Part shown: one piece after another, positions 1-64,000 of the stretch | How the letters are laid out: each line of letters opens with the position of its first letter | Numbering within the stretch: the stretch's first letter is position 1 | Assembly (NCBI GenBank): GCA_035495615.1 | Contig: DATJFP010000021.1 | Coordinates: forward strand, 9,024-73,023 | Direction: 5' to 3' | Source of the DNA: Verrucomicrobiia bacterium | Lineage (GTDB): Bacteria; Omnitrophota; Omnitrophia; Omnitrophales; Aquincolibacteriaceae | Length of the DNA: 64,000 nucleotides | The notes under the pieces: model-generated | The model's input: only the letters and a program-made list of their open reading frames with translations | Databases searched by the model: none | What the model was told of the DNA's origin: nothing | Position numbers and translations under genes: made by a program

Positions 1-3000
1 CATCCGCAGCATGGCGGTCGTCATGGCCGAGGCCGAGCGCCTGGGCATTCCCAAGGACCAGTTCGAGTTCCAGGCGCTTTACGGCATGATTCCCGACGAA
101 GTCGTGGCCACGCTGCTCGAGATGGGCTACCGCGTGCGCATCTACACGCCGTACGGCGAGCTGCTTCCGGGCCTGGGCTATCTCGTGCGCCGCATCCTGG
201 AAAACTCCGCGAACGCGTCGTTTTTGAAAAATCTTTCCTTCAAAAAGAAAGACATCGAGGCCCAGCTCCGCGACCCGCGCGCGCTCGTGGCCGTGCCTCC
301 CGCCCCGAAACCCGAGGAACCCGTTGTTATTCCGGCCGCGCTTGAAAAGCGCCTGGCGGCTCTGGAGCGTCTCGCAAATCTCTGGGAAGGCGAGCCCGAA
401 GCCGCGCGCAGGATCCACGCGCTTGTCCGCGAGCGCCGCGCGCTCGAGCAGAAAGCCGCGGCCAGCGTGCTGACCGTTCCCGGCGAAGCCAACCGTTACC
501 GTTACATTCCCCGAGGCCCCGGCGCCGTCATCATCGAAGACGCGCTGAATATCCCGGACCTCGTGGAGATGCTGGCCGCGCCTCTGGCGGGCGGCAATCA
601 GGTCAAGGTCTCGCTGCCCACCGGCGTCTCGCCGTCCACGCGGCAGCTTATCGCGAACGTTTTTGATTCCGCGGGCTTCACGCGCGGCGAAATCGAAATC
701 CTGGACGGCGTGCCCGGCAGGGCGGAACAGCTTGCCGCGCAGCCGGAGCTGACGTGGATTTCGTACCGCGGCCCTCCGGAAAGGGAAAACCAGTTCCGCC
801 GCATCGTCTATTCCCATCTCCTCGATCAGAACACGCCCAAGCGTTTTGTCACGCAGGTGACGCCCGATTACGCCGCGGAATTCGTCATGGGCAAATCCGA
901 ATCGCAGAACACCATGGCCATGGGCTTTGCCACGACGCTGCAGAAAACCGGCGGCGAGCCCGGGTTCACCAACGAATCGCCCGTCCCGCTTTTCCGGCCG
1001 GAAAACCAGCGGCTCATGGAAGAAGCGCTGGCGCGCGCCCGCGCCGCGTTCGGCAAAGAATATCCGCTCTTCATCGGCGGCGAAGAAGTCATACTGACCG
1101 AGTTCATGAATTCCACCAATCCCGCGCATCCCGATCAGGTGATCGGCCGCGTTTCCAAAGGCACGGCCGCGCACGCGGCCGCCGCGGTGAAAGCCGCGAA
1201 GGCCGCTTTCGAAGGAACCGAAGGCGTCCAGGGCTGGGGCAAGAAAAGCGCCGAGGAACGCGCCGCGTACCTGCGCAAGGCCGCGCACATCATGGCCGAA
1301 CGGAAATTCGATCTTGCCGCCGTCATCGTCCTGGAAGTCGGCAAGACCTGGCGGGAATCGCTCGCGGACGTGGACGAGGCCATCGACTTCCTTAATTATT
1401 ATGCCGCGAACATCCTGACCCTCGAGCAGGAAGATCAGGCGCTCGCCGCAAGCGACCCGCGCTGGGCGAATTTCAAGCGCGCGCCGAACGGTGTGACCGC
1501 GGTCGTGGCGCCGTGGAATTTTCCGCTCGCGATTTTGACGGGTATGGCTTCCGGCGCTCTCGCGGCCGGCAACACCGTGATCCTGAAGCCGGCCGGACAG
1601 TCCATGGTCATCGCGGCGAAACTCATGGAAATTTACCGCGACGCGGGTTTTCCCGCGGGCGTCGTCAATTTTGTTCCCGGACCGGGCCGCGAAGTGGGCG
1701 GAAGGCTTGTCGGGCACGAAGACGTGGACACGGTGGTGTTCACGGGTTCCCGCGAAGTCGGGCTCGGCATGGTCGAACAGGCCGCGGCCTCGGACCGCGC
1801 GGGCAAGCGCCCGAAAAACGTGATCGCGGAAATGGGCGGCAAGAACGCCGTCATCGTGGACGAGAGCGCGGACCTGGACCAGGCCGTCGACGGCGTGATC
1901 AACAGCGCCTTTTCCTACTGCGGCCAGAAATGCTCCGCGGGCTCGCGCGTCATCGTGATGCGTGAAGTCTACGACAAGTTCACGGCAAAGCTGCGCGCCA
2001 AATTCGAAGCCCTCAACATCGGGTCCCCGGAAGAGCCGGACACGCTGTTCGGCCCGGTCATCGATCCCGCGGCCCGGCAGACGATCGAGCGGCAGTTCAA
2101 GGAGCATGCGCGCGACACCGAGCACCTGGCCGTCCTCGCGGAAAGAAAGCTCGTGCCCGAAGGCCGCATTGATCCGGCCGGTTCCTACGTTGATCCCATC
2201 ATCTACCTGGACGTGAAGCGCGATTCCAAGCTCGCTCGTGAAGAAATTTTCGGGCCTGTGCTCGTCGTGATGCCCGCCGAGACTTTTGACGAGGCCCTCA
2301 GCATTGCCAACGATACGGCGTTCGGCCTCACCGGCAGCCTTTATTCGCGCATCCCCAGCCACATCGAACGTTACCGCGACGAAGTGCTCGTCGGCAATGC
2401 CTACATCGAGCGCGGTTCCACCGGCGCCCTCGTGGGCTGGCACCCCTTCGGCGGCTACAAGCAATCCGGCATCGGCTCCAAAGCCGGCGGCCGCGATTAC
2501 CTGATGCAGTTCATGCACTGGGAAGATACCGGCGCGTCCCGTCCGGAGATGAGGTCCGGCATCGACATGACCGCGCTTCCCGGAAAACTGAAGGCCCTGC
2601 ACGCGGAAGCCAAGCGCAAGCTCGCGGATGCTCACGAATATCATGAAAAACTGAACGTGATGAAGCAATACCAGATCGATCTGGAAAAATTGATGGGCGA
2701 GCTTTACCGGTCGGGCCGGAACTGGAAAGAAACGGTCGCGGCCATGAATCTCGCGGAGCAGCTCTGGAAACAAGAAGGCTGGGAGCCGCAGTTCGGCCGC
2801 TTCCTCCAGCATTTCATCCTGTCCCAGAAAATGTTCATGGAAGTCGGGCAATACCAGGACCTGCAGGAAGACGTTTTCCGCCTGGTCAGCCAGGCCGGCG
2901 AACCCGAAGACCGGCTCTGGGCCTGGTGGGTTTATCTCGCGGCGAGTACGTACCATCTCCGCTATTTCGGGCTGCACGTGGAAGCGCGCCAGGATAACAA

Positions 3001-6000
3001 CAAGCTCGTCGTCGTGGACCAGCAGCTCATCCAGAAGATCATGGTCGAATATTTCATGCCGGAATTCTTGAAATGGCGGAAAGAGAAAGCGGCCGAAATC
3101 GCCCGTGAAGGAACGGCGGAGCACAGGACTTACCGCGCCATGCTGTGGATGCTCGGCTCGGTTTTCGATTACCGCATCTACGATTCGGAAAGCCTCGCCT
3201 TTTCCTACGCGAGCAGCAACGACCGCGAACGGCGCAACAAGCGCTTCGAGTACCTGCGGGACCCGAAAGAATTTTTCCCCGGAGGCCCGGCCGAATCGAT
3301 TCCATATTTCTTGAAGCCGATGCTGGCCGCTGCTCCGGAAGCGGAGATGAAGGCGCTTTTGCAGGAAATCCTCGAGATGCGCGGCCGGGACGTGTCCGCG
3401 GGACGGCCCGAATATATTTGGGACGGGGCCAATCCGCGGATGCGGCTCATCGCGGCCGGAATTCTCGCGCTGGGCAGCGGCATGGAACAGCTCATGCACA
3501 TGCCCCAGGAATCTCTCGATGCGCTGGCCAAGGAATCTGAATCCAACCTGCTCATGCTCAATGCCACCAGTCAGTTCAGGGTCGGCCCCTATCAGGCGCT
3601 CGAGGAAGCGCTTCATACGGCGCCGTCCCTTGCCGACGTTCCCGCGCGGCTCGCGGAAAAAACAAAACCGGAATTTTTGATCTCGTGGCCTGATTTCGAG
3701 GCCCGGCTGCAGCGCCAGGTGCAGATTTTGAAGGGGGGGAATCTCGGCATCCGGAACGTGGACGTCGCGAACGATTACGTGGAAGTGGTTTTCGGAGAAA
3801 CAGGCAGACGCGCCCTGGAGGCCATGAGGCGCATGCTGGGGATCCTGCACGGGGACTTCCACCGCAATCCGCTCGGCCTGCGGGAGCGCCCGCTGGAATC
3901 CTGGGGCCAGATCCGGCCCGGCACGATCCTGAAACACTACAAGCGCGTCCAAAAAGACGAGCCCGCCTCATGGAAAACTTTTTATGTCATGGATGTGCTC
4001 CCCGGTGAGAACCAGGACCTGGACTCCGCCTTTGTCGTCTCCGACGACGGAAAACCGCGCCTGCTTTCGCGGCGGGGCATGGAACGTCGCCTGCCGGAAT
4101 TTCAGCTCGTCATTCCCGGCGTCCAGCCCGGCGTTTTGCAGAACCCGCTTGTCCTGCTCGCGCCGGATGCGGATGCCGAAGCCGTGATCCGCGGAATCTT
4201 GGAAAAATGGGTGGGCGGTCCTGAAGTCATCGTCCCCGCGCAATTCAAGAGAGGCAAAGAGCTCTCGGGCATCGCAAAAAAACTCGCGGCGGTCAGCGGT
4301 CCGATCCAGCCTTCGGATGTGAACAATGCCTTCCGAGAGGCGCGCCTGAATTTCAAAACCAAGGGCAAGGGCGCGGACATTGCCGCCGAAATCAACGCGG
4401 CGCTGGGGCGGAACGAGACCAAGACGGAATTAAGAAGCGCGAATCCGCGGCTTCTTCGCATCCTGGATTATCTCGCCGCAAACCCGGAACTCCAGGTCCG
4501 GCTCCAGTACCCGAACGATTGGCCGGATTCTTCCCGCGTCGAAATCACCGGGCCCTTGGATTATTTCGGCATTAAGGCCGCGTTCGGCAGCGTGACGGAA
4601 AATTACGAAGTCAAAGAAGACGAGCGCTTTGTTTTCTGGGACGCGGAATTTGCGGCCTATCTCGCCGGCCAAAACCGTTTGTATGCGAGTCCTGAATTGC
4701 CCAAAAGCGAACTTCGGTCCGATGAGCAGTGGCCTGAACTGGAATATGTTCAGTCGCGGATCGACCTCCTGAACAGCGCGGCGCAGGGATGGCCGAACGC
4801 GTCTCCGGAAAGCCTCCGCTCTTTAGTGAAAGGCATCCGGACGCTCCAGGCGGTCCTGAGAGCCATGGAATTCAAAACCCCGGCCGTGGATTGGGCCGGC
4901 TACGAGCAAAGCCGCAAGGCGAAATTGGCGCGGCTCCAGGCTCTGGAAAAGTCGCTCAGGAATGTGCTGCTCAACCGTTACGTGCCGTGGAATCTCTTCG
5001 GCGGCCTCGTTCTGGGCATCGCCGCCGTCGCCGTCATGGCCGTTCTGAAAGTTCCCGTCATGGGTATCGCGGTGGCCGTGGTCTTCGGCGGTTCTTTCCT
5101 CCTTGGAACGGTCTTTCATATCGAGACCTTGCTGGTGGAGGGCGCCATCCAGCAAAGCGCAGTGCCGGAATTCCTGCACGCGGAAGAACGCGCGGAGTTG
5201 AGGATAGGGGAGAGCGCGCAATTTCCGGACGAAACGGACCTGAAGAGAAGGATCCACGCGTTCTGGGAAGACTACATTTTGAACGGCGTCGTTTATACCG
5301 GCACCGACGAGCGCTACCTGCCGTCCATCCGCGAGCACGGGCTCACCTCCGACGAAAAGTCCAAACCGTACGACGAAGAAGATTACCGGTTCCTGAGGGA
5401 GCTCGCGGCGCGCGCCAGCCGTCCGGACGCGCAGGGGGATTACCGGCAGCACGCCATCGTGGATTTTCCGAGCTGGAGCGGTTTTTATATCACCGACGAT
5501 TTCCGGACGGCCTTCTCCTATGCCCAGCGCGGCCCGGAACGGGTCATGCTGCTCGAGAGATTCCTGTCGACCCTGATCGACTATTACGACCGCGGCCAGG
5601 TGGACCCTTCCGTGACGCGCGGCGACATGGAAAGAATCCGTGGCCTTCATGAAAAATACAAGACCCAGCGCACGGGAGGGGTGCCTGTTGTGATCCAGAT
5701 CCCCATGCAGCGCATCCTGCCGCTGCTTCCCGAACCCATGCGCGGCGAATTGCAGCGCTACGAAGCCTTCGAAGCCCAGATCCTCGCGCGGGTGCGCCAA
5801 TTCCCGATGGTCGACATCGGTTTCATCATGAAAGACATTTATCTGGCCGGCCTGCTCCGCAACAAAGGCATCGAAGGCACGCTGCCTTTCACCGAAGACA
5901 TGCGCGTCATCCCGTATCCTCCGACTTTCGGAGAATACCACGGCGAACTTCGCGCGGCGCCGCGGCCGGAAATGCGCGCCACGGCCGCTCCGAAGCCGGC

Positions 6001-9000
6001 ATCGCCCCAATTCTTCCTCGAAACCGGCTTTGGGCCGCATGGGAGCGTGCACTCGGTTTATCTTCTGGATCCCCGGATCAATCCGGCCCGCGACAAATTT
6101 ACACATCATGCCATCACGCTCCGGCTCGGGCCCGGCCATTACTCCGAAGACTACCGCGATCAGACCATCGTGTACGATTTCTTCGTCACGGACAAACCTT
6201 ATCCCGCGGACCGCGACCGGCTTATCGACCAGTCCGGCTACAAGGGGCATGCGGCGCTGCAGTTCGACGGCGAAGGGCGCCTCGAAAGCTGGCGGATCGA
6301 CATCAGCGGGCGCCGCCGCGCGGCCTTCCCGTGGCTCGAAGCCTCACTGGTCCGTTGGCTCAAGTCTCAGAAGGGAAAGAAATTCGACCGGTCCAATACT
6401 GATTTTCCCGCGCTTTCGAGCCTTCACCCGCTTTATGAAAAAGCCGACCGGCTGCTCGACCGGTTCAAAGCGAACGGCGTGCTGCCCGCGGATGAAGAAC
6501 GGCTTGCCGGGGAATTCGCGGCGCTCGGCCTGAATGCCGCGCCCGCGCTCGTGGATCTCGTGGAATTCGCGCATGAAGCGCAGGATAGAAACGCGGCCCT
6601 TCGCGTCGCCGTGCGCGCGCTGAGGATGATCGGAGCTCCGGCCGCGCCGCAGCTGATCGACGCGTTGAAGCGCGCGCGCGATGAAGAAACCCGCGCGGAC
6701 CTTCTTAAGGCATTGTCCGGCATGAAGCGCGCCGCCGTGCCGGCGCTCATGGCCGCGCTTCGCGATCCGGCCCTGCGCCCTTATGCCGCGTCGATCCTGC
6801 AGAAAACCGATCCCCGCCGTCCCACGGCCATCACCGTGTCGCCGATCGCGGATTTCGCGCAGTTCAAGATTCCCGACGAAGGCACGCTTCCGAAGAAAAA
6901 CATCCTGGTCTACGGCGGCCTGGGCGCGGTGATTCCGCGTTTTTATAAAGAACACATCGAGAAACTGGCCAGGCGCTACAACGTCGAGCTCGTGGCGCTG
7001 GACCTCATGCCCGATGATCTCGCGCGGCAGAGGATCGAATCTCAGGGGCTTCCTTATTCCACGTACTTCCAGGTGCCGCAGGGCAGCCCGCTCTTCGGGC
7101 AGCTCGGCGAATTCTTGAAAGCGCTGCTGGCCGAAGATCCCACGGGCGTGCTGCTGGTCACGCGCCCGAATTCGCACCTGGATTTCGTGCGCTGGGCCAC
7201 GGAAAACGACATGAACGTGTTCGTGGAAAAGCCCGTCGTGCTTCCGGGACACGTCCCGGCGCTGCGGGAAGTCTACCGCCAGCATCCGGACAAGGTTTTC
7301 GCCATCGACTTTTTCTTCGACAACAAATCCGCGCTCGACGGCTTCGAACTCTTGAAGGCCAAGAATTTCGGCGCGCTCAAGTCTGTGAACGGCCGCATGA
7401 TCGAATCCAACGGAATCGAAAAAGGCCGCGAGTGGCTGGTCAACCCGCGTGTAAGCGGCGGCGGCCTGGGCATGGACATGCTCGTGCATTTGTCCGCGCT
7501 CGGCGATCTGCTCCTCAGCAAATTCGGGCTCAGCTTGAAAGACCTGGAGCTGCATCCGGACGAAAGCTTTTTGTCGCGCTACGAAGGCGCGCCGGAAGAA
7601 ACCGAAACTTACGCGCGCGTGGCCGGTCACGTCAAAGGCGTTCTGGTCGATCTCGGCGCGGGCAAGGGAGCTCACACGTCCGCGTACTACATGATCCTGG
7701 AAGGCACGAAGGGCACTTTGGAAATCAATCTCGGCACGGAAAAAACGCCGCCTTTCCTCGAGCTGCGCGATTTGCGCGGCCGCGTGGTCTACCATCAGGA
7801 TTACGGCCCGGACATCGGTTATTATGGAACGGTCGGAAAAATTTTCGACGAGGCGCAGGGGCTGGGGCAGGTGAAGCAGTCCGAACGCGATTTCCGCATG
7901 CAGGCCACGACGCGCGCCGTGGAAGTGCTGGAAGAGGCGCAGCAAATCGTCGGCGAGCAGTACCAGAGCCACAAGCTCGGCGAGGATCCGGATGCGGCGC
8001 CTCGGAAAGCCGCACCCGCGGTGCCGAAAGTGGATTATCCCTATCGCGTGGTGCTGCCGAACGCCAAACACCCGGGCGAAGAGGTGCAGCTCGTGCAGGT
8101 CAGCACCCATGAGCCGGGCCGTTTTTACTGGGGCATTGTCGGACCGCATGTCGAATACGAAGGCGTGACCGTGCAGTTCACCAAGAAGCGCCTGGTCGTC
8201 TCGAATCTCAAGTTCCCGGAAAATGATCTGGAAGACGGCAATGCGGTGGCGGTCAGCATCCTGAGATGGCTTCTGCGGGAAGCGCGGAAATATTATCCGG
8301 ACGCGGAACATCCGCTCGAGATCACGGGCGTTCAGACGACGGAAATGATGCGCATCGCCGAAGAAGTTTTCGAGCCGGAAAGCGTGGAAGTCTACCACGC
8401 GATCGAAGAGAAATGGCGCAAGCCGTCGGAGCCCGGATTCGACCTCTACCGCGCTTACGGTCCGGTCAGCCTCGATTTCCACGACGGCTCCATCAAGGCC
8501 TCGAGAAACGGCACGGGATACAAAGTCGACAGCAATGTCTCGGACGCGGAAGTCGTCCTCGACGGCCACAAGATGACCGTGCGCCGTGACGGCCGCCGCG
8601 TGAACACGTCGTTCCTGGTTTCCTTTGAAATGCGCGGCAGGCCTTTGGCGGCGGCGCTGGCGGAACCCATGCACGCGGAACTGCGGGCCGTGCCTCTGCC
8701 GCAGCTGGCGGAAGCGGCGAACGAATATCTGGACGGCGGCAGGCCGGATGAAGCCGAGACTCTCTTGACCCAGCAGATTGCGCCTCTCTTGCGGCGCTCT
8801 CTAGGCGATTCGGCCACGGCTCCCGAGAATATCGCGGCCGGGCGCGAGGTTCTCTACGCCTATTCGAAACTGATCGGCGCGCGCGCGGGCGAAATCCAGG
8901 CGGTCACGGCTCTGGAAGGAACCGAAGGACGCGAACGGGGCGCGAAGATGCTCGCCGCTCTGGAAGAGCGCGTGAAAGAATCCGTGGAATTTCTTCGCCA

Positions 9001-12000
9001 TGAAAAGCTGCGCCGCGAACGCTGGAGCGCGGCCGTCCAAGCCGAGTTTGAATACCTTTCCGCCGGCCTCGCGGGCGCCTACATTGCGGCGGCCGAAAAA
9101 CTCCTTGCCGCCCCCGAAGGCGATGAGGCTGCGTCCCGGCAGGCCGCCGCGCGGGCCTGGCTGGATCATGCCGAGGGCGATCTGCAGGCTTACGAAAAGT
9201 ATGTGCGCGCCAACAGCCTGTACGGAGAACCTTTCCGGATGCTGACGGAGTGGCAGGCCCGGCTGGCGGCCGCGCGCCGGCTGCTTCCCGCGGCTCCCGC
9301 CGGAGAACCTGAAACGGCTGCCGCGGCAAAGCCCGCGGTCTTGCCCGCTGCGGGACCGCTTCTGACCGATCTCACGCGGCAGGTGCATGACCTTTTGAAT
9401 CAGCAAAAACGGGAAGAGGCGGAGCGCGTTCTTACCACCGAAGCGGCTCCGCTGATGAGGCGCTATCTCGAGGATTCCACGGGATTGCCGGAGCTTCCCA
9501 TCAAGGCCGGGAGCTATGTGGTCGCGGGTTACAACCGTCTGGTGCGCGGCACGGCTCTTTTCATCACCGCCGAACCGGACCTGAACGGAACCCAGGGCCG
9601 GGAATGGGCCGCGGAATGGCTTCAGCATCTCGATGCTTTAATTGCCGAAACCGGTTTCTTCTTGAATCATCCCAAACATCGGACGGCGCCCTGGTTTGAT
9701 GAGGCGACCTTCAATTTCCACCGCAATTCCCTGGGCGTTGCTCAGGCTTATCTCTCGGCTGCGGAAAAACTGATGAAGAGCCTGGACAATGACGACGCGT
9801 CCGCGCGAAAGGCCGCGGCTGAAACCTGGCTCACGCGGGCGGACAAAGATCTCGGTTTTTATGAAGTCTTTTTGCGGCGATATCGCATGGCCCCTTCCTT
9901 TTTTGATGAATTCAGGACGGTTCAGAGCCGGGCCCGCGCCTTGAGGGAAACAGCCTTCACCGAAAAGCCCCCCGCGCCCGCGGCGAAATCCGTTATCGCG
10001 GCCGAGCCTAACTTGCCGGCCATGGTCAAAATCATGCACCAACAACTGAGCGGCGGAATGCCCGATGAAGCCGAAGCACTGCTCCTGGACAAGATCGGCC
10101 CGCTCATGCGGCAATATTTGACCGATTCCCACGACCTGCCGGTCATTCAGATCTCGACGGGGAGTTACGTGACTTCGGGGTATTCCAAACTGGTCGGCAT
10201 CCGCGGTGAACAGCTTCGGACCAGCACCGATGAATTTGAGGGACGGGAAGGCCGGGAACGCGCGGCGCGCCTGGTCGAGCGCCTGGAACGCCTCAACCAG
10301 GAAGGGCGCGACATCCTGAAGCATCCCAAACACCGCGAGACCGAATGGCATTCGCGGGCCCAGTTTTATTTTAATCTCGTGAGCGCCGACTTTGCCGCCG
10401 CCCATGTCGCGGCCGCGGAAAAACTCATGAAGAATCTCGAAGGCGACGATGCCGAGGCGAGAAAAGCGCAGGCAAAGGCCTGGCTCGAACTGGCGGAAGG
10501 GGAGCTTCGCGTCCACGATCTTTTCCTGCAGCGTCAGAAGCTCCAGCCCAAATACCATGATTTTCTTGCGCTCTGGCAGGAAAGGGCGCGCCAATTAAGG
10601 CAGCGCTTTTTCACCGAAGTTCAGGCGGTACGCGAAACCGTCCCGGCTCCCGCTGACGGCAAATCCATGGCGGCCGTGACAACCCTCGCGAAACCGGCGG
10701 GCGCGGCTCCGGCCGCGGTTCCTCCCGCGGTCAGGCAAGCGCCGCCCGCGGCGAAGAAACCGGCTGAAGAGGTCCGGAGCGAACCGGTGCGTTCCCGCGA
10801 GCCCCAGAAAAAGGAACTCACGCGCGAAATCGCGGGCACGATCGCGGCGAAAGTTCTGCATGATCTGAATCAGGCCAAAGGCGATTTCGCGGAGCTCGCG
10901 GACCTGGAAGCCTTTCTTGTCCGCCAGGAAGGCCGGGCGCAGAAACGGCACGGCATTGTTTCGGCGGGACTCACGGATCCGGAATTGAAACTCCTGAAAA
11001 GCCCGGAGATCACGGCCAAGGCCGTGGCGCAGCTTGTGACCGCGATTGAAGAGGTCCGGAAAAAGCTGGCCGGCGGAGAAAACGCGGAAGAAGCAGCGGA
11101 GCCCGTGAAAAAAGGCGGCAGGGCAAGACGCGGCGAAGCACCCGAAGAGATCACGGCCCCGCAGCCCTCGCCCGGTGAAGAGGCTCCGAAGAAACGCGAC
11201 CGTGCCGAAAAAGCCGCGAAAAAACTGGACGGCAAAAAAGACCCGCGCGGCCACATGAGGGACCTGCGCGACGCCGTGCGTTCCGTGCGCGACGGCGACA
11301 CAAGCGAAGTGCGGAAGCTTTTCCCGCGCGCCAAGCAGATCATGCTGCGCTGGGACGCGCACGGCAATAAAACCGACGTGAAGGAACATCTGCGCGCCTT
11401 CCGTGCGGCGGAAGCGCTCCTGCATGAAGAGCCGGCCGCTTTGAAATCCGAATTGCGCATGGCCGAACCCCGCAAAATCGACAGGGCCGGCGGGCTTGGG
11501 AATTACGTGAAGGAAGCCGTGCGCCGCGCGCCGCGGTACCAGGTCTGGGGGAAACAGTTCTTCCTGTCGCCGGACCTTCCTTACGACTTGCCGCCGGAAA
11601 GCCTGGCGCAGGCGCCGGCCTTCGTGAGGCAGGCGATCGACCATCTTCGCACCCGGCTCATCGACCAGAAGGGAAGCCATCCCATGGCGCTGGCCCAGGC
11701 GATCAGCCTGGTCGAAATCGAGCATTGGAGGCGGGAAGACGAACAATTCGATGCAAAGCGGTATCAGAAGCTTTTCCAACAGCTGTTCGAGTCGCCGCTG
11801 TGGCTTGACGAGATCGCGAATCCGGAAGGGAAGATCTCGATCGTGCTGCTGGGCAACACGCCGGACGCTTCGCATTACATCGTCTGGCGCGGCAAGGACA
11901 GGAACTTTGCGATTTCCAATGTGAGCTCCATGGGCCGCTACGCCATCCGTATCCGCGAAGGGACGTTCAAAGCCATGATGGACAATCATGATCCCGCGGC

Positions 12001-14143
12001 GCTCGCCATCCTGATCCTGCGCGGCGTTTTCAGGATTTTTATCCGTGAGGCCAGCAAGGTCCAGGGCTGGCAGGATGAAATGGGCATTGACGAAGAAGTC
12101 GCTGTGGAAATTCTCAGATATGTGGCGGATTCCAGGGCGAGCATCGACAGCTACAAAAAATATTATGAGCAGGAAGAGCAAAAGCTGAGGGATGCCCGCC
12201 GCGAGCAGTCACTCGCCTTGATCGGCGAAATGCGCCGGCAGTTCGGGGCGGAAACGGCCCGGCCTTACGACGTCATCACATTCATGACGCAGCGCAAGAA
12301 TCACAAGAAAACCGTGACCAACAAACAGTTCCCGTTTTATCTCAGCGAAATCGAACAGGCCGTCCGGGAAGAAAAAATCTACGGGGCCAGCTACGGCGCG
12401 GGACGGCATGGGGCGGCCTTCCGCATCTATCTCGGCTTCGAGCCCGAGGACCTCAACACGGAGGTCGCGCTTTCGCCGGAAGAAGCTCTGCACCTGTTCC
12501 TGGATCACACGCTCATCGCCGTCACCAACGAAATCCGCAAAGGCGCGCTGGCCGTTGACACCCATGGGACCCAGCTCAAGAAGGAGAATTACGAGGAGTT
12601 TGCCGACGCGTTTTCGTGGAAGGGCATGGACTTTTTGAAAGAACAGATCAAGACCGGACGCCTGCAGCTCGTGCGACGGCAGGGAAATTTCGTCAAGCTG
12701 CGCGTTGCGGACATCGGCGAATATCTTCCAAAGGCGGAGTTGAGGGTGGCATCCGCGCCGCGGCAAGTGTATGTGCCGCGCTTTACCTGGGGTAAAAAAG
12801 ACGATTGGACCACCAACTGGAAAGAGTATCTCGAGGCATTATGGAAAAAATACGCGGGCACCGACGATGTCCGCAAAGTGAGTTTTTTCGCCGAATCGAC
12901 GCACGGCCTCTTCCACGATTTCCAGCCGGAACCCCGGGCCGAAGAATCCCTGGCTTTGCCGGTGTACGACAACAAGAAGAAGCTTGTGGGCGAAATCCAT
13001 GTCGTAGTCTTGGATGCGCACACGAACGCCGTTGCCATGCTGCGTTTGGTGAAGCCCGGCGAATTGACGGATGAAACCGACGCGTCAGGCGTGGAAGCGC
13101 GGATCGCGTCGAAGTGGAAAGGCTGGGCTAAAGTGCCCTTCGTCACCCAATTTGATTCGGGTGTGGAAATGGGATTGATGTCCACGGTGCGTCCGATCGA
13201 AGACATCCACCGCGAACTTCTCGCGGCTTTGCGCGGCCTTTGGGAAAAAGCCCAGGCGCAGGCGCGCGGGGAAGGCCGGGTCGTAGTCGACTTCCCGGTG
13301 CCCGCGAGTGTGACGCCCGACCGCGCGGAGTTACGGGAAGCGGCTCCGGAGAATCTCAATTTGTATTTTGCAGCGCAGTATCCGGCGTCTTTGGAAGCCG
13401 TGCGCTCGGTTTATGATGAAGTCGCGCGGCAGACTTTGAGCAATGTTCATCCGCGCTGGGTGCTGGAAGCCTTCCTGAACCTGTATGCTCCTTCGGCGCG
13501 GGATCAGGTCCTGGATCAAAGCCATCCGCTCTTCCAGGCCGCGCGCAAGGCCATGGGCGAATATGCGTGGCTCTTGGACGGCGATGCGTCTTCGCACGTT
13601 CAGCTCATCATGCGTCTGCCCGCGGGAGAAGATTATGCCGCTTATCGCGCATCGATCGTTCTGGCGCTGGGGCGCGGGGACAGGATTTCTTTCGTGGCGC
13701 CGGGCATGGATGAAGCTCAGACCGAAGCCGCGCGCCGGGCATTCCTGGGGCCGCTCGAAAAAGTTTTCGGAACCGCGCTTGCCGCGGACCGCAATATCCG
13801 CATCGTTCCCACGCCCGCCGGCCGCGCCGAAGTGCTGCGCGCCATTCAGCGTTTTGCCGCGGATCATTCGTTTGCCGGAGAAAGCGGCGTGCTGGATACG
13901 GACAAGGCGTTTCTGCAGGAAGTGGGTTTCCGCGGCTCGAAGCTTCTTCTCAATCCCGAGCAGCTGCGCCGCGAAGTCGCGGTCGTGATCACGGCTGCGC
14001 TGCTGCGCAGCCAGCTGCCGGACACGTACTCCATCGTCGAGCTCGACCAGTGGATGCGCGAAAAAGGCCTGGACGCGGACACGCTCGTCGCGCGCGTCAG
14101 CCAGATGATCCAGGCCATCGAAAGCTTCACGGCTTCCGCGTAA
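1..14143 (+). CDS. Giant multidomain protein, 5'-partial (>=4,710 aa in window). PutA-like proline dehydrogenase C-terminus and 1-pyrroline-5-carboxylate (glutamate-semialdehyde) dehydrogenase domain, fused in-frame to a ~3,850-aa extension of largely unknown function
   Basis: A single uninterrupted reading frame runs from the window edge to TAA at 14141-14143. The first ~75 aa match the end of the PutA PRODH barrel (YLVRRILENSANASFL). ALDH catalytic motifs are present (VAPWNFPLAI, EMGGKNAVIVDESADLD, FSYCGQKCSAGSRVIV, catalytic Cys). Downstream sequence is protein-like, with a TM hairpin, HEAT repeats, a Gfo/Idh/MocA Rossmann domain and 3 tandem repeats. Chance absence of stops over ~3,850 codons is negligible, but GC3 bias also suppresses stops, so independent in-frame genes or internal starts cannot be excluded. 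Confidence 0.72.
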   Translation, partial: IRSMAVVMAEAERLGIPKDQFEFQALYGMIPDEVVATLLEMGYRVRIYTPYGELLPGLGYLVRRILENSANASFLKNLSFKKKDIEAQLRDPRALVAVPPAPKPEEPVVIPAALEKRLAALERLANLWEGEPEAARRIHALVRERRALEQKAAASVLTVPGEANRYRYIPRGPGAVIIEDALNIPDLVEMLAAPLAGGNQVKVSLPTGVSPSTRQLIANVFDSAGFTRGEIEILDGVPGRAEQLAAQPELTWISYRGPPERENQFRRIVYSHLLDQNTPKRFVTQVTPDYAAEFVMGKSESQNTMAMGFATTLQKTGGEPGFTNESPVPLFRPENQRLMEEALARARAAFGKEYPLFIGGEEVILTEFMNSTNPAHPDQVIGRVSKGTAAHAAAAVKAAKAAFEGTEGVQGWGKKSAEERAAYLRKAAHIMAERKFDLAAVIVLEVGKTWRESLADVDEAIDFLNYYAANILTLEQEDQALAASDPRWANFKRAPNGVTAVVAPWNFPLAILTGMASGALAAGNTVILKPAGQSMVIAAKLMEIYRDAGFPAGVVNFVPGPGREVGGRLVGHEDVDTVVFTGSREVGLGMVEQAAASDRAGKRPKNVIAEMGGKNAVIVDESADLDQAVDGVINSAFSYCGQKCSAGSRVIVMREVYDKFTAKLRAKFEALNIGSPEEPDTLFGPVIDPAARQTIERQFKEHARDTEHLAVLAERKLVPEGRIDPAGSYVDPIIYLDVKRDSKLAREEIFGPVLVVMPAETFDEALSIANDTAFGLTGSLYSRIPSHIERYRDEVLVGNAYIERGSTGALVGWHPFGGYKQSGIGSKAGGRDYLMQFMHWEDTGASRPEMRSGIDMTALPGKLKALHAEAKRKLADAHEYHEKLNVMKQYQIDLEKLMGELYRSGRNWKETVAAMNLAEQLWKQEGWEPQFGRFLQHFILSQKMFMEVGQYQDLQEDVFRLVSQAGEPEDRLWAWWVYLAASTYHLRYFGLHVEARQDNNKLVVVDQQLIQKIMVEYFMPEFLKWRKEKAAEIAREGTAEHRTYRAMLWMLGSVFDYRIYDSESLAFSYASSNDRERRNKRFEYLRDPKEFFPGGPAESIPYFLKPMLAAAPEAEMKALLQEILEMRGRDVSAGRPEYIWDGANPRMRLIAAGILALGSGMEQLMHMPQESLDALAKESESNLLMLNATSQFRVGPYQALEEALHTAPSLADVPARLAEKTKPEFLISWPDFEARLQRQVQILKGGNLGIRNVDVANDYVEVVFGETGRRALEAMRRMLGILHGDFHRNPLGLRERPLESWGQIRPGTILKHYKRVQKDEPASWKTFYVMDVLPGENQDLDSAFVVSDDGKPRLLSRRGMERRLPEFQLVIPGVQPGVLQNPLVLLAPDADAEAVIRGILEKWVGGPEVIVPAQFKRGKELSGIAKKLAAVSGPIQPSDVNNAFREARLNFKTKGKGADIAAEINAALGRNETKTELRSANPRLLRILDYLAANPELQVRLQYPNDWPDSSRVEITGPLDYFGIKAAFGSVTENYEVKEDERFVFWDAEFAAYLAGQNRLYASPELPKSELRSDEQWPELEYVQSRIDLLNSAAQGWPNASPESLRSLVKGIRTLQAVLRAMEFKTPAVDWAGYEQSRKAKLARLQALEKSLRNVLLNRYVPWNLFGGLVLGIAAVAVMAVLKVPVMGIAVAVVFGGSFLLGTVFHIETLLVEGAIQQSAVPEFLHAEERAELRIGESAQFPDETDLKRRIHAFWEDYILNGVVYTGTDERYLPSIREHGLTSDEKSKPYDEEDYRFLRELAARASRPDAQGDYRQHAIVDFPSWSGFYITDDFRTAFSYAQRGPERVMLLERFLSTLIDYYDRGQVDPSVTRGDMERIRGLHEKYKTQRTGGVPVVIQIPMQRILPLLPEPMRGELQRYEAFEAQILARVRQFPMVDIGFIMKDIYLAGLLRNKGIEGTLPFTEDMRVIPYPPTFGEYHGELRAAPRPEMRATAAPKPASPQFFLETGFGPHGSVHSVYLLDPRINPARDKFTHHAITLRLGPGHYSEDYRDQTIVYDFFVTDKPYPADRDRLIDQSGYKGHAALQFDGEGRLESWRIDISGRRRAAFPWLEASLVRWLKSQKGKKFDRSNTDFPALSSLHPLYEKADRLLDRFKANGVLPADEERLAGEFAALGLNAAPALVDLVEFAHEAQDRNAALRVAVRALRMIGAPAAPQLIDALKRARDEETRADLLKALSGMKRAAVPALMAALRDPALRPYAASILQKTDPRRPTAITVSPIADFAQFKIPDEGTLPKKNILVYGGLGAVIPRFYKEHIEKLARRYNVELVALDLMPDDLARQRIESQGLPYSTYFQVPQGSPLFGQLGEFLKALLAEDPTGVLLVTRPNSHLDFVRWATENDMNVFVEKPVVLPGHVPALREVYRQHPDKVFAIDFFFDNKSALDGFELLKAKNFGALKSVNGRMIESNGIEKGREWLVNPRVSGGGLGMDMLVHLSALGDLLLSKFGLSLKDLELHPDESFLSRYEGAPEETETYARVAGHVKGVLVDLGAGKGAHTSAYYMILEGTKGTLEINLGTEKTPPFLELRDLRGRVVYHQDYGPDIGYYGTVGKIFDEAQGLGQVKQSERDFRMQATTRAVEVLEEAQQIVGEQYQSHKLGEDPDAAPRKAAPAVPKVDYPYRVVLPNAKHPGEEVQLVQVSTHEPGRFYWGIVGPHVEYEGVTVQFTKKRLVVSNLKFPENDLEDGNAVAVSILRWLLREARKYYPDAEHPLEITGVQTTEMMRIAEEVFEPESVEVYHAIEEKWRKPSEPGFDLYRAYGPVSLDFHDGSIKASRNGTGYKVDSNVSDAEVVLDGHKMTVRRDGRRVNTSFLVSFEMRGRPLAAALAEPMHAELRAVPLPQLAEAANEYLDGGRPDEAETLLTQQIAPLLRRSLGDSATAPENIAAGREVLYAYSKLIGARAGEIQAVTALEGTEGRERGAKMLAALEERVKESVEFLRHEKLRRERWSAAVQAEFEYLSAGLAGAYIAAAEKLLAAPEGDEAASRQAAARAWLDHAEGDLQAYEKYVRANSLYGEPFRMLTEWQARLAAARRLLPAAPAGEPETAAAAKPAVLPAAGPLLTDLTRQVHDLLNQQKREEAERVLTTEAAPLMRRYLEDSTGLPELPIKAGSYVVAGYNRLVRGTALFITAEPDLNGTQGREWAAEWLQHLDALIAETGFFLNHPKHRTAPWFDEATFNFHRNSLGVAQAYLSAAEKLMKSLDNDDASARKAAAETWLTRADKDLGFYEVFLRRYRMAPSFFDEFRTVQSRARALRETAFTEKPPAPAAKSVIAAEPNLPAMVKIMHQQLSGGMPDEAEALLLDKIGPLMRQYLTDSHDLPVIQISTGSYVTSGYSKLVGIRGEQLRTSTDEFEGREGRERAARLVERLERLNQEGRDILKHPKHRETEWHSRAQFYFNLVSADFAAAHVAAAEKLMKNLEGDDAEARKAQAKAWLELAEGELRVHDLFLQRQKLQPKYHDFLALWQERARQLRQRFFTEVQAVRETVPAPADGKSMAAVTTLAKPAGAAPAAVPPAVRQAPPAAKKPAEEVRSEPVRSREPQKKELTREIAGTIAAKVLHDLNQAKGDFAELADLEAFLVRQEGRAQKRHGIVSAGLTDPELKLLKSPEITAKAVAQLVTAIEEVRKKLAGGENAEEAAEPVKKGGRARRGEAPEEITAPQPSPGEEAPKKRDRAEKAAKKLDGKKDPRGHMRDLRDAVRSVRDGDTSEVRKLFPRAKQIMLRWDAHGNKTDVKEHLRAFRAAEALLHEEPAALKSELRMAEPRKIDRAGGLGNYVKEAVRRAPRYQVWGKQFFLSPDLPYDLPPESLAQAPAFVRQAIDHLRTRLIDQKGSHPMALAQAISLVEIEHWRREDEQFDAKRYQKLFQQLFESPLWLDEIANPEGKISIVLLGNTPDASHYIVWRGKDRNFAISNVSSMGRYAIRIREGTFKAMMDNHDPAALAILILRGVFRIFIREASKVQGWQDEMGIDEEVAVEILRYVADSRASIDSYKKYYEQEEQKLRDARREQSLALIGEMRRQFGAETARPYDVITFMTQRKNHKKTVTNKQFPFYLSEIEQAVREEKIYGASYGAGRHGAAFRIYLGFEPEDLNTEVALSPEEALHLFLDHTLIAVTNEIRKGALAVDTHGTQLKKENYEEFADAFSWKGMDFLKEQIKTGRLQLVRRQGNFVKLRVADIGEYLPKAELRVASAPRQVYVPRFTWGKKDDWTTNWKEYLEALWKKYAGTDDVRKVSFFAESTHGLFHDFQPEPRAEESLALPVYDNKKKLVGEIHVVVLDAHTNAVAMLRLVKPGELTDETDASGVEARIASKWKGWAKVPFVTQFDSGVEMGLMSTVRPIEDIHRELLAALRGLWEKAQAQARGEGRVVVDFPVPASVTPDRAELREAAPENLNLYFAAQYPASLEAVRSVYDEVARQTLSNVHPRWVLEAFLNLYAPSARDQVLDQSHPLFQAARKAMGEYAWLLDGDASSHVQLIMRLPAGEDYAAYRASIVLALGRGDRISFVAPGMDEAQTEAARRAFLGPLEKVFGTALAADRNIRIVPTPAGRAEVLRAIQRFAADHSFAGESGVLDTDKAFLQEVGFRGSKLLLNPEQLRREVAVVITAALLRSQLPDTYSIVELDQWMREKGLDADTLVARVSQMIQAIESFTASA
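970..2560 (+). other. Aldehyde dehydrogenase (P5C dehydrogenase, RocA/PutA-type) domain within the giant ORF
   Basis: N-terminal RocA-like FGKEYPLFIGGEEV. Motifs VAPWNFPLAI, ILKPAGQ, EMGGKNAVIVD, GQKCSAGSRV and C-terminal GWHPFGGYKQSGIGSKAGG. Confidence 0.85.
4990..5120 (+). other. Predicted two-helix transmembrane hairpin inside the giant ORF
   Basis: About 42 consecutive hydrophobic residues, LFGGLVLGIAAVAVMAVLKVPVMGIAVAVVFGGSFLLGTVF, flanked by charged residues. Confidence 0.5.
6570..6800 (+). repeat. HEAT/PBS-lyase-like helical repeats inside the giant ORF
   Basis: Repeated ~30-aa units APALVDLVEFAHEAQDRNAALRVAVRALRMIG / APQLIDALKRARDEETRADLLKALSGM / AVPALMAALRDPALRPYAASILQ. Confidence 0.5.
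6900..7900 (+). other. Gfo/Idh/MocA-family NAD(P)-binding oxidoreductase-like domain inside the giant ORF
   Basis: NILVYGGLGAVIPRFY...VLLVTRPNSHLDFVRWATENDMNVFVEKPVVL matches the Rossmann N-domain and EKP motif of the Gfo/Idh/MocA family. Confidence 0.55.
8750..10650 (+). repeat. Three tandem intragenic repeats of ~630-650 nt (~215 aa each) in the giant ORF
   Basis: Units start at ~8750, ~9410 and ~10060. Shared protein signature: (D/E)EAExLLT..IAPL(L/M)RRYL.DS..LP...GSYV..GY.KLVG ... EGRE ... HPKHR..W ... AAAEKLMK.L..DDA.ARKA.A.AWL. Each unit ends in a Pro/Ala-rich spacer. Confidence 0.7.
10650..11300 (+). other. Lys/Ala/Pro/Glu-rich low-complexity linker in the giant ORF
   Basis: Composition (AAPAAVPPAVRQAPPAAKKPAEE..., KKGGRARRGEAPEE..APKKRDRAEKAAKKLDGKKDPRG) consistent with a disordered segment. 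Confidence 0.5.
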
Positions 14144-14226
14144 GCTAGGTACCCCGGCCGCATGACCGGATGCTTCTGCCGGTCACCGAGAAATATTCTC
14201 GGCGCTATCCCCCGGCCTTTGTTGCT

Positions 14227-14255
14227 TTGACACGCCGGAACGCAGCTTCTATAAT
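14227..14255 (+). promoter_or_regulatory. Sigma70-type promoter for tRNA-Gly: TTGACA, 17-nt spacer, TATAAT
   Basis: Perfect consensus hexamers at 14227-14232 and 14250-14255, ~30 nt upstream of the tRNA 5' end. Confidence 0.6.
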
Positions 14256-14285
14256 ACACCGCCTCACCGCTCTACTTCTTCTTAC

Positions 14286-14359
14286 GCGGGCATAGCATAA
14301 TGGTAATGTCCCAGCCTTCCAAGCTGGTCATGCGGGTTCGATTCCCGCTGCCCGCTCCA
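14286..14359 (+). tRNA. tRNA-Gly (anticodon TCC), CCA encoded
   Basis: Hand-folded cloverleaf: acceptor GCGGGCA/TGCCCGC, anticodon loop CTTCCAA, T-arm GCGGG-TTCGATT-CCCGC, 3' TCCA. Confidence 0.85.
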
Positions 14360-14699
14360 ATATCCCCACCGCTTTCACGCACTCTCATGAAATTTGTTTC
14401 GCGAAATGCCTCACGAATGCAGGATGAGCGGTCAGCGGGAATCGAAGAGAGACCCTTTTGCCCTTGATCGACGGAGCTGCGACCTTATGGGAGCAGCGAC
14501 TTCCTTCGAAAGGGTCGAGTGGCCGACCAATCGCCGCGCGACGAATAAGTCGCGCACGCTTGGCGATGGGCGCGAGAAGGTGAGCGCCCCAGAAATGCCC
14601 GGAAGATTTGCGAGAAGCAAATCTGGAGGGCGCTTATGAGGCTGGAGGCGCCGATTCCCGTACGTTAAGAGCGAGATCACGTAGAAATGCGGCGGCTTT

Positions 14700-14745
14700 T
14701 AAATAAACACACGAATCCCTTGAAAGGATTCGTGTGTGATTTAAA
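14700..14745 (-). terminator. Rho-independent terminator downstream of the minus-strand desaturase gene
   Basis: 12-bp perfect stem ACACACGAATCC/GGATTCGTGTGT with 7-nt loop. The minus strand reads a T/A-rich tail (TTTATTTAAAAG) after the hairpin. Confidence 0.55.
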
Positions 14746-14762
14746 TCAGGAAGAGAAGAAGT

Positions 14763-15668
14763 TTACGCCGCCATAATCTTCTTGTTCAGAAGATCCTGCG
14801 AAGGAAGCTTGATCGCTTTCGCCAGCCCCAGCTTTTCGAGGATCTGGATCGCGAGATAAGTGGAATCAAATTCCCACCACTTGAGGCCGTGGCGCGCGGA
14901 GTGTTGAAAAGCGTGATGGTTGTTGTGCCAGCCTTCACCGTAGGTGATCAGGGCAACCCACCAGAGGTTTCTCGAATCATCTTTGCTGTCGTAGGTCTTG
15001 TAGCCCCACACATGGGCTGCGGAATTCACGAGCCAGGTGGAGTGATAAACCAGGACCAGGCGCACGAAAACGCCCCAGATCACATAGGGCCATCCGCCCC
15101 AGGCATACAGGCCGGCGGCGAGAAGGAAGGTCCAGAGAATGTGGATGCGGTCAAGGAACACAAGGCCTTTGTCTTTGGCCAGGTCCGGAGCGTGCTTGGA
15201 ATAGAGGGCGAAATTATCGATGTCCTTGCTTTTGTTCATGCACCAGCCCATGTGCGCCCAGAAAAAACCCTGAAGCGGGCTGTGCGGATCGCCTTCCATG
15301 TCGGAGCGCGTGTGATGGAGGCGGTGAGCCGCCACCCAGGAAACCGGGCCGCCCTGGCAGGCAAGCGAGGCAATGGCCGAAAGAACATATTCCAGAGGCT
15401 TCGGAACTTCAAAGCTGCGATGGGTCAAGAGGCGGTGGTACGTCAGGGTAATGCCCAGACCGCCGGTCACCCAGTGAAGTACGACGCAAAGCAGAACTGC
15501 GTCCCACCGGAACGGGGTAAAGAAGGCCGCCAAGGCGCCGATGTGCACGCCTATAATGAAGAAAGCCGGAATGATTTTGATATTGGCCAGCATTTCCCGA
15601 AACGTCTTTTTGGCCAAAGGACGAGTTTGGGGTGCGGCGACAGGTGCTTCTAAGAGATCAGGGGACAA
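14763..15668 (-). CDS. Acyl-CoA (delta-9 type) fatty acid desaturase
   Basis: Three His boxes HRLLTHRS, HRLHHTRSD, HNNHHAFQHSARHG. Multiple TM segments. Confidence 0.85.
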   Translation of the reverse strand: MSPDLLEAPVAAPQTRPLAKKTFREMLANIKIIPAFFIIGVHIGALAAFFTPFRWDAVLLCVVLHWVTGGLGITLTYHRLLTHRSFEVPKPLEYVLSAIASLACQGGPVSWVAAHRLHHTRSDMEGDPHSPLQGFFWAHMGWCMNKSKDIDNFALYSKHAPDLAKDKGLVFLDRIHILWTFLLAAGLYAWGGWPYVIWGVFVRLVLVYHSTWLVNSAAHVWGYKTYDSKDDSRNLWWVALITYGEGWHNNHHAFQHSARHGLKWWEFDSTYLAIQILEKLGLAKAIKLPSQDLLNKKIMAA

Positions 15669-15984
15669 GATTTGGCCTTCTTTCTTTAGGAATTGACGTA
15701 ATTTTTTCCGTGGAAGTTACCTAGGTATTTCGACGGAGGGCGAAGAATTCTGTATAGCTTAATCAATAAAAGCGGGTTTTACCAGCGGTTTTTCTGATTT
15801 TCCCTGAAAAAAGTATGCCCCGAACGGTCTAAATAGCCGTGCCCGCGCAACATACAATAGCGCCGATAATATTGTGCGAACGAGGAAGCAAGGACGGGAC
15901 GCTCCGAATAAATTTTAAAGCTTATCAGAAATTTTAAATATCAATATATAACTTAAAATATCATTCATGATCGATGCCCTGGCA

Positions 15985-16012
15985 TTGACACCCCGGGGTT
16001 TTTTGTTATAAT
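15985..16012 (+). promoter_or_regulatory. Sigma70-type promoter upstream of nusA: TTGACA, 16-nt spacer, TATAAT
   Basis: Hexamers at 15985-15990 and 16007-16012 in an AT-rich divergent intergenic region. Confidence 0.5.
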
Positions 16013-16045
16013 AGGGACCCAATTCAGAGTAGTGCAGGCACAGAA

Positions 16046-16078
16046 GTGGGCAGATTTTTCAGCCCACTTTTTTATTTT
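16046..16078 (+). terminator. Leader terminator/attenuator hairpin between the nusA promoter and the nusA start
   Basis: GTGGGC-agatttttca-GCCCAC followed by TTTTTTATTTT, ending 13 nt before the nusA RBS. The position matches NusA-dependent autoregulatory leader termination known in enterobacteria. Confidence 0.45.
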
Positions 16079-16091
16079 CAGGAGAGTTCAC

Positions 16092-17387
16092 GTGAATCAG
16101 GACCTTTTAACTTCATTAGAATATATCGAAAAAGAGAAGGGCGTCAGCCGCGAAGTCCTTCTCGAGGCGCTCAAGCAGGCGCTTCTTTCCGCGTGCCGCA
16201 AGACTTATCCCCACATCGAGGACGTCGAAATTCAGATCGATCCGATGACTTATAAGATCCGGCTCATGCATCAGGGCCGGGATATTCAGGACGCGAATTT
16301 CGGCCGTATTGCCGCGCAGACCGCCAAGCAGGTCATCATTCAGAAGATCCGCGAAGCCGAGCGCGACACCATTTTCGAAGATTACACGCAGAAGATGGGC
16401 GACATTGTTTCCGGCACCGTGCATCAGATCGAGAAGAAGGCCATTTTCGTGGACTTTGGAAAGTCGGAAGGCATTCTCCCCGCGCGCGAACAGTCGCCGG
16501 TCGACGAATTCCGCCAGGGCAACCTGATCCGCGCCTACGTGCTCGAAGTGAAGAAGACGCCGAAGGGCCCGGAGATCATTTTGTCGCGCGCGCATGAAGG
16601 ACTTGTGCGCCGCCTGTTCGAGCTCGAAGTGCCGGAAATTCATGACGGCATCGTGCAGATCAAGGGCGCCGCGCGCGAAGCCGGCTCCAGGACCAAGATC
16701 GCCGTGTTCTCCAATGACGACAAAATCGACTGCGTGGGTTCCTGCGTCGGTGTCCGCGGCCAGCGCGTGAAGAACATCGTGCGCGAGCTCGGCGGCGAAA
16801 AGATCGACATCATCCGCTATAGCGATGAAATCGAGTCCTACATCCGTAATTCCATGGCGCCGGCCGAGATCGCCGAGATTAAACTGAACCGCGCCGAGAA
16901 GTCCGCCGAAGTGCTCGTCGAAGACGACCAGCTTTCGCTTGCGATCGGCAAGAAGGGCCAGAACGTGCGCCTTGCGTCGAAGCTGCTCGGCTGGAACCTC
17001 GATGTGCGCAGCGTGCACCAGAAGATCCCGCTTTCGTCGCTCGAAGGCATCGGCGAAAAGACCGAAGAAATCCTGAAGGCGGCCGGCATCCAGTCCATCA
17101 AGGACATTCTCAAGATCACGGCCGAAGATTTGCAGAAGCTCCCCGGCATCGGCGAAAAGACCGCCGAGAAAATCATCATCGCGGCGCACCGCGTCATCCT
17201 GGAAAAGGGCGATGGTCCTCCGGCGCCTTCTTCCCGCACCGTGCTTCCCGAAGTCGGTGAAGAAACTCCGGAAAGCGAAAGCGCCGAAAGCGCAGAGGGT
17301 GCGGAAAGTCCCGAAAACGCGGAAGCGCCCAAGACCGAAGAAAATCCTGAGAACCCCGGGAAACCCGAAGGCACGGAGAAGCCGTAA
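16092..17387 (+). CDS. nusA: Transcription termination/antitermination factor NusA
   Basis: GTG start after an AGGAGAG RBS. S1 and KH domains. C-terminal HhH repeats (LPGIGEKTAEKI) and acidic tail. Confidence 0.9.
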   Translation: MNQDLLTSLEYIEKEKGVSREVLLEALKQALLSACRKTYPHIEDVEIQIDPMTYKIRLMHQGRDIQDANFGRIAAQTAKQVIIQKIREAERDTIFEDYTQKMGDIVSGTVHQIEKKAIFVDFGKSEGILPAREQSPVDEFRQGNLIRAYVLEVKKTPKGPEIILSRAHEGLVRRLFELEVPEIHDGIVQIKGAAREAGSRTKIAVFSNDDKIDCVGSCVGVRGQRVKNIVRELGGEKIDIIRYSDEIESYIRNSMAPAEIAEIKLNRAEKSAEVLVEDDQLSLAIGKKGQNVRLASKLLGWNLDVRSVHQKIPLSSLEGIGEKTEEILKAAGIQSIKDILKITAEDLQKLPGIGEKTAEKIIIAAHRVILEKGDGPPAPSSRTVLPEVGEETPESESAESAEGAESPENAEAPKTEENPENPGKPEGTEKP

Positions 17388-17390
17388 ACC

Positions 17391-19442
17391 ATGCGCGTTC
17401 ACGAACTCGCCAAAGAACTGGGAATGTCGAGCAAGGACCTGATGGCCCGCATCCGCGAGCTCGGCGGCGACGTCAGCAGCCACATGGCTGTCGTGGACGT
17501 GAATCTTCTCATGCTTATCCAGGGCAAGATCGGCCCTGCCAAAGGCAAAAAAGAAGAAGGCGAAAAGGCCCCGGCCAAGTCCGCGAAAGCCAAGCCGAAA
17601 GAAGCCGAGCCCGAAGCCGCGCCCGTTGACGCCGCGGCGGAAGAAGAGCCTGAAGCCGAACCGGCCGCGCCGGGCGCGCCCGCGGAAAAAGCCGCGGTGA
17701 AAGTCCGCTTTCCGATCACGGTGGGAAACCTGGCGGCGCTCTTGAACATCAGGATTCCGCAGATGATCAAGGCGCTCATGGAAATCGGCATCTTCGCCAA
17801 CGTGAACCAGCTTTTGAACGACGAGATCGGCATGGCGGTGGCGGAAAAAGTCGAGATCCCCATCGAGCCCGTGAAAGAAGAAGAGGAAGAAGTCAAAAAG
17901 GCCGCGGTGGAAAAGCCGGAAAACCTCAAACCCCGCCCGCCGGTGGTGACCATGATGGGCCACGTCGACCACGGTAAAACAAGCTTGCTCGACGCCATCC
18001 GCAAGACGAAGGTCGCGGCGGGGGAGCACGGCGCCATCACGCAGCACATCGGCGCTTACAACGTTTCGATTCCTGGCAAAGGCTTTGTCACGTTTCTGGA
18101 TACTCCGGGCCATGAAGCCTTCACGGCCATGCGCGCCCGCGGCGCGAATGTGACCGACGTGGTCGTGCTCGTCGTAGCGGCCGACGACGGCATCATGCCT
18201 CAGACCGTCGAAGCCATTGACCATGCGCGCGAAGCCGGATGCCCAATCGTCGTCGCGATCAACAAATGCGACCTTCCCGCGGCGAACCCGGAAAAAGTTT
18301 TGGGCGAATTGCAGAAGCGTGACCTCGTTCCCGAAGAATGGGGCGGCAAAACCATTTGCGTGAAAGTCTCCGCGAAAACCGGCAAAGGCCTCGACCAGCT
18401 TCTCGAAATGCTGCTTCTCGAAACCGAAGTGCTGGAACTCAAGGCCAATCCCAGCGCGCCCGCGTCGGGCACCGTGATCGAAGCGCGTCTTTCCAAAGGC
18501 TCCGGCCCGGTAGCAACCGTGATCGTGCAGCGCGGCACGCTGAAAATCGGTGATACCGTGCTCTGCGGCACGCAGATCGGCCGCGTGCGTTCGCTGAAAA
18601 CCGACCAGGGCAAGACCGTGAAAGACGCGGGCCCGTCGTTTGCCGTGCAGCTCAGCGGTTTGAACGGCGTTCCGGAAGCCGGTGAACCTTTCATGGTCGT
18701 CGAAGACGAAAAGAAGGCACGCCAGATCAACGAACGCCGCCTGCTCGAAAAGCGCGAGCGCGAAAGCAGCGCCTCCAAGCACCTTTCGCTCGAGACCCTT
18801 TACCAGAGAATTTCCGAAGGCAATTTCCGCGAGCTGAAACTCATCATCAAGGCCGACGTGCAGGGCTCGGTGGAAGCGCTCACGCAGTCGTTGGAGAAAG
18901 CCAGCAACGACCAGTGCCGTGTGCGCGTCATTCACGGCGGCGTCGGCGGCATCAACGAATCCGACGTCATGCTGGCCGCGGCGTCCGACGCCATCATCAT
19001 CGCCTTTCACGTGAAGACCGATCCCAAGGCCGATCAGCTCAGCAAAAAAGAAGGCGTGGACATCCATTATTACCACATCATTTACGAAGCCGTGGAGAAC
19101 ATCAGGCTGGCCATGGAAGGACTCCTCGCGCCGACGCTGGAAGAAGTGATCGAAGGCCAAATTGAGCTGCGCAAGCTCTTCAAGTCCTCGAAGGTCGGCA
19201 ACATCGGCGGCGGCATGGTCATCAAAGGAAAAGTGGCGAGAAACAATCCCGTGCGGGTGATCCGGGACCACATCGTTGTTTTCGAAGGGAAGATCGCGGC
19301 ATTGAAGCGTTTCAAGGACGACGTCCGGGACGTGAACGAAGGCTTTGAGTGCGGTATTTCGCTGAACGGGTTCGACGACATCCGTGAAGGCGACATCATA
19401 GAATCCTACCGTATTGAGAAGACGGCCACGAAGCTCCGGTAG
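17391..19442 (+). CDS. infB: Translation initiation factor IF-2, short form (683 aa)
   Basis: G-domain motifs [30 protein letters not shown]-terminal domains conserved. Starts 4 nt after the nusA stop. Confidence 0.9.
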
Positions 19443-19502
19443 CAGTTCCTCAAGAGTTATCCCTTCCACAGTCCGGGAGCAAATTTTTTTCAGGAGATTG
19501 GA

Positions 19503-19898
19503 ATGCAAGGCAAGCGCACGGACCGTGTGGCCCATCTCATGCAGATGGAACTCAGCCAGCTCGTCCTGACGAAAATCAAAGACCCGCGTTTGGGCTTTGT
19601 CACGATTACGCACGTGGACGTGGCGCCGGACCTGCGTTCGGCCTGCGTTTATTTCAGCGTGCTCGGCACGCCGGAGGCCAAAAAGAATTCGCAGACCGCG
19701 CTGGAGCGGGCCGCGGGATTCCTGCAGCGGGAAGTGTCCGGCGCGATCAAGCTGAGAAACACCCCGAAGCTCGTATTCAAGCTGGACGAGTCGCTTGAAA
19801 AGGGCATGGAAATCGACGGCATTCTGAAACAGATCAAGTCGACAGACGACACAGAAGACGGAGAACCGTCGGAAAGCCAGGACCCGAGTGAAGCGTAA
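19503..19898 (+). CDS. rbfA: Ribosome-binding factor A
   Basis: RbfA signature RVAHLMQMELSQLVL...DPRLGFVTITHVDVAPDLRSACVYFSVLG. Confidence 0.85.
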   Translation: MQGKRTDRVAHLMQMELSQLVLTKIKDPRLGFVTITHVDVAPDLRSACVYFSVLGTPEAKKNSQTALERAAGFLQREVSGAIKLRNTPKLVFKLDESLEKGMEIDGILKQIKSTDDTEDGEPSESQDPSEA

Positions 19899-20880
19899 AG
19901 ACGGATTGAAACCTCTCGCCGCCGCGTTGAAGAAATACGACCGGTTCCTTCTTTCCTGCCACGTGATTCCCGAAGGCGACGCGATCGGAAGCATGCTGGC
20001 CATGCAGACGCTGCTCCAGAAGCTCGGCAAAAAAACCATGCTGGTCTGCCAGGACTCTTTCCCGGAACGCCTGTCCTGCCTTTCGAATAAAGGCTGGCAG
20101 GAAGTGCGGCACCTGAAAAGCCGCCCCGAATTCGAAGCCATGGTCCTGACCGACTGTCCCACGCTTCCGAGAATCGGCAGTGTGAAGTCGGTTCTGCGGC
20201 CGTCCACGGTGATTTTCAACATCGACCATCACATCAGCAATTCCAACTTCGGCCATTTTAACTACATCCGTCCGGACGCCGCGGCCACCGCGGAAGTGGT
20301 CTATGATATCTATGAAGAGCTGAAGGTCCCGATCAACAAAGAGACCGCGAAGAATTTGTACGTGGGTCTTGCGACTGACACCGGTTCCTTCAAATACAGC
20401 AACACGACCGCGCGTTCACACGAAGTCGCGGCGCGGCTCATCGCGACCGGCATCAACATCGAGAAGATCAACGACGACCTTCACGGCACGTATTCGCTGA
20501 GCACGATGAAGCTCTACAGCCGGCTTCTCGGGCGCGTGCGCACGGCCGGCGGCGGCAGCATCGGCTGGGTCGGAATGAAGCGCGAAGACCTGAAAGAATC
20601 CGGTGCCACGCATGAAGACGCGGAAGGCTTCATCGATTTTCTCCGTTACATTAAGCCCGTGAAAGTCGCGTTTTTCATGAGCGAGCTCGGCAGCGGGAAA
20701 AACGACAAGGCCATCCGGGTTTCGTTCCGGGCCAAAGGGCCGTACGACGTCAACAAAGTCGCGACGCATTTCAACGGCGGCGGACACAAGAAGGCCGCGG
20801 GCTGTACGATCCACGCGCCCATGAAAGAGGCGGAGCGCCGCATCGTCGAAACCCTGCGAAAGGAATTCCACTTCTCATGA
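19888..20880 (+). CDS. nrnA: DHH-family bifunctional oligoribonuclease / pAp phosphatase NrnA
   Basis: DHH motif FNIDHHISN. DHHA1-type C-terminus (GGGHKKAAG). GTG start overlaps the rbfA stop. Confidence 0.75.
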   Translation: MKRKDGLKPLAAALKKYDRFLLSCHVIPEGDAIGSMLAMQTLLQKLGKKTMLVCQDSFPERLSCLSNKGWQEVRHLKSRPEFEAMVLTDCPTLPRIGSVKSVLRPSTVIFNIDHHISNSNFGHFNYIRPDAAATAEVVYDIYEELKVPINKETAKNLYVGLATDTGSFKYSNTTARSHEVAARLIATGINIEKINDDLHGTYSLSTMKLYSRLLGRVRTAGGGSIGWVGMKREDLKESGATHEDAEGFIDFLRYIKPVKVAFFMSELGSGKNDKAIRVSFRAKGPYDVNKVATHFNGGGHKKAAGCTIHAPMKEAERRIVETLRKEFHFS

Positions 20881-21608
20881 ACTTCAAGCAGGAAGCGCTC
20901 GTGAACGGCATTATTCTCGTCGACAAGCCGCGCGACTGGACCTCGCATGATGTGTGCGCCTTCATCCGCAAGAGATTCCACGTGAAGAAAGTCGGGCACG
21001 CGGGCACGCTCGATCCGCTTGCGACCGGGCTTCTTGTCATCCTGCTCGGCAAGGCCACCAAGCAGTCGATCGTGTTTACCGGCTGCGACAAGGAATATGA
21101 AGGCGTGATGGAACTGGGCGTTCAGACCGATTCGCACGACAGGCTCGGCAAGGTGATCAAGGAATGCGAAGTCGGCGAGATTTCCGACCAGGCGCTCCTC
21201 GACAAGGCCAAAGAATTTACCGGCGAGATTATCCAGGTGCCGCCCATGGTTTCCGCGCTCAAGCACAAGGGGGTGCGGCTCTATAAACTTGCGCGGCAGG
21301 GACAGGAAGTCCCGCGCGAGGGGCGGCCCGTCATGGTGCACACGTTCCAGATCCGCAAAAGGGAAGGGAAGTTCGTTCCTTTTCTCGTCCAGGTTTCCAA
21401 GGGCACGTACGTTCGCACGCTTGTCAACGATTTCGGCCAAAGCCTTGGCTGCCTGGGAACGCTGGCCGAATTGCGCCGCCTGCGCAGCGGGCAGTTCGAC
21501 GTTTCCAAAAGCACGACGATCGACGAGCTTCGGAACCTGACGCCGCAGGATTTTGCCGCGAAAGTCCTGCCCATGAGCACGCTCAAGACGTATGCTTATT
21601 CTCAATGA
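20877..21608 (+). CDS. truB: tRNA pseudouridine(55) synthase TruB
   Basis: GIILVDKPRDWTSHDV...KVGHAGTLDPLATGLLVILLGKATK, catalytic Asp present. ATGA overlap with nrnA. Confidence 0.9.
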   Translation: MNFKQEALVNGIILVDKPRDWTSHDVCAFIRKRFHVKKVGHAGTLDPLATGLLVILLGKATKQSIVFTGCDKEYEGVMELGVQTDSHDRLGKVIKECEVGEISDQALLDKAKEFTGEIIQVPPMVSALKHKGVRLYKLARQGQEVPREGRPVMVHTFQIRKREGKFVPFLVQVSKGTYVRTLVNDFGQSLGCLGTLAELRRLRSGQFDVSKSTTIDELRNLTPQDFAAKVLPMSTLKTYAYSQ

Positions 21609-22590
21609 CATTGCCGCGTTTGTCCCCGATCCCAGGAAGCCGCTGATTCTCGCCATCGGAAATTTTGACGGGCTGCACCTCGGGCATCAGAAACTGCTCG
21701 ACCGCGTGATCAAGAGCGCGCGCCGGCAGAATGGGCGCGCCGCGGTGTTCACGTTCCGGGAGCATCCGCAGCACGTGCTGCATCCGAGCTCGAAGCCGCC
21801 GCTGCTCACGTCGCCCGAGCACAAGATCTTCCTTTTGAGCGAAGCGGGTGTGGACATCTGCTTTCTGCTGGATTTTACGCCGGCGCTTTCCCGCATGGAG
21901 CCCGAGGCGTTTGTCCGTGACGTTCTCGTGCGGAAGCTGGGCGTGCGGGAAGTTTATCTCGGTTACAACGCCCGCTTCGGCAAGGACCGCAAGGGCGACG
22001 CGCACCTGATGGCGAAACTGGCCCAGGAGTCCGGGTTTCGTTTCGGCGAACTCGAGCCGGTCAAAAAAGCCGGGGGCCTTGTTTCCAGCACCGCGATCCG
22101 GGAGCTGGTCCGCGAAGGCAGGCTGGCAAAGGTCGAAAGAAAATACGGCCGGCCGTTCAGCGTGTTCGGCAAAGTGGTTCATGGGGCCGGGCGGGGAACG
22201 AAGCTCGGGTTTCCCACGGCCAATTTCGAGGTCTCGAGCGAGATCCTGCCGCCTTTTGGAGTGTATCCGGTGCGGCTGCGGGAAATCACGCTGCGCTTTT
22301 CCGGCGCCGGAAGGTCCAGGGCGCAGGAGGTCCGGGTGCGCAAAGGGCCGTGGCTGAAAGGCATCCTGAATTACGGGTACCGTCCGACGTTCGAGCAGGG
22401 AAGGCGGGCCGTGCCGGAAGTCTTCATCCTGGATTTCCGGAAGAAGATCTACGGCCGGAGCTTTGAGATCGCTTTTTATCCGAGGATCCGGGAAGAAAAG
22501 GCTTTTAAGGGGCCGGAGGCTTTAAAAAAGCAGATTGCGACCGATATTCAGAAAGCCCGCAGCTGTTTCCGCAAACTTTCCGGCAGGTAA
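21592..22590 (+). CDS. ribF: Bifunctional riboflavin kinase / FMN adenylyltransferase RibF
   Basis: ILAIGNFDGLHLGHQKLL (FAD synthetase HxGH motif). Riboflavin kinase C-domain (GFPTANFE, LDF). Confidence 0.88.
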   Translation: MLILNDIAAFVPDPRKPLILAIGNFDGLHLGHQKLLDRVIKSARRQNGRAAVFTFREHPQHVLHPSSKPPLLTSPEHKIFLLSEAGVDICFLLDFTPALSRMEPEAFVRDVLVRKLGVREVYLGYNARFGKDRKGDAHLMAKLAQESGFRFGELEPVKKAGGLVSSTAIRELVREGRLAKVERKYGRPFSVFGKVVHGAGRGTKLGFPTANFEVSSEILPPFGVYPVRLREITLRFSGAGRSRAQEVRVRKGPWLKGILNYGYRPTFEQGRRAVPEVFILDFRKKIYGRSFEIAFYPRIREEKAFKGPEALKKQIATDIQKARSCFRKLSGR

Positions 22591-22621
22591 CAGACGTTCC
22601 CCGGCGTTTCAAAAGAAAGTC

Positions 22622-22650
22622 TTTACAAATCAGGACAAATTGACTATATT
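22622..22650 (+). promoter_or_regulatory. Candidate rpsO-pnp promoter: TTTACA, 17-nt spacer, TATATT
   Basis: Hexamers at 22622-22627 and 22645-22650 in the ribF-rpsO spacer. Confidence 0.4.
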
Positions 22651-22706
22651 GATGGGTCAAAAATAGACACAAAAGAAAATGAGACAAGGAGTTAGAGAAG
22701 ATCGTT

Positions 22707-22976
22707 ATGGCATTGACGAAAGAGAATAAAAAGAAAGTTGTGACGAAGTATCAGAAATCCAAGACCGACACCGGCTCCGCCGAGGTTCAGATTGCCCTCC
22801 TCACCGAGCGCATCAATTCGCTGGAACAGCATTTTACGGCAAATGCGAAAGACCACCATTCCCGGTACGGCCTTATCAAGATGGTCAGCCGCAGGAAAAA
22901 GCTTTTGACGTATGTTCGCAACGAAAATCCTGAGCGTTATAAGGACATCATTACCCGCCTTGAACTCAGGAAATAA
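22707..22976 (+). CDS. rpsO: 30S ribosomal protein S15
   Basis: 89 aa, MALTKENKKKVV...GSAEVQIALLTERINSLEQHF..HHSRYGLIKMVSRRKKLL. Confidence 0.95.
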   Translation: MALTKENKKKVVTKYQKSKTDTGSAEVQIALLTERINSLEQHFTANAKDHHSRYGLIKMVSRRKKLLTYVRNENPERYKDIITRLELRK

Positions 22977-23014
22977 CAGTCCCTCTCAAACTACTCGGAA
23001 TCAAGGATAATCAT

Positions 23015-25207
23015 ATGGCAATCGAAAGAGTCTCTCGTCCCCTTTCTAATAGTGACTTCATTATCGAAACCGGCAAATGGGCCAAGCAGGCCCACGGCGC
23101 CGTGACCGTGCAGCATGGCGGCACCGTCGTCATGGCCACGGCCGTTTCCGAAAGGGAAGTGGATCCTGAAAAGGATTTTTTCCCGCTCACCGTGGATTAC
23201 CGTGAAAAGCTTTATGCCGCGGGCAAGATTCCCGGCGGCTACTTCAAGCGCGAAGGGCGCCCCACGGAAAAAGAAACCCTGACCTCACGCCTCATCGACC
23301 GTCCGATCCGTTCGGCGTTCGGCAAGGATTATTACAATGAAACCCAGATCCTCGTGAACGTGCTTTCATTCGACGGGGAAAATGATCCGGACGTCCTCGC
23401 GATCAATGCGGCCTCCGCGGCGCTCATCGTCTCCGACGTGCCGTTCACAGACCCCATCAGCGCGGTCCGCGTGGGCCTGATCGGCGGCCAGCTTGTCATC
23501 AACCCGCCGATGGGCGACATGGAACAGAGCGACCTCGACCTCGTCGTGGCCGGTAACAAGCAGAAGATCATCATGATCGAAGCCGGTGCGAACGAAGTCC
23601 CCGAAGAGCAGATGATCAAGGCGCTCAAGTTCGGCCATGACGAAATCAAAAAGCTCTGCGACCTTCAGAGCGAGCTCGGCAAAAAGGTGAACAAGCCCAA
23701 GCGTGAGTTCGTGAAGCCGCAGGTTTGCGACGAAGTGAAGAAGAAAGTGGCCGCCATCGCGTCGCACCAGGCCTTCAAGCAGGCTTTCTCCGCAGGCTCC
23801 AAGGAAGGGCGCGAAGCCGCGGTGCAGTCGCTTTACAAGGACAAGGTCCTGGCCCAGCTCAAGCCCGCGGGCGAAGAAGAGTTCGACGAAAAGCCCGTGA
23901 AGACCGCTTTTGAAAAGCTCGAAAAGGAATATGTCCGCGACGTGCTCATCCTCGGCGAAGGCAAGCGAGTCGACGGCCGCGGCGCTTACGACATCCGCGA
24001 AGTGACCTGCGACGTGGGAGTACTTCCTCGCACGCATGGCTCCGCGGTGTTTACGCGCGGCCAGACCCAGGCGCTCTGCGTCACGACGCTCGGTACGGGC
24101 GACGACGAGCAGAGGATCGAAGCGCTGGAAGGCGAAGTGAAGAAGCGTTTCATGCTTCACTACAATTTCCCGCCGTCTTCTGTCGGCGAAACGGGCCGCA
24201 CCGGCGGCACCGGACGCCGCGAAATCGGCCACGGCGCTTTGGCCGAACGCGCGCTGAAGCCCGTCGTTCCCACGAGCGAAGATTTTCCGTACGTTGTCCG
24301 CCTTGTCTCCGACATTCTCGAATCCAACGGTTCCAGCTCCATGGCCACGGTTTGCGGCGGGACGCTGGCGCTCATGGATGCGGGCGTGCCGCTGAAGGCC
24401 CCGGTTGCCGGCATGGCGATCGGCCTGATCACGGACGAAAAACGTTTTAAGGTCCTGACGGACATCGCCGGCATCGAAGACCACCTCGGCGACATGGACT
24501 TCAAAGCCGCCGGAACGGCCAAGGGCCTGACCGCGCTGCAGATGGACCTCAAGATCGCGGGCATCTCGGAAGAGATCATGCTCGAAGCGTTTGATCACGC
24601 GAAGAAAGCGCGCTTCAAGATCCTGGACATCATTGCCCAGACGATCAAGCAGCCGCGCACGGAGATTTCCGAATTCGCTCCGCGCATCACCACGATCCAG
24701 ATCAATCCCGAGAAAATCGGCGCGCTCATCGGCCCCGGCGGCAAAGTCATCCGCGGGATTTGCGATGAAACCGGCGCCAAGGTTGAAATCGACGACAGCG
24801 GTCTTGTCATGATCGCATCGACCGAAGCCAAGGCCGCCGAACTCGCCGCGCAGCGTGTGCGTGAGATTACGGCCGAAGCCGAAGTCGGCGCCATCTATCA
24901 GGGCACGGTCCGCAAGCTCATGGCTTTCGGCGCCTTCTGCGAAATTCTTCCCGGCCAGGACGGGCTCTGCCACGTCTCCGAAGTCGCGGACGGTTTCGTG
25001 AAAGACGTGACCGAGTACCTTCGTGTCGGCGACGTCGTTCCCGTGAAAGTCGTCGGCGTTGAAAACGGCAAGATCAGCCTGAGCATCAAGCAGGCGAAAG
25101 AAGGCGGCTGGCCCAAGCTTCCCGAGGGCGCTGAGCGCGATACGATCAGCCCGCCGTCGGAACGCAGCAGGGGCGGCGGCCGCGATCGCAGCCGTTCGCG
25201 CCGTTAA
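23015..25207 (+). CDS. pnp: Polyribonucleotide nucleotidyltransferase (PNPase)
   Basis: Two RNase PH domains, KH (GPGGKVIRGI) and S1 domains. Gly/Arg-rich C-terminal tail. Confidence 0.95.
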   Translation: MAIERVSRPLSNSDFIIETGKWAKQAHGAVTVQHGGTVVMATAVSEREVDPEKDFFPLTVDYREKLYAAGKIPGGYFKREGRPTEKETLTSRLIDRPIRSAFGKDYYNETQILVNVLSFDGENDPDVLAINAASAALIVSDVPFTDPISAVRVGLIGGQLVINPPMGDMEQSDLDLVVAGNKQKIIMIEAGANEVPEEQMIKALKFGHDEIKKLCDLQSELGKKVNKPKREFVKPQVCDEVKKKVAAIASHQAFKQAFSAGSKEGREAAVQSLYKDKVLAQLKPAGEEEFDEKPVKTAFEKLEKEYVRDVLILGEGKRVDGRGAYDIREVTCDVGVLPRTHGSAVFTRGQTQALCVTTLGTGDDEQRIEALEGEVKKRFMLHYNFPPSSVGETGRTGGTGRREIGHGALAERALKPVVPTSEDFPYVVRLVSDILESNGSSSMATVCGGTLALMDAGVPLKAPVAGMAIGLITDEKRFKVLTDIAGIEDHLGDMDFKAAGTAKGLTALQMDLKIAGISEEIMLEAFDHAKKARFKILDIIAQTIKQPRTEISEFAPRITTIQINPEKIGALIGPGGKVIRGICDETGAKVEIDDSGLVMIASTEAKAAELAAQRVREITAEAEVGAIYQGTVRKLMAFGAFCEILPGQDGLCHVSEVADGFVKDVTEYLRVGDVVPVKVVGVENGKISLSIKQAKEGGWPKLPEGAERDTISPPSERSRGGGRDRSRSRR

Positions 25208-25210
25208 GAC

Positions 25211-25660
25211 ATGAAGGAATACGAAGTCCAGATTAAGCTCCAGCCCCATTTCGAGGGGCTGGAGCTTCCTCAGTACCAGACCGCGGGTTCCAGCGGGCTG
25301 GATTTACTGGCCGCTTGCGACGCGGACATTGTCCTGCGTCCCGGCGAGCGCGCCCTGATCCCCACCGGGATTTCCATTTCCCTGCCTCAAGGAACCGAGG
25401 CCCAGGTCCGCCCTCGCAGCGGGCTTGCCATCAAGCATGGCGTTACCCTGCTCAACTCCCCGGGCACGATCGACGCCGATTACCGCGGTGAAATCAAGGT
25501 CATTGCCATCAATCTGGGGCAGGAAACCTTCACGGTCACCCGCGGCATGCGCATCGCCCAAATGGTGATGGCGGAAGTCATCAAGGCCAAGCTGGTTGTT
25601 GCCGATAATTTAAGCACTACCGCTCGCGGCAGCGGCGGCTTCGGCCATACCGGCCATTAA
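25211..25660 (+). CDS. dut: dUTP diphosphatase
   Basis: dUTPase motifs [33 protein letters not shown]. Confidence 0.92.
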
Positions 25661-25704
25661 CTTTCTGTAACGCCACAACTTAGGCAAATCCGGCTTCACT
25701 CGAC

Positions 25705-28110
25705 ATGCGAAAAGAGCGAATCAACGAAATCTGGGGAGTCTTTTTCCTTTTGCTGGGGCTTTTTACGCTCGCGAGCCTGCTTTCTTTCGAGCCTAAAGAC
25801 ATCCCGTTTTATACCTCGCATCCCTTTGCCCCGATCCAGAATTACACGGGCGTCATCGGCGCGTACGCCGCGTTCGGCCTCGTCATCACGTTCGGCATCA
25901 GCGCTTATCTCATTCCCATGCTTTTCCTGCTGTGGTCGGGGTGCTTCTTCCTCCAGAAAGTCCCCGAGCGCAAAGTCTTCAAATTCCTGGGCCTGGCCAT
26001 CGCGCTTTTTTCCACGGCAACGCTCGTCGCGATTTCCGTGGCGGCCGAGGCGCGCTTTGACGAGGGCGGCGCCATCGGCTATCTCGCGGGCAGCCATCTC
26101 CTAAAATATTTCGGTCCGGTCGGCAGCTACATCGTCGCGGGTTCGTGTCTCCTGCTGTCGCTGCTTCTGGCGACAGACTTCCTGATTTATCCCGTGGTCA
26201 AAAAGATTTTCCAGAAGGGCCGCGCCACGATCCATTTCTCCGCGGAAAAAATCAGCGAGATCAAAGAAGAGATTTCCGATCTGACGCATGCGTTCAAACC
26301 GGCGTCGGCCGCGGCTAAGTCCGCTCCGGCTGCGAAAGCCGCCAAGGCTCCCGCCGCCGCGAAGGAAAAAGAGCCGCCCGCGCCGAAACTGCCGCCGATC
26401 GAAATGAAAGTGAAACGCTACCAGCCGGACGTGCCCGAGGAAGACGCTCAGGCCGAAGACAAGTCAAAGAAATCCAAAGAAAAAGACATCGAAGCGCCCG
26501 CGGCGAAAAAGCAGCAGCCGGCCGCGCCGCTTTCCGCTCCCGCGGCCGCTCTTCCTGCCGCGCCGTCCAAGCCCAAGGAAGAATCCGAAAACCGCCACGA
26601 AGGCGTGGTCGGTTCCAAGGCCGCGGCCGAATACAAGTTTCCGTCCATCGAACTCTTGAAGCGCCCGTCCGCCGGCCAGGCGAAGAACGATGACCTTCAG
26701 GGCAATTCCAGGCTCCTCGAAGAGACGCTCATGCGCTTTGGCATTGAAGTCAAAGTCGTGGAAGTCGAACAGGGCCCGGTCATCACGCGCTATGAGCTTC
26801 TCCCCGCGCCAGGCGTCAAAGTCAATTCCATCACGGCGCTGCAGGACGACCTGGCGCTCGCCTTGAAGGCGCGCAGCATCCGCCTCATTGTTCCGATCCC
26901 CGGGAAATCTGCCGTGGGCGTGGAAGTCCCGAACCTCGTTTCCAGCGTGGTCAGCCTGCGCGAGCTGATCGATTCCGCGCATTTTCGCGCGAAGAAAGCG
27001 GAGCTTCCGCTGGTGCTCGGCAAAGACACAAGCGGCAAGACCCTCATCGCGGACCTGTCCGTCATGCCGCACATCCTGATCGCGGGGACGACGGGCAGCG
27101 GCAAGACCGTTTGCGTGAACTCCATCATCACCGGCCTTCTTTATAATTCCACGCCCGAGCAGCTTAAGCTCGTCATGATCGATCCGAAAATGGTGGAGCT
27201 CGCGGTCTACAACAAGATTCCGCACATGCTGACGCCGGTGGTCACGAACGTGAAAAAAGCCGCGCACACGCTCAACTGGGTCGTGAATGAAATGGAAAAC
27301 CGTTACAAGCTGCTGGCGACCTGCGGCGTGCGCAACATCCAGACGTTTAATGCCCGCCCCATGAGCGAAGAGGCTCTGCAGGCAATCCAGGGCAAGGAAG
27401 AGTCCGAGAACGTGATTCCCGCGAAGCTGCCGTACATCGTCGTGATCATTGACGAGCTCGCCGACCTCATGCTGACCGCGGCCGACAAGGTCGAGCCCGC
27501 GATTGCGCGCCTCGCCCAGCTTGCGCGCGCTGTCGGCATTCATTTGATCCTTGCGACGCAGCGCCCTTCGGTGGACGTCATCACGGGCGTGATCAAGGCC
27601 AACTTTCCCGCGCGCATTTCGTTTAAGGTCGCATCAAAGGTCGATTCTCGCACGGTGCTGGATGCGAACGGCGCGGATAAATTGCTCGGCAGGGGCGACA
27701 TGCTTTTCATGAAGCCCGGCGACGAAAAGCCCACGCGCGGCCAGGCCCCGCTCGTCGTGGACGAAGAAATCAACGGGGTGGTGGATTTCTGGTCGAACCA
27801 GGCCAAGCCCGAATATCATCCGGAAATCGCGACCGCGCAGGAGGGCAAGTCTTCCCTCGAAGGCGGCGGAGAAAAAGACGAACTGTTCGACGAAGCCGTG
27901 GCCGTGGTCCTGGAAACAGGGCAGGCCTCGACCTCGAACCTGCAGCGCCGCCTGCGCCTCGGCTACACGCGCGCGGCCCGCATCATCGACCAGATGGAAG
28001 CCGAAGGCATTATCGGCCCCACCCAGGGCGCCAAGCCGCGCGAAATCCTCATCGCCCAGCACCAGCCCGCGGCCGTTGCCCACCCGTCCGCCGAGTCCGA
28101 ATCCGCCTAA
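25705..28110 (+). CDS. ftsK: DNA translocase FtsK
   Basis: N-terminal 4-TM domain, Pro/Ala/Lys-rich linker, Walker A GTTGSGKT, Walker B VVIIDELADLM, and a C-terminal gamma winged-helix. Confidence 0.92.
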   Translation: MRKERINEIWGVFFLLLGLFTLASLLSFEPKDIPFYTSHPFAPIQNYTGVIGAYAAFGLVITFGISAYLIPMLFLLWSGCFFLQKVPERKVFKFLGLAIALFSTATLVAISVAAEARFDEGGAIGYLAGSHLLKYFGPVGSYIVAGSCLLLSLLLATDFLIYPVVKKIFQKGRATIHFSAEKISEIKEEISDLTHAFKPASAAAKSAPAAKAAKAPAAAKEKEPPAPKLPPIEMKVKRYQPDVPEEDAQAEDKSKKSKEKDIEAPAAKKQQPAAPLSAPAAALPAAPSKPKEESENRHEGVVGSKAAAEYKFPSIELLKRPSAGQAKNDDLQGNSRLLEETLMRFGIEVKVVEVEQGPVITRYELLPAPGVKVNSITALQDDLALALKARSIRLIVPIPGKSAVGVEVPNLVSSVVSLRELIDSAHFRAKKAELPLVLGKDTSGKTLIADLSVMPHILIAGTTGSGKTVCVNSIITGLLYNSTPEQLKLVMIDPKMVELAVYNKIPHMLTPVVTNVKKAAHTLNWVVNEMENRYKLLATCGVRNIQTFNARPMSEEALQAIQGKEESENVIPAKLPYIVVIIDELADLMLTAADKVEPAIARLAQLARAVGIHLILATQRPSVDVITGVIKANFPARISFKVASKVDSRTVLDANGADKLLGRGDMLFMKPGDEKPTRGQAPLVVDEEINGVVDFWSNQAKPEYHPEIATAQEGKSSLEGGGEKDELFDEAVAVVLETGQASTSNLQRRLRLGYTRAARIIDQMEAEGIIGPTQGAKPREILIAQHQPAAVAHPSAESESA

Positions 28111-28128
28111 AAACACCCGAATGATTCA

Positions 28129-28157
28129 TTGACCCGGAATGCCCCATTTTTTATAAT
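28129..28157 (+). promoter_or_regulatory. Candidate sigma70 promoter: TTGACC, 17-nt spacer, TATAAT, upstream of tRNA-Asn
   Basis: Hexamers at 28129-28134 and 28152-28157. The leader would be ~135 nt, which is long for a tRNA. Confidence 0.35.
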
Positions 28158-28297
28158 AATGGGCCGTTTTTAAGGAATTATCCCCGGTCCTTGCCGGGTA
28201 AGCAGTTGTAACGATTTTTCCCTGTCCCGCGTTGATGACGCTGGACTGCGCTGGCGGAGCCGATAGTTTCCGTTCCGCGTGCGGGAATAAAAGACAT

Positions 28298-28370
28298 TCC
28301 CCTGTAGCTCAGTTGGTAGAGCAAGTGACTGTTAATCACTTTGTCCCTGGTTCGAGCCCAGGCGGGGGAG
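28298..28370 (+). tRNA. tRNA-Asn (anticodon GTT), CCA not encoded
   Basis: Close match to canonical bacterial tRNA-Asn (TCCxCTGTAGCTCAGTTGGTAGAGC...CTGTTAATC...GGTTCGAGCCC). Acceptor TCCCCTG/CGGGGGA, discriminator G followed by TTT. Confidence 0.85.
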
Positions 28371-28377
28371 TTTATAA

Positions 28378-28408
28378 GCCCTGCGGGAGTTTTCCCGCAG
28401 GGCTTTTT
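28378..28408 (+). terminator. Rho-independent terminator after tRNA-Asn
   Basis: GCCCTGCGGGA-gtttt-TCCCGCAGGGC followed by TTTTT. Confidence 0.7.
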
Positions 28409-28414
28409 CATGCC

Positions 28415-28443
28415 TTGACAGTATCTGCATAAGCAGATATAGT
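28415..28443 (+). promoter_or_regulatory. arsR promoter (TTGACA, 17-nt spacer, TATAGT) with an ArsR-type operator inverted repeat in the spacer
   Basis: -35 at 28415-28420 and -10 at 28438-28443. Inverted repeat TATCTGC-ATAA-GCAGATA occupies 28422-28439. Confidence 0.6.
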
Positions 28444-28449
28444 TTGGTC

Positions 28450-28800
28450 ATGAAACTGACCAATTTGCAAATCGCGCTGGCTGCCATTGCCGATCCTACG
28501 CGGCTTAGAATCATGAACCTCCTTCAAGAAGGAGAGCTATGCGTATGCGACGTGATGAGCGTTCTTAAAGAACCTCAATCCAAGGTGTCGCGCCATCTTG
28601 GCTATCTCCGGAAATCGGGATTAGTTGAAGCGCGCAAGCAGGGTCTTTGGATGTATTACCGTTTAGCTAAGCCGAGCGGGAAAACAATTCAGGGCGTTTT
28701 TGAGGCTTTGAAATTAGCCCAAAATGACTGCGAAGAGCTGAAAGAAGACCTGCGGGAATTTAATAGAAGCAAAAGCTGTCTGGTAGCCTGTTGTAAGTAA
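28450..28800 (+). CDS. arsR: ArsR/SmtB-family arsenite-responsive transcriptional repressor
   Basis: wHTH with the As(III)-binding motif ELCVCDV. C-terminal Cys cluster CLVACCK. An alternative TTG start lies at 28444. Confidence 0.85.
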   Translation: MKLTNLQIALAAIADPTRLRIMNLLQEGELCVCDVMSVLKEPQSKVSRHLGYLRKSGLVEARKQGLWMYYRLAKPSGKTIQGVFEALKLAQNDCEELKEDLREFNRSKSCLVACCK

Positions 28801-28821
28801 AATTTTTTGGTCAAAATACAT

Positions 28822-28837
28822 CTGCATAAGCAGATAT
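28822..28837 (+). promoter_or_regulatory. Second copy of the ArsR-type operator inverted repeat, upstream of the aquaporin-like/arsC genes
   Basis: ATCTGC-ATAA-GCAGAT is identical to the core of the operator at 28423-28438. It lies 21 nt downstream of the arsR stop and just upstream of RBS GGAAGGAGGGG. Confidence 0.55.
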
Positions 28838-28858
28838 GGAAGGAGGGGTTCCAATGGA

Positions 28859-29194
28859 TTGTTGCAATGGAGGGTGCTGCTAATGAACATGGTTTCAAAA
28901 GCCCTGGCGGAGATGGGAGGCGCGTTTGCTCTCATCTTCGTTGGCGCCGGAAGTATTATGCTTTCCGAAAAGCATATTGTCCCGGCTTTTTGTATTCCTC
29001 TCGCGTGGGGTCTCATGGTTTCTCTGATGATTATCGCGGTAGGCCATATATCGGGAGCGCATTTTAATCCGGCGGTTACTCTTGCTTTCGCGATAACGAA
29101 ACGCATTCCGTTTAGCGAAATCTGGTTTTATTGGACGAGTCAGATGATAGGCGGGATTATTGCCGCCAGCCTTTTAGGGGCTTTGAACAAATGA
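28859..29194 (+). CDS. Half-length aquaporin/aquaglyceroporin (MIP family) protein: TM1-TM3 plus the first NPA box only. Possible truncated arsenite channel
   Basis: Aligns to the AqpZ/GlpF N-terminal half (GAFALIFVGAGS...VGHISGAHFNPAVTLAFAI). The ORF stops after TM3. The stop overlaps the arsC ATG (AAATGA). TTG start is 10 nt after a strong RBS, with an alternative ATG at 28882. Confidence 0.5.
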   Translation: MLQWRVLLMNMVSKALAEMGGAFALIFVGAGSIMLSEKHIVPAFCIPLAWGLMVSLMIIAVGHISGAHFNPAVTLAFAITKRIPFSEIWFYWTSQMIGGIIAASLLGALNK

Positions 29195-29610
29195 AAACAA
29201 AAGTGCTTATCCTATGTACTGGAAATTCCTGCCGTTCTCAAATGGCTGAAGGGATATTGAGGCATTATGGAGCAGATAAATTCGAGGTTTTCAGTGCTGG
29301 AACCAAGCCTTCCACAGTCAACAAAATAGCCATTGAGGTCATGCGCGAACTTGGTATTGATATATCCGGCCAACGTTCTAAGAGCGTCAGCGAGTTGTTG
29401 GGGCAGCATTTTCACTATGTCATAACTGTTTGTGATAATGCCAAGGAGTCCTGTCCTATTTTCCCGGGGAATAGCACCCAACTCCATTGGGCATTTCCTG
29501 ACCCGCCGCATGAGAAGACGATTACCGAAGAAGTCCGAAAGGAGTTCCGCAAGGTCCGCGATCTCATTCATACCCGCTTTAAGAAAGTGGCCGAAACGGG
29601 AAACTTTTAG
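29191..29610 (+). CDS. arsC: Arsenate reductase, LMW-PTP / thioredoxin-coupled type
   Basis: ILCTGNSCRSQMAEG P-loop. Conserved Cys pair in VCDNAKESCP. Overall similarity to pI258/B. subtilis ArsC. Confidence 0.88.
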   Translation: MKTKVLILCTGNSCRSQMAEGILRHYGADKFEVFSAGTKPSTVNKIAIEVMRELGIDISGQRSKSVSELLGQHFHYVITVCDNAKESCPIFPGNSTQLHWAFPDPPHEKTITEEVRKEFRKVRDLIHTRFKKVAETGNF

Positions 29611-29722
29611 GCGACTAAGCTGATTTGGGCGCTTTCCAAGAGGATACGGATCGAAGAAAGTTCAATTTTTAAGGCTTCGGAAAGGTTGCGAAACGCGTCC
29701 AACAGGGGGAGTTTTATAAGAA

Positions 29723-29760
29723 AAGGCCGCTTCGAGTCCAATCGCTGCGGCCTTTTTTTT
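29723..29760 (+). terminator. Terminator hairpin with a T8 tail downstream of arsC
   Basis: GGCCGC...GCGGCC stem followed by TTTTTTTT at 29753-29760. Confidence 0.5.
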
Positions 29761-30154
29761 AGTCTTTGACGCTTTGGGGGGCTGATTCTTTTCGAAGAAA
29801 TTCTCTGAGGTCATAAGCAGTAGTATGTTCGGGCCCGATCTCCCATTCTTTTTTTCTGCTATGGTGCAGAAGCGTCACAATTCCGGTCTTTGCCTTATGG
29901 GCCATTTTTTCAAAACACGCCCTCCGGTCCGGCTCTCGAAGCTCCTTCTCGTATTCCTCTAGAAATCGATCATGAGTCCAATGTTTCCAAATTCTCATTT
30001 CCTTCAACTCATAAGAGGGCGCGAGCTCATGCATCCAAGTATAAGGCGCGAGCGTATAAGCATCCATTCCCTCCGGCCACAAAGTTTCCACGAGATATCT
30101 TTCGCCATCAGCCGGTTCATAAGTTTCATAAGCGCTTTTCAATTTAAGGGGCAT
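29759..30154 (-). CDS. DUF488 (YeaO-like) family protein
   Basis: N-terminal pattern KSAYETYEPADGERYLVETLWPEG...LAP resembles the DUF488 consensus (RVYEP...DG.RVLVDRLWPRG). Confidence 0.55.
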   Translation of the reverse strand: MPLKLKSAYETYEPADGERYLVETLWPEGMDAYTLAPYTWMHELAPSYELKEMRIWKHWTHDRFLEEYEKELREPDRRACFEKMAHKAKTGIVTLLHHSRKKEWEIGPEHTTAYDLREFLRKESAPQSVKD

Positions 30155-30261
30155 TTTTTCCTCTCTTTCTGTTCAGAAGCGGGGAATCCCGCGAAATACT
30201 GTTCATGGACAACCCCCCTATTGAGGAGTATGCTGAATTTATAGGGGGGGAGGTGATTGCT

Positions 30262-30555
30262 ATGGCAGCAGTCCAACAAGGCGGCTCTAAGATGCGGACA
30301 ATGGAACTCGTTATGCCGGCCCACCTCGGATTTCACCTCCGCATTATCGCGCGGTTCGTGCAGCTTGCCCTCAGATTTCGTTCTTCTATTAAAATTCGAA
30401 AAGGAAAGCTCGTTGCTGACGGTAAAAGCATCCTTGGTCTTCTCACGCTGGGAGCTGCGTGGAAGTCAAAGATGGAAATCGAAGTTTGCGGTGATGATGC
30501 TGATCAGGTCGTCGAGCGTATTAACGAGTTTTTTTTGATGCAAGAAAATAGATAG
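30262..30555 (+). CDS. HPr-family phosphocarrier-like protein
   Basis: PAHLGFHLRIIARFVQLA...IKIRKGKLVADGKSILGLLTLGAAWKSKMEIEVCGDDADQVVERINEFF matches the HPr fold signature, including the His phosphorylation-site context. Strong RBS GGGGGGGAGGTG. Confidence 0.6.
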   Translation: MAAVQQGGSKMRTMELVMPAHLGFHLRIIARFVQLALRFRSSIKIRKGKLVADGKSILGLLTLGAAWKSKMEIEVCGDDADQVVERINEFFLMQENR

Positions 30556-30594
30556 ACTGAAAGCGGCGTTTGCCCGACGGCGCATTTGTTTTCT

Positions 30595-31275
30595 CTATTC
30601 TGGGGTTTTGTGGATGCTGCTTTCAATGATTCCCGCGGCAATGGCATAGCGGGTCAGGCCCGCGGTGTCATGGATGTTTAACTTTTCCATGAGATGCTGC
30701 CGGTGTTTTTCAACCGTTTTGATGCTGATATCAAGTTCCGCGGCGATCTGCTTGTTGGCGTTCCCTTCGGCAATTAATTGAAGCACCTCGACCTCGCGCG
30801 AGCTTAGGCTGATCTTTTTCCCTCGAGGAAGAGCTTCCCGGCGGCGCAGTTTCTGATAAAGTTCGGGCAATCGTTTGGCGATGGAGGGGCTGAAAAATCG
30901 ATTTCCCTTTTGGACTTCCCGGATGGCTTTCGACAAAACCTCGTAAGAAGTCTGCTTGATGATATATCCTGAGGCGCCGAGTAACAGCACCCGCTTGACG
31001 TATTCTTCGTCACTATACGCGGAGAGAATGATGATTCGTGCCGCTGGCATAGACTTCAGGATTTGCCGCGTGGCTTCAAATCCGTTCAAAAGCGGCATCG
31101 CGATATCCATCACAATTACCGCAGGACGAAGCGCCTTGGCGAGCTGCACGGCCTGGCGGCCGGTTTGCGCCTCACCGACCACTTCGATATCGCCTTCAGC
31201 CTCGAGCAGCATCCGAAGCCCTTGCCGGAGAATTTTATGGTCCTCAGCCAGGAGGACGGTGATTCGATTTGCCAT
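30595..31275 (-). CDS. NarL/LuxR-family response regulator (REC + HTH)
   Basis: VLLAEDH...VIVMDIAMP receiver domain with phospho-accepting Asp. C-terminal LuxR HTH (LSSREVEVLQLIAEGNANKQIAAELDISIKTVEKHR). Start overlaps the upstream kinase gene. Confidence 0.85.
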   Translation of the reverse strand: MANRITVLLAEDHKILRQGLRMLLEAEGDIEVVGEAQTGRQAVQLAKALRPAVIVMDIAMPLLNGFEATRQILKSMPAARIIILSAYSDEEYVKRVLLLGASGYIIKQTSYEVLSKAIREVQKGNRFFSPSIAKRLPELYQKLRRREALPRGKKISLSSREVEVLQLIAEGNANKQIAAELDISIKTVEKHRQHLMEKLNIHDTAGLTRYAIAAGIIESSIHKTPE

Positions 31276-32071
31276 TGCTTCGTCTTGCTCCGTTGATGAA
31301 AGGAATCTCCACCCGGACCAAAGTGCCTTTGCCGGCCGTGGACTCGATCGTAAAGCTGCCATTAACCATTTCTACCCGTTCCCGCATCCCGATGACGCCT
31401 AATCTTTTGTGCCTTTTGGCGAAAAGCACGCGGTCCACTCGAAAAGATTTGCCATTGTCTTTTATTTCCATGCGAATGGAATTCCGCAGTTTCAGGATGC
31501 TCAAGCTCGCTTTGCTTGCTTTCGCATGCTGCGCGACATTCGTGAGCGCCGATTGGGCCACTCGATAAAGCATCGTACGCTTGGAGCCGCTTAATCTTTC
31601 CACACCGCGAAAGACCGTAAAGCGGACGGGAATGCGAGTTCTTTTTGTGAAGTCTTTTATGTAGGAAGTCAAAGCCGGAATAAGCCCCAGGTCGTCCAAG
31701 ATCGTTGGGCGCAATTCCCGGGCGAACCGGTGCACAATGTTCACCGAATTTTCTACAAGGCGCTGCGTATGGACTATTTTTTTCTTGAGGCCCTTCGTGT
31801 TGGTTGCAGCTTCTTTTTTTAACCCGCCCAGATGGACATTGATTCCGGCCAGGGTCTGAGCGATTTCATCGTGAAGCTCGCGGCTGATCTGCCTCCGTTC
31901 TTCCTCCTGCGCGAGCAGGATCTGATGAGACAGGCGCCGCAAACGCTTTTGCATCTCGCGCGACTCGCCCAGCACTTGGTTATAGTGCTGCTTATTTTTT
32001 TTAAGCGCGGCCTCCGCGATCTTGCGCCGGTGGATCTCTTGTTTGAGTTTATCGTTCCTAGGATCGTTCAT
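31244..32071 (-). CDS. Soluble sensor histidine kinase, HisKA_3/NarX-DesK type, no TM segments
   Basis: N-terminal coiled coil. H-box ELHDEIAQTL. HATPase_c C-terminus. Confidence 0.8.
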   Translation of the reverse strand: MNDPRNDKLKQEIHRRKIAEAALKKNKQHYNQVLGESREMQKRLRRLSHQILLAQEEERRQISRELHDEIAQTLAGINVHLGGLKKEAATNTKGLKKKIVHTQRLVENSVNIVHRFARELRPTILDDLGLIPALTSYIKDFTKRTRIPVRFTVFRGVERLSGSKRTMLYRVAQSALTNVAQHAKASKASLSILKLRNSIRMEIKDNGKSFRVDRVLFAKRHKRLGVIGMRERVEMVNGSFTIESTAGKGTLVRVEIPFINGARRSNGKSNHRPPG

Positions 32072-32133
32072 CGGATTCCCTTCACTATTATCGAATAGTT
32101 ACTTTGATCCGTCCATGGGTAATGAAATGCTGC

Positions 32134-33321
32134 TTAGGCGGCCTGAAGCTGCAAGTACACCGATTTCCACTGGGTGAGCATTTGATGAAATCGGCGGCGG
32201 GCCTCTAGGCTTCTAACAGCGGCTTCCTTCGTTGCATTGGAATGCCGTGCAATGCGCTGACAGAGAATCTGCTGATAATCCCTGGCGGCATGCTCCCAAT
32301 CGCCCAGGGTTTGCTTGAGTTTTTCATATTGAGCCTGAAGCATTTCTCGGAAAGTCAAGGCGCCCGGATTTTCGAGTCTTTCGAGAAGCCGGTCTTCAAG
32401 ACTTTGTTTTTCGGCGGCCAGTTGGGCGGCAATAATACGGAACTTGGACATCTTTCTTAAATCCCACGCAAGCCCCAGCCCGGAGAGTAGAGCAATTATC
32501 CATTTGGTTGGGTCCCATTGGTACCAGCGCACGCCATTCCGGTAATCTCCCGGGAAATGATGGTGATAATTATGATAGCCCTCTCCATTTGTGATCAAGG
32601 CCGCCAGCCAGTGGTCCTTCGCCGAAGAATAAATGTCGTAGGTGGCTTTCCCAAACTTATGGCAAACCGAATTGATGCAGAAGGTGGCGTGGTAGACCAA
32701 GGTAAGCCGGGTGCAGACGCTTAAGAGGAAGGCTCCAAGCAGATGCCCTGTAAGCGCGCCAACGACGAGGGGAGTGAGAATCCCCGCCGTGATTGACCAT
32801 GCCGTGTAATAACGATGCTGATGCGCGAGAAGCCGGCTTTTTCGCAGGTCTCTTGCATTCTCATAATGGAGGGGATGCTGCCAAAAAATGAGCCATCCAA
32901 TGTGCGCGTAAAAGAACCCTTTTTTAATGCTGTAGGGGTCAAGCTCGGAGTCGACTAAGCGGTGATGATCGCGGTGCTGCGAGGCCCAGCGGAGGGCGGA
33001 TTGCTCGAAAGCGGCGGCCCCGAAAAAGAGCACGAGAAAACGGACAAGGGCATGGGCTTTAAAAGTGCAGTGGGCAAAGAGCCGGTGGTAACCCAGGGTG
33101 ATGCTGGTGCTCGTAACCGCCATGTAAAACAAAAAGAGCAAAAGCTCCGAGACTGAAATGCCAAAACGGAGAAGATAGAGGCAAGTTCCAAGCGTCCCTA
33201 AAAGGGTCGTGATGAAGAAAAAAATGACATTGGTCCAGATCACCTTTTTTACCGGGACCTGCTGTTGCGCCGCCGTAACCTCTTTGTTCCCAAATCGTTG
33301 TCCCATTGCTTTTTGTCTCAT
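32134..33321 (-). CDS. Acyl-CoA/acyl-lipid fatty acid desaturase with ~100-aa C-terminal coiled-coil extension
   Basis: His boxes HRLFAH, HRDHHRLVD, HNYHHHFPGDYRNG. 4 TM segments. Confidence 0.85.
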   Translation of the reverse strand: MRQKAMGQRFGNKEVTAAQQQVPVKKVIWTNVIFFFITTLLGTLGTCLYLLRFGISVSELLLFLFYMAVTSTSITLGYHRLFAHCTFKAHALVRFLVLFFGAAAFEQSALRWASQHRDHHRLVDSELDPYSIKKGFFYAHIGWLIFWQHPLHYENARDLRKSRLLAHQHRYYTAWSITAGILTPLVVGALTGHLLGAFLLSVCTRLTLVYHATFCINSVCHKFGKATYDIYSSAKDHWLAALITNGEGYHNYHHHFPGDYRNGVRWYQWDPTKWIIALLSGLGLAWDLRKMSKFRIIAAQLAAEKQSLEDRLLERLENPGALTFREMLQAQYEKLKQTLGDWEHAARDYQQILCQRIARHSNATKEAAVRSLEARRRFHQMLTQWKSVYLQLQAA

Positions 33322-33358
33322 GGCTTCAATGATAATTCAATTCAAGGCCGCGCAATAT

Positions 33359-33399
33359 GGGGTATTCAGCCCATGGACCGGAGGTGGGGTCAATACCCC
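33359..33399. promoter_or_regulatory. 8-bp inverted repeat GGGGTATT...AATACCCC (25-nt spacer) in the desaturase upstream region
   Basis: Perfect arms at 33359-33366 and 33392-33399, 40-80 nt upstream of the minus-strand desaturase start. Candidate operator or 5'UTR stem. Confidence 0.3.
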
Positions 33400-33461
33400 A
33401 TAGTTATTGTATCCGATAAGGTTTAACCTGACAGCTCGATCGGCGAAGTTATAGAGAAGGT

Positions 33462-34568
33462 ATGGGGGGTGGTATGAAATCGACGTCCATGATTCTGTCT
33501 GATTTTTTAACCCAAAATAAAAATGAGATTATTCAGCTATGTAGAGACAAGGTGCTTGCCGCGGGAGAGTCCAAGCCAACTTCAACCCTGTTAGAACGAG
33601 GGCTGCCTTTCTTCTATGATGAGCTCATCGAGGTATTAAAACGCGCCGGTTCCCTGGCCTTTATCGACCTCATTAAACAGGATGGCGAAGCTGCCGTGCA
33701 TGGAAAAGAGTCGTTGCGGCTTGGCTACACAATCTCCCAAGTTGTTCATGCTTACGGCGCTGTTTGCCAATCCATCACAGAATTTGTCCAAGCTAAATCG
33801 TATCAAATCACTCCTCTCGAGTTTCAAACTCTTAACCTTGCCCTTGATTGCGCCATCGCCGAGGCTGTAACCGAATTTGAGAAAACACAAAGCGAAAATG
33901 TCGCCCGAAGCGAATCTGAACGCCTAGGCTCCCTCATTCATGAACTGGGGAATTCGCTTGCGGCAGCATCGATCTCTTCTGATTTGATTCAATCGGGGCG
34001 AGTGGCAAGCGCGGGCAAAACCAGCGATGTGTTGAGGGGGGCGCTCAAGCGCATGCGCCACATCCTGGATGTTTCGCTCACTGAAATTCGTTTGCGGACG
34101 AAAGCCCCATTGGAAGCAGAACAAATCCGTCTTATTGATATTATAAGCGAGATAGAAGCCGTTACGATGATCATGTATGAGACTAAAAAAATCCATTTGG
34201 AATTTCATATCGATCCTTCCATTGAATTAACCGCTGACCGCCATCTGGTTTTTTCCGCGCTCTCGAATTTGGTGAACAATGCCATGAAATTCACAAAGAG
34301 AAATGGGCGTGTCTTCGTACGCGGCAAAGAATCGGCGGGGCGCATCTTGATTGAAGTAGAAGACGAATGTGGGGGCTGGCAGGAAGAAGATAATGTGGAG
34401 GAGTTATTCGATCCTTTCGTCCAAAAAGGAGAGGATAAATCCGGTTTAGGTTTGGGGCTCTCCCTCAGTCGTAAAGCCATCGAATTAAATCGCGGCAAAC
34501 TGACGGCGCATAATATCCCGGGAAAAGGATGCGTCTTTACAATCGACCTCCCGAAGATCGAGAAATAG
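33462..34568 (+). CDS. Cytoplasmic sensor histidine kinase (HisKA + HATPase_c)
   Basis: H-box SLIHELGNSLAAA. N/G-box region NLVNNAMKFT...GLGLGLS. Confidence 0.75.
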   Translation: MGGGMKSTSMILSDFLTQNKNEIIQLCRDKVLAAGESKPTSTLLERGLPFFYDELIEVLKRAGSLAFIDLIKQDGEAAVHGKESLRLGYTISQVVHAYGAVCQSITEFVQAKSYQITPLEFQTLNLALDCAIAEAVTEFEKTQSENVARSESERLGSLIHELGNSLAAASISSDLIQSGRVASAGKTSDVLRGALKRMRHILDVSLTEIRLRTKAPLEAEQIRLIDIISEIEAVTMIMYETKKIHLEFHIDPSIELTADRHLVFSALSNLVNNAMKFTKRNGRVFVRGKESAGRILIEVEDECGGWQEEDNVEELFDPFVQKGEDKSGLGLGLSLSRKAIELNRGKLTAHNIPGKGCVFTIDLPKIEK

Positions 34569-34829
34569 TTTCCATCAAGACTTTGAAAGTCCATGGCGCT
34601 AGATAGTGCCCAGTTGCGAAAGTCGTCCTGGACGGGGAGGCATTAAAAAAGCCAGTGCCCATGAGGGTGCTGGCTTTTTTATTTGAACCCGGCCCTTCAG
34701 CGAAGAAACCCTTTTAGGTTGGAAGAAGTGCCTGTTTCGCTTTCTATAGGGCTTATAGGTTCCGCTAGCTCTCTCATCGAATGAGGCGTAGACTCCTATT
34801 GTGCTTCGATTTATAAAGAAAGGGCATCT

Positions 34830-35918
34830 GTGAATTTTAAGGAAAGATTCAAACCATTTATTGAACATCGAAGGCAGCTCAAGACCATCTACGTGGCGAC
34901 TTGTGACGAAACCGGCCAGCCCAATTGCGCGCCAAGATTGCTTATCGATATCACGGAGCCCAACCACATCTTTTACGTTGATTTCAAGTCATCACAAAGC
35001 TATGCGAACATTTGCTCGACCAAGAAAGTCTCTCTGGCTTTTATGGACGAAAGAAATCTCGTAAGCTTTAAAATCAACGGGCGTTGCGAAACCATACAGT
35101 CCAGCAAAGAGCTCAAGACCGTTAAGGACAAATGGGCCAAGATCGTCAATGGTTATCATGCGGAGCGGATCATCGAACGGGTTACGGGGGTTGTTTCGGG
35201 CAGGGTTGGAGAAATCGTGCTCAGTGAGGATTACGTATTCATCAAGTTTTCTGCAGAGAAAATGAAACACGCCGTGATCCGGCATCCCAGTGCTTATCCG
35301 ATAGGTAAAATAGCGGCTTTACAGCTGCGGATCGACGATCTTCAAAAAGTCGTCGAGAAACAAAAAGAGGACGGGCGGGAGATGGAAGTCTCCAGAGATT
35401 CCTATAAAGCAAGCTCAGATATGTTTGAAGTCGCCGCAATGCAAGACAACCTTACGGGACTTTACAATCAGCGTGGTTTTATCGTCCTTGTGGAGCAGCA
35501 ATTAAAGATTGCCAAGCGGCAGAAAAAGGACAGTTTTTTTATATTTTCAGATGTGGATCATTTGAAACGGATTAATGATACCTTCGGCCATGCAAAGGGG
35601 GATCAAACGCTCGTGGAAATTGCGCGGATCTTGAAGAAGAGTTTTCGCGAATCGGATATTATCGCCAGAATCGGCGGAGACGAATTTGCGGTGGCGATGG
35701 TGGATTGCGGGAAGGAAAATCTGGATTTAGCAAAAGGCCGGTTAAAGAAAAATATAGAAGCGTACAACCGAAATTCCCGGGAGGCTTACCCCATCGAGCT
35801 TAGTGTCGGCGTCGCCTGCTGCAACTCAGACGACACAATCGATCTGCGTAAGCTGCTTCATCAAAGTGATCAAATGATGTATGAAGAGAAAAGAAAAAAT
35901 AATCCCGAATCTCTTTAA
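34830..35918 (+). CDS. PNPOx-like (FMN-binding split barrel) domain fused to GGDEF diguanylate cyclase
   Basis: N-terminal pyridoxamine-5'-phosphate-oxidase-like fold (TIYVATCDETGQPNCAPR). C-terminal GGDEF with intact RIGGDEFAV and RxxD-like context. Confidence 0.75.
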   Translation: MNFKERFKPFIEHRRQLKTIYVATCDETGQPNCAPRLLIDITEPNHIFYVDFKSSQSYANICSTKKVSLAFMDERNLVSFKINGRCETIQSSKELKTVKDKWAKIVNGYHAERIIERVTGVVSGRVGEIVLSEDYVFIKFSAEKMKHAVIRHPSAYPIGKIAALQLRIDDLQKVVEKQKEDGREMEVSRDSYKASSDMFEVAAMQDNLTGLYNQRGFIVLVEQQLKIAKRQKKDSFFIFSDVDHLKRINDTFGHAKGDQTLVEIARILKKSFRESDIIARIGGDEFAVAMVDCGKENLDLAKGRLKKNIEAYNRNSREAYPIELSVGVACCNSDDTIDLRKLLHQSDQMMYEEKRKNNPESL

Positions 35919-35934
35919 TTTGCACAGGCCCGCG

Positions 35935-36004
35935 CTTCAGAACTCAAGAAAGCCCACGATCTCATCCATGCACGATTTAAGAAGGTGGGCGAGACAGGGA
36001 GTTT
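35935..36004 (+). pseudogene. Remnant 3' end of an arsC-like gene (last ~22 codons)
   Basis: Translates to ...ELKKAHDLIHARFKKVGETGSF*, versus the arsC C-terminus EFRKVRDLIHTRFKKVAETGNF*. Confidence 0.55.
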
Positions 36005-36120
36005 TTAGGCGGCCAAGCTAATTCGGGCACTTTCCAAGAGGATACGGACCGACGAAAACTCAATTTTCAGGGCGTGAGTAGGGTTCCGAAACGCGTCCAA
36101 CAGGGGGAGTTTTGCAAAAG
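35935..36120 (+). repeat. Copy B of a ~180-bp duplicated module (arsC 3' end + conserved spacer). Copy A lies at 29548-29726
   Basis: About 80% nucleotide identity by hand alignment. Includes the blocks CTTTCCAAGAGGATACGGA and CGAAACGCGTCCAACAGGGGGAGTTTT. Confidence 0.65.
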
Positions 36121-36157
36121 GCGTTGTGTGGGTATAATCTCACAACGCCTTTTTATT
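36116..36157 (+). terminator. Bidirectional-looking terminator hairpin
   Basis: AAAAG-GCGTTGTG-(13-nt loop containing TATAAT)-CACAACGCC-TTTTTATTT. Confidence 0.55.
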
Positions 36158-36182
36158 TAATCCGAAGCTTGGAGGTGGGGAC

Positions 36183-37094
36183 ATGAATAAAACAAATTCT
36201 TTTTTATGCTCATTCTTTGCTTGTTTTTTATTAATCCACACCGGCTCTTTTGCCGCCGACATCCCTCAAGCCTCTCAGCAGGAGACCTTTAAGCGAATCG
36301 AAGAGCTGACGGGTGCCAAAGGCGCTTACGACGAAAAGGAGCAAGTCTTCAAAGTCAGCTTTCCTCGTAAAGATTTAGAAGTTAATGCGGCCGGGGCCAA
36401 AATAACTCCACCAATGGGACTTACCGCCTGGGCTGCTTTCAAGCTGATGGGCGATCATACCATGATGATGGGCGACATGGTGATGACCGAAGACCAGGTC
36501 AACCCGGTCATGAGCGTTGCGCTTGAAAATGGTTTGGAGGTTACGGCGCTCCACAATCATTTCTTTTGGGATTCTCCGAAAATAATGTTCATGCATATTG
36601 GCGGAATGCGGGATACGGAAGCTTTAGCCCAAGCGGTCGGAAAGGTTTTTGAAAAAATCAGAGAGACAAGCGGCGGCAAAGGCGAAAAGCCTTATCTTGA
36701 AATTGATCCCTCAAAGACATCTCTCGACCCCAAGAACATCGAAGAAATCATGGGTAAAACTGGAAAAATGAACGACGGCGTTTATAAGATTACCATTGGC
36801 CGGACCACTCAAATGGGCGGTCACGAAATGGGTAACGCGATGGGCGTGAATACCTGGGCCGCTTTTATCGGGAGCGATGAAAAGGCGTTGGTTGACGGCG
36901 ATTTTGCCATGCTCGAATCCGAAGTGCAGCCCGTATTGAAGGCTTTGCGCGGCGCGGGAATCAATATCGTCGCGATTCACAACCATATGACGATGGAAAA
37001 TCCGAGAATCATTTTTCTGCATTATTGGGGGATTGGCGCAACAGTCGATCTCGCCAAAGCCTTAAAGGCCGCATTGGACTTACAGAAACAATGA
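36183..37094 (+). CDS. Secreted protein with internal duplication carrying (A/I)HNH(F/M) motifs, DUF1259-like
   Basis: Signal peptide MNKTNSFLCSFFACFLLIHTGSFAA. Two homologous halves (LTAWAAFKLMGD...ALHNHFF and VNTWAAFIGSDE...AIHNHMT). Confidence 0.6.
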   Translation: MNKTNSFLCSFFACFLLIHTGSFAADIPQASQQETFKRIEELTGAKGAYDEKEQVFKVSFPRKDLEVNAAGAKITPPMGLTAWAAFKLMGDHTMMMGDMVMTEDQVNPVMSVALENGLEVTALHNHFFWDSPKIMFMHIGGMRDTEALAQAVGKVFEKIRETSGGKGEKPYLEIDPSKTSLDPKNIEEIMGKTGKMNDGVYKITIGRTTQMGGHEMGNAMGVNTWAAFIGSDEKALVDGDFAMLESEVQPVLKALRGAGINIVAIHNHMTMENPRIIFLHYWGIGATVDLAKALKAALDLQKQ

Positions 37095-37106
37095 CCGGGA
37101 GGGCCC

Positions 37107-37385
37107 TTGTTCGGAAAACGCTTAACAGAAAAATTTAAAAAAGAGCTGAGAATTTACCAGCTTATTTTGAAGGATTCCCGGACGCCGGGAATTTCGAAAT
37201 GGTTCTTAGGAATGGCGGTTGCCTACGCCCTTTCTCCCATCGACCTTATTCCGGACTTTATACCCCTTCTTGGAGTGTTAGACGATCTGATTATTGTTCC
37301 CTTGCTCATTTGGCTTGGCATTCGCTCCATTCCCAAAAAGATTTTAGAGGATTGCCGAAACCAAGCAAACAACCAGGAGAATTGA
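37107..37385 (+). CDS. DUF1232 (YkvA-like) small membrane protein
   Basis: Motif SPIDLIPDFIPLLGVLDDLII. TTG start is uncertain, with an alternative internal ATG. Confidence 0.5.
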   Translation: MFGKRLTEKFKKELRIYQLILKDSRTPGISKWFLGMAVAYALSPIDLIPDFIPLLGVLDDLIIVPLLIWLGIRSIPKKILEDCRNQANNQEN

Positions 37386-37388
37386 CGC

Positions 37389-37997
37389 ATGAGAAAACTG
37401 ATCGTTCTTTCCTTTATATCGCTTGATGGCGTCATCCAAGCCCCCGGAGGCCCGGAAGAAGATACTTCGGACGGTTTCAAATACGGCGGCTGGACTTTTC
37501 CTTATTTCGATGGCGTGTCGGGAGAGATTATGGCTGAACAGATGTCCCGGCCGTTTAACCTGCTTCTCGGCAGAAAAACTTACGATATTTTTGCCGGGTA
37601 CTGGCCGCATCATGGAGACAAGTGGCCGGGGGTTAACGACGCGCCCAAGTATGTTGCCTCAAGGAACAGCTCGCTCAAACTTGAATGGAAGAATTCGGTC
37701 CTCCTGAAAGGCGACATCGCAGAAGAAGTGCAGAAGCTCAGAAAACAAAACGGTCCCGAGCTGCATGTGTACGGCAGCGGCGATTTCATTCAAACTCTTT
37801 TGAAACACGATCTCATCGATGAGCTTTGGCTCAAGATCTTTCCCGTCACTTTGGGGAAGGGTAAACGCCTCTTTGCCGAAGGCGCCATCCCCGCAGAGTT
37901 TACTTTGACGGACTGCAAAGTTTCTCCGAGCGGCGTGATCTTTGCCAATTACAAACGGGCGGGAGAGGTCAAAACGGGATCGTTCGCGGCCGGCTGA
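37389..37997 (+). CDS. Dihydrofolate reductase-family protein (RibD C-terminal-like)
   Basis: MRKLIVLSFISLDGVIQAPGGPEED...GGW...LLGRKTYDIFAGYWP is typical of the bacterial DHFR-like YwjB/RibD_C family. Confidence 0.75.
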   Translation: MRKLIVLSFISLDGVIQAPGGPEEDTSDGFKYGGWTFPYFDGVSGEIMAEQMSRPFNLLLGRKTYDIFAGYWPHHGDKWPGVNDAPKYVASRNSSLKLEWKNSVLLKGDIAEEVQKLRKQNGPELHVYGSGDFIQTLLKHDLIDELWLKIFPVTLGKGKRLFAEGAIPAEFTLTDCKVSPSGVIFANYKRAGEVKTGSFAAG

Positions 37998-38030
37998 ACA
38001 GGATTCAGGCGGCGCCGGGCTTAGCGGGAA

Positions 38031-40178
38031 TTATCGGCCTATAATGATCCGCGCGTCGAGAACGGATGCGCCGGCGCCTTCCGTGTGGACCATCAGGGGA
38101 TTGACGTCGATTTCCTTGATTTGCGGGTGGTCCATGGTGAGCTGGGAAAGGCGTTCGATGCATTCCACCACTTTCGCGATGTCGGATTTTTTTTCGCCGC
38201 GCACGCCCTGAAGGATTTTATAACTGCGGATGGATTGCACCATCAGCTCGGCGCTGCGCTTGCGCAGCGGCGCGAGCCGGAAAGTCACATCTTTCAGCAC
38301 CTCCACATAGATCCCCCCCAGACCGAACATCACCGTGGGACCGAGCGCCGGATCGCGGTTCATGCCGAGGATGACTTCTGTCCCCTTGCCGGACATCCGC
38401 TGCACGAAGAAACCCTCCAGGCGCCCTTTGGGAAACACTTTGGCGAATTTCTCTTTTATTTCGCGGCAGGCCGCGAGGACATCCCCTTCATTCCGGAGAT
38501 CCAGGCGGACCGCGCCGAAATCGAATTTATGCACGATTTGCGGCGAAATCGCCTTGATGACGACGGGGAAACCTATGCCGCGAGCGGTCTTGCCCGCATC
38601 TTCTTCCGAAGACGCGAAGCCGAACGGGAGAACCGGGAAGCCGTAGATTTTGAGGATTTCCATGGCCCGGTCGATCGGCACCATCGTCTGGCCGCTTTCG
38701 GCGGTTTCGCGAATGATCTTTTGGACGGCGCCTTTGTCCACGTCAAAGGATTTGATCGTGGTCCGCGGGCGCTGGATCCATTGGTGGTACCGGTACATCC
38801 GGCCGAGGACTTGCCCGGCATTTTCCGGAAAACGGTAATGGGGAATACCGTTCTCTTCCAGGATTCTTACGCCGGCAGAAACGTCGGCAATGCCCATAAA
38901 ACACGCGATGATGGGCACCTTGCTCGCGGCGGCGGCCTTTACGATCACGCGCGCGGTTTCCTCGATCGCGGTCATGGCCTGCGGCGTCAGGATGACGAGC
39001 AGGCTGTCGACTTCCGTGTCCTGCGCTACGATGCGCAGGGCTTCTTCATAGCGGCCGGCGCGGGCATCCCCGATGACGTCGATCGGGTTGTGGATATTGG
39101 CCGTGGGCGGAAGCGCTTTAGCCAGGGCCGCTTTTGTTTCCGGCGAAAAGGAAGAAAGGCTCAGCCCGCCGCGGATGCAGGTGTCGGTGGCAAGGATCCC
39201 GGGGCCGCCGGCATTGGTCACGATGGCCACGCGCGGCCCTTTGGGAAAGGGCTGCTTGGAGAAGGCGATGGCAAGATCGAACATCTCCTGGATGCTGTCC
39301 ATCCGCAGCACCCCGGCCTGCGCGAAAATCGCGTCGTAAACTTCGTCGGCGCCCATCAGCGAGCCGGTATGGGATTGCGCTGCTTTCGCGCCTTGCGCAG
39401 TACGTCCCGATTTGATGACGAGGATGGGTTTGGATTTCTCCAGGTCACCCGTAATTTCGCTGCTGGTATCGATGAACCGCCGGGCGTTCACCAGGTCTTC
39501 GACGTACATGAGGATCACGTCGGTCCCGGAATCCGTCTTCAGGTAATTCAGCATGTCGATTTCGTTGAGTCCCGACTTGTTTCCCAGGCTGACGAATTTC
39601 GAAAAGCCGATGCCGGCGCCTTTGGCGTAGTCGAGGACGGCGGTGCAAAGCGCCCCGCTCTGCGAAACAAAAGCGATGTTTCCGGCGGCGGGCATCGCGC
39701 GGGCGAAGCTTGCATTGACGAGAAAGTCAGGGTCCGTATTGATCAGGCCCAGGCAATTCGGGCCCAGCATCGCGATGCCGTAATCCTGGGCCGCGGCCAG
39801 CAGTTCCTCTTCACGCCTGCGGCCGTCTTCGCCGATTTCGCGGAAGCCCGCCGTGATCACGATGGCCGCTTTGGCCCCTTTTTCCCCGCAGGCGCGCAGG
39901 GTTTCCGCGGCCGCGGCGGGCGGGACGATGATGACCGCGAGATCGAACGGCGAAGGAATGGCTTCAACCGAATGAAAGCAGGGAAGACCGCAAATCTCGT
40001 CGGCTTTCGGATTGACGAGATGGAGCTGCCCTTTGAACCCGCCGCGCCGGAGATTGTCCACCATGGCATGGCCCACGGTTTCGGGATTGCGCGACGCTCC
40101 GATGACAGCGATGGAATGGGGAGAAAAGAGGGACGCTATCTTGGAGAGGTCGGTCTTTTTCTCAGTAAGGGTGCTCAT
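38031..40178 (-). CDS. ADP-forming acetyl-CoA synthetase / acetate-CoA ligase (CoA-binding + ATP-grasp, fused alpha-beta)
   Basis: N-terminal CoA-binding motif SIAVIGASRNPETVGH. Succinyl-CoA-synthetase-like ligase domain and a C-terminal ATP-grasp. Confidence 0.8.
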   Translation of the reverse strand: MSTLTEKKTDLSKIASLFSPHSIAVIGASRNPETVGHAMVDNLRRGGFKGQLHLVNPKADEICGLPCFHSVEAIPSPFDLAVIIVPPAAAAETLRACGEKGAKAAIVITAGFREIGEDGRRREEELLAAAQDYGIAMLGPNCLGLINTDPDFLVNASFARAMPAAGNIAFVSQSGALCTAVLDYAKGAGIGFSKFVSLGNKSGLNEIDMLNYLKTDSGTDVILMYVEDLVNARRFIDTSSEITGDLEKSKPILVIKSGRTAQGAKAAQSHTGSLMGADEVYDAIFAQAGVLRMDSIQEMFDLAIAFSKQPFPKGPRVAIVTNAGGPGILATDTCIRGGLSLSSFSPETKAALAKALPPTANIHNPIDVIGDARAGRYEEALRIVAQDTEVDSLLVILTPQAMTAIEETARVIVKAAAASKVPIIACFMGIADVSAGVRILEENGIPHYRFPENAGQVLGRMYRYHQWIQRPRTTIKSFDVDKGAVQKIIRETAESGQTMVPIDRAMEILKIYGFPVLPFGFASSEEDAGKTARGIGFPVVIKAISPQIVHKFDFGAVRLDLRNEGDVLAACREIKEKFAKVFPKGRLEGFFVQRMSGKGTEVILGMNRDPALGPTVMFGLGGIYVEVLKDVTFRLAPLRKRSAELMVQSIRSYKILQGVRGEKKSDIAKVVECIERLSQLTMDHPQIKEIDVNPLMVHTEGAGASVLDARIIIGR

Positions 40179-40202
40179 AAACTCTCCGGTCTTCAGTCAG
40201 GT

Positions 40203-40496
40203 CTATTCGTATAAATAAAGCAAAAAGGCCACGTTCTCTTCGGCCGTCAGCGCATGAGGGGCGGACGCTTTCATGCAGATAATCGTGCCGGGCTCCATGC
40301 GCAGGGCAGTGCCTTCGAGGGCAAAAGATCCACGGCCCTGGATAACGTGCAGCACTCCCGCCCGCGGCGTGGAATGCTCGTCCATCCCTGTTCCTTTCGC
40401 AAGGCACATCAGCGTACAGCTGAAATGTTTGCCGTGTGCAAGGACTTTGCTGTAGATCCCGCCTTCTCTGAACTGGATTTCGCTGGCAAGCTGCAT
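40203..40496 (-). CDS. Cupin-domain protein
   Basis: 97 aa with cupin motifs (GMDEHSTPRAGVLHVIQGRG...PGTIICMKASAPHAL). Confidence 0.6.
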   Translation of the reverse strand: MQLASEIQFREGGIYSKVLAHGKHFSCTLMCLAKGTGMDEHSTPRAGVLHVIQGRGSFALEGTALRMEPGTIICMKASAPHALTAEENVAFLLYLYE

Positions 40497-40710
40497 GGCT
40501 TTCGTCCTTAGGTTTTGAATGAGGTGCGGCCGCGCTCTTAAGGGTAGGCCGGAAGATCATTCTACCTAAACGGGCCTAAAATCAAAAGGCCTGTCTCACG
40601 GCAAAAATCTCTGACGGGCGGCCGTATTCCGGCAGCGAGGCCCCGCGGTTTTATCAGCCCTGGATGGAGAGGGCCGCTTTTAGCCGCCGAAAATAGATTG
40701 GTTTTTGGAG

Positions 40711-41640
40711 TTATTCCGGGAGGAGTTCGAGGGGGTGTGAAGCCTGAATGTCTTGCTCCAGCACGGTCCCGGATTCCATTTTTTCGCTGTTCTTGTAACC
40801 CGATAAAAGTTCAAAAACGGAAATAATGGGGACCGATGCATCGAGATGCCGCACTTTATGAAGGAAATAATAGGGCAGGTGCGGCCATTTATGATGTTCG
40901 TAATGGACCCAGATATTATGGGGCGCGAAGAGTTCGCGGTACCATAAAGGCAAATGAACGCGGTGCGTTTTTGAGGTTCCGTGATGCTCATGATACACGC
41001 GCACTCGGAACATCGCCCAGAAGGTCGTGGGCATGGCCGCAAACCAGAAAAGCAGCACGCGCAGATGATGCACGTGATAAAGCGCCCCGGCAAATATGGC
41101 CCACACGACAATCGGCCCCAGCCAGTCGCTTTTTTTGATCGGTTTCGTCGCTTCGAAAAGATGCACCACGTTCGGCGCGCTTAGTCCCAGCAAATCTTTT
41201 AAAAAATAAAGTCCCATCGTCCTTTTCTTTAAAGGAAGGTCCCACTCCGGTTTTTCTTTCCGTTTGATGTCCAGTTCCGGATCGAGGACCGTGCCGGAAT
41301 AGCGGTGATGCTGGAAATGGAATTTTCGATACCCATGAAGGCCTACTCCTAAAGGCCACCAGGAAAAAAGGCAGGCGAGCCAATCATTTAAAGCGCGGTT
41401 TTTGCAGATTAAAAAATGGGCGCCGTCATGACCCAGCACGCTCAAGGCATGCTGCCGGTTTCCGACGACAAGCAGCACGAGAAGCCAGATCCCGGCATTG
41501 CGCGTATGAATTCCGAGGGCGAGGGCCGCGGCAATAAGGGACCAATCGATTAAAACGGCCAGCATCCATCGCGGCACGTTCTTGCTTCGGGAGAGAGCCG
41601 AAAGGTGAGTGTCTGCGTCTTTTTGAAGAATGCCGGGCAT
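40711..41640 (-). CDS. Membrane fatty acid desaturase-family protein (FA_desaturase superfamily)
   Basis: His boxes HDGAH, HFQHHRYSG, HYEHHKWPH. Several TM helices. Confidence 0.75.
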   Translation of the reverse strand: MPGILQKDADTHLSALSRSKNVPRWMLAVLIDWSLIAAALALGIHTRNAGIWLLVLLVVGNRQHALSVLGHDGAHFLICKNRALNDWLACLFSWWPLGVGLHGYRKFHFQHHRYSGTVLDPELDIKRKEKPEWDLPLKKRTMGLYFLKDLLGLSAPNVVHLFEATKPIKKSDWLGPIVVWAIFAGALYHVHHLRVLLFWFAAMPTTFWAMFRVRVYHEHHGTSKTHRVHLPLWYRELFAPHNIWVHYEHHKWPHLPYYFLHKVRHLDASVPIISVFELLSGYKNSEKMESGTVLEQDIQASHPLELLPE

Positions 41641-41799
41641 TAACTCGAAATCCTTTAGTCCTATAACCCATTGCTCTTAAGACAATGACTTAAGGAAAAG
41701 CTACCTGATGATTGGGGAAAAGAAAAGGCCATCGGCGGGAAAATCAGCCTTAAAAACAGGAGAGAAAATGGAGCAAAAGCGGCGGGATGAGATCGGCCA

Positions 41800-42996
41800 T
41801 CAGCCCGCGTCGCTGAGAAGGCGCGCGGCGACGCCCACTGCCGAAATGACGACAAGCGTACTCACCAAAAAAACGGCTTTCAGGCTGAATCCGTGCGCGA
41901 TGAGCCCAAGTGCGGGATTGGCAAAGCCGAGCGCCACGTCGAGAAACGCGCTGTAAGCGCCCATGGCAAGGCCGCGGTTTTCCGCGGGCACGCGTTTCAC
42001 GGCTTCGACGCCGAATCCGGGATAAACGAGGGAGTAACCGAAGCCGGTGATCGCCGCGCCGGCGAACGCCGCCGCCGGCCAGGGCGAAAGCCAGATCACG
42101 GCCTGCCCCACGGCTTCGATCAACACGCAGACGAGCGCGACTTTCGCGCCGCCGATGTGATCCGCCAGATGTCCGAAAAAAATTCTCGCCAGAATGAAAG
42201 CCCCGGCAAAAATGGTCAGGGCCAGCCATCCCAGGCCCCATCCCCGCTCCGCAAAAAGAAGGACCAGGAAGGTCGTGATGGTGCAGAAACCAATGCTGCT
42301 GAGAGCCATGCCGAAACCCGGCATCCAGACCGCGCGGACCACGCTTGCAAACCCGGGATGTTCGCGGGCCGACGGAGGGACCGCGGGCTGCCAGGCCACG
42401 AGCGCGAGCGTGAGGAGCGGCAGCAGGATGGTCGCCAGCGCGATGGCCGTGAAATCATAAAGCCCGTACAAGGCCGAGCCTACCGGCGCGCCCAGAGCAA
42501 AGGCTACGTACATGGCCGTCCCGATCCAGGCAATCACTTTGCCGGTGTTTTGGTGGCCCGCCAGCACCAGGCCCCAGCTTAAGGCTCCTGTCACGATGCA
42601 GCTTTCCGCCGCGCCCAGGACGCCGCGTCCCGCGATGAGAATAGTCACCGCCGCGGCCGGGGAACTGTGAAAAGCCATCGAGAGAAGATAAAGAAATCCG
42701 GCGGCCACGGCGATCCACAGGCCCGCGACCACTGCTTTTTTACTGCCCTGGCTGTCCGCGTAATGGCCGGACCAGAATCGCGAGAGCAGCGACGCGGTGA
42801 ATTGCGCGCCGGAGACAAGCCCCACGACAAAGGCGCCGAAGCCCAGGCCTTGATTCACGTGCAGGGGAAGCACAGGCAAAGCAAGGCCCGTGACAAGAAA
42901 CGCGGTAAAGACCGCGCCCATGATCGGAATGAGCACGCCGACGACAGAACCCGACGGCGTTTGCCGATCAGCGTCTCTTTTATTTTCAGATGCCAT
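41800..42996 (-). CDS. MFS transporter
   Basis: 12 predicted TM helices with Gly-rich MFS-like loops. Start set at MASENK with upstream GGGAG, and may extend to 43071. Confidence 0.7.
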   Translation of the reverse strand: MASENKRDADRQTPSGSVVGVLIPIMGAVFTAFLVTGLALPVLPLHVNQGLGFGAFVVGLVSGAQFTASLLSRFWSGHYADSQGSKKAVVAGLWIAVAAGFLYLLSMAFHSSPAAAVTILIAGRGVLGAAESCIVTGALSWGLVLAGHQNTGKVIAWIGTAMYVAFALGAPVGSALYGLYDFTAIALATILLPLLTLALVAWQPAVPPSAREHPGFASVVRAVWMPGFGMALSSIGFCTITTFLVLLFAERGWGLGWLALTIFAGAFILARIFFGHLADHIGGAKVALVCVLIEAVGQAVIWLSPWPAAAFAGAAITGFGYSLVYPGFGVEAVKRVPAENRGLAMGAYSAFLDVALGFANPALGLIAHGFSLKAVFLVSTLVVISAVGVAARLLSDAG

Positions 42997-43128
42997 ATTC
43001 TTCGCTCCCAGAGGCAGGTCAAAGTCCAGCATCTTACCCGAAATCCCAGCCGGAGGCATCCGGGAAAGCATCTTCTCTCATAAGAAAATTGCGGGAAATT
43101 GTGATAGTTTATCCGCCGGAGGATCAAC

Positions 43129-43299
43129 GATGACCGAACAAAATCCGGCGCCGGAAAGCACGGCTGTCCGCGTGGCTTTGTGGCGTGCCCTGCATGGGGA
43201 AATCGATGCGCGGCCGTTTATCTTCGAAGAACAAAGTCTTATAAAGCCGGGCGGGCTCCGAATCAATGTCGGGAATGGCGTAATTATTTTTGTCGCGTA
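43129..43299 (+). pseudogene. Short ORF resembling the N-terminus of a class I SAM-dependent (LCMT/Ppm1-like) methyltransferase. Probable gene remnant
   Basis: 56 aa MTEQNPAPESTAVRVALWRALHGEIDARPFIFEEQSL... matches the N-terminal helix pattern of that family (TA..VA..RA.H......P...D..A). RBS GGAGGA. Far too short for the fold. Confidence 0.35.
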
Positions 43300-43401
43300 A
43301 TATAATTTTATACTAGCATAGGGTGAAATCACGGACTGTCGGGAAAAGGAGCAGGATTCGTCCGGCGGAAATGCCGAACCAAGCAAGGACAGGGGTAATT
43401 T

Positions 43402-44499
43402 ATGACTCAAAACAATTGGGAAGACCTCGGGCTTGTTGAGAACTTCCAAAAGAAGCCGTTGAACGAAGTCCATGTCCGCGGCAAGAAATTCGCGGTTTCT
43501 TATCAGGACGGAAAATTCGGAGCGATTTCGGGCGTCTGCAATCATGCAGGCGGGCCGCTCGGCAAAGGGCGCCTCGAAAACGGCTACATCGTCTGTCCCT
43601 GGCACAATTGGAAATACCAATGCCGGACCGGAAAAGGAGAGCCCGGCTACGAAGACGAATGTGTCCCGAGTTATGAGGTCCGCGTCGAAAACGGGCATTT
43701 GTTCCTGAATCCTGAGCCTCTGACGAAGCGCAACAGGCTGCCGCACGCCGCCCATCCCCTCGCGCGTCCGGTCCAGCGGGAAAAAGGAGGGATCCGCGTC
43801 GCCGGAATTTCGACGACGGTCATGGACCGCAAGAACCCGCGTTACTCGACCTCGGAAGCGCTTCTTCAAATTGCCCTGGACTTTTCCGCCGCGGAGCTCG
43901 GCTGCGAAACGAAAATGATCCGGCTCGATGAACTTCACTTCCGCAGCTGCGAAGGCTACTATTCTAAAAGCGCGCACGCCTGCACTTGGCCGTGTTCCAT
44001 TACGCAGATGGACAAGAAAGACGAGCTCACACCTGTCTACGAAGCGCTTGTCCATTGGGCGGACGTCATCCTGATCGGAACGCCCATCCGCTGGGGATCC
44101 GCAAGCTCGCTTTATTACAAAATGGCCGAACGCCTCAACTGCATTCAAAATCAGATCACGATCAACAACCGGGTCCTGATTCAGAACAAAGTCGCGTCCT
44201 TCATCATCACCGGCGGCCAAGACAACATCCAGGCCGTCGCGGGCCAGCTCCTGATGTTTTTTTCGGAGCTTGGCTTTCAGGCGCCTGCTTTTCCTTTCAT
44301 TGCCCACTCGCGCGGCTGGTCCGCCGAAGACATGGAAAGGAATATCGATTACGTCGAGAATAGCCGGGAACTCCGGAACGGCGCCAGGGAACTTGCCCGG
44401 CGTTCGGTGGACATGGCCAAAAGACTGCTTCTCTCGGATGTTTCCCCAGAAAAAATCGAACGCGGCGGCCGCAAAGCCCACAAACTGGAAAATATTTAG
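43402..44499 (+). CDS. Rieske [2Fe-2S] domain fused to an NAD(P)H-dependent FMN reductase/flavodoxin-like domain
   Basis: Rieske boxes CNHAGGPL and CPWHNWKY. The C-terminal half has a flavodoxin-like fold signature (RVAGISTTVMDRKNPRYSTSEALL...ILIGTPIRWGSASS...FIITGGQDN). Confidence 0.7.
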   Translation: MTQNNWEDLGLVENFQKKPLNEVHVRGKKFAVSYQDGKFGAISGVCNHAGGPLGKGRLENGYIVCPWHNWKYQCRTGKGEPGYEDECVPSYEVRVENGHLFLNPEPLTKRNRLPHAAHPLARPVQREKGGIRVAGISTTVMDRKNPRYSTSEALLQIALDFSAAELGCETKMIRLDELHFRSCEGYYSKSAHACTWPCSITQMDKKDELTPVYEALVHWADVILIGTPIRWGSASSLYYKMAERLNCIQNQITINNRVLIQNKVASFIITGGQDNIQAVAGQLLMFFSELGFQAPAFPFIAHSRGWSAEDMERNIDYVENSRELRNGARELARRSVDMAKRLLLSDVSPEKIERGGRKAHKLENI

Positions 44500-44578
44500 G
44501 CACCGTTCGGGGAGCCAAACCCTTCTTTGATGTCTTTTCTGGTTCTCTATCGGATTCTAAGAAAGGAACGGATAAATA

Positions 44579-45478
44579 ATGTCACATTCGCATTCGCACG
44601 GTTTACACGCTGCCGGAAAAGGCAAAAGGCTGCTCCTTGTCTTTTCTCTGACAAGCGTCTACATGCTTGCCGAAATTATCGGGGGAATTTTAACGAAGAG
44701 CCTTGCGCTGCTGGCCGATGCGGGACACATGTTGACGGACGCGGCGGCGCTCGGGCTTGCGCTGCTGGCGATCTGGTTTGCCGGCCGGCCCGCCACCGAG
44801 AAGAAAACCTACGGTTTTTACCGGATGGAGATTCTCGCGGCTTTTATCAATGCACTTGTGCTTTTGGGGATTTCTTTCTTTATCCTCTATGAGGCCTGGC
44901 GGCGGTTTGAAAATCCGCCGGAAATTCAAAGCAAGCAGATGCTGATCGTTGCGGCTTTCGGTTTGGCAGTGAATCTCGTGAGCATGGCGATTCTGCATGA
45001 GCATTCGGAACATAGTTTGAATGTCAAAGGGGCATATCTTGAAGTGTTAAGCGATATGTTGGGTTCGATCGGAGTCATTCTCGCAAGCGTCATCATGCTT
45101 TTGACGCATTGGTATTATGCTGATCCTTTGATCAGTGCGGGAATCGGAATCTTTATTCTGCCGCGGACCTGGAATTTATTGAACGAAGCGGCCCACATTT
45201 TGATGGAAGGAACGCCGGCTCACATTGACTTGAGAGAATTACAGGCGGCCATTCAGGGAGTGAAAGGGGTAAAAAGCATCCACGATCTTCACGTGTGGAC
45301 GATCACTTCAGGCGTTGACGCCATGAGCAGCCATATCGCGATCGACAATACGGTTCCCGGCGAGAGGGTCCTTTCGGTCTTGCGGGAATTACTGCGGGAT
45401 AAATTCAAAATCCACCATTCGACCATCCAGCTCGAAGCGGAGTCCGAGCAATGCAAGGAGCCGGGATGCCAGATATGA
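44579..45478 (+). CDS. Cation diffusion facilitator (CzcD/ZitB-type) metal efflux transporter
   Basis: His-rich N-terminus MSHSHSHGLHA. Signature SLALLADAGHMLTD, 6 TM, C-terminal cytoplasmic domain. Confidence 0.85.
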   Translation: MSHSHSHGLHAAGKGKRLLLVFSLTSVYMLAEIIGGILTKSLALLADAGHMLTDAAALGLALLAIWFAGRPATEKKTYGFYRMEILAAFINALVLLGISFFILYEAWRRFENPPEIQSKQMLIVAAFGLAVNLVSMAILHEHSEHSLNVKGAYLEVLSDMLGSIGVILASVIMLLTHWYYADPLISAGIGIFILPRTWNLLNEAAHILMEGTPAHIDLRELQAAIQGVKGVKSIHDLHVWTITSGVDAMSSHIAIDNTVPGERVLSVLRELLRDKFKIHHSTIQLEAESEQCKEPGCQI

Positions 45479-46524
45479 TTTTTGTTTCCGGCCCGGTTTT
45501 TGCGCTTCTGGCCGCGGTGCTCTTCGGAATCTCTCCCGTCCTCATCAAAGTGTTCGGCGGGACAATGCCTCCTGTGCTGATGGCGGGAATTCTTTATTTG
45601 GGTTCGGGAATCGGCCTTCTCGCGCTGCGCGCCGCGCGCCGTGAAGCGATCGTCAGCCCTCTTAAAAGCCTTCCCAAACCGCAAAAAGCACAGCTTGCCC
45701 TTGCCGTTCTTTCGGGCGGAGTGCTGGCGCCCATTTGCCTCACTTATGGAATTTTCTATTCCTCGGCATTCCAGGTTTCCGCGCTTCTCAATTTAGAAAC
45801 GGTGGCCAGTACCCTTATCGCGTGGCTTGTCTTCCATGAGCACGTCGGCAGGCGGGTGTGGCTCGGAAAAGCCGCCATTGTCTTCGGTGCCGTTTTAATA
45901 GGTGCGCAGGGCAAATCGGGGATGGGATTCTCCCTTTCGGGCTTCTGGATCATCGGGGCGTGCACTTTCTGGGGAATCGACAATAATCTGACTCGGAACA
46001 TCGAAGATATTCCACCGTCCTTACTGGCGGGGATTAAAGGATGGGCGGCCGGGCTGTTTAACATCGCGCTTGCCCTTTTGCTGAAGCAAACTTCGAATGA
46101 TCTACCGGCGATTACCGTTGCCTTTGCGGTGGGGTTTGTGAGCTACGGACTAAGTCTGGTTTTCTTTGTTTATGCGCTTCGCAAGATCGGCACTTCAAGG
46201 ACAGCGACCTATTTCGCGACAGCCCCTTTTGTCGGAATGCTGGCTTCCATCGCATTTTTGGCGGAGCGTCCGCCCTTCATGCATTGGATCGCCGGGCTTT
46301 TCATGCTCATCGGAGTCTGCGTTTTGTACCGGGAAACCCATGAACATGAGCACACGCATGAAGAAATGACGCACCGGCATATGCACGTGCACGACGAACA
46401 CCATCAGCACGAGCATGATGGAACCGAGGGCCCGGAACCGCATGACCATGTCCATCACCACAGCCGGCTGACGCATTCTCATCCCCATTCGCCAGATATC
46501 CATCATCGGCACGATCACAAATAG
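45451..46524 (+). CDS. EamA/DMT-family transporter with a ~60-aa histidine-rich C-terminal tail
   Basis: 10 TM with duplicated EamA domains. The tail HEHEHTHEEMTHRHMHVHDEHHQHEHDG...HDHVHHHSRLTHSHPHSPDIHHRHDHK suggests metal binding. Confidence 0.7.
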   Translation: MQGAGMPDMIFVSGPVFALLAAVLFGISPVLIKVFGGTMPPVLMAGILYLGSGIGLLALRAARREAIVSPLKSLPKPQKAQLALAVLSGGVLAPICLTYGIFYSSAFQVSALLNLETVASTLIAWLVFHEHVGRRVWLGKAAIVFGAVLIGAQGKSGMGFSLSGFWIIGACTFWGIDNNLTRNIEDIPPSLLAGIKGWAAGLFNIALALLLKQTSNDLPAITVAFAVGFVSYGLSLVFFVYALRKIGTSRTATYFATAPFVGMLASIAFLAERPPFMHWIAGLFMLIGVCVLYRETHEHEHTHEEMTHRHMHVHDEHHQHEHDGTEGPEPHDHVHHHSRLTHSHPHSPDIHHRHDHK

Positions 46525-46583
46525 AGCGAACGGAAGCGGGAAAGCCCGGCATTTGGGGGAAGACGCCTGGAAGGGCCCGGACC

Positions 46584-47312
46584 TTATGCGCCTTTGGAAA
46601 GCGCCCTGGAATTTTCGGCTTTTTTCTCGATCAGCGCCACGACACTCCACGCAATCTGACTGACCGGCGTATTCTTCGTGTTCCAGACCACGTCGTAAGA
46701 AAGCGGGTCGTCAATCCTGCGGTTAAAATAGTCTTTCGCGAATTTTGCCAGCCCGCGGTCCTTCTGAAGGACCCACTTCTTCGCTTTTTCAGCAGACATG
46801 CCCAGTTTGACCCTAGTTGCCGCGATGCGGTAATCGAGCGGGGCCACGAGCCTGACGTGGATGCCGAGCGGATGACCGAAGGTAATGAAGGCGCCGCCTC
46901 TTTTGACTGCGATGAATTTTCCTTTGGATGCCAGCGCGCGGATGATTTGGAAAATTTTTTTATAAACCGTGTGCTGCGAAGGATGCCCCAAAATCAGCTG
47001 ATCGAAGATGTCTTCGATTTCGGTGAGGTATTCGCCGTGCACCACGATTTTCGTCGAATGTTTTAAGGCCGGGATCTTGGCGGTTTCACGCTGCAGTTCC
47101 TGGTTGAACCGCGTCCATCCCTGGTAAAGCGCCCCCTGCCTTGTGCGCAAAAGATCGAGGATGGCGTCGACGAGCTCGTTAGCGCCCGCGCCTTCCTGGC
47201 TGGAAATGGTCACGAACGGATAAGCGCTTTCGGAGAGATTGAGGGAGTCGAATTTCTTTTCTTTGTAGGAGACGCTGTTTAAAAAAGGCCTCCACTTTTC
47301 CAGTTCTGTCAT
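46584..47312 (-). CDS. Cytidylate-kinase-like (P-loop NTPase) family protein
   Basis: FVTISSQEGAGANELVD is a degenerate P-loop as in the PF13189-like family. Overall length and charge pattern fit. Confidence 0.45.
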   Translation of the reverse strand: MTELEKWRPFLNSVSYKEKKFDSLNLSESAYPFVTISSQEGAGANELVDAILDLLRTRQGALYQGWTRFNQELQRETAKIPALKHSTKIVVHGEYLTEIEDIFDQLILGHPSQHTVYKKIFQIIRALASKGKFIAVKRGGAFITFGHPLGIHVRLVAPLDYRIAATRVKLGMSAEKAKKWVLQKDRGLAKFAKDYFNRRIDDPLSYDVVWNTKNTPVSQIAWSVVALIEKKAENSRALSKGA

Positions 47313-47548
47313 GCTCTAGAATATCATTTTTCAGCGGGCATTGCAGGCCGATTTTGAGAGACTTTTCCCGCAGGCGCGAAATAAAAGCGGTGTGAGGCGG
47401 CGCCTTCCTTTTTATTAATTCAGAATGGCCGCTTTTCTTACGTCCAATTACGAATCTCCCTATTTCTCAACCCTTCCCGGACGGCCATAATTCAGGTGTC
47501 TGAAACGATCAGTCCGCGCGTGGCAGAAGGGGCAAAAGGGAGGAATCG

Positions 47549-49450
47549 TTGAAAGCCAATTTTGATGCCCATTTTAACGGTATGGTTCCGGGGACCGGAG
47601 CTCTCCGTTCTTTGAACAGCGACTTGATTCCCATTGTTGATCCCGCCCTTGGCCACGTGATCGGCTATAAAGACCGCCGCCTCGTCCATTCCGAAGGCGA
47701 TTTTCACGTCGGCATCCAGGCCTATATTGTATGCACCAACGAAGAGGGGCAAATCGAGGTGCTCGTCCAAAAACGGTCGGGCGTCGTCGACATCGCCAAA
47801 GGGCAGCTCGACCAGAGCCTGGCCACGCAGATTCTCGCCAAAGACGGCGGAGGCTTGAGAGCCGCGCTCATCCGCGGCCTGAAGGAAGAGCTGGATATCG
47901 ACGAGGAGGAAATTGAGGCGGTGCCGCTCGGCCTCCATTCGGAGCTCAAAATTTACAAAAAATACGCCGCGGATCCCGATTTGTACAACCGCGAATTCAT
48001 CTACCTCAGCTTCGTGCAGATCAAAAGAAGGGACATCCGGTCCAAGAACCCCAAGGTGGCCGATCTCGAATGGGTTTCGTGGGCGGAATACGTCCGCCGC
48101 ATGAAGGAGTCTCCGGAGAACTTCACGAAAACCGCATGGTTCTACATCATGAATCCGGACATCCTGCATCAGACCGAACAGGAGCTCGAACGGTTCATCA
48201 ACAAAGCCTCCACGAAGCCGCTCCTGTGCCCGCTCGAAAAAGCTTATTTTTACAGCTATCCCGGGCGCTACGACATCACGATCTCCGTGTACAAGGACAA
48301 GCGCGTTTTCATGCACGTCTTCGACCACAAGACGAAAAAAATCGCGCGCTTCGACGACATCCGGAGCGTGGATCCCTGCGAAGGGAAAAACCACCGGCAC
48401 GTCGCGGTCTACATTACCAAAAAGAGCGGGGAAAATTTCCTTTGGCTGAACGGCGACATGAAGCGGATCCATCGCCAGGCGGACACGCATTCCAAACGGT
48501 GCCTGGCGAAGATGACCGCCCAGATCCTGAAGGACATCGCGCGCCTCGAGGAAGAGGCCGCCAGCGACCAGGACTTGAAACTGGCTTGGGCGCTCAAGCG
48601 GAAATTCAATTACATCTTCGACATCCTGCGCACGCGGGTGCTCTCGGGCGAAATGCTTTTCTTTGATTCGCTTCCGGCCGACGAAACAGGCGATTTCGGA
48701 ATCCGCGAGTATCCGGACAACATCATTCTGGTAACCATTCCCGGGACGTACGATCCGCCTCATTATGCCCACATCGAGCTGCTCTTCGACGCCATGATCC
48801 ACGAGTCGGAAAACGCCCACGGCAAAAGAACGGCTTACGCGTTGTTCTTCACGCCGGTGGGGGATTTCGCGCCGGGCCCGTCCGGGACTTCCTGGAAATC
48901 CGAAAAAACCGATTCGAAAACGCGCCATGAAATGTGCTCAAAAGTGTCCGGATTGTTTTATCCGCTGATGCAGACCTCCGAGATCAGCCTCAGGCATCCC
49001 GAAGAATTCGGCACGAAGAACGCGGCCTCGCTTTTGAAAGCGTTGAGGGACAGGACGGAATTTACTCCCGTGCGGTTTGTCGTCGCGATCGGAACCGACA
49101 CTTACCGGAAATGGGGAAAGAACATCAGCGCGGTCCTGCAGGAAGAGAAAGGCAAATATCCCGGCGTGGATTTCAGCGTCCTGATAAGGGAAAGCTGGCA
49201 GGATCCTTTGGAGGACAATCTCGCGGCCGGCCTTCCCGAAGGGGTGAAGCTTCTCAAGGGAGTCTATTCTCTGCCGGTCCGTTCAACGCGGGTCCGCGAA
49301 GGGCACATGAATCTTTTGCCCGGTTCCGTCCAAAAGTACATCAAGCTCCACGGCTTGTATCCTTCCGCGCCCGCCGTCACGGCCGGGGCGGCGGAAGTCC
49401 CACCCGTTTCCGAAATTCCCAAGACAGACCTGCAGAACGAAGCCGCCTGA
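47549..49450 (+). CDS. NUDIX hydrolase domain + large central region + NadD/NMNAT-like nucleotidyltransferase domain (fusion protein)
   Basis: N-terminal Nudix-like region (GLKEELDIDEEE...). C-terminal (H/T)xGH nucleotidyltransferase motif in IPGTYDPPHYAHIELL. The exact start is uncertain, possibly TTG at 47546. Confidence 0.65.
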   Translation: MKANFDAHFNGMVPGTGALRSLNSDLIPIVDPALGHVIGYKDRRLVHSEGDFHVGIQAYIVCTNEEGQIEVLVQKRSGVVDIAKGQLDQSLATQILAKDGGGLRAALIRGLKEELDIDEEEIEAVPLGLHSELKIYKKYAADPDLYNREFIYLSFVQIKRRDIRSKNPKVADLEWVSWAEYVRRMKESPENFTKTAWFYIMNPDILHQTEQELERFINKASTKPLLCPLEKAYFYSYPGRYDITISVYKDKRVFMHVFDHKTKKIARFDDIRSVDPCEGKNHRHVAVYITKKSGENFLWLNGDMKRIHRQADTHSKRCLAKMTAQILKDIARLEEEAASDQDLKLAWALKRKFNYIFDILRTRVLSGEMLFFDSLPADETGDFGIREYPDNIILVTIPGTYDPPHYAHIELLFDAMIHESENAHGKRTAYALFFTPVGDFAPGPSGTSWKSEKTDSKTRHEMCSKVSGLFYPLMQTSEISLRHPEEFGTKNAASLLKALRDRTEFTPVRFVVAIGTDTYRKWGKNISAVLQEEKGKYPGVDFSVLIRESWQDPLEDNLAAGLPEGVKLLKGVYSLPVRSTRVREGHMNLLPGSVQKYIKLHGLYPSAPAVTAGAAEVPPVSEIPKTDLQNEAA

Positions 49451-49477
49451 CCCCCGACGGTTCTTTCGAAAAAAATC

Positions 49478-50290
49478 TTAAGACGCCGTTTCGGCGGGGG
49501 CTGGCAGGCGGACGAGTTCGATGCCCGTGCTCGAAGCGCTGCTGACGATGGCGGAAACGTTTTTGTAATAAAAGTTTTTTTGAGGGATCTTCCAGTTTCC
49601 GTAAAGCCGCTCCAAATAGGCATCCGTGTCGGCCGGCACCAGGATCTCGGAACTTAAAAAGGGCGCTGGAACGAATTTTCCGGCAAGATCACCCGGATAA
49701 GAGAGCGCGTAGCCGGCAATTTTGTTTTTTTCGACCGGCGTGAATTTCAGCAGGCCTTCGTGAAAGTGGCCGATGAGTTCCGCGGCTCCGGCATAAAGGA
49801 TTTCTTGATTCCACGCGTGATAAAAATAAAAATCGGTCGAAACGCCGGTCTCCTGATGGACGAAGGTGATTTCGCAGTAATCGCCGATGGCCGCCAGCGG
49901 TCCTTCCAGATGATGTTCGGCTTTGAGCCGGAATCCCGCTTTTTCCATGGTCTTGATCAAAAGAGGAATGTCGGGGCGGTCCGAAGCCAAAAGCCCGAAA
50001 TCCAGGTCGTCGTCCCCCTGGATAAAGCCCTTATTTCTGCGGTAGCCGAGAAGCGTGCCGAAGTTCAGGTGGGGCCGGACTCCCGCTTCCCGGCAGGCTC
50101 GGAGGGCCTGCTCCAGGACAGACGAGCCGTGGGCAAGCAGGCTTTTGCTCCGCTTCGAAAGCTTCCGCACATTTTTAAGATGAAAGACCGCTTTTGAAAA
50201 GAGGCTTAAAAATTGCCCCGATAGAATCAAGCGGCGGGTTTCGGATAAGAGTTCGGAGAGGCTTTTTTTATTGGGCATTTTGACCGTCAA
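49478..50290 (-). CDS. LicD-family phosphotransferase (cholinephosphotransferase-like)
   Basis: Signature GTLLGYRRNKGFIQGDDDLDFGL matches LicD GTLLGAVRHxGFIPWDDDxD. Confidence 0.7.
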   Translation of the reverse strand: MTVKMPNKKSLSELLSETRRLILSGQFLSLFSKAVFHLKNVRKLSKRSKSLLAHGSSVLEQALRACREAGVRPHLNFGTLLGYRRNKGFIQGDDDLDFGLLASDRPDIPLLIKTMEKAGFRLKAEHHLEGPLAAIGDYCEITFVHQETGVSTDFYFYHAWNQEILYAGAAELIGHFHEGLLKFTPVEKNKIAGYALSYPGDLAGKFVPAPFLSSEILVPADTDAYLERLYGNWKIPQKNFYYKNVSAIVSSASSTGIELVRLPAPAETAS

Positions 50291-50459
50291 AAAGTTAAGT
50301 TTGAGACAAGCATTTTATCATAAAAACGGGAAGGGAAGCCGTCTTATAACGCGAGGCCGGCCGGCAATGGGAAGTCCGCGCTTTGGAAAGGGTTCCTTCG
50401 AGGGTATAATCCTTTCAAAGTTTTCATCCACCGGCATTCCATGAGGATGGCGATACATC

Positions 50460-51722
50460 TTGAAAAAAAAGATCTTGGATCACATAAGTTTGTTTGCCCT
50501 TACTTTCAAATGGTTTTTCTTTGCCACACTCCTGGGGGTCGTCGTGGGAATTGCGACAACCCTTTTTTTAAAGGCGCTGGATTTTGCTTTGAGCTGGTCG
50601 AGAGCGCGCGATCATTATTATTTTTCGCTTCCGGTCATTCTGCTCCTTACGGCGGTTATTTCCCGCCGGCTTTTTCCCAAGGCTGACGTTGAGAGCACGG
50701 ATAAAGCGATCGAATACATTCATCAATTAAAACCCATTCACCCGGTTTCGATTTTGAAATCATTTTTCCTGCCTATTTTGACGATAAGCGCGGGCGGTTC
50801 CGCGGGAAAAGAAGCCCCGGCCGCGGATATGGGCGCGGGAATCGGCTCCATAATCAGCGCTGTGTTTCGTTTGGACGCCGAAGACCGGCGAAAGCTGACG
50901 ATTTGCGGGGTGAGCGCCGGATTCGCATCCGTTTTCGGCACTCCCTTAGCGGGAGCCCTTTTTGGCCTCGAAGTCCTATCCGTGGGCAATTTGCTTTACG
51001 ATGCCCTCCTTCCTGCTTTCGTCGCGGGAATCACGGCCAATCATGTCGCCGTAAAGCTGGGGGCAAAAGCCGTTTTTAATCCCCTTAAAAATATACCCGT
51101 TTTCAACGAAATATTTTTTATTAAGGTCGCCTTGGCCGGGATTTTTTTTGGCTTGTGCTCTTTGATGCTGATCGCGGTTATGAAAATCCTGCGGAAGGTC
51201 CGGGAGCGGTTTAAACACGAGGAGCTCATCAGCCTGGCCGCGGGAATCTTTCTTATTGTTTTTTCCTTGCTCTGTTCGACCCGGTATCTTGGCTTAGGCA
51301 TGGGAACCATTGTTGATGCGGTCAATGGGAAGCCCTTTCCTTGGTATACCTTTCCGGCGAAAATAGTGACGACGGCGATAACGCTTAACGGCGGCGGCTG
51401 CGGAGGGATCGTGACGCCGATTTTTTTCATCGGAGCGACTTCCGGGTCATGGCTTGCGGGCATCCTTTCCGCAGACCGGTCGACCTTCGCGGCCCTGGGT
51501 TTGGTCAGCCTGCTGGCAGGCGCGGCCCAAACCCCTCTGTCGGCAAGCATCATGGCCATGGAGCTTTTTGGAGCCCCCATCGCCCCCTATGCCGCGATTG
51601 CCTCGATTCTCAGTTTTCTCGTAACGGGACAAAGAAGCATCTACCCCTCTCAAATTATCGAGATCAAAAAATCCAAAAAGAACAAGTCCCCGGCCCAATC
51701 CGCCAAGCTCGTTGAATCTTGA
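50460..51722 (+). CDS. ClC-family voltage-gated chloride channel / Cl-/H+ antiporter
   Basis: Selectivity-filter-like motifs GGSAGKEAP and FGTPLAGALFGLE. About 10-12 TM. Confidence 0.75.
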   Translation: MKKKILDHISLFALTFKWFFFATLLGVVVGIATTLFLKALDFALSWSRARDHYYFSLPVILLLTAVISRRLFPKADVESTDKAIEYIHQLKPIHPVSILKSFFLPILTISAGGSAGKEAPAADMGAGIGSIISAVFRLDAEDRRKLTICGVSAGFASVFGTPLAGALFGLEVLSVGNLLYDALLPAFVAGITANHVAVKLGAKAVFNPLKNIPVFNEIFFIKVALAGIFFGLCSLMLIAVMKILRKVRERFKHEELISLAAGIFLIVFSLLCSTRYLGLGMGTIVDAVNGKPFPWYTFPAKIVTTAITLNGGGCGGIVTPIFFIGATSGSWLAGILSADRSTFAALGLVSLLAGAAQTPLSASIMAMELFGAPIAPYAAIASILSFLVTGQRSIYPSQIIEIKKSKKNKSPAQSAKLVES

Positions 51723-51734
51723 AAGGAATCCGTT

Positions 51735-52124
51735 ATGGCCATGAAGACTTATCACGGAAGCTGCGCGTGCGGCAAGGTGCGCTACGAAGCGGCGTTTGAT
51801 CTCTCGGAAGGGACGTTCAAATGCAATTGCTCGATTTGCACGAAGGCGCGGCTCTGGGGAAAGTCCGTGAAGACGGATTCTTTTAAGCTGCTTTCGGGCA
51901 AGGAGGACTTGTCGGTCTGGGGCGACAATATCCTGCACCATTTTTGCAGGCATTGCGGCATCAAAGTCTTCGGTAAGCCCAAGGCGGGCGGGGACATGAT
52001 GGTGGTCATGCTGGGCACGCTGGACGACCTTGATCCGAAAGAATGGGCCGCGGCCCCCGTGCGCTATTTCGACGGACGCAACGACAACTTCAAAACCGAG
52101 CCTGAGTTCAAGGCTCACTTGTGA
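51735..52124 (+). CDS. GFA (glutathione-dependent formaldehyde-activating enzyme-like / CENP-V) family Zn-binding protein
   Basis: Cys pattern YHGSCACGKV...CNCSICTK...CRHCG. Confidence 0.75.
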   Translation: MAMKTYHGSCACGKVRYEAAFDLSEGTFKCNCSICTKARLWGKSVKTDSFKLLSGKEDLSVWGDNILHHFCRHCGIKVFGKPKAGGDMMVVMLGTLDDLDPKEWAAAPVRYFDGRNDNFKTEPEFKAHL

Positions 52125-52140
52125 GCCGGGGAATAAAGAC

Positions 52141-52812
52141 GTGATTACGAAACTCCAAAGATGGGTGTGGGTCGGCGCGGCAGCGCTTTCTTTTTCATCG
52201 GGCATGATCAATGTCATTGCCCTTTCAGGATTTGCCCACAAAGCCGCAACGCACATGACGGGAATTGCCAGCGCTTTCTCCATTGCGCTGTCCAAGCATG
52301 AAGCGGGCGCAGCCTCCGGGGCTTTTTTGATTCTTCTCTCTTTTTTTCTCGGTGCGTTCATCAGCGGCGTGATTATCCGGGACGGCCATCTGAAAATGGG
52401 ACGCCGCTATGGGTTCGCGCTAGCGGTAGAATCAGGGCTTCTTTTCCTGGCGACGTTTTTTTTCATGAAAAATTCCATTTGGGGGGAATATTTTGCCTGC
52501 GCCGCGGCCGGACTGCAAAATGCCCTTGCCAGCACTTACAGTGGAACCATCGTCCGGACCACGCATTTGACCGGGATTCTGACGGACTTGGGAGCCTTGG
52601 CTGGGAATAGGGCCTATGGACTTCCCGTCGAGACTAAGAGGTTCAAGCTGCTTTCGATTATTCTGATTTCTTTCGTCGGGGGAGGATTTTTGGGAAGCCT
52701 TGCTTATGACCGCTGGAATGCTTCGGCCATGCTGCTTCCCGCCCTGATGATCGGGGCCTCAGCCCTCGGATATGAATTTTTCAGGCGGAGCTCTCAGACG
52801 AAACCGGGCTAA
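52141..52812 (+). CDS. DUF1275 (YoaK-like) membrane protein
   Basis: GTG start immediately after the GFA gene. Pattern MINVIALSGFAHKAATHMTGI is typical of DUF1275. Confidence 0.6.
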   Translation: MITKLQRWVWVGAAALSFSSGMINVIALSGFAHKAATHMTGIASAFSIALSKHEAGAASGAFLILLSFFLGAFISGVIIRDGHLKMGRRYGFALAVESGLLFLATFFFMKNSIWGEYFACAAAGLQNALASTYSGTIVRTTHLTGILTDLGALAGNRAYGLPVETKRFKLLSIILISFVGGGFLGSLAYDRWNASAMLLPALMIGASALGYEFFRRSSQTKPG

Positions 52813-52865
52813 GCTGCGGAATGCTTTTGCAGAAACCTTGTGGACGGAATCGAAGTGAAGAGGCA

Positions 52866-52904
52866 ATAAAAAAGGCCGGTACGAAAGTACCGGCCTTTTT
52901 ATTT
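52866..52904. terminator. Bidirectional rho-independent terminator between convergent genes
   Basis: AAAAAA-GGCCGGTAC-gaaa-GTACCGGCC-TTTTTATTT. Confidence 0.75.
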
Positions 52905-52920
52905 GGGGAACTCTTTTGGG

Positions 52921-55419
<2,499 letters not shown>

Positions 55420-55667
55420 ATTCCCCCCAACCGGATATGTTGATATTTAGAATATCTGGACCTTATAAGGCTAATGTATCGAATCAATTTTGAAGGTACT
55501 TTAATTCAGCCGGACACAAGAATCCAGAGCAATCTGCCCCGTGGTTGTAAGGGTTTTGCCCTTTCGGGCCCGGGCAAGACCCATCCGGCTGGAAAAGGGC
55601 GCTTGTGGGGGTGCCGGAGGAGTATAATCCTTCAATGCTTTTTTCATGAAGATCTCAAGGAGCCCGG

Positions 55668-56327
55668 ATGTCCCTGAAATTGTACGCTCATCCCTTCGCG
55701 TCTTACTGCCAGAAAGTCCTGACCGCGCTTTACGAAAATAAAATCCCATTTGAATTCCGCATGCTTGCGCCGGGCGAGGATAAGAACAACGCCGAACACG
55801 CGGCCCTCTGGCCCCTGAAGGGCATGCCGGTCCTTGTGGACGGCGGGCGCGCGGTCGTGGAATCGAGCATCATCATCGAGCATCTCGACCTTTATCATCC
55901 CGGGCCCATGCGCATGGTCCCGCAGGACCCGCGCGCGGCGCTGAACGTGCGTATGATGGACCGCTTTTTCGACAACTACATCATGACGCCCATGCAGGAA
56001 ATCGTGTTCGACGCGCTCCGCCCCAAAGAAAGCCGCGATCCTTTCGGCGTCCGCAAGGCCCGCGAAGATCTCGACACGGCCTACCGCTGGCTGGAAGACA
56101 CGATGCCGGGGCGCGAATGGGCGGCGGGAGACCACTTCAGTCTGGCCGACTGCGCGGCGGCGCCTTCATTATTTTACGCGGACTGGGTGCATCCGGTGGG
56201 GGAAGCCTTTCCCAGCGTCCGGGCTTACCGGCGCCGGCTGCTCGCCCGTCCTTCCTTTGCGCGGTCCGTGGACGAGGCCAGGGAATACCGCAAGCTTTTC
56301 CCGCTCGGCGCGCCCGACCGCGACTGA
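55668..56327 (+). CDS. Glutathione S-transferase
   Basis: N-terminal thioredoxin-like LKLYAHPFASYCQKV. C-terminal helical GST domain. RBS AAGGAG. Confidence 0.8.
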   Translation: MSLKLYAHPFASYCQKVLTALYENKIPFEFRMLAPGEDKNNAEHAALWPLKGMPVLVDGGRAVVESSIIIEHLDLYHPGPMRMVPQDPRAALNVRMMDRFFDNYIMTPMQEIVFDALRPKESRDPFGVRKAREDLDTAYRWLEDTMPGREWAAGDHFSLADCAAAPSLFYADWVHPVGEAFPSVRAYRRRLLARPSFARSVDEAREYRKLFPLGAPDRD

Positions 56328-56492
56328 AGATTTTCTCCGCAAACAGCCGCCTCATGTTTGGTTTTTTTGAGCCGATCATTAGATTTAACACGGCCCGGTT
56401 CCCGCCCGTAAGCGGGGGAAATCGTCGGGAACCCTGAGGCCGGTGGAGACCTGCTTGAAGAAACCGTCCACCCACGGCGCCGCTGTCCCAAG

Positions 56493-59228
56493 ATGACTTT
56501 TCCGAAAAAAAACTCCTTTCTCGCCGCCCTTTTTCTTTCGCCTCTCCTGCTTTTTCCGCGTCCGGTCCTCTGCGATTCGCCTTCCGGGGATGACCCGAAC
56601 CGTTTTCTCGGCGTGAAGCGCTGGACCGGTTCCGTGCAGGTGGAATACATGCAGAGGGAGGAATACCTGCAGGACTGCGGGACAGATACCGACGAGCATG
56701 GCAAATTCATGGAGTACGGAAAGGCGTGGGACTCGGATGTCCTCACCGGGCGGATGAATTTGAATCTGGACCTTCCTTATAATGAGCTGAAACCCACCGA
56801 CGATCAGGGGAAGGAAGACGAGAAGGCGGATGCGCAGGAAAAAAAACTCGAAGCCATGGCTCAGAAATTGACGGCCCTTACCGGGCAATCCATGGAAAGC
56901 GCGGGCGCGGACGCAAGCAACGAGGAAATCCGCCTCTTCGGCGACAATAACGGCGGCCAGTTTGTGGGTGAGGGAAGTATCCAGTGGGAGCGGAATGGGA
57001 ACTGGGCCTGCCCCAACGGCAGCCGGAGGATCCGGGCCAGCGGCAGTGGTCCGGCCAAAGACATCAGCGCGCTGCTTTACGTCACGGTCGGCAAAGACTG
57101 GCAGGATTATAGCCTGAGCGTGAACAGTTTCGACATCATCCCCGGGGACAGCCAGACCACGGACAAGTGGCGCCATTTCGACGTCTATTGCAGAGGCGGC
57201 GCGCCGGATAAAATCTGCGAGTACAACGACTGGCACAAGACCCCTTATTGGACCAAGGCTGTCGACCAAGTCACCCGGAACGGCGCGCATACTTATGATT
57301 ATCGATCCTCATCGACACGCGAATCCAAGGAAAACCGGGTGCAGCACGAGACCGACTCGAACGGTGTGCCGGAAACCGGGCCGGGGATGGGCAGCGTGTC
57401 CGCGGGGCTCAGTGTCGTGGACATCAGCGGGGACAAAGTGAGCGAGCCGTTCGGGCCGCCGCCGCAATATCCCGAGAATGCGGGCACGGACCAAAAATCG
57501 ATCGACGCGGCCATGGAGAAGTACAACGCGGAAATGAAAGTATGGCGCGCGAAGGTATGGCCCGCGCTTCCCAAGTCCGGCAATGTCCTGCAGGGTGAAA
57601 CCACCTGGAGCGAAAAAGAGGACGGGAACGATCCTCCGCACAAATTTGCAAGAACGATGAAGATCCGCTGGAACCTTGCCCCCTACGGAAAATCCGAATA
57701 TGAAGTCGAAGTCGAGATCGAAGGCTACAAAGACTGGCGGCCCAAAGGCAATAAGGACGCGAAAAAGCGAGGGAACACGCTGACCGTTCACGCCAAGCTC
57801 ATCGATCCCAAGACCGGCAAGGCCCCGGATGCCAAGGCCGAAAAATTTATTTTCGAGCTGAAGGAAACCTCGAAGGTGAAGGGCGTGGCCATGAACTGGC
57901 CTTCCGAACGCGTGGCCGCGGAAGATGACGACATGAAATTCGAGTATGAAGAAAATCCGGAAAAAGATTTTGTCATCGAAAACGATGGGCAGACGATCTC
58001 GACGCGGGAAAAGAAATGGTTCGACGGCGCCACGGTCAATGTTTCCAGCTTCGACTGGGGCGGCTATGCCGGCCTCTACGTGAAGGCGGTCATGCCCGGA
58101 GGAGACACGGCGGAAGGGCATCTGAAAGGCGAAACCGGCCGCCAGATCATCCCGCTTCCCAAACGCACGGGCGATTCCAAAATCGCGGACGGGTGGAAAG
58201 AAAACACGCCGGGCGCTTCCGGAAAGGCCGACGACGCGGACGACGAAACCAAACCCGAAAACCGCATGGCGACCTGCGCGAACCACCACGGCGATGGGCT
58301 CACGCTTTACGACGAATACCGCGGCTTTTATTCCCGGCGCGATTTCCAGGCGGACGAGGGCCACATTTCAGGCGACCCGCGGCTCAAGGATTATTTCGTG
58401 ATCGATTCTACCGGCGAAGCGCAGCTTGCGATCAAACGCTTCGAAAACGCGAGCGGTCTCAAGGTCCATAGCTGGCTCATGCTCGATGAAGTGAAGGACT
58501 ACAAGAATCCCGTCGTCAACTTCAACAAGGGCGGCGTGAAAAACGACGTGGAGCAGCACGCGGTGGAGTTGATCCGCTCCAGCTTTTCCCAATTCGATTC
58601 CGAGGCCACGAGCCGCAGCGGTTTCCAGAGGCCCGGCACGCCGGGCACGCTGCCGGTCGTCAATCTCGGCATCCGCCTGAGTTTTACCGACATGATGAGA
58701 ACGATCCCGCATGAGCTTGGCCACGCGTCCACGATTGCGCATCACGGCAGCAGCGACGAAGGCTTCGTTTATTGGACCGAAGACAAGCGCGACGGGCAGG
58801 ACGTCATCGTGGAAGTTCACGCGGACAACTGGACGGACGCGCTGTTCGACGCGCACACGAAGGGCGAAGTGATCGAGGCCACTGCGGAGCCGGACGGATT
58901 CCCCATGGAGCCGAGCCGTTTCAGGAAGCCGCGGCGGCTCTGGGTGGCGCGCAAGCACGGCCAGCACAGCGGCGACGAATCCTGCGTCATGCGCTACACG
59001 CTCGCGGACGCGTACGATCCTTCGGAGACAGGCAGCAACAAGCGCATCTTCAAGGAAATCACGGCGCCTCCGGAAAAGTCGGGGTACACTTACTGCCAGC
59101 TGCCGGACGGGACAGGCGACGCGGGCCGCCGGTACGGCAGCGCGGACACGCAGCTCGAGCGCGGCGCCTGCAAGTACCAGATCTGCGTGAACGACAAATA
59201 CATGTATGGCCATCAGGGGCGCAAATAA
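56493..59228 (+). CDS. Large exported protein (911 aa) with a C-terminal metzincin-like zinc metallopeptidase module
   Basis: Signal peptide. HELGHASTIAH gives HExxHxxxxxH spacing. Downstream SCVMRY is a candidate Met-turn. The N-terminal ~700 aa have no recognisable family. Confidence 0.6.
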   Translation: MTFPKKNSFLAALFLSPLLLFPRPVLCDSPSGDDPNRFLGVKRWTGSVQVEYMQREEYLQDCGTDTDEHGKFMEYGKAWDSDVLTGRMNLNLDLPYNELKPTDDQGKEDEKADAQEKKLEAMAQKLTALTGQSMESAGADASNEEIRLFGDNNGGQFVGEGSIQWERNGNWACPNGSRRIRASGSGPAKDISALLYVTVGKDWQDYSLSVNSFDIIPGDSQTTDKWRHFDVYCRGGAPDKICEYNDWHKTPYWTKAVDQVTRNGAHTYDYRSSSTRESKENRVQHETDSNGVPETGPGMGSVSAGLSVVDISGDKVSEPFGPPPQYPENAGTDQKSIDAAMEKYNAEMKVWRAKVWPALPKSGNVLQGETTWSEKEDGNDPPHKFARTMKIRWNLAPYGKSEYEVEVEIEGYKDWRPKGNKDAKKRGNTLTVHAKLIDPKTGKAPDAKAEKFIFELKETSKVKGVAMNWPSERVAAEDDDMKFEYEENPEKDFVIENDGQTISTREKKWFDGATVNVSSFDWGGYAGLYVKAVMPGGDTAEGHLKGETGRQIIPLPKRTGDSKIADGWKENTPGASGKADDADDETKPENRMATCANHHGDGLTLYDEYRGFYSRRDFQADEGHISGDPRLKDYFVIDSTGEAQLAIKRFENASGLKVHSWLMLDEVKDYKNPVVNFNKGGVKNDVEQHAVELIRSSFSQFDSEATSRSGFQRPGTPGTLPVVNLGIRLSFTDMMRTIPHELGHASTIAHHGSSDEGFVYWTEDKRDGQDVIVEVHADNWTDALFDAHTKGEVIEATAEPDGFPMEPSRFRKPRRLWVARKHGQHSGDESCVMRYTLADAYDPSETGSNKRIFKEITAPPEKSGYTYCQLPDGTGDAGRRYGSADTQLERGACKYQICVNDKYMYGHQGRK

Positions 59229-60034
59229 TGAAAAAAAATATTTTGATTCTGGTCCTGATGTTCACCGCGGCGGCTGCCGCATGGATATTTTTTAACCGCA
59301 GCACTTCCATTCCCGCGCCTTCTTCGCAGGCTGCGGCGGCCCCCGGCTATCCCGCGGGTATTTCCCTTTCGGTCAATCACGGTCTGCACACGAAAATCCT
59401 GCGCGGCTGGCCGGTGATCGCGGAAGTCTTCCTGATTTTTCCGGAAGGTTCCGCGCTCGAGCCCGCGCTCCGCGATTCCTGGCAAGATAAAATCACGCTC
59501 GAGCTGCGCACGGAAAAAGGATTGCAGCCGGTGGATTTCCAAAAGATAGAGCCTGAGGCGGAAGGGGCGGAATGGACCGGCGTTTGGATTTTGACTCCTG
59601 AGGCCACGCAAAAGCTCGAGCCGGGCCAGTATCAATTGAAAGCGGTCTTGAACGACAAGGGTAAGCTGGTGAGCAAGAGCTACTTTTCGAAAGTGGAAGT
59701 GCTGGCGGAAGCCGAAAAAGATCTCCAGCCCGAAACCGGCGCTTATCTGAACGCGGAGGCCTTGATCCTGCAAAAGCGTTTTCCGGAAGCCGCGAAGATC
59801 GTGGATGATTTTCTAAAGACGCATCCGGACGATGCGGGAATGACCGAAATGAAAGCGGGGCTTCTTCGCTCCGCGGGCCAGCCCGAAGAGGCGCTGGAAC
59901 TCTACGACAAGGCGCTCGGGCCTTCCAACATGCAGGAGCCGCCTCCCGAAAGTCTGATGCGGCGCCGCCACGAATTGCTGCACGAAGTTTTAACTCAGGA
60001 TCATGAACCACAGGGGGAAAGGAAACCGGCATGA
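59228..60034 (+). CDS. N-terminally anchored TPR-repeat protein
   Basis: N-terminal TM/signal MKKNILILVLMFTAAAAAWIFF. C-terminal TPR-like helices (YLNAEALILQKRFPEAAKIVDDFLKTHPDD...). TAATG overlap with the upstream gene. Confidence 0.6.
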   Translation: MKKNILILVLMFTAAAAAWIFFNRSTSIPAPSSQAAAAPGYPAGISLSVNHGLHTKILRGWPVIAEVFLIFPEGSALEPALRDSWQDKITLELRTEKGLQPVDFQKIEPEAEGAEWTGVWILTPEATQKLEPGQYQLKAVLNDKGKLVSKSYFSKVEVLAEAEKDLQPETGAYLNAEALILQKRFPEAAKIVDDFLKTHPDDAGMTEMKAGLLRSAGQPEEALELYDKALGPSNMQEPPPESLMRRRHELLHEVLTQDHEPQGERKPA

Positions 60035-61968
60035 AATCACGCACCGTTTTGACCGCCTCGTTTTTTTTGATGACTGCTTTTTCGGCCCCGCTTCGGGCGG
60101 ACGCGCCGCGGCAGACCGAAATCGTCTTCGATGCGTCGCGCAGCATGAACGACCCGCTCGGCGCGGACACAAAGCTGGAAGCGGCCAAGCAGTCGCTGAC
60201 CGGCATTGCGGGCCAGATCGCGCCCGGTTCCCTGGTCGGCCTCCGCGTCTTCGGCGCGTCGCCGGTCGGAGACAACGTGCGGCAGTCATGCTTCGACTCG
60301 CAGCTGGTCATGCCCATCGGGCCGCCCAGCAAGTCCGCCATGATCGCCAAGGTGATGGCGCTCCAGGCGTTCGGCCAGACCGCGCTGGGCTATTCGCTGG
60401 AGCTCGCGGCGAAAGATTTCGACAGTGCGCCGGAGGTTTCGAAAACCATCATCCTCATCAGCGACGGCCAGGAAAGCTGCGGCAAAGATCCTGTCACGGT
60501 CATGAAGAATCTGAAGGCGCAGGGCATCGACGTGAAGGTGCACGCGATCGGGTTCGGCGTGGACGAGCCGACAAAGGCCCAGCTCCAGGAGATCGCGCAG
60601 ATGACGCAGGGCAGTTACCAGGATGCGCAGGACGCGCAAAGCCTCAAGCAGTCGCTGGAAAGCGTCGCGCACCAGGAGAAAATCACGGCGCCTGCCGCGC
60701 CGAAAGCCGCGGCGCCCGAAAACCCGGCTGAGGAAGCGAATCCGGAAATGCTGCTGCAGGCCCAGCGCGGAAAAGGGGAAAATCTTCTGGCCGCGGCGGC
60801 CGGAGCCAGGATCGTGACGGCCAGCAACCAGGACGTGGCGCTCGCCATGGACGGTTCGGAAGACACCGTGGCCTCGCTCGGCTCAGGGGACTATGCTGTC
60901 CTTTCTTTCAAAGACAACCAGCCCGCGCTTCTCGATAGTTTTTCCGTGCCCATTTTCGAGCAGAGCTCGTCGAATCCGAAAAAAATCGAGCTCAGCGCAT
61001 CGGCGGAAAATGCCCAAACCGGTTTTGTTCCGCTGCTTTCGATCGAGGTGCCGAACAAAGTCGATTTTAAAAACGTGTATCAGGAATTCAAAATCGATCC
61101 CCCGGCCCCGGTGCGATTTCTCAAAATCAGGATCGGGGAAGGGCGGTCCGGAAATTATTCGGACTTCGCGGAGTGGAAGGTCTCGGGCAAGCTGCTCACC
61201 GAAGATGAATTCAAGGCCGAACTCGCCAAACAGCCGGCCAAAGAAGTCGACGTGATCGCCAAAGACGCGGGAGGCACGATCGCGGCCTCCAGTCAGCAGG
61301 GCTTTGAAGCCCTGATCGACGGCGCTCCGGGAAATCAGGCCGGCGGCGAAAATGTATCAATCGATGCCGGAAGTGAAGTGGTCTTTGCTTTTGACGGCGG
61401 CCGCGAGGCTTATCTGATGCGCGCCGCGGTGCCGGTTTATGAAGCGGCGCCCGAAAACTGCAAGACGCTCGAAGTGTCGGTGTCGCCGGATTCGGCGTCG
61501 GAGAACTTCCACAGCGCGGGAACGTTCCAGACGACCAACATGCTGATGAACGGCAAGCCGGAGCAGGAATTCAAATTTCCGGCGCCGGTCAAAGCCAAGT
61601 TCGTGAAGGTGAAATTCATCGACGATCACGGCAGCGGCGGCACTTGCGAACTGGGAGAGCTCGAAATTTTCGGTTCGTTCCAGCCTGTCACAGGCGCGGT
61701 GGACGCGGCATCGCTGCCGCAAGCCGCCTCGGCCCCCGCGGAAGCTTCGGAAACGACGGAAGCCGCCGAAGAGCCTCAGGCCGAGGCCGCGCCTGCGGCC
61801 GAAGCTTCCGCCGAAACGCCGGCGGCCGTTGATAATGCCGCGGCTCCCGAAGATTCCGGAACGGTGATGGAAAATCCGCCCTCCGACGGAATCGAAGAGG
61901 AAGCCGCTCCTCCGCCGGCGCAGGAAGACAAGGATTTCGAACAGGAGTCGAAGCCGGCCGGAAACTGA
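60031..61968 (+). CDS. Exported von Willebrand factor A domain protein with two discoidin/F5-8-type-C-like domains and an acidic Ala/Glu/Pro-rich tail
   Basis: Signal peptide. MIDAS motif DASRSM...ILISDGQESCG. Later FLKIRIGEGRS...EWKVSG and FVKVKFIDDHGSGG repeat modules. ATGA overlap with the upstream gene. Confidence 0.65.
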   Translation: MKSRTVLTASFFLMTAFSAPLRADAPRQTEIVFDASRSMNDPLGADTKLEAAKQSLTGIAGQIAPGSLVGLRVFGASPVGDNVRQSCFDSQLVMPIGPPSKSAMIAKVMALQAFGQTALGYSLELAAKDFDSAPEVSKTIILISDGQESCGKDPVTVMKNLKAQGIDVKVHAIGFGVDEPTKAQLQEIAQMTQGSYQDAQDAQSLKQSLESVAHQEKITAPAAPKAAAPENPAEEANPEMLLQAQRGKGENLLAAAAGARIVTASNQDVALAMDGSEDTVASLGSGDYAVLSFKDNQPALLDSFSVPIFEQSSSNPKKIELSASAENAQTGFVPLLSIEVPNKVDFKNVYQEFKIDPPAPVRFLKIRIGEGRSGNYSDFAEWKVSGKLLTEDEFKAELAKQPAKEVDVIAKDAGGTIAASSQQGFEALIDGAPGNQAGGENVSIDAGSEVVFAFDGGREAYLMRAAVPVYEAAPENCKTLEVSVSPDSASENFHSAGTFQTTNMLMNGKPEQEFKFPAPVKAKFVKVKFIDDHGSGGTCELGELEIFGSFQPVTGAVDAASLPQAASAPAEASETTEAAEEPQAEAAPAAEASAETPAAVDNAAAPEDSGTVMENPPSDGIEEEAAPPPAQEDKDFEQESKPAGN

Positions 61969-61987
61969 ATCGAGTCGGGAAAAAAAG

Positions 61988-62022
61988 AAAGCCGGCATCC
62001 CCAAGATGCCGGCTTTTTTTTA
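61988..62022. terminator. Bidirectional rho-independent terminator between convergent genes
   Basis: AAAAAAGAAA-GCCGGCATC-cccaa-GATGCCGGC-TTTTTTTTT. Confidence 0.75.
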
Positions 62023-62034
62023 TGGCGTTTGAAG

Positions 62035-63693
62035 CTAATTGCCGCCGTTCATGTAGCGGCCGAGCGTATCGTAAGCCTGGCGCGCTTCGTCTTCGGTGGG
62101 CGCGTCCTCGGACTGTTGATCTTCGTACTGTTCCTGATAATCGCCCGAAGTGTCGCCTTCGTACTGGCCGTCCTGCTGGCCGTAATCCTGCGTGGAACCG
62201 TCAAAGGGATTCGGCATCTGGCCCTGGAATCCGCCTCCGCCTCCGGAAAATTGAGAAGCGATGTTTTGAATCTGTCCCAGGACCTGGCCGGCCTGCTGCA
62301 GCGTATTTCCGGTTTGATTGGGACGGCGCGGCGGATAAGGACCCTGCTGCTGCGGATAGCCGCCGTTCGCGTAACCCTGCTGCTGCGGGTAGGCGCCTTG
62401 CTGCGCGGGATATTGCTGCGGGTAACCCGCGTTCGGATAAGCCTGAGGCTGCTGCATCGGCATCGGGCCTTGCGCGGGGCCTTGATCGTAGAGTCCGTTC
62501 TGCCAGGCTTCAGGCCGGCTCGAAGCGGACGCCTGGCGTACGGCCTTCATGCCCGGATCTTCCGGCGGCATGGCCGCGGCCGGAGCCTGGGCAAGCTGCT
62601 GCAAAGGCTGCTGCATCACGGAGGCGCGGGAATTCGAGGCCTGCGCCGGCGGCAAAGCGCCCTGGAGACGCGCCTCCTGCTGGACGGCCTGCGCGATGCC
62701 CTGGCCAAACTGATCCGCCTGCTGCATGTCTTCGGCGCTCGGCGCTTCGGCGTCTCCGGCAGGCATGCCCATTTGTTTGGCCGTCGCGCTCATGTTGTTC
62801 ATCATGTCCGAGAGCTTGAAGTCCCCGTTCGACATCTTCGACATGATGTTCTGCGAGCGCATGCCCATCAGATCGTCGACTTTGGTGAATCCCTCCGGCA
62901 ATTCGAAGAGCGCGGGATCGGCCTTGACCGTGTCGGCTTGCTGCATTTCGAACAGCATGTTTTCCACCGCGTTGCCATTCTCGTCCTGTCCGGCCTGCGA
63001 CATGGCCAGCGCCAGGCGTTCGGGTAAATTTTTCGCGTACGGCATGCCCGTCATGCCCTGCGCCAGCGCGGAACCGATCAGGGTCATGGACTTGATCAGC
63101 TCTTCGCGTTCTTTGGCGGGGTAGAGGGAGTATTGGGAATCGACCTTGGCTTTTTCGAACGCGGAGATTTCTTTCTGGATCTTCGCCGCCTTCGGATCTT
63201 TGTCGGAAGCAAGCCAGATCGCGCCGATCATGGAATTTTGCTGCGGGCACGAGGGCCCGTAACCTTCGGCCTGGAACCCGGCGATGGTTCTTTCCCCGAC
63301 TTTCTTGGACTGCGCGCAGGGGTCGTTCGCCACGGCATCCGGCACCTTGTCCATCTGCTTCTTGTACGCCTCCATCTCTTTTTGCTCTTCAGGAGTAAGA
63401 CTTTCGTCGCTTCCTTCTTTATAAGGAATCGGAATGGGTTTTTCCTGGTAAGCCTTGAGCTCCATGTCGATGTCCCATTCCACGCCCTTGTCGACGCGCG
63501 TGATCGAGATTTGGTCGCCCATCATCCCTTGCGCGAGCGGAGAAGAAACCACGAGGCGCTGTTTTTTTCCGCTCACCCACATTTCGGACGTGCCCATGCC
63601 GTTCATGCCTTGGCTTTTGGTGTAGACGTCCGCGTGCGCGGCGGTGGAAAAGAGGACGAGAAAAAGGGGAAGGACGGGCAGAAGTTTTTTCAT
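62035..63693 (-). CDS. Secreted protein with Met-rich N-terminal domain and Gln/Pro/Tyr/Gly-rich low-complexity C-terminus
   Basis: Start at MKKLLPVLPLFLVLFSTAAHA (signal peptide) with RBS AAGGAG 7 nt upstream. C-terminal repeats YPQQ/GYPQQQG. An alternative upstream ATG lies at 63768. Confidence 0.6.
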   Translation of the reverse strand: MKKLLPVLPLFLVLFSTAAHADVYTKSQGMNGMGTSEMWVSGKKQRLVVSSPLAQGMMGDQISITRVDKGVEWDIDMELKAYQEKPIPIPYKEGSDESLTPEEQKEMEAYKKQMDKVPDAVANDPCAQSKKVGERTIAGFQAEGYGPSCPQQNSMIGAIWLASDKDPKAAKIQKEISAFEKAKVDSQYSLYPAKEREELIKSMTLIGSALAQGMTGMPYAKNLPERLALAMSQAGQDENGNAVENMLFEMQQADTVKADPALFELPEGFTKVDDLMGMRSQNIMSKMSNGDFKLSDMMNNMSATAKQMGMPAGDAEAPSAEDMQQADQFGQGIAQAVQQEARLQGALPPAQASNSRASVMQQPLQQLAQAPAAAMPPEDPGMKAVRQASASSRPEAWQNGLYDQGPAQGPMPMQQPQAYPNAGYPQQYPAQQGAYPQQQGYANGGYPQQQGPYPPRRPNQTGNTLQQAGQVLGQIQNIASQFSGGGGGFQGQMPNPFDGSTQDYGQQDGQYEGDTSGDYQEQYEDQQSEDAPTEDEARQAYDTLGRYMNGGN

Positions 63694-63957
63694 GACGGGC
63701 TCCTTACGGTTCGCTAGTAAGGATAGCCAATGCCCTGAGGAATTGCAAACAGGTGCTTTTTTAATCAATAACGATCATTTTTGCCGCGAAATTATAGGAC
63801 GCCTTACAGGACGCTCTTCCATATATAAAGGCGGTCGGGAAAACCCACATTTTACAAACGATGCCGGGTTTCTTTTTGACAAGCGATTCAAGGAGGTCTA
63901 GCCTAGGTGCTCCCAAACGTAACCGGCTTTTTAAGATCCCCCTCAAGGAGAGAAACC

Positions 63958-64000
63958 ATGGCGAAGCATCAGCAGACCGTTACACCCACGTTTACGTTCA
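63958..64000 (+). CDS. Start of an unidentified CDS running off the window (MAKHQQTVTPTFTF...)
   Basis: ATG 8 nt after RBS AAGGAGAG. Only 14 codons visible. Confidence 0.3.
   Translation, partial: MAKHQQTVTPTFTF

Follow-up and report, generated by a model that had tools for sequence, protein, structure and literature searches.

Are the giant genes of Omnitrophota-like bacteria translated into single megaproteins or into precursors? West-Roberts et al. (10.1101/2023.11.21.568195) proposed that the giant proteins of Omnitrophota are cleaved and stated that they had no information on where the cuts lie. The question is raised anew by a 64,000-nucleotide stretch of metagenomic DNA (the window), which opens within a frame that encodes a PutA enzyme and runs on far beyond it. 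Giant multi-enzyme genes of Omnitrophota have already been described, and what is new here is a junction motif together with a module that we call module X.

Nucleotides 2-14143 belong to one real gene, of which they make up the 3' 14 kb. Frame +2 is free of stops from nt 2 to a TAA codon at 14141-14143 and comprises 4,713 sense codons, whereas across these 14 kb four other frames contain 74, 129, 143 and 146 stops and the GC3-shadow antisense frame 11. Each 600-nt block of the 14-kb frame has a GC3 of 0.67-0.81 and a GC2 of about 0.4, and this steadiness indicates one continuous coding frame. Hence, the single giant frame reported in the preliminary description held up under the frame-specific GC3 profile that it had proposed, which is coding-type and uniform from end to end, whereas its alternative, that several genes had been merged because GC3 bias removes stop codons, did not: the giant gene is genuine. 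An ATG is listed at nt 11, yet frame +2 runs past the left edge of the window and the start of the gene therefore lies upstream. About 350 residues of PutA are missing from the window (upstream of nt 1); the visible product is 4,713 aa and the full product, given a contig that exceeds the window by 14 kb, is at most about 9,400 aa. Stop-codon reassignment was ruled out, as the neighbouring genes end with all three stops (TAA, TGA and TAG) and thus use the standard code. The giant gene sits on a cellular chromosome, where it is flanked by nusA, infB, pnp and ftsK. Genes of the window genome generally have little Shine-Dalgarno signal. Within the ORF no internal promoters or terminators were found above chance, and there were no internal promoters on the + strand.

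The first module is PutA, as had been read from its P5C dehydrogenase domain, and Pfam domains and catalytic motifs confirmed this identity. In the visible part, the PRODH barrel is represented by its C-terminal end (aa 2-76), alongside an ALDH-like insert and the P5C dehydrogenase (aa 369-840). Pfam Aldedh scored 474.7 bits at aa 369-840, and the NCBIfam L-glutamate gamma-semialdehyde dehydrogenase model matched with E=4e-173, though under its curated equivalog cut-off. The P5CDH catalytic residues are intact (E610 and C644; motifs EMGGKNA and GQKCSA). Only the last 75 residues of Pro_dh fall in the window (profile positions 204-277 of 278); the full domain is present in homologues that align with 97-99% of the visible PutA part. 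The PutA homologues nearest in sequence (45-47% identity) stand alone, with lengths of 1186-1208 aa. Stand-alone PutAs end 3-13 residues past the conserved W/L of an F-x-H-W motif, the window equivalent of which is FMHWED (aa 837-842), and the pentapeptide RPEMR ends 11 residues past the W. Judged by this alignment, the first junction falls where stand-alone PutA homologues stop, which shows that the ORF strings whole proteins together. A comparison of relatives for stops at the same boundaries therefore has a divided outcome: stand-alone PutAs do end near junction 1, but the ORF itself is unbroken. The extension of about 3,850 aa claimed past PutA is there (3,862 aa), and the architecture is indeed foreign to characterized PutA proteins. 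The picture of a PutA with a welded extension stands insofar as PutA lies in the same frame, but PutA is one of at least eleven cassettes in the chain and not its head.

The pentapeptide [R/K/H]-x-E-[L/M]-R occurs at 10 sites in the product versus 0.6 expected (2,000 shuffles gave 4 at most), and at none in 20 neighbouring genes (10,521 aa). Its density is 2.1 per 1,000 aa in the window product versus about 0.2 in 120 PutA homologues, and it mostly precedes a small residue. This junction motif, missed by the earlier reading, is the organizing feature of the product and recurs at module boundaries. Its codons vary synonymously (GAA/GAG; TTA/CTT/TTG/CTG; AGA/AGG/CGG/CGC), and thus the constraint acts on the peptide and not on the DNA. 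As this holds for all of the motif codons, a nucleotide-level junction signal (hairpin, SD-like element or recombination core) was ruled out in the window. The proposed search for internal ribosome-binding sites with start codons gave nothing systematic following the junctions.

Features of the giant gene (nucleotide positions are those of the window)
Feature	Position (nt)	Strand	Residues (aa)	Remarks
Giant ORF, 5'-truncated by window edge	2..14143	+		no in-frame stop; GC3 0.67-0.81 throughout
Module 1, PutA	2..2554	+	1-851	Pfam/NCBIfam matches, catalytic motifs
Junction 1, RPEMR	2540..2554	+	847-851	
Module 2, module X	2555..4435	+	852-1478	family signature; ends in KTELR (nt 4421-4435)
Module 3	4436..4717	+	1479-1572	94 aa; ends in KSELR (nt 4703-4717)
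Module 4	4718..5203	+	1573-1734	two-helix membrane hairpin; ends in RAELR (nt 5189-5203)
Module 5	5204..5953	+	1735-1984	250 aa; ends in HGELR (nt 5939-5953)
Spacer AAPRPEMR between two junctions (double site)	5954..5977	+		8 aa
Module 7	5978..8686	+	1993-2895	HEAT-like stretch, Gfo/Idh/MocA-like part; ends in HAELR (nt 8672-8686)
Module 8	8687..11458	+	2896-3819	three tandem repeats, then A/E/K/R/P-rich region; ends in KSELR (nt 11444-11458)
Module 9	11459..12745	+	3820-4248	429 aa; ends in KAELR (nt 12731-12745)
Module 10	12746..13336	+	4249-4445	197 aa; ends in RAELR (nt 13322-13336)
Module 11, C-terminal	13337..14140	+	4446-4713	268 aa; ends ...FTASA

The product strings together complete modules of 94-924 aa that are unrelated to one another, namely PutA and at least nine others. 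Apart from PutA (aa 1-851), only a weak Gfo/Idh/MocA region is recognizable in it; the HMM searches suggested for the 3,862-aa extension, made with Pfam, NCBIfam and PADLOC together with PDB sequence searches, gave weak Gfo/Idh/MocA matches only. The Gfo/Idh/MocA domain claimed previously (aa ~2298-2591; nt 6893-7774) is thus weak, with a Pfam E=6e-4 that is under the curated cut-off, and the region is 28% identical to P0003, a protein whose precomputed Pfam matches include PF01408. Several other pieces named in the preliminary description were recovered: the two-helix membrane hairpin (aa 1661-1707; nt 4982-5122), the three tandem repeats of about 215 aa, which are helical and measure 217-222 aa (aa 2896-3551; nt 8687-10654; 36-38% identity), and the basic linker, an A/E/K/R/P-rich stretch at aa 3541-3819. 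The HEAT repeats fared less well: Pfam detected none, but aa 2173-2266 matched (phmmer E=7e-5) a stretch of the relative P0012 that is HEAT-like by eye. Module X bears the signature HLRxFGxHxE ... DxRIxDSE, has the family core HLRxxGxHxE ... LW..G...D and models as a helical solenoid with a small beta domain that is SH3/FeoA-like; no protease fold was found in it. The C-terminus of seven of eight complete relatives is likewise [S/A]-A, and their last module measures about 250-340 aa. No homology was detected among these C-terminal modules (all phmmer E values were above 0.03), which have the terminal [S/A]-A alone in common.

Among 1.84 billion protein clusters, only about 11 share the 620-aa module X; most of these are giants that carry other cargo and measure 4,000-7,800 aa. 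Matches to P0001, L2g, L1g, P0004 and P0005 had E values of 1e-111 to 1e-36. The cargo of these relatives includes SecA, FabD, a 2-hydroxyacid dehydrogenase, HAD/NIF phosphatases, an ARMT1-like phosphatase and HPr, and an N-terminal signal anchor with a QDAH...EG...GGFH (TraB/ChaN-like) module is present in P0001, P0004, P0012 and L003. P0010 and homologues of the family N-terminal module are labelled Omnitrophica/Omnitrophota. The window MAG is labelled Verrucomicrobiae and the labelled relatives of the giant gene are Omnitrophota; P0005 has the same NCBI submission series and organism label as the window. The window product carries the family hallmarks, namely module X, junctions far above chance and the [S/A]-A tail, and by these sequence features the gene joins a very rare family of PVC-group giants (4,000-7,800 aa).

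All of the giants are punctuated by R-[S/A]-E-[L/A/V/I/M]-R, with 133 sites in nine giants, 5-12 times over shuffles. Of these sites, 85% have R at P5, 80% have S or A at P4 and 56% have S, T or A at P1'. The residues L, F, Y and W were seen at P1' only 4 times versus 26 expected, a depletion that is partly a general linker property as the flanking positions are also poor in hydrophobics. The motif has genome-specific variants: P0005 uses K/R/H-x-E-L/M-R like the window, and other genomes use RxEIR, RSEAR or RAEVR. Module X is flanked by sites on both sides in five of six close copies, in segments of 617-740 aa; the median segment between sites is 298 aa. In P0002 and P0010 the sites all lie outside Pfam domains. 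One P0010 segment contains the ARMT1-like domain alone, and one P0001 segment the FabD domain alone (placed by motif position). Double sites have spacers of 8 aa in the window and 4-40 aa in relatives. In relatives a Tat-like signal directly follows one site (RAEIR|TEIHRREFLYLAGFSSAGLLGW) and a lipoprotein-like signal another (SSELR|AFKILKLIQLFSLIGLASVGC). As hydrophobic segments soon after sites were weakly enriched (6 of 33 versus 3.3 expected) and a strict Tat/lipobox scan after sites gave a single case, we cite these signals as individual examples only.

The best explanation, to which we assign a probability of roughly 0.5, is that the product is a processed cellular polyprotein cut at the junctions by an Arg-directed protease; the cleavage is inferred from the patterns described above. 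A dedicated Arg-directed endopeptidase would recognize the pentapeptide and cut at or just past its final Arg, and PutA and the other modules would be released in fixed stoichiometry from one transcript. Site and protease would co-evolve in each genome, as suggested by the P2 and P5 preferences that differ between genomes. A candidate for the protease is the N-terminal membrane-anchored module of the relatives, which has a low-confidence TraB/ChaN/TIKI-like fold. Pfam, NCBIfam and PDB searches detected no peptidase domain in the window product, and there was no peptidase gene among the 20 neighbours scanned. The signal-like sequences after sites could be relics of former independent genes. More broadly, and with confidence that stops a little short of an even chance, we propose that some PVC bacteria (Omnitrophota plus at least one MAG with a Verrucomicrobiae label) make unrelated cellular proteins, including PutA, SecA and FabD, as polyproteins cut at R-x-E-hydrophobic-R by a co-evolving protease. 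This would be virus-like expression on a bacterial chromosome, and the motif would be a cleavage map for the larger Omnitrophota giants. The junction motif may mark the cutting points of Omnitrophota-like giant genes.

The membrane-tethered megacomplex or scaffold of the preliminary description survives as the main rival, but a processed polyprotein fits the evidence better. According to the scaffold explanation, an uncleaved, hairpin-anchored megaprotein would carry the pentapeptide as a linker or docking motif, possibly bound by module X, that orders enzyme assembly. The alpha-solenoid and SH3/FeoA-like domain modelled for module X are folds typical of peptide binding, HEAT-like and repeat modules are present, the searches of the window product yielded no protease and uncleaved megasynthases are a known precedent. 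However, the cargo is functionally unrelated and different in every genome (PutA, SecA, FabD, phosphatases), so that substrate channelling provides no explanation, and a SecA tethered within a 7,800-aa chain is hard to square with SecA function. Moreover, the Tat-like and lipoprotein-like signals directly past junctions require free N-termini, and protease sites typically show what is seen here, a strong preference for small residues at P1' and double sites separated by tiny spacers. We therefore consider a scaffold unlikely, although it deserves serious attention. A genetic scar seems improbable to us. Modules would have been joined in frame by recombination or cassette insertion at a joint that happens to encode R-x-E-x-R, a functionless peptide. 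This would account for module content and order that are shuffled between genomes with module X alone in common, for the rather uniform 15-nt sites of L001 and L002 (for example CGCTCCGAAGCGCGG) and for double sites, which could be duplicated joints. Yet the peptide is kept in the window while all of its codons vary synonymously, the variation of the L001 and L002 sites is confined to third positions, the P1' and P6 preferences reach outside the five codons and the motif is kept in relatives in which module X is only about 30-40% identical.

Several products might also arise independently of proteolysis, if translation started internally or the RNA was processed at the junctions. An ATG (nt 11459) follows one junction and a GTG (nt 12746) another, and genes of this genome have little Shine-Dalgarno signal in any case. 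We nevertheless judge this route very improbable: six of the ten junctions lack a nearby in-frame start codon with an SD-like element, P1' is mostly S, T or A with Met in only 6 of the 133 sites, and there are neither + strand internal promoters nor stops to end the upstream products. An artefact, be it an assembly chimera, genes merged by stop loss or a decaying pseudogene, is scarcely credible. It is true that the sequence is from a metagenome, that the giant protein is missing from the protein database in which its neighbours are present and that the relative L003 has a frameshift within its SecA module. However, at least eight other genomes, assembled independently, show the same architecture, motif and module X, the codon bias is uniform, the 4,713 codons contain no stop versus 74-146 in the other non-shadow frames and the P5CDH catalytic residues are intact.

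A motif that is short, statistically unambiguous, genome-varying and located at natural protein ends makes the cleavage question directly testable. It could be used for N-terminomics on existing metaproteomes, for reporter cleavage assays (junction GASRPEMRSGID) and for motif-guided splitting prior to structure prediction. If cleavage occurs, a '4,700-aa hypothetical protein' would become about eleven proteins, with effects on gene calling, annotation and metabolic reconstruction, and synthetic biology might gain a compact system for stoichiometric expression. To our knowledge this would also be the first case of ordinary bacterial housekeeping enzymes made as a polyprotein. No relevant report on bacterial polyproteins, on the pentapeptides or on cleavage points of giant genes was found in the library searched.

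Among known systems, PutA itself is the closest to module 1, which shares with it the PRODH end, ALDH domain and catalytic residues and aligns over 97-99% with PutAs of about 1,200 aa, but the window chain goes on for 3,862 aa beyond the PutA C-terminus by way of the junction peptide. We know of no characterized PutA that extends beyond its own C-terminus. The MARTX toxins of Vibrio and the gingipain/HagA proteins of Porphyromonas are likewise bacterial giant or multi-domain precursors cut at inter-module linkers: in MARTX, the cargo cassettes of which differ between strains, an embedded cysteine protease domain (CPD) cuts after Leu, and gingipains cut after Arg or Lys. However, these are secreted virulence factors with repeats and a CPD or C25 peptidase, whereas the window cargo consists of cytoplasmic or membrane housekeeping enzymes, and the product had no Pfam matches at E<=0.1 to Peptidase C80, RTX-like repeats or C25. 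Viral polyproteins (picornaviruses, flaviviruses and the coronavirus replicase) likewise encode many unrelated proteins in one ORF with short consensus sites, and share a fixed P1, a small P1', spacer peptides and lineage-specific site and protease specificity. They differ in that the present gene lies on a cellular chromosome and has metabolic and housekeeping cargo, with cleavage predicted from sequence; no peptidase family that could provide a cognate site-specific protease was found in the product or the scanned neighbours. The giants of Omnitrophota reach more than 85,000 aa (West-Roberts et al., 10.1101/2023.11.21.568195), those of at least 10,000 aa were treated in a 2026 preprint (10.64898/2026.06.07.730766), and C39 or S8 peptidase domains have been proposed to cut them (10.1101/2023.11.21.568195; 10.64898/2026.06.07.730766). 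The present family resembles them in its long PVC ORFs, which tile unrelated Pfam domains (SecA, HEAT, methyltransferases, HAD, HATPase) and membrane segments. Searches of the window product for the Archaeovorin/Dockerin type (Dockerin/TSP3 repeats, C39 or S8 domains) found none; its family differs in being of 4,000-7,800 aa, in having no C39/S8 domain and in possessing a defined junction pentapeptide and module X.

Frame +2 runs through 4,713 sense codons without a stop, from nt 2 to a TAA codon at 14141-14143, by ORF listing and by translation, as the preliminary description had observed. The ORF lister gives an ATG at nt 11, and translation from nt 2 showed the frame to be already open at the window edge. 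As the residues at the edge form the C-terminus of a proline dehydrogenase barrel, the giant gene starts upstream of the window, and comparison with stand-alone PutA proteins places about 350 PutA residues there. Over the same 14 kb the other two forward frames contain 74 and 129 stops and the antisense frames 143, 146 and (in the GC3-shadow frame) 11. Every 600-nt block of the giant frame has a GC3 of 0.67-0.81 and a GC2 of about 0.4, a profile that marks the entire length as real coding sequence; an artefactual ORF is a minor alternative. The suggestion that several genes had merged through GC3 bias removing stops was not borne out. The neighbours are ordinary genes that terminate with TAA, TGA and TAG, and hence neither GC3-bias stop loss nor a variant genetic code accounts for the giant ORF.

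Outside the giant gene, the window carries the genes of an ordinary bacterial chromosome (tRNA-Gly, nusA, infB, DHH phosphoesterase, ribF, pnp, ftsK, ADP-forming acetyl-CoA synthetase, H+-pyrophosphatase, desaturases and others). Two perfect sigma-70 consensus promoters (12/12; TTGACA, 16-17 nt spacer, TATAAT) lie just 5' of tRNA-Gly(TCC) and of nusA, respectively. Three paralogous fatty-acid desaturase genes are found inside 27 kb, the first followed by a strong terminator with a 14-bp stem. On the strand antisense to nusA-infB and to the giant gene lie very long shadow ORFs, the longest of 1,368 aa; these are GC3-bias by-products rather than genes, because their codon-position GC has GC1 > GC3. 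Three ORFs with coding-type GC3 have no Pfam family.

The preliminary interpretation, PutA fused to a multidomain extension, is supported in part. PutA was confirmed, as Pfam recovered the end of Pro_dh and the Aldedh domain (475 bits) in module 1, the piece that precedes the first junction (see below); this module matched the NCBIfam P5C dehydrogenase model (E=4e-173) and contains both catalytic motifs, EMGGKNA and GQKCSA. The two-helix membrane hairpin, the three tandem repeats (217-222 aa each, 36-38% identity) and the basic linker, an A/E/K/R/P-rich stretch, were likewise confirmed. The proposed HEAT repeats drew no Pfam call in the product. For the Gfo/Idh/MocA domain there was 28% identity to a relative with a precomputed PF01408 assignment and faint matches to PDB oxidoreductases, but the Pfam match was weak (E=6e-4) and below the cut-off. 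Searches of Pfam, NCBIfam, PADLOC and PDB sequences matched nothing in the remaining 3,000 aa or so.

A feature overlooked in the preliminary description is a pentapeptide, [R/K/H]-x-E-[L/M]-R, that recurs between the modules and is here called a junction (P5 to P1, P1 being the final Arg and P1' the residue that follows). Ten sites are present in the product versus a mean of 0.6 and a maximum of 4 in 2,000 shuffles, and none in the 20 neighbouring genes (10,521 aa). A broader form of the motif has a density of 2.1 per 1,000 aa in the product versus about 0.2 per 1,000 aa in 120 PutA homologues. The sites cut out eleven pieces of 851+, 627, 94, 162, 250, 8, 903, 924, 429, 197 and 268 aa.

Coordinates of features in the window and in relatives of the giant product (aa numbered from nt 2 of the window; P, relatives' proteins; L, relatives' loci)
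Feature	Position	Detail
Pro_dh	aa 2-76	Pfam
Aldedh	aa 369-840	Pfam
Junction	aa 847-851	RPEMR
Module X	aa 852-1478	core motifs HLRYFGLHVE, DYRIYDSE
Junction	aa 1474-1478	KTELR
Junction	aa 1568-1572	KSELR
Membrane hairpin	aa 1661-1707	
Junction	aa 1730-1734	RAELR
Junction	aa 1980-1984	HGELR
Junction	aa 1988-1992	RPEMR
SFEMR	aa 2874-2878	nt 8621-8635
Junction	aa 2891-2895	HAELR
Tandem repeats	aa 2896-3551	
Basic linker	aa 3541-3819	
Junction	aa 3815-3819	KSELR
Junction	aa 4244-4248	KAELR
Junction	aa 4441-4445	RAELR
C-terminus	aa 4709-4713	...FTASA
Sigma-70 promoters	14227-14255 (+), 15985-16012 (+)	
tRNA-Gly(TCC); nusA	14286-14359; 16032	
Desaturase genes	14763-15668 (-), 32134-33321 (-), 40711-41640 (-)	
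Terminator	14737-14707	desaturase gene 14763-15668 (-)
Shadow ORFs	16116-20222 (-), 1-3967 (-), 6344-8674 (-)	
ORFs with no Pfam family	56493-59228 (+), 62035-63768 (-), 43078-44481 (-)	911, 577, 467 aa
Junctions, P0001		12 sites, mostly RxEIR
Junctions, P0002/L001		at least 13 sites, mostly RSEAR
Junctions, L002		15 sites, mostly RAEVR
Junctions, P0004		25 sites, mixed form
Junctions, P0005		14 sites
Junctions, P0009		17 sites
Junctions, P0010		8 sites
Junctions, P0012		13 sites
N-terminal module	P0001 aa 1-532; P0004 aa 1-688; P0012 aa 1-716; L003 1594-3498	
C-terminal endings	window, P0001, P0002, L002, P0004, P0009, P0012	TASA, AQAA, ESAA, QTAA, LRSA, FYSA, SRAA

A homology search with the 3,862-aa extension matched only three proteins, two of about 5,000 aa and one of 2,297 aa. 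All-against-all segment comparison showed one common element, a 617-740-aa segment termed module X. When 1.84 billion representative proteins were searched exhaustively with an HMM profile of it, only 11 clusters came up, seven of them 4,004-6,541 aa long; one locus each was added from the GTDB genome and JGI metagenome sets. The motif R-[S/A]-E-[L/A/V/I/M]-R recurs along all close members; the family total of 133 sites exceeds that of shuffled sequences 5-12 fold. Arg occupies P5 in 85% of the sites, Ser/Ala P4 in 80% and Ser/Thr/Ala P1' in 56%, and P6 is enriched in Pro. The cargo differs wholly among members (SecA, D-2-hydroxyacid dehydrogenase and NIF phosphatase; FabD; HPr and HATPase; alpha/beta hydrolase and ARMT1-like phosphatase). 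Module X is predicted to be a helical solenoid with an SH3/FeoA-like domain, not a protease. Distant module X-like domains in the smaller secreted proteins P0007, P0008 and P0011 lack the junction motif. P0007 and P0008 (927-1,975 aa) have signal peptides, a common N-terminal LKGL..P.NPF.FDFIVD domain and a C-terminal GGIDL region, and may be non-polyprotein ancestors or cousins of module X.

An [S/A]-A C-terminus, expected by chance in about 1-2% of proteins, closes the window product and all but one of the eight complete relatives, and resembles C-terminal degron or tail-specific-protease signals. P0001, P0004, P0012 and full-length P0002 (locus L003) carry at the N-terminus a signal anchor plus a conserved module having invariant Q-x-A-H, E-G and G-G-F-H residues (QDAH...EG...GGFH); a low-confidence model of this module matches TraB, ChaN, EreA and RRSP folds, and stand-alone homologues of 507-607 aa occur in Omnitrophota. 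The full P0002 gene (L003 1594-25000; also represented by L001) encodes about 7,800 aa, split by one frameshift in the SecA DEAD motif into products of 2,801 and 4,999 aa; the frameshift may stem from misassembly, mark a pseudogene or be programmed.

The best-supported reading is that the giant product is a polyprotein precursor that would be cut at, or directly after, the Arg that closes each junction. This reading is favored because the junctions lie where proteins naturally end. PutA's nearest homologues (P0013-P0017; 45-47% identity across 97-99% of module 1) are separate proteins of 1,186-1,208 aa that end 3-13 residues past the position matching the W of the window's FMHWED, and the first junction ends 11 residues past that W. 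No Pfam domain was found straddling a junction in the relatives P0002 and P0010. The complete ARMT1-like phosphatase domain of P0010 (aa 2484-2810) is the sole one in segment 2436-2844 and the FabD of P0001 (aa 3427-3684, placed by motif position) is alone in segment 3400-3729. The median inter-junction distance over nine giant proteins is 298 aa, the size of an average bacterial protein. The polyprotein reading is further argued by a constraint at the peptide level (P1 Arg and P3 Glu fixed, P1' small) and by depletion at P1' of the primary N-degron residues L/F/Y/W (4 of 133 versus 26 expected), the strongest among the flanking positions. It also draws on the genome-specific motif variants, on double sites flanking tiny spacers (8 aa in the window, 4-40 aa in relatives) and on N-terminal-type targeting signals that directly follow junctions: RAEIR before TEIHRREFLYLAGFSSAGLLGW and RSELR before SGEDEAKKKGRGINRRRVLWILGGIAAVG in P0004, SSELR before AFKILKLIQLFSLIGLASVGC in P0009 and KTEMR before AHHDKMPRQAARHIFLESGVLGLVAAL in P0005. 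By systematic count the enrichment of signals after sites was modest. Composite linkers such as DPQSLNPIGSRAEIR and RSELRPEI[ND]ISGT[PT]L[RI]T[GR]RSELR recur at several points in P0004, whose 18-22-aa spacer peptides are themselves conserved within the protein. In the window SFEMR, 12 residues upstream of the HAELR junction, may be the degenerate first half of such a double site.

The chief alternative is a scaffold that would stay uncleaved, the pentapeptide acting as a linker or docking motif, perhaps bound by module X; no protease was identified in the window. Such a scaffold would have SecA, FabD or PutA working inside a chain of 5,000-8,000 aa, which is implausible and hence favors the polyprotein. 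A recombination scar is a minor possibility; synonymous differences among the ten sites occur at all codon positions that permit them, which points to selection on the peptide rather than on DNA or RNA elements. Internal initiation at the junctions is also minor, as no systematic start codons or promoters were found.

Genes of the window were deposited, on a contig of 78,068 nt, as HTL46915, HTL46921 and HTL46951 (MAG TPA [Verrucomicrobiae bacterium]), and P0005 (HTL48979) has the same label and accession series; the window gene and P0005 are probably from one genome. They share a variant, P5 K/R/H and P2 L/M (KSELR, KPELR, RPELR, KTEMR, HAEMR), whereas each of the other genomes has its own dominant P2 residue, as predicted if the motif co-evolved with a genome-encoded recognition factor. 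P0010 and homologues of the N-terminal module are labelled Candidatus Omnitrophica/Omnitrophota; this phylum and the Verrucomicrobia of the other labels both belong to the PVC group.

Within the library searched, literature on bacterial polyproteins and on the pentapeptides themselves yielded nothing relevant. Giant multi-enzyme genes as a phenomenon are already known: they have been described in Omnitrophota, with cleavage by embedded C39/S8 peptidase domains proposed (West-Roberts et al. 2023, 10.1101/2023.11.21.568195), and a 2026 preprint (10.64898/2026.06.07.730766) lists among the Omnitrophota giant proteins a class named "multi-enzyme metabolic cluster", with SecA-DEAD as one of its architecture clusters, and makes no mention of cleavage or polyproteins. 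What appears to be novel is the junction motif with its genome-specific variants, module X, the [S/A]-A tail and the presence of such a gene in a Verrucomicrobiae-labelled MAG, and the junction finding makes it testable whether such genes yield intact giant proteins or precursors to be cut.

What the first reader, a model, noticed from the sequence alone, without database searches (positions are those of the whole stretch)
28371..38010. Lower-GC accessory islet inserted next to tRNA-Asn
Composition drops visibly right after tRNA-Asn. It stays low through a set of accessory genes: ars resistance, HPr-like protein, two sensor kinases plus a regulator, a desaturase, a GGDEF cyclase, a DUF1259-like secreted protein and DHFR-like. 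It returns to high GC at the acetyl-CoA synthetase gene. Integration at a tRNA 3' end is the classic island signature. No integrase and no obvious direct repeat of the tRNA 3' end were found, so it may be an old, decayed island.
Basis: partly seen in the sequence, partly recalled or inferred. Interest (0 to 1): 0.6.

Follow-up and report, generated by a model that had tools for sequence, protein, structure and literature searches.

The report
Patchwork low-GC islet beside tRNA-Asn
A 9.6-kb stretch of foreign-looking, lower-GC accessory genes sits right after a tRNA-Asn gene in an uncultivated Omnitrophota bacterium, at a spot where relatives carry other inserted DNA; it is a real but fairly ordinary patchwork genomic islet with no surviving integration machinery.

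Summary
GC is 0.489 in 28372-38010 against 0.583 elsewhere. Gene GC3 averages 0.54 against 0.75 in the left core genes, tetranucleotide usage deviates, and change points fall at 28108 and 37956. The genome is a Candidatus Omnitrophota MAG. Its nearest sampled relative has only 78% FtsK identity, so presence/absence in close relatives cannot be tested.

More distant relatives show an insertion hot spot. The NusA...PNPase-dUTPase-FtsK block is collinear in all 36 nearest loci, and collinearity ends at FtsK/tRNA-Asn. In three relatives the tRNA is followed at once by a large serine recombinase. A fourth has a 4.7-kb low-GC AbiV block plus a 23-nt tRNA 3'-end repeat.

The islet is a patchwork, not one clean element:
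- a decayed ars module with a half aquaporin;
- a signalling/desaturase module whose genes cluster in lower-GC Omnitrophota;
- an arsC remnant with an orphan chromate-operon gene (DUF1259).

The PNPOx-GGDEF gene occupies the same position as in one relative but has foreign codon composition. The variable zone actually runs to the H+-pyrophosphatase gene at 52.9 kb. There is no recombinase and no convincing att repeat. Verdict: new member of a known kind, low-to-moderate interest.

The parts
25705..28110 (+). FtsK gene. It is the last gene of the conserved core block and the left anchor. GC3 0.78.
   Evidence: Pfam. Collinear NusA...PNPase-dUTPase-FtsK in all 36 nearest loci.
28297..28371 (+). 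tRNA-Asn (GTT). No CCA is encoded, whereas relatives L001-L003, L036 and L081 do encode CCA.
28376..28411 (+). Terminator-like hairpin plus T-run directly after the tRNA.
   Evidence: Inverted 13-nt arms found; sequence.
28415..28443 (+). Sigma-70-like promoter (TTGACA-17-TATAGT) containing the palindrome ATCTGCATAAGCAGAT, a putative ArsR operator. An identical 18-nt copy lies at 28820-28837, upstream of the MIP'/arsC genes.
   Evidence: repeat family D19. The operator role is inferred.
28444..28800 (+). ArsR/SmtB metalloregulator gene.
   Evidence: Pfam HTH_5 1.5e-17; NF033788 91 bits.
28883..29194 (+). Half MIP/aquaporin gene covering TM1-TM3 and the first NPA motif only. Its stop overlaps the arsC ATG (ATGA). 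It is a truncated channel.
   Evidence: Matches MIP profile positions 7-108 of 222 and TIGR00861 positions 1-99 of 224; translation and sequence.
29191..29610 (+). Thioredoxin-type (LMWP) arsenate reductase gene, ArsC.
   Evidence: LMWPc 6e-22. TIGR02691 scores 135 bits, below its 174-bit cut-off.
29551..29715 (+). Copy 1 of a 165-nt direct repeat: the last about 20 codons of arsC plus 105 nt of non-coding sequence.
   Evidence: 81% identical to 35949-36113.
29705..29720 (+). GGGGGAGTTTTATAAG, a 15/16 match to the tRNA 3' end plus flank (28364-28378). Possible att scar, weakly supported.
   Evidence: Best non-self hit in the window, but it scores 25 against 24 for the next best.
29718..29759 (.). 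Bidirectional terminator-like hairpin between arsC and DUF488.
   Evidence: Inverted repeat I17.
29759..30154 (-). DUF488 (N3 subclade) gene.
   Evidence: Pfam. Homologs of 44-52% identity lie next to the GGDEF gene in L086.
30205..30555 (+). HPr-family phosphocarrier-like protein gene with a 30-aa N-terminal extension.
30595..31275 (-). NarL/LuxR-type response regulator gene.
   Evidence: 64% identical to the L086 regulator.
31244..32071 (-). HisKA_3 histidine kinase gene; the protein is cytoplasmic, with no TM segment.
   Evidence: 61% identical to the L086 kinase.
32134..33321 (-). Membrane fatty-acid desaturase gene.
   Evidence: A 58% homolog lies next to an ACS homolog in L097.
33489..34568 (+). 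Second, soluble histidine kinase gene (HATPase_c).
34830..35918 (+). PNPOx_N-GGDEF diguanylate cyclase gene. It sits at a syntenic position but has foreign composition (GC3 0.53).
35940..36010 (+). arsC' pseudogene remnant: the last about 23 codons, in frame, with conservative changes. It lies inside repeat copy 2 (35949-36113).
36183..37094 (+). DUF1259 (LppY/LpqO-type) secreted protein gene with a signal peptide. It is an orphan from chrB-DUF1259-chrA operons.
37107..37385 (+). DUF1232 small membrane protein gene.
   Evidence: JGI precomputed Pfam hit; TM segment.
37389..37997 (+). RibD_C (dihydrofolate-reductase-like) gene; the last low-GC gene.
   Evidence: change point at 37956.
38031..40178 (-). 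ADP-forming acetyl-CoA synthetase gene with host-like composition (GC3 0.75). It marks the compositional right edge, but its position is not conserved in relatives.
52921..55419 (-). H+-pyrophosphatase gene, the conserved right anchor of the whole variable zone.
   Evidence: 84% homologs lie 11.7 kb from FtsK in L131 and 279 nt from FtsK in L006.

Best explanation
The 28.4-38.0 kb block is horizontally acquired DNA. It forms the youngest, least ameliorated layer of a long-lived variable zone that lies between two conserved core genes, FtsK (with tRNA-Asn at its end) and the H+-pyrophosphatase gene at 52.9 kb, in a Candidatus Omnitrophota genome.

It was built by more than one event and has three parts:
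(A) An arsR-(aquaporin)-arsC arsenic module, now crippled because half of the channel gene is deleted.
(B) A signalling and membrane module: DUF488, an HPr-like gene, a HisKA_3 kinase with a NarL-type regulator, a desaturase, a second kinase and PNPOx-GGDEF. Its genes come from the gene pool of lower-GC Omnitrophota.
(C) A stub of a second arsC followed by DUF1259, DUF1232 and RibD_C. DUF1259 has been torn out of a chromate-resistance operon that circulates across phyla and on plasmids.

Inferred entry route: site-specific integration at the tRNA-Asn, as seen today in relatives that still carry large serine recombinases there. Homologous replacement of the resident locus by DNA from a lower-GC relative is also possible. 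Either way, the recombinase was later lost, with deletions and rearrangements.

Shown: the foreign composition, the mosaic affinities, the hot spot in relatives, the decay marks, and the absence of a recombinase. Inferred: the order of events and the recombination mechanism.
For: Composition: as set out under the observation check.

Ortholog test against L081: window GC3 minus L081 GC3 is +0.12 for FtsK, +0.12 for PNPase and +0.16 for dUTPase, and +0.14 for H+-PPase, but -0.10 for GGDEF. The GGDEF gene matches its host's GC3 in L081 (0.63 against 0.58-0.66), L086 (0.43 against 0.39-0.52) and L084 (0.53 against 0.46-0.59), but not in the window (0.53 against 0.74-0.78).

Hot spot: synteny from window 16.1 kb to FtsK is kept in all 36 nearest loci and ends at FtsK/tRNA-Asn. 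The tRNA-Asn is followed directly by three different large serine recombinases, 25-32% identical to one another, in L001, L002 and L003. In L002 a PD-(D/E)XK / HerA-SIR2 / methylase island follows and GC drops from 0.53 to 0.44. L081/L131 has a 4.7-kb block with GC3 0.38-0.45 carrying HEPN_AbiV, and a 23-nt repeat of the tRNA 3' end 217 nt downstream. The FtsK to H+-PPase distance is 0.3 kb in L006, 11.7 kb in L131 and 24.8 kb in the window, and only GGDEF is shared.

Mosaic affinities: the GGDEF family has about 22 full-length members, with best identities of 73-65%; the one named hit among them is an Omnitrophota MAG. The HK3 (61%), RR (64%), DUF488 (44-52%) and GGDEF (57%) homologs cluster within 6 kb in L086, which has GC 0.45. 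DUF1259 has more than 8000 homologs. The best are 74-81% identical and their names span Omnitrophica, Binatia, Burkholderiales and Bacillota. All three contexts examined were DUF1259-chrA operons, two of them also with chrB, in DNA of GC 0.41-0.43. Homologs occur on 113 plasmids, including Cupriavidus metallidurans CH34 plasmids. A link between an LppY/LpqO lipoprotein and chrA was reported in PMC2751784.

Decay: the half MIP gene; the arsC' remnant inside the 165-nt, 81%-identical repeat; no ChrA or ChrB remnant.

Assembly: the same gene order from 20.3 to about 53.1 kb appears in a separate JGI contig.
Against: - No recombinase, transposase or remnant of one lies anywhere from 28 to 53 kb.
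- No tRNA 3'-end repeat marks the right edge. The only tRNA-like repeat, at 29705, is barely above background.
- No relative closer than 78% FtsK identity exists in 5.8 billion proteins. No empty site or strain polymorphism can be shown, and no donor is identified.
- The GGDEF gene is collinear with its L081 ortholog. On position alone this would suggest vertical descent.
- The genome has a continuum of GC3 values (0.56-0.81 outside the islet), so part of the contrast could reflect gene class rather than origin.
- Module boundaries and the number of events are inferred from affinities and repeats, not observed.
Confidence: 0.7

Rival explanations
1. One reading: one classical integrase-borne genomic island was inserted in a single event into the 3' end of tRNA-Asn. 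It spans exactly 28371-38010 and later lost its integrase and att repeats through decay.
For: The block starts at the tRNA. Relatives have recombinase-borne insertions at this tRNA. GC is fairly even across the block, at 0.46-0.53.
Against: There is no att repeat at 38 kb. Affinities are mixed: some genes are Omnitrophota-specific and others come from a cross-phylum, plasmid-borne pool. An internal 81%-identical arsC-end duplicate points to two ars operons or an internal rearrangement. GGDEF is collinear with L081. GC3 differs between sub-blocks: 0.60-0.62 for RR, HK3 and the desaturase against 0.46-0.55 for most of the other genes (RibD_C is 0.60).
Confidence: 0.15
2. Nothing was transferred. 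The block is native, vertically inherited accessory DNA, and its lower GC and GC3 reflect weak selection or weak biased gene conversion on lowly expressed genes.
For: GC3 outside the islet also varies from 0.56 to 0.81. GGDEF is at a syntenic position. The best hits of GGDEF (73%) are about as distant as those of FtsK (78%).
Against: Four core orthologs gained 0.12-0.16 in GC3 relative to L081, while GGDEF is 0.10 lower. In L081, L084 and L086 the same gene matches its host's GC3. In L081 the native accessory genes beside it have core-like GC3 of 0.60-0.66. No other islet gene is found in this interval in any relative. DUF1259 belongs to a promiscuous, plasmid-borne family. The tetranucleotide signature also shifts after normalising for base composition.
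Confidence: 0.08
3. Assembly artefact: a piece of a lower-GC Omnitrophota population was spliced into this contig at the conserved tRNA-Asn sequence during metagenome assembly.
For: The left junction is a 75-nt tRNA that is nearly identical between species. The inserted genes resemble those of lower-GC Omnitrophota. The source is a MAG.
Against: The sequence returns to host-like composition at a junction with no repeat: convergent gene ends only 33 nt apart. A chimera would therefore need a second, unassisted misjoin. A separate JGI contig of 32.8 kb has the same gene order across both junctions. High-GC Omnitrophota genes lie on both sides.
Confidence: 0.05

Closest known systems
tRNA-linked genomic islands and islets (pathogenicity-island type; general knowledge, from memory)
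   Same: It lies directly 3' of a tRNA gene, has deviant GC and codon usage, carries accessory cargo (metal resistance, signalling), and relatives have different cargo at the same tRNA.
   Different: It has no integrase or recombinase, no flanking repeat of the tRNA 3' end, and a mosaic origin. One internal gene is positionally conserved.
Large-serine-recombinase-borne islands at the same tRNA-Asn in relatives L001, L002 and L003
   Same: Same chromosomal site, after FtsK and tRNA-Asn. In L002 there is the same drop in GC.
   Different: Those islands begin with a 500-595 aa recombinase whose ORF runs into the tRNA antisense, and L002 carries defence genes. The window has no recombinase and shares no cargo with them.
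Hot spots or regions of genome plasticity between conserved core genes (concept from comparative genomics, from memory)
   Same: The FtsK and H+-PPase genes bracket an interval of 0.3, 11.7 or 24.8 kb in three lineages, with almost no shared content.
   Different: Only three genomes can be compared, and they share only about 70% amino-acid identity. No population-level data exist.
arsR-aqpS-arsC type arsenic operons (Sinorhizobium meliloti type, from memory)
   Same: The gene order is regulator, MIP channel, arsenate reductase, with a palindromic operator-like site in the promoter.
   Different: The MIP gene keeps only its first half. No ArsB, Acr3 or ArsH gene is present, so the module cannot export arsenite on its own.
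chrB-DUF1259(LppY/LpqO)-chrA chromate-resistance clusters (PMC2751784)
   Same: The DUF1259 protein is 72-77% identical to copies found inside such operons.
   Different: ChrA and ChrB are absent, with no remnants. The gene is instead preceded by an arsC stub.
Bacillus subtilis DesK-DesR-Des membrane-fluidity system (from memory)
   Same: A HisKA_3 kinase and a NarL-type regulator sit next to a membrane desaturase gene, all on one strand.
   Different: The kinase has no transmembrane sensor segment. No sequence-level orthology was tested.

Membership tests
Integrase-mediated tRNA-linked genomic island | Located at the 3' end of a tRNA gene | tested here: met
   The tRNA-Asn ends at 28371. The GC change point is at 28108 and the first islet gene starts at 28444.
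Integrase-mediated tRNA-linked genomic island | Base composition and codon usage differ from the host genome | tested here: met
   GC 0.489 against 0.583; GC3 0.54 against 0.75; the tetranucleotide signature shifts.
Integrase-mediated tRNA-linked genomic island | Integrase or recombinase gene, usually at the tRNA-proximal end | tested here: not met
   None of the 13 tiling ORFs has such a domain. tblastn with relatives' recombinases and a transposase gives only tRNA-antisense matches. None is found out to 53 kb.
Integrase-mediated tRNA-linked genomic island | Direct repeat of the tRNA 3' end at the distal boundary | tested here: not met
   There is no match of 10 nt or more near 37.9-38.1 kb and no match to the 22-nt end with up to 3 mismatches. 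The only candidate is internal, at 29705, and scores 25 against 24 for the next best hit.
Integrase-mediated tRNA-linked genomic island | Present in some and absent from other closely related genomes | not testable with these tools
   The closest FtsK in the 5.8-billion-protein collection is 78% identical and sits on a 2.9-kb contig; the next are 71%.
Hot spot / region of genome plasticity | Bracketed by core genes that are conserved and collinear in relatives | tested here: met
   FtsK(+)...H+-PPase(-) in the window and in L131. The two genes are adjacent in L006, though H+-PPase is inverted there.
Hot spot / region of genome plasticity | Different gene content in the interval in different genomes, with mobile-element genes in some | tested here: met
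   Only GGDEF is shared with L131. L001-L003 have recombinases, L003 also an IS transposase, and L081 an AbiV block.
Functional ars operon | ArsR repressor plus arsenate reductase | tested here: inconclusive
   ArsR passes its subfamily cut-off (NF033788, 91 bits against 55). ArsC passes Pfam LMWPc but is below the TIGR02691 equivalog cut-off (135 bits against 174).
Functional ars operon | Arsenite export protein (ArsB, Acr3 or a complete aquaglyceroporin) | tested here: not met
   Only MIP profile positions 1-108 of about 222 are present, and the gene stops at the arsC start.
chr chromate-resistance operon | ChrA transporter (and ChrB) next to DUF1259 | tested here: not met
   tblastn with ChrA and ChrB from L088 and L090 gives no hit in the islet.
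DesK-DesR-Des type fluidity sensor | Kinase with a multi-pass transmembrane sensor | tested here: not met
   No hydrophobic segment was found in the 275-aa HisKA_3 kinase.

The most novel reading that the evidence does not exclude
The FtsK / tRNA-Asn / H+-PPase interval may be a clade-wide insertion hot spot in Omnitrophota. It would be served by a family of very divergent large serine recombinases that target the tRNA-Asn gene itself; their reading frames end inside the tRNA antisense. The window's islet would then show a second route: wholesale replacement of the resident locus, including the positionally conserved PNPOx-GGDEF gene, by homologous DNA from a lower-GC lineage of the same phylum.
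Probability: 0.2. Interest if true: 0.45.

Novelty: new member of a known kind. Interest (0 to 1): 0.3.

Why it matters
Omnitrophota are uncultivated, and gene flow in the phylum is little documented. This locus is a concrete example of an insertion hot spot there: a tRNA-Asn at the end of a deeply conserved housekeeping block, with recombinase-borne islands in some lineages and a recombinase-less, patchwork islet in this one. It also shows that lower-GC members of the same phylum and the cross-phylum metal-resistance gene pool both contribute cargo. The practical value is modest. It flags genes that should not be used for binning or phylogeny of this MAG. It also suggests that the three recombinases in the relatives may have a defined attB site at the tRNA-Asn.

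Tried and rejected
1. Full or partial repeat of the tRNA-Asn 3' end at the right boundary: none found.
2. The 16-nt match at 29705 as an att site: it is the best non-self hit in the window but not an outlier (25 against 24), so I kept it only as a weak lead.
3. The 105-nt conserved non-coding part of the 165-nt repeat as a known RNA: no Rfam family matched at gathering score or at E<=1. The two-sequence consensus fold is weak, with one compensatory pair.
4. The same 105 nt as the tail of a minus-strand gene: one frame is open in both copies with conservative changes. However, there is no Pfam hit and no homolog in any locus, it lies downstream of a terminator, and an open 37-codon frame is expected by chance in about one of six frames. 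I left this undecided.
5. More copies of the repeat core elsewhere in the window or in the 131 loci: none.
6. Recombinase remnants: none.
7. ChrA or ChrB remnants: none.
8. An empty site or presence/absence in near relatives: impossible, because the nearest relative is 78% identical.
9. Conserved neighbours of the ACS gene to fix the right boundary: none. The 79% homologs share no neighbour with the window.
10. A DesK-like reading of the kinase: rejected, because it has no TM segment.

Full report
**Observation.** A tRNA-Asn(GTT) gene lies at 28297-28371 on the + strand.
- GC falls from about 0.60 to 0.46-0.53 just after it and recovers at about 38.0 kb.
- Over 28372-38010 GC is 0.489, against 0.583 for the rest of the window.
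- The tetranucleotide signature, normalised for base composition, correlates 0.82-0.87 with the rest of the window inside the block. Elsewhere the correlation is 0.90-0.97.
- A two-segment likelihood scan puts the change points at 28108 and 37956.
- The 13 genes that tile the block have GC3 of 0.46-0.62 (mean 0.54). The 11 genes to the left have 0.70-0.78 (p=4e-5), and the 19 genes to the right average 0.66 (p=2e-4).

**Gene content.** In order:
- ArsR
- a half MIP channel
- LMWP/thioredoxin-type ArsC
- DUF488 (- strand)
- an HPr-like protein
- a NarL/LuxR-type response regulator, a soluble HisKA_3 kinase and a membrane fatty-acid desaturase (all on the - strand)
- a second soluble kinase
- PNPOx_N-GGDEF
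- DUF1259 with a signal peptide
- DUF1232
- RibD_C

Next comes a convergent ADP-forming acetyl-CoA synthetase gene with host-like GC3 (0.75). No ORF has an integrase, recombinase or transposase domain. The intergenic gaps are at most 264 nt, so no room is left for a hidden remnant.

**Whose genome.** The 80 best FtsK loci among GTDB species representatives are almost all labelled Candidatus Omnitrophota; a few are labelled only uncultured bacterium or Planctomycetia.
- The window itself is recorded at NCBI as a TPA MAG called 'Verrucomicrobiae bacterium', on a 78-kb contig.
- It is also present in JGI metagenome 3300045391.
- The separate 32.8-kb JGI contig has the same gene order from about 20.3 to 53.1 kb. 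Both junctions of the block are therefore reproduced.
- The closest other FtsK among 5.8 billion proteins is 78% identical, on a 2.9-kb contig; the next are 71%.

**What more distant relatives show.** The segment from window 16.1 kb to FtsK (NusA, IF2, RbfA, DHH, TruB, RibF, S15, PNPase, dUTPase, FtsK) is collinear in all 36 nearest loci. Collinearity stops at FtsK in every one. FtsK is followed by tRNA-Asn in L001, L002, L003, L036 and L081.
- In L001, L002 and L003 the tRNA is followed at once by a large serine recombinase gene on the opposite strand (Resolvase + Recombinase + Zn-ribbon; 595, 580 and 500 aa). The three are only 25-32% identical to one another.
- In L002 a PD-(D/E)XK nuclease, HerA + SIR2, a methylase and an endonuclease follow. 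GC falls there from 0.53 to 0.44.
- In L081/L131 the tRNA is followed by a 4.7-kb block with GC3 0.38-0.45 that contains HEPN_AbiV. A 23-nt copy of the tRNA 3' end lies 217 nt downstream.

This tRNA-Asn is therefore an insertion hot spot in this clade.

**The real extent of the variable zone.** The H+-pyrophosphatase gene at 52921-55419 (- strand, GC3 0.81) has 84% homologs in two relatives. In L131 the homolog lies 11.7 kb downstream of FtsK, in the same relative orientation. In L006 it lies 279 nt from FtsK, inverted. In the window the interval is 24.8 kb.
- None of its genes except PNPOx-GGDEF has a homolog in the L131 interval or in any other FtsK locus.
- The part from 40.2 to 52.8 kb has mostly intermediate GC3 (0.56-0.67). 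It encodes a desaturase, MFS, CDF, EamA and CLC transporters, a cytidylate-kinase-like protein, NUDIX, LicD and DUF1275. It has no mobility genes.

**The GGDEF gene.** It is 65% identical over its full length, without gaps, to the L081 gene. That gene lies 5.2 kb downstream of the same tRNA-Asn, on the same strand and before the same H+-PPase gene.
- Its family is small, about 22 full-length members, with best identities of 73, 72, 72, 71, 69, 69 and 65%; the one named hit among them is an Omnitrophota MAG. This distance profile resembles that of FtsK.
- Position therefore suggests ancestry, but composition does not.
- Window GC3 minus L081 GC3 is +0.12 for FtsK, +0.12 for PNPase, +0.16 for dUTPase and +0.14 for H+-PPase, but -0.10 for GGDEF.
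- In L081, L084 and L086 the gene matches its host's GC3. In the window it does not.

I read this as a xenologous copy at the old position. It could have arrived by homologous replacement from a lower-GC relative, or as part of a module that repeatedly lands here. That reading is inference.

**Affinities of the other genes.**
- In L086 (GC 0.45), homologs of the HisKA_3 kinase (61%), the regulator (64%), DUF488 (44-52%, two copies) and GGDEF (57%) lie within 6 kb of one another. These genes form a recurrent Omnitrophota neighbourhood.
- A 58% homolog of the desaturase lies 1.8 kb from a 59% ACS homolog in L097.
- DUF1259 behaves very differently. It has more than 8000 homologs, the best 74-81% identical, with names from Omnitrophica, Binatia, Burkholderiales and Bacillota.
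- All three DUF1259 contexts I looked up are DUF1259-chrA operons, two of them also with chrB, in DNA of GC 0.41-0.43.
- Homologs occur on 113 plasmids, including those of Cupriavidus metallidurans CH34.
- An LppY/LpqO lipoprotein next to chrA was reported for Arthrobacter FB24 (PMC2751784).
- The window copy has no ChrA or ChrB, and no remnant of either.

**Marks of decay and rearrangement.**
- The MIP gene keeps only TM1-TM3 and the first NPA motif. It ends in an ATGA overlap with arsC. The ars module therefore has a regulator and a reductase but no arsenite exit.
- A 165-nt direct repeat (29551-29715 and 35949-36113, 81% identical) consists of the last codons of arsC plus 105 nt of non-coding sequence. 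Each copy is followed by its own bidirectional terminator.
- In the second copy the arsC frame is intact for about 23 codons, with conservative and synonymous changes. It is the stub of a second, diverged arsC that once stood upstream of DUF1259.
- An 18-nt palindrome-containing sequence (ATCTGCATAAGCAGATAT) occurs twice. One copy lies inside a TTGACA-17-TATAGT promoter before arsR, and the other before the MIP'/arsC genes. An operator role is inferred.

**att sites.**
- The 22-nt tRNA 3' end has no second copy, even allowing up to 3 mismatches.
- Nothing lies near 38 kb.
- GGGGGAGTTT(T)ATAAG occurs at the tRNA end (28364-28378) and at 29705-29720. That second site is the end of repeat copy 1, so the pair brackets the ars module.
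- It is the best non-self match in the window but scores only 25 against 24 and 22 for the next best. I treat it as a weak lead only.

**Conclusion.** The composition signal is genuine and is best explained by horizontal acquisition at a demonstrated hot spot. The block is a mosaic built in several steps, not a single element with defined ends. It has no recombination machinery left. One of its genes sits at an ancestral position, and the variable zone is 2.5 times longer than described.

The rivals are less likely:
- A single-event island does not fit the mosaic affinities or the missing att repeat.
- A native low-GC region does not fit the ortholog GC3 test.
- An assembly chimera does not fit the repeat-free right junction or the second contig.

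This is a new member of a well-known kind of feature, in a poorly known phylum.

Noticed in passing
window 11-14143 (+): A single open reading frame of more than 4710 codons runs off the start of the window. Its first 840 residues are PutA-like (Pro_dh + Aldedh). The remaining roughly 3870 residues have no Pfam match. GC3 is 0.75, so the composition is host-like.
   Followed up: partly
L001 12486-14273, L002 12623-14365, L003 3653-5155 (all - strand): Three large serine recombinase ORFs, 25-32% identical to one another, all run into the antisense of the tRNA-Asn gene. In L002 and L003 the ORF ends 34 nt into the tRNA; at that offset the stop appears to be the reverse complement of the anticodon-loop TTA (my reading of the tRNA sequence). 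In L001 the frame reads through the whole tRNA. From memory, tRNA targeting by this recombinase class is uncommon.
   Followed up: partly
L081 12803-12826, with the GC-rich spacer 12640-12800: A 23-nt near-copy of the tRNA-Asn 3' end (TCGAGCCCAC-CGGGGGAGTCAT) lies 217 nt downstream of the tRNA, after its terminator and a GC-rich spacer of about 170 nt. It is an att scar or a tRNA-like remnant.
   Followed up: partly
window 28364-28371 compared with L001, L002, L003, L036, L081: The window's tRNA-Asn does not encode the 3' CCA (GGGGGAG|TTTATAAG), whereas five relatives do (GGGGGAGCCA). L005 also lacks it.
   Followed up: no
window 14763-15668 (-), 32134-33321 (-), 40711-41640 (-): There are three fatty-acid desaturase genes within 27 kb. 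The first has host-like GC3 (0.70) and keeps its position beside tRNA-Gly / NusA in L034 and L081. The other two have GC3 of 0.59-0.60.
   Followed up: partly
window 40200-52800: A second stretch of lineage-specific genes with mostly intermediate GC3 (0.56-0.67): Desat2, an unknown 467-aa protein, CDF, EamA, a cytidylate-kinase-like protein, NUDIX, LicD, CLC and DUF1275. The MFS gene within it has host-like GC3 (0.73). These are probably older acquisitions in the same FtsK to H+-PPase interval.
   Followed up: partly
L086 5348-11089 and 15318-15797: A recurrent neighbourhood in a GC-0.45 Omnitrophota contig: HisKA_3 kinase, NarL-type regulator, a second kinase, DUF488 overlapping the start of PNPOx-GGDEF, and another DUF488 5 kb further on. 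This suggests a functional link between DUF488 and this diguanylate cyclase family.
   Followed up: no
window 29611-29715 and 36011-36113: A 105-nt sequence downstream of arsC is conserved at about 82% between the two repeat copies, with identical 19- and 27-nt blocks. It has no Rfam match and no recognisable coding homology, so its nature is unresolved.
   Followed up: yes
whole window (source record): NCBI labels the source MAG 'Verrucomicrobiae bacterium', but nearly all labelled relatives of its FtsK, PNPase and dUTPase genes are Candidatus Omnitrophota.
   Followed up: no

What the first reader, a model, noticed from the sequence alone, without database searches (positions are those of the whole stretch)
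28859..29610. Half-aquaporin (first NPA repeat only) translationally coupled to arsC
The ORF matches the N-terminal half of AqpZ/GlpF-type channels (TM1-TM3 and HISGAHFNPAVTLA). It terminates after TM3 at 29194, with its TGA overlapping the arsC ATG (AAATGA). Aquaglyceroporins replace ArsB in some ars operons (AqpS), and aquaporin-ArsC fusions exist in actinobacteria. So this may be a decayed aqpS or fusion. A genuine half-MIP protein that must dimerise would be very unusual.
Basis: partly seen in the sequence, partly recalled or inferred. Interest (0 to 1): 0.55.

Follow-up and report, generated by a model that had tools for sequence, protein, structure and literature searches.

The report
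Conserved half-size aquaporin beside arsenate reductase
This is not a broken gene but one member of a conserved family of half-length aquaporins (three membrane helices, one NPA loop) that always sits beside an arsenate reductase gene. Its charge pattern suggests it inserts in both orientations and pairs with itself to rebuild the pore, which would be the first natural half-aquaporin.

Summary
A 103-aa ORF (ATG 28883 to TGA 29194) matches only the N-terminal repeat of MIP/aquaporin channels. Its stop overlaps the ATG (29191) of a thioredoxin-type LMW-PTP arsC.

The "decayed aqpS" reading is wrong:
- About 107 protein clusters at 90% identity, 50-100% identical to this ORF, are nearly all 102-106 aa and end right after TM3 in a K/R-rich tail. 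SGAHFNPAVT is kept in 98 of 100.
- dN/dS is 0.06-0.3, with synonymous sites saturated.
- In 12 of 12 independent loci the gene abuts an LMW-PTP arsC.
- No second MIP half exists in any frame of the 64-kb window or in the flanks (about 0.2-6 kb per side) of the 11 other loci.

The K+R charge bias across the membrane is about 0 (mean 0.28, n=100). The same segments of 77 full-length relatives average +4.0. Zero bias is the hallmark of dual-topology proteins.

The family is monophyletic and nests beside full-length, partly arsC-linked MIPs, so it looks like a secondary loss of the C-terminal repeat.

Best model: an ArsR-controlled operon in which ArsC reduces arsenate and As(OH)3 leaves through a pore formed by antiparallel half-MIP homodimers. 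The dimer, the topology and the permeability are inferred, not shown. I found no literature on half-size MIPs.

The parts
28415..28443 (+). Sigma-70-like promoter TTGACA-17-TATAGT in front of arsR
   Evidence: Matches 11 of 12 consensus positions. This is a consensus match only; function is inferred.
28423..28438 (.). 16-bp perfect palindrome ATCTGCATAAGCAGAT, copy 1, between the -35 and -10 hexamers. Putative ArsR operator.
   Evidence: Only two exact copies in 64 kb; 0.22 expected by chance. The operator role is inferred.
28444..28800 (+). arsR (ArsR/SmtB metalloregulator). The likely start is ATG 28450 (116 aa, as in homologous loci). It carries ELCVCD and a C-terminal C-x4-CC.
   Evidence: PF01022 E=1.5e-17 and NF033788 E=2.9e-26. 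ArsR genes of 116 aa sit upstream of the half-MIP in L086, L090, L092 and L176.
28820..28835 (.). Second exact copy of the 16-bp palindrome, between arsR and the half-MIP gene
28869..28874 (+). Shine-Dalgarno GGAGGG, 8 nt before ATG 28883
   Evidence: Read from the sequence.
28883..29194 (+). Half-size MIP gene, 103 aa: TM1 (residues 3-29), TM2 (37-57), re-entrant NPA half-helix (63-71), TM3 (77-102). NPA codons at 29066-29074. The protein ends ...LNK.
   Evidence: Pfam MIP covers profile positions 7-108 of 222. The family has at least 107 clusters. The AF2 model has pLDDT 95.9. Foldseek TM-score normalised to the query is 0.86-0.92 against the N-terminal half of OsNIP2;1 and AqpZ. dN/dS is 0.06-0.3.
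29191..29610 (+). arsC, LMW-PTP/thioredoxin-type arsenate reductase, 139 aa. It has CTGNSCRS (Cys9), Cys81 and Cys88. Its ATG overlaps the half-MIP stop (ATGA).
   Evidence: PF01451 E=3.8e-22. TIGR02691 E=1.6e-39 at 135 bits, below the 174-bit equivalog cutoff. An LMWPc gene is adjacent in 12 of 12 loci.
29718..29759 (.). Hairpin terminator with an A-run and a T-run, shared with the convergent DUF488 gene
   Evidence: Folding energy -23.7 kcal/mol, z=-5.4, and 0 of 200 shuffles fold as well. The simple terminator scan missed it.

Best explanation
The locus is a compact ArsR-controlled arsenate-detoxification operon: arsR, a half-size MIP gene, and arsC. The half-size MIP is a functional 3-TM protein with one NPA loop.

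Proposed mechanism: the protein inserts into the membrane in both orientations (dual topology). Two oppositely oriented copies pair as an antiparallel homodimer, which reproduces the pseudo-two-fold six-helix aquaporin pore with two NPA loops meeting at its centre. Dimers probably assemble further, as MIP tetramers do. Arsenate enters through phosphate transporters, and ArsC reduces it using thioredoxin. The As(OH)3 product then flows out down its gradient through the half-MIP pore, as in the AqpS-ArsC pathway of Sinorhizobium meliloti.

Shown here:
- the gene is real, conserved and under purifying selection;
- it is always linked to arsC;
- it has no partner half nearby;
- its K+R bias is balanced;
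- it derives from the N-terminal repeat of ars-linked full-length MIPs.

Inferred: dual topology, homodimerisation, pore formation and As(III) permeability.
For: **A conserved family, not decay.** The best ~107 hits are 79-121 aa, mostly 102-106 aa, at 50-100% identity, and come from NCBI, JGI, ENA and Logan assemblies. Alignment shows 23 invariant residues, including E10, SGAH-NPAVT and Q87, with a common end 3-6 residues after TM3. SGAHFNPAVT is kept in 98 of 100 members. dN is 0.16-0.47 while dS is saturated, giving dN/dS of 0.06-0.32.

**Link to arsC.** In 12 of 12 distinct loci the gene touches an LMWPc gene. In 11 it lies directly upstream, 9 of those with a 4-bp overlap. In L084 the order is reversed yet the two genes remain adjacent. 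ArsR lies upstream in 7 loci, MerR in one, and pstSCAB-phoU in one.

**No partner half.** tblastn with full-length MIPs matches only their residues 1 to about 101, in the window and in all related loci.

**Charge balance.** K+R (N-tail + loop B) minus K+R (loop A + C-tail) averages 0.28 (sd 0.72), and 64 of 100 members are exactly 0. The same segments of 77 full-length relatives average 4.0 (sd 2.3, minimum 1). The half family lost N-tail charge and gained a loop-A K/R and a C-terminal KK/RK.

**Fold.** The AF2 model has pLDDT 95.9 and superposes on the N-terminal half of OsNIP2;1 and AqpZ at rmsd 1.6-2.1 A. The family profile also aligns NPA-on-NPA with the second repeat of NIP2;1 at 21 bits.

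**Origin.** The family is monophyletic in 29 of 30 NJ bootstraps. Its sister group is the full-length MIPs L005, L006, L017 and L026, followed by L004. L005 and L026 have arsC immediately upstream.

**Precedents.** A MIP serves as the As(III) exit with ArsC in AqpS (PMC9454679). [quoted passage not shown]
Against: - No experiment and no multimer model supports the dimer.
- At 13 of 16 positions where the N and C repeats of full-length MIPs differ, the half family keeps the N-type residue. This includes V instead of the ar/R arginine after NPA. Only column 50 (L), and perhaps column 20 (V), are C-like. There is therefore little sequence sign of adaptation to a symmetric interface, and the pore would lack the near-universal ar/R Arg.
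- Only the 64-kb window and the 0.2-6 kb flanks of the other loci were examined, so a distant partner gene cannot be excluded.
- The window protein itself has a bias of +1, not 0.
- A bidirectional channel helps only against arsenate, not against external arsenite.
Confidence: 0.55

Rival explanations
1. The half-MIP is one subunit of a heterodimer. Its partner is a C-repeat-like half, or another 3-TM protein, encoded elsewhere in the genome. Each subunit has a fixed orientation opposite to the other.
For: Many dual-topology families also exist as oppositely oriented gene pairs (established knowledge: Rapp et al. 2006, cited in PMC3755343). The half family keeps N-type residues at nearly all asymmetric positions. 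That would suit pairing with a C-type partner.
Against: No C-half lies in any frame of the 64-kb window or the flanks (about 0.2-6 kb per side) of 11 other loci. Such pairs are normally adjacent genes. A fixed-orientation N half should keep a strong positive-inside bias, like the +4 of full-length N halves. The observed bias is about 0. No half-size C-type protein appeared in either protein search, though sensitivity for that was low.
Confidence: 0.12
2. The protein is real and selected but is not a pore. It could be a membrane tether or partner for ArsC, a sensor or modulator, or an oligomer with some other function.
For: Translational coupling and invariable adjacency to arsC would equally fit a physical ArsC partner. 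No permeability data exist. The pore would lack the ar/R Arg.
Against: The invariant residues are the ones that build the MIP pore core: the TM1 Glu, SGAHFNPAVT, and the TM3 Y..SQ..GG motif. A mere anchor would not need them. The closest full-length relatives are ars-linked channels. The closest solved structures are the metalloid channel NIP2;1 and AqpZ.
Confidence: 0.2
3. The ORF is a decayed aqpS or MIP-ArsC fusion, or a frameshift or assembly error, with no function of its own.
For: MIP genes in ars operons do decay. L126/L130 carry a frameshifted MIP with NAA in place of NPA next to arsR. P0110 looks like a frameshifted full-length MIP.
Against: More than 100 diverged homologues from independent assemblies share the same length and end point. 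dN/dS is far below 1. The NPA box is conserved. The charges have been re-balanced. No second half survives in any frame.
Confidence: 0.02
4. Ribosomal frameshifting at the ATGA junction makes a half-MIP-ArsC fusion protein, giving a membrane-anchored reductase analogous to the actinobacterial MIP-ArsC fusions.
For: The 4-bp overlap occurs in the window and in 8 other loci. Channel-ArsC fusions are known from the literature (my own knowledge: Wu, Song and Beitz 2010; not checked here).
Against: In L090 and L092 the genes are 47 and 118 nt apart, and in L084 arsC is upstream. The junction is therefore not conserved. ATGA overlaps are ordinary translational coupling. No slippery site was seen.
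Confidence: 0.03

Closest known systems
AqpS-ArsC pathway of Sinorhizobium meliloti, and bacterial NIP-like (AqpN-type) MIPs in ars operons
   Same: A MIP channel gene replaces ArsB/ACR3 next to arsC under ArsR control, and the channel lets ArsC-made As(III) flow out (PMC9454679). The nearest full-length relatives here (L005, L026 and others) are MIPs of 229-231 aa with arsC adjacent. The closest solved structure is the metalloid channel OsNIP2;1.
   Different: Those channels have six TM helices and two NPA loops (211-296 aa in this sample). This one has three TM helices and one NPA loop (103 aa). It lacks the ar/R arginine and loop C, and it has a balanced K+R distribution.
Dual-topology small membrane proteins: Fluc/CrcB fluoride channels and EmrE/SMR
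   Same: Small size, short loops, near-zero K+R bias, and a presumed antiparallel homodimer that forms the pathway at its interface. Fused inverted-repeat homologues exist in the same superfamily (PMC3755343).
   Different: Unrelated folds. Those families have four TM helices, and their dual topology is shown experimentally. Here it is inferred. The half-size form here appears to be derived from a fused ancestor rather than ancestral to it.
SemiSWEET versus SWEET
   Same: A prokaryotic 3-TM half-size homologue dimerises to give the fold of the duplicated 6-7 TM protein (PMC7162841).
   Different: SemiSWEET dimers are parallel and experimentally solved. A half-MIP dimer would have to be antiparallel. 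That paper treats the aquaporin protodomain as hypothetical and names no natural half-size form.
Actinobacterial MIP-ArsC channel-enzyme fusions
   Same: Tight coupling of a MIP channel with an LMW-PTP arsenate reductase (my own knowledge; not checked with the tools).
   Different: Those are full-length six-TM channels covalently fused to ArsC. Here there are two separate ORFs, and the MIP part is half-length.

Membership tests
MIP / aquaporin superfamily (PF00230) | Significant sequence match above the curated threshold | tested here: met
   Pfam gives 80.5 bits against a cutoff of 25, E=2e-22. The full-length NCBIfam models are not reached: TIGR00861 scores 86 against 171, and AqpZ scores 76 against 256.
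MIP / aquaporin superfamily (PF00230) | Two tandem 3-TM repeats (six TM helices) with two NPA loops in one polypeptide | tested here: not met
   Only profile positions 7-108 of 222 are matched. The AF2 model has three TM helices and one half-helix. No second repeat exists in any frame.
MIP / aquaporin superfamily (PF00230) | NPA signature and the fold of a repeat unit | tested here: met
   SGAHFNPAVT is invariant. Foldseek TM-score normalised to the query is 0.86-0.92, rmsd 1.6-2.1 A, against the N-terminal halves of aquaporins.
MIP / aquaporin superfamily (PF00230) | ar/R selectivity filter with the conserved Arg after the second NPA | tested here: not met
   The only NPA is followed by an invariant Val (NPAV). 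The family keeps the N-type residue at this position in 100% of members.
ars-operon arsenite channel (AqpS/AqpN-like) | Encoded next to arsC and arsR in place of ArsB/ACR3 | tested here: met
   12 of 12 loci are adjacent to an LMWPc arsC, and ArsR is upstream in 7. No ArsB or ACR3 was called in the neighbourhoods listed. The rest of the window was not scanned for them.
ars-operon arsenite channel (AqpS/AqpN-like) | Conducts As(OH)3 | not testable with these tools
   Needs transport or resistance assays.
Dual-topology membrane proteins | K+R bias near zero, in contrast to fixed-topology homologues | tested here: met
   Mean 0.28 (sd 0.72, n=100) against 4.0 (sd 2.3, n=77) for the N halves of full-length relatives.
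Dual-topology membrane proteins | Both orientations present in the membrane, with an antiparallel homodimer | not testable with these tools
Needs topology reporters, cross-linking or a structure.
Dual-topology membrane proteins | No oppositely biased paralogue required (singleton gene) | tested here: inconclusive
   None in the 64-kb window or in the 0.2-6 kb flanks of 11 loci. Whole genomes were not available.
Thioredoxin-coupled LMW-PTP ArsC (pI258 type) | CX5R P-loop plus the Cys82/Cys89 equivalents | tested here: met
   CTGNSCRS (Cys9), Cys81 and Cys88 are read from the translation. PF01451 E=3.8e-22.
Thioredoxin-coupled LMW-PTP ArsC (pI258 type) | NCBIfam equivalog score | tested here: not met
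   TIGR02691 is the best hit (E=1.6e-39), but its 135 bits fall below the 174.3-bit cutoff. It is a diverged member.

The most novel reading that the evidence does not exclude
This is the first natural 'semi-aquaporin'. It is a 3-TM, single-NPA MIP that inserts in both orientations and forms antiparallel homodimers, probably tetramers of dimers, to build an aquaporin-type pore without an ar/R arginine. It arose by secondary loss of the C-terminal repeat from an ars-linked full-length channel. That would show the ancient internal duplication of the aquaporin fold to be reversible and give a living model of its hypothetical half-size ancestor.
Probability: 0.5. Interest if true: 0.9.

Novelty: new variant of a known kind. 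Interest (0 to 1): 0.8.

Why it matters
Aquaporins are the textbook case of an inverted internal repeat, thought to descend from a half-size, dual-topology ancestor. I found no report of a natural half-size MIP. Eight full-text searches returned nothing on one, and a 2020 review of protodomain evolution names none.

A conserved half-MIP family would make that hypothesis directly testable. It would allow topology engineering by single charge changes, a test of N-N against N-C interfaces, and a check on whether a pore can work without the ar/R arginine. It would also provide a minimal scaffold of about 11 kDa for channel design.

It adds a compact two-gene arsenate-resistance module, apparently confined so far to uncultured Verrucomicrobiota, Omnitrophota and other metagenomic lineages. 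Current annotation labels these proteins simply 'aquaporin' or 'aquaporin NIP'.

Tried and rejected
1. **Displaced second half or frameshift.** tblastn with three full-length MIPs in all frames of the window and 11 related loci found nothing. Rejected.

2. **Collection scans for more family loci.** They returned only full-length MIPs at 54% identity or less. These served as controls only. Context came from exact-protein look-ups instead.

3. **Representative-library profile search.** Ranking by total score put multi-MIP proteins of 900-1460 aa on top. It showed only that the half family collapses into a few 50%-identity clusters.

4. **Tandem half-linker-half structure prediction.** Only the monomer was modelled.

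5. **'Symmetrization' test.** I asked whether the half family acquired C-repeat residues. Only column 50, and perhaps column 20, did so, and 13 of 16 asymmetric positions stay N-type. This is not persuasive either way.

6. **L007 as a MIP fusion.** Its 447-aa ORF is an artefact of my start-codon choice in a GC-rich locus.

7. **A C-half query against the large protein database.** Not run. Its word-index candidate list would be filled by full-length MIPs, so a negative result would mean little.

Full report
**1. What is in the sequence**

Between a tRNA-Asn gene (28297-28371) and a convergent DUF488 gene (29759-30154, minus strand) lie three co-directional genes.

- arsR is listed from TTG 28444, but more likely starts at ATG 28450, and ends at 28800. 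It matches PF01022 (E=1.5e-17).
- A short MIP-like ORF follows.
- arsC (29191-29610) is of the LMW-PTP/thioredoxin type. It matches PF01451 (E=3.8e-22) and TIGR02691 (E=1.6e-39, though below the equivalog cutoff). It carries CTGNSCRS, Cys81 and Cys88.

The MIP-like ORF most likely starts at ATG 28883, which is 8 nt after GGAGGG. That gives 103 aa, identical to the database protein HTL46925.1, annotated 'aquaporin [Verrucomicrobiae bacterium]'. Its TGA overlaps the arsC ATG as ATGA.

A near-consensus promoter, TTGACA-17-TATAGT (28415-28443), precedes arsR. A strong hairpin at 29718-29759 (-23.7 kcal/mol, z=-5.4) closes the operon. A perfect 16-bp palindrome, ATCTGCATAAGCAGAT, occurs exactly twice in the 64 kb. 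One copy lies inside the arsR promoter and the other lies between arsR and the MIP gene. These are plausible ArsR operators; that role is inferred.

**2.

Pfam MIP matches with E=2e-22, but only over profile positions 7-108 of 222. BLASTP against a full-length ars-linked MIP (from L005) gives 50% identity to its residues 5-101 and 27% to its second repeat.

An AlphaFold2 model built on 33 family members has pLDDT 95.9. It shows TM1, TM2, a short re-entrant helix after NPA, and TM3. Foldseek places it on the N-terminal half of OsNIP2;1, AqpZ, AQP3 and GlpF, with TM-score normalised to the query of 0.86-0.92 and rmsd 1.6-2.1 A.

**3. It is not a decayed gene**

A search of 5.8 billion proteins returned 279 hits. 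The best ~107 clusters are 79-121 aa, 50-100% identical, and come from NCBI, JGI, ENA and Logan assemblies. Lengths of 103 aa (27 clusters), 106 aa (27), 104 aa (15) and 105 aa (8) dominate.

All members end 3-6 residues after TM3, typically in KK, RK or NK. There are 23 invariant residues. SGAHFNPAVT is intact in 98 of 100 members.

Codon comparison of eight genes gives dN of 0.16-0.47 with saturated synonymous sites. dN/dS is 0.06-0.32 wherever it can be computed.

Genuinely decayed MIPs look different. L126/L130 have NAA and a frameshifted tail. P0110 reads on into loop C.

tblastn with two full-length relatives and E. coli AqpZ found only their residues 1 to about 101. This holds for the 64-kb window and for the 11 related loci with their flanks of about 0.2-6 kb per side.

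**4. Genomic association**

I retrieved the context of 11 homologues that are 55-78% identical to the window protein. In every one, as in the window, the half-MIP gene touches an LMW-PTP arsC.

- It lies directly upstream in 11 of the 12 loci. Nine of those have a 4-bp overlap, and two have gaps of 47 and 118 nt.
- In L084 arsC lies upstream instead, and the pair is still adjacent.
- The upstream regulator is ArsR in 7 loci and MerR in L091.
- In L174 the pair follows pstSCAB-phoU, the phosphate uptake system. Phosphate transporters are the known entry route for arsenate (established knowledge).
- No locus has a second MIP half, and none of the listed neighbourhoods has ArsB or ACR3.

Linkage that survives a change in gene order indicates a functional partnership with arsenate reduction.

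**5. Signature of dual topology**

I used the MIP topology, with the N-tail and loop B cytoplasmic and loop A and the end of TM3 external. On that basis I computed K+R (N-tail + loop B) minus K+R (loop A + C-tail).

| Set | n | Mean | sd | Note |
|---|---|---|---|---|
| Half family | 100 | 0.28 | 0.72 | 64 members are exactly 0 |
| Same segments of full-length relatives | 77 | 4.0 | 2.3 | Minimum 1 |

The difference arises in three ways. The N-tail holds fewer charges (1.0 against 2.4). Loop A holds a near-invariant E-K/R (1.0 against 0.2). The C-terminus is basic (1.8 against 0.6).

A K+R bias near zero is the recognised hallmark of dual-topology proteins such as EmrE and Fluc (Rapp et al. 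2006, as cited in PMC3755343). A three-TM unit inserted both ways would give exactly the inverted pair that a full-length MIP makes covalently. The Fluc paper itself points to aquaporin as the analogous pore at an inverted-domain interface.

**6. Origin**

On the N-repeat columns, the half family is monophyletic in 29 of 30 NJ bootstraps. Its sister group is the full-length MIPs L005, L006, L017 and L026, followed by L004. L005 and L026 have arsC immediately upstream.

The family profile scores 88 bits on the first repeat of NIP2;1 and 21 bits on the second. The family is therefore a derivative of the N-terminal repeat of an ars-linked, NIP-like bacterial MIP. It is a secondary reversion to half size, not a relic that predates the duplication. 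The tree is a simple NJ tree on about 95 columns, so this conclusion is moderately secure.

**7. Mechanism proposed**

ArsR represses the operon until As(III) binds; this is inferred from the family and from its ELCVCD and C-terminal Cys motifs. ArsC reduces arsenate. As(OH)3 then leaves down its gradient through a pore built by antiparallel half-MIP homodimers, as in the AqpS-ArsC pathway (PMC9454679).

By symmetry, both pore mouths would be lined by W42, I50, the backbone around A59, and V65 in the window protein's numbering. There would be no ar/R arginine. This lining is my inference from alignment to AqpZ.

**8. Weak points**

- Nothing here shows dimerisation, topology or transport.
- A test for 'symmetrization' was largely negative. 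At 13 of 16 positions where the N and C repeats differ, the family keeps the N-type residue, and only one or two positions have become C-like.
- Whole genomes were not available, so a distant partner gene cannot be excluded.

I put the full model at about 0.55. A heterodimer with an unseen partner gets 0.12, a non-pore role 0.2, and pseudogene or frameshift fusion together 0.05 or less.

**9. Novelty**

The sequences are in public databases under the labels 'aquaporin' or 'aquaporin NIP'. Eight full-text searches found no description of a half-size MIP. A review of protodomain evolution treats the aquaporin half as hypothetical, while citing SemiSWEET as the natural half of SWEET (PMC7162841).

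I classify this as a new variant of a known kind: the MIP superfamily and the AqpS-type arsenate pathway, but with an unprecedented architecture. Interest is 0.8.

Noticed in passing
window 28423-28438 and 28820-28835: An exact 16-bp palindrome, ATCTGCATAAGCAGAT, occurs twice and nowhere else in the 64 kb. One copy lies between the -35 and -10 of the arsR promoter and the other just upstream of the half-MIP gene. These are probably two ArsR operators.
   Followed up: partly
window 28438-28452: The -10 hexamer TATAGT ends 7 nt before ATG 28450. That ATG gives a 116-aa ArsR, the same length as in homologous loci, so arsR may be translated from a leaderless mRNA. ArsR carries both ELCVCD and a C-terminal C-x4-CC.
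   Followed up: no
window 28297-28405: The ars operon starts immediately after tRNA-Asn and its perfect 13-bp hairpin (28376-28405). tRNA genes are classic insertion points for genomic islands. No integrase or direct repeat was looked for.
   Followed up: no
window 29718-30154: A DUF488 gene (best match PF22752, 'inactive DUF488-N3 subclade') converges on the operon and shares its bidirectional hairpin terminator.
   Followed up: partly
L174 1-4743: In one homologous locus the half-MIP/arsC pair follows directly after pstS-pstC-pstA-pstB-phoU. This links arsenate detoxification to the phosphate (and arsenate) uptake system.
   Followed up: no
L084/L085 4580-9007: Here the order is arsC then half-MIP, followed by a cation-efflux (CDF) gene, an AbiEi/AbiEii toxin-antitoxin pair, MerC and a second CDF gene. 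It looks like a small metal-resistance island.
   Followed up: no
L126 1599-1922 and L130 3001-3324: A truly decayed MIP lies downstream of an arsR gene. It has NAA instead of NPA and a frameshifted nonsense tail. This served as a contrast to the intact half family.
   Followed up: partly
L004 4577-5275 and L005 5989-6684: The closest full-length relatives end in a vicinal cysteine pair (...NPVGCC...DHGGCC). This may be an As(III)-binding tail, and the half family lacks it.
   Followed up: no
Proteins P0121-P0129, P0132, P0135: The representative library holds proteins of 900-1460 aa with eight MIP-repeat matches, equivalent to four aquaporins in tandem. They could be gene-model fusions or real poly-aquaporins. 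Not examined.
   Followed up: no
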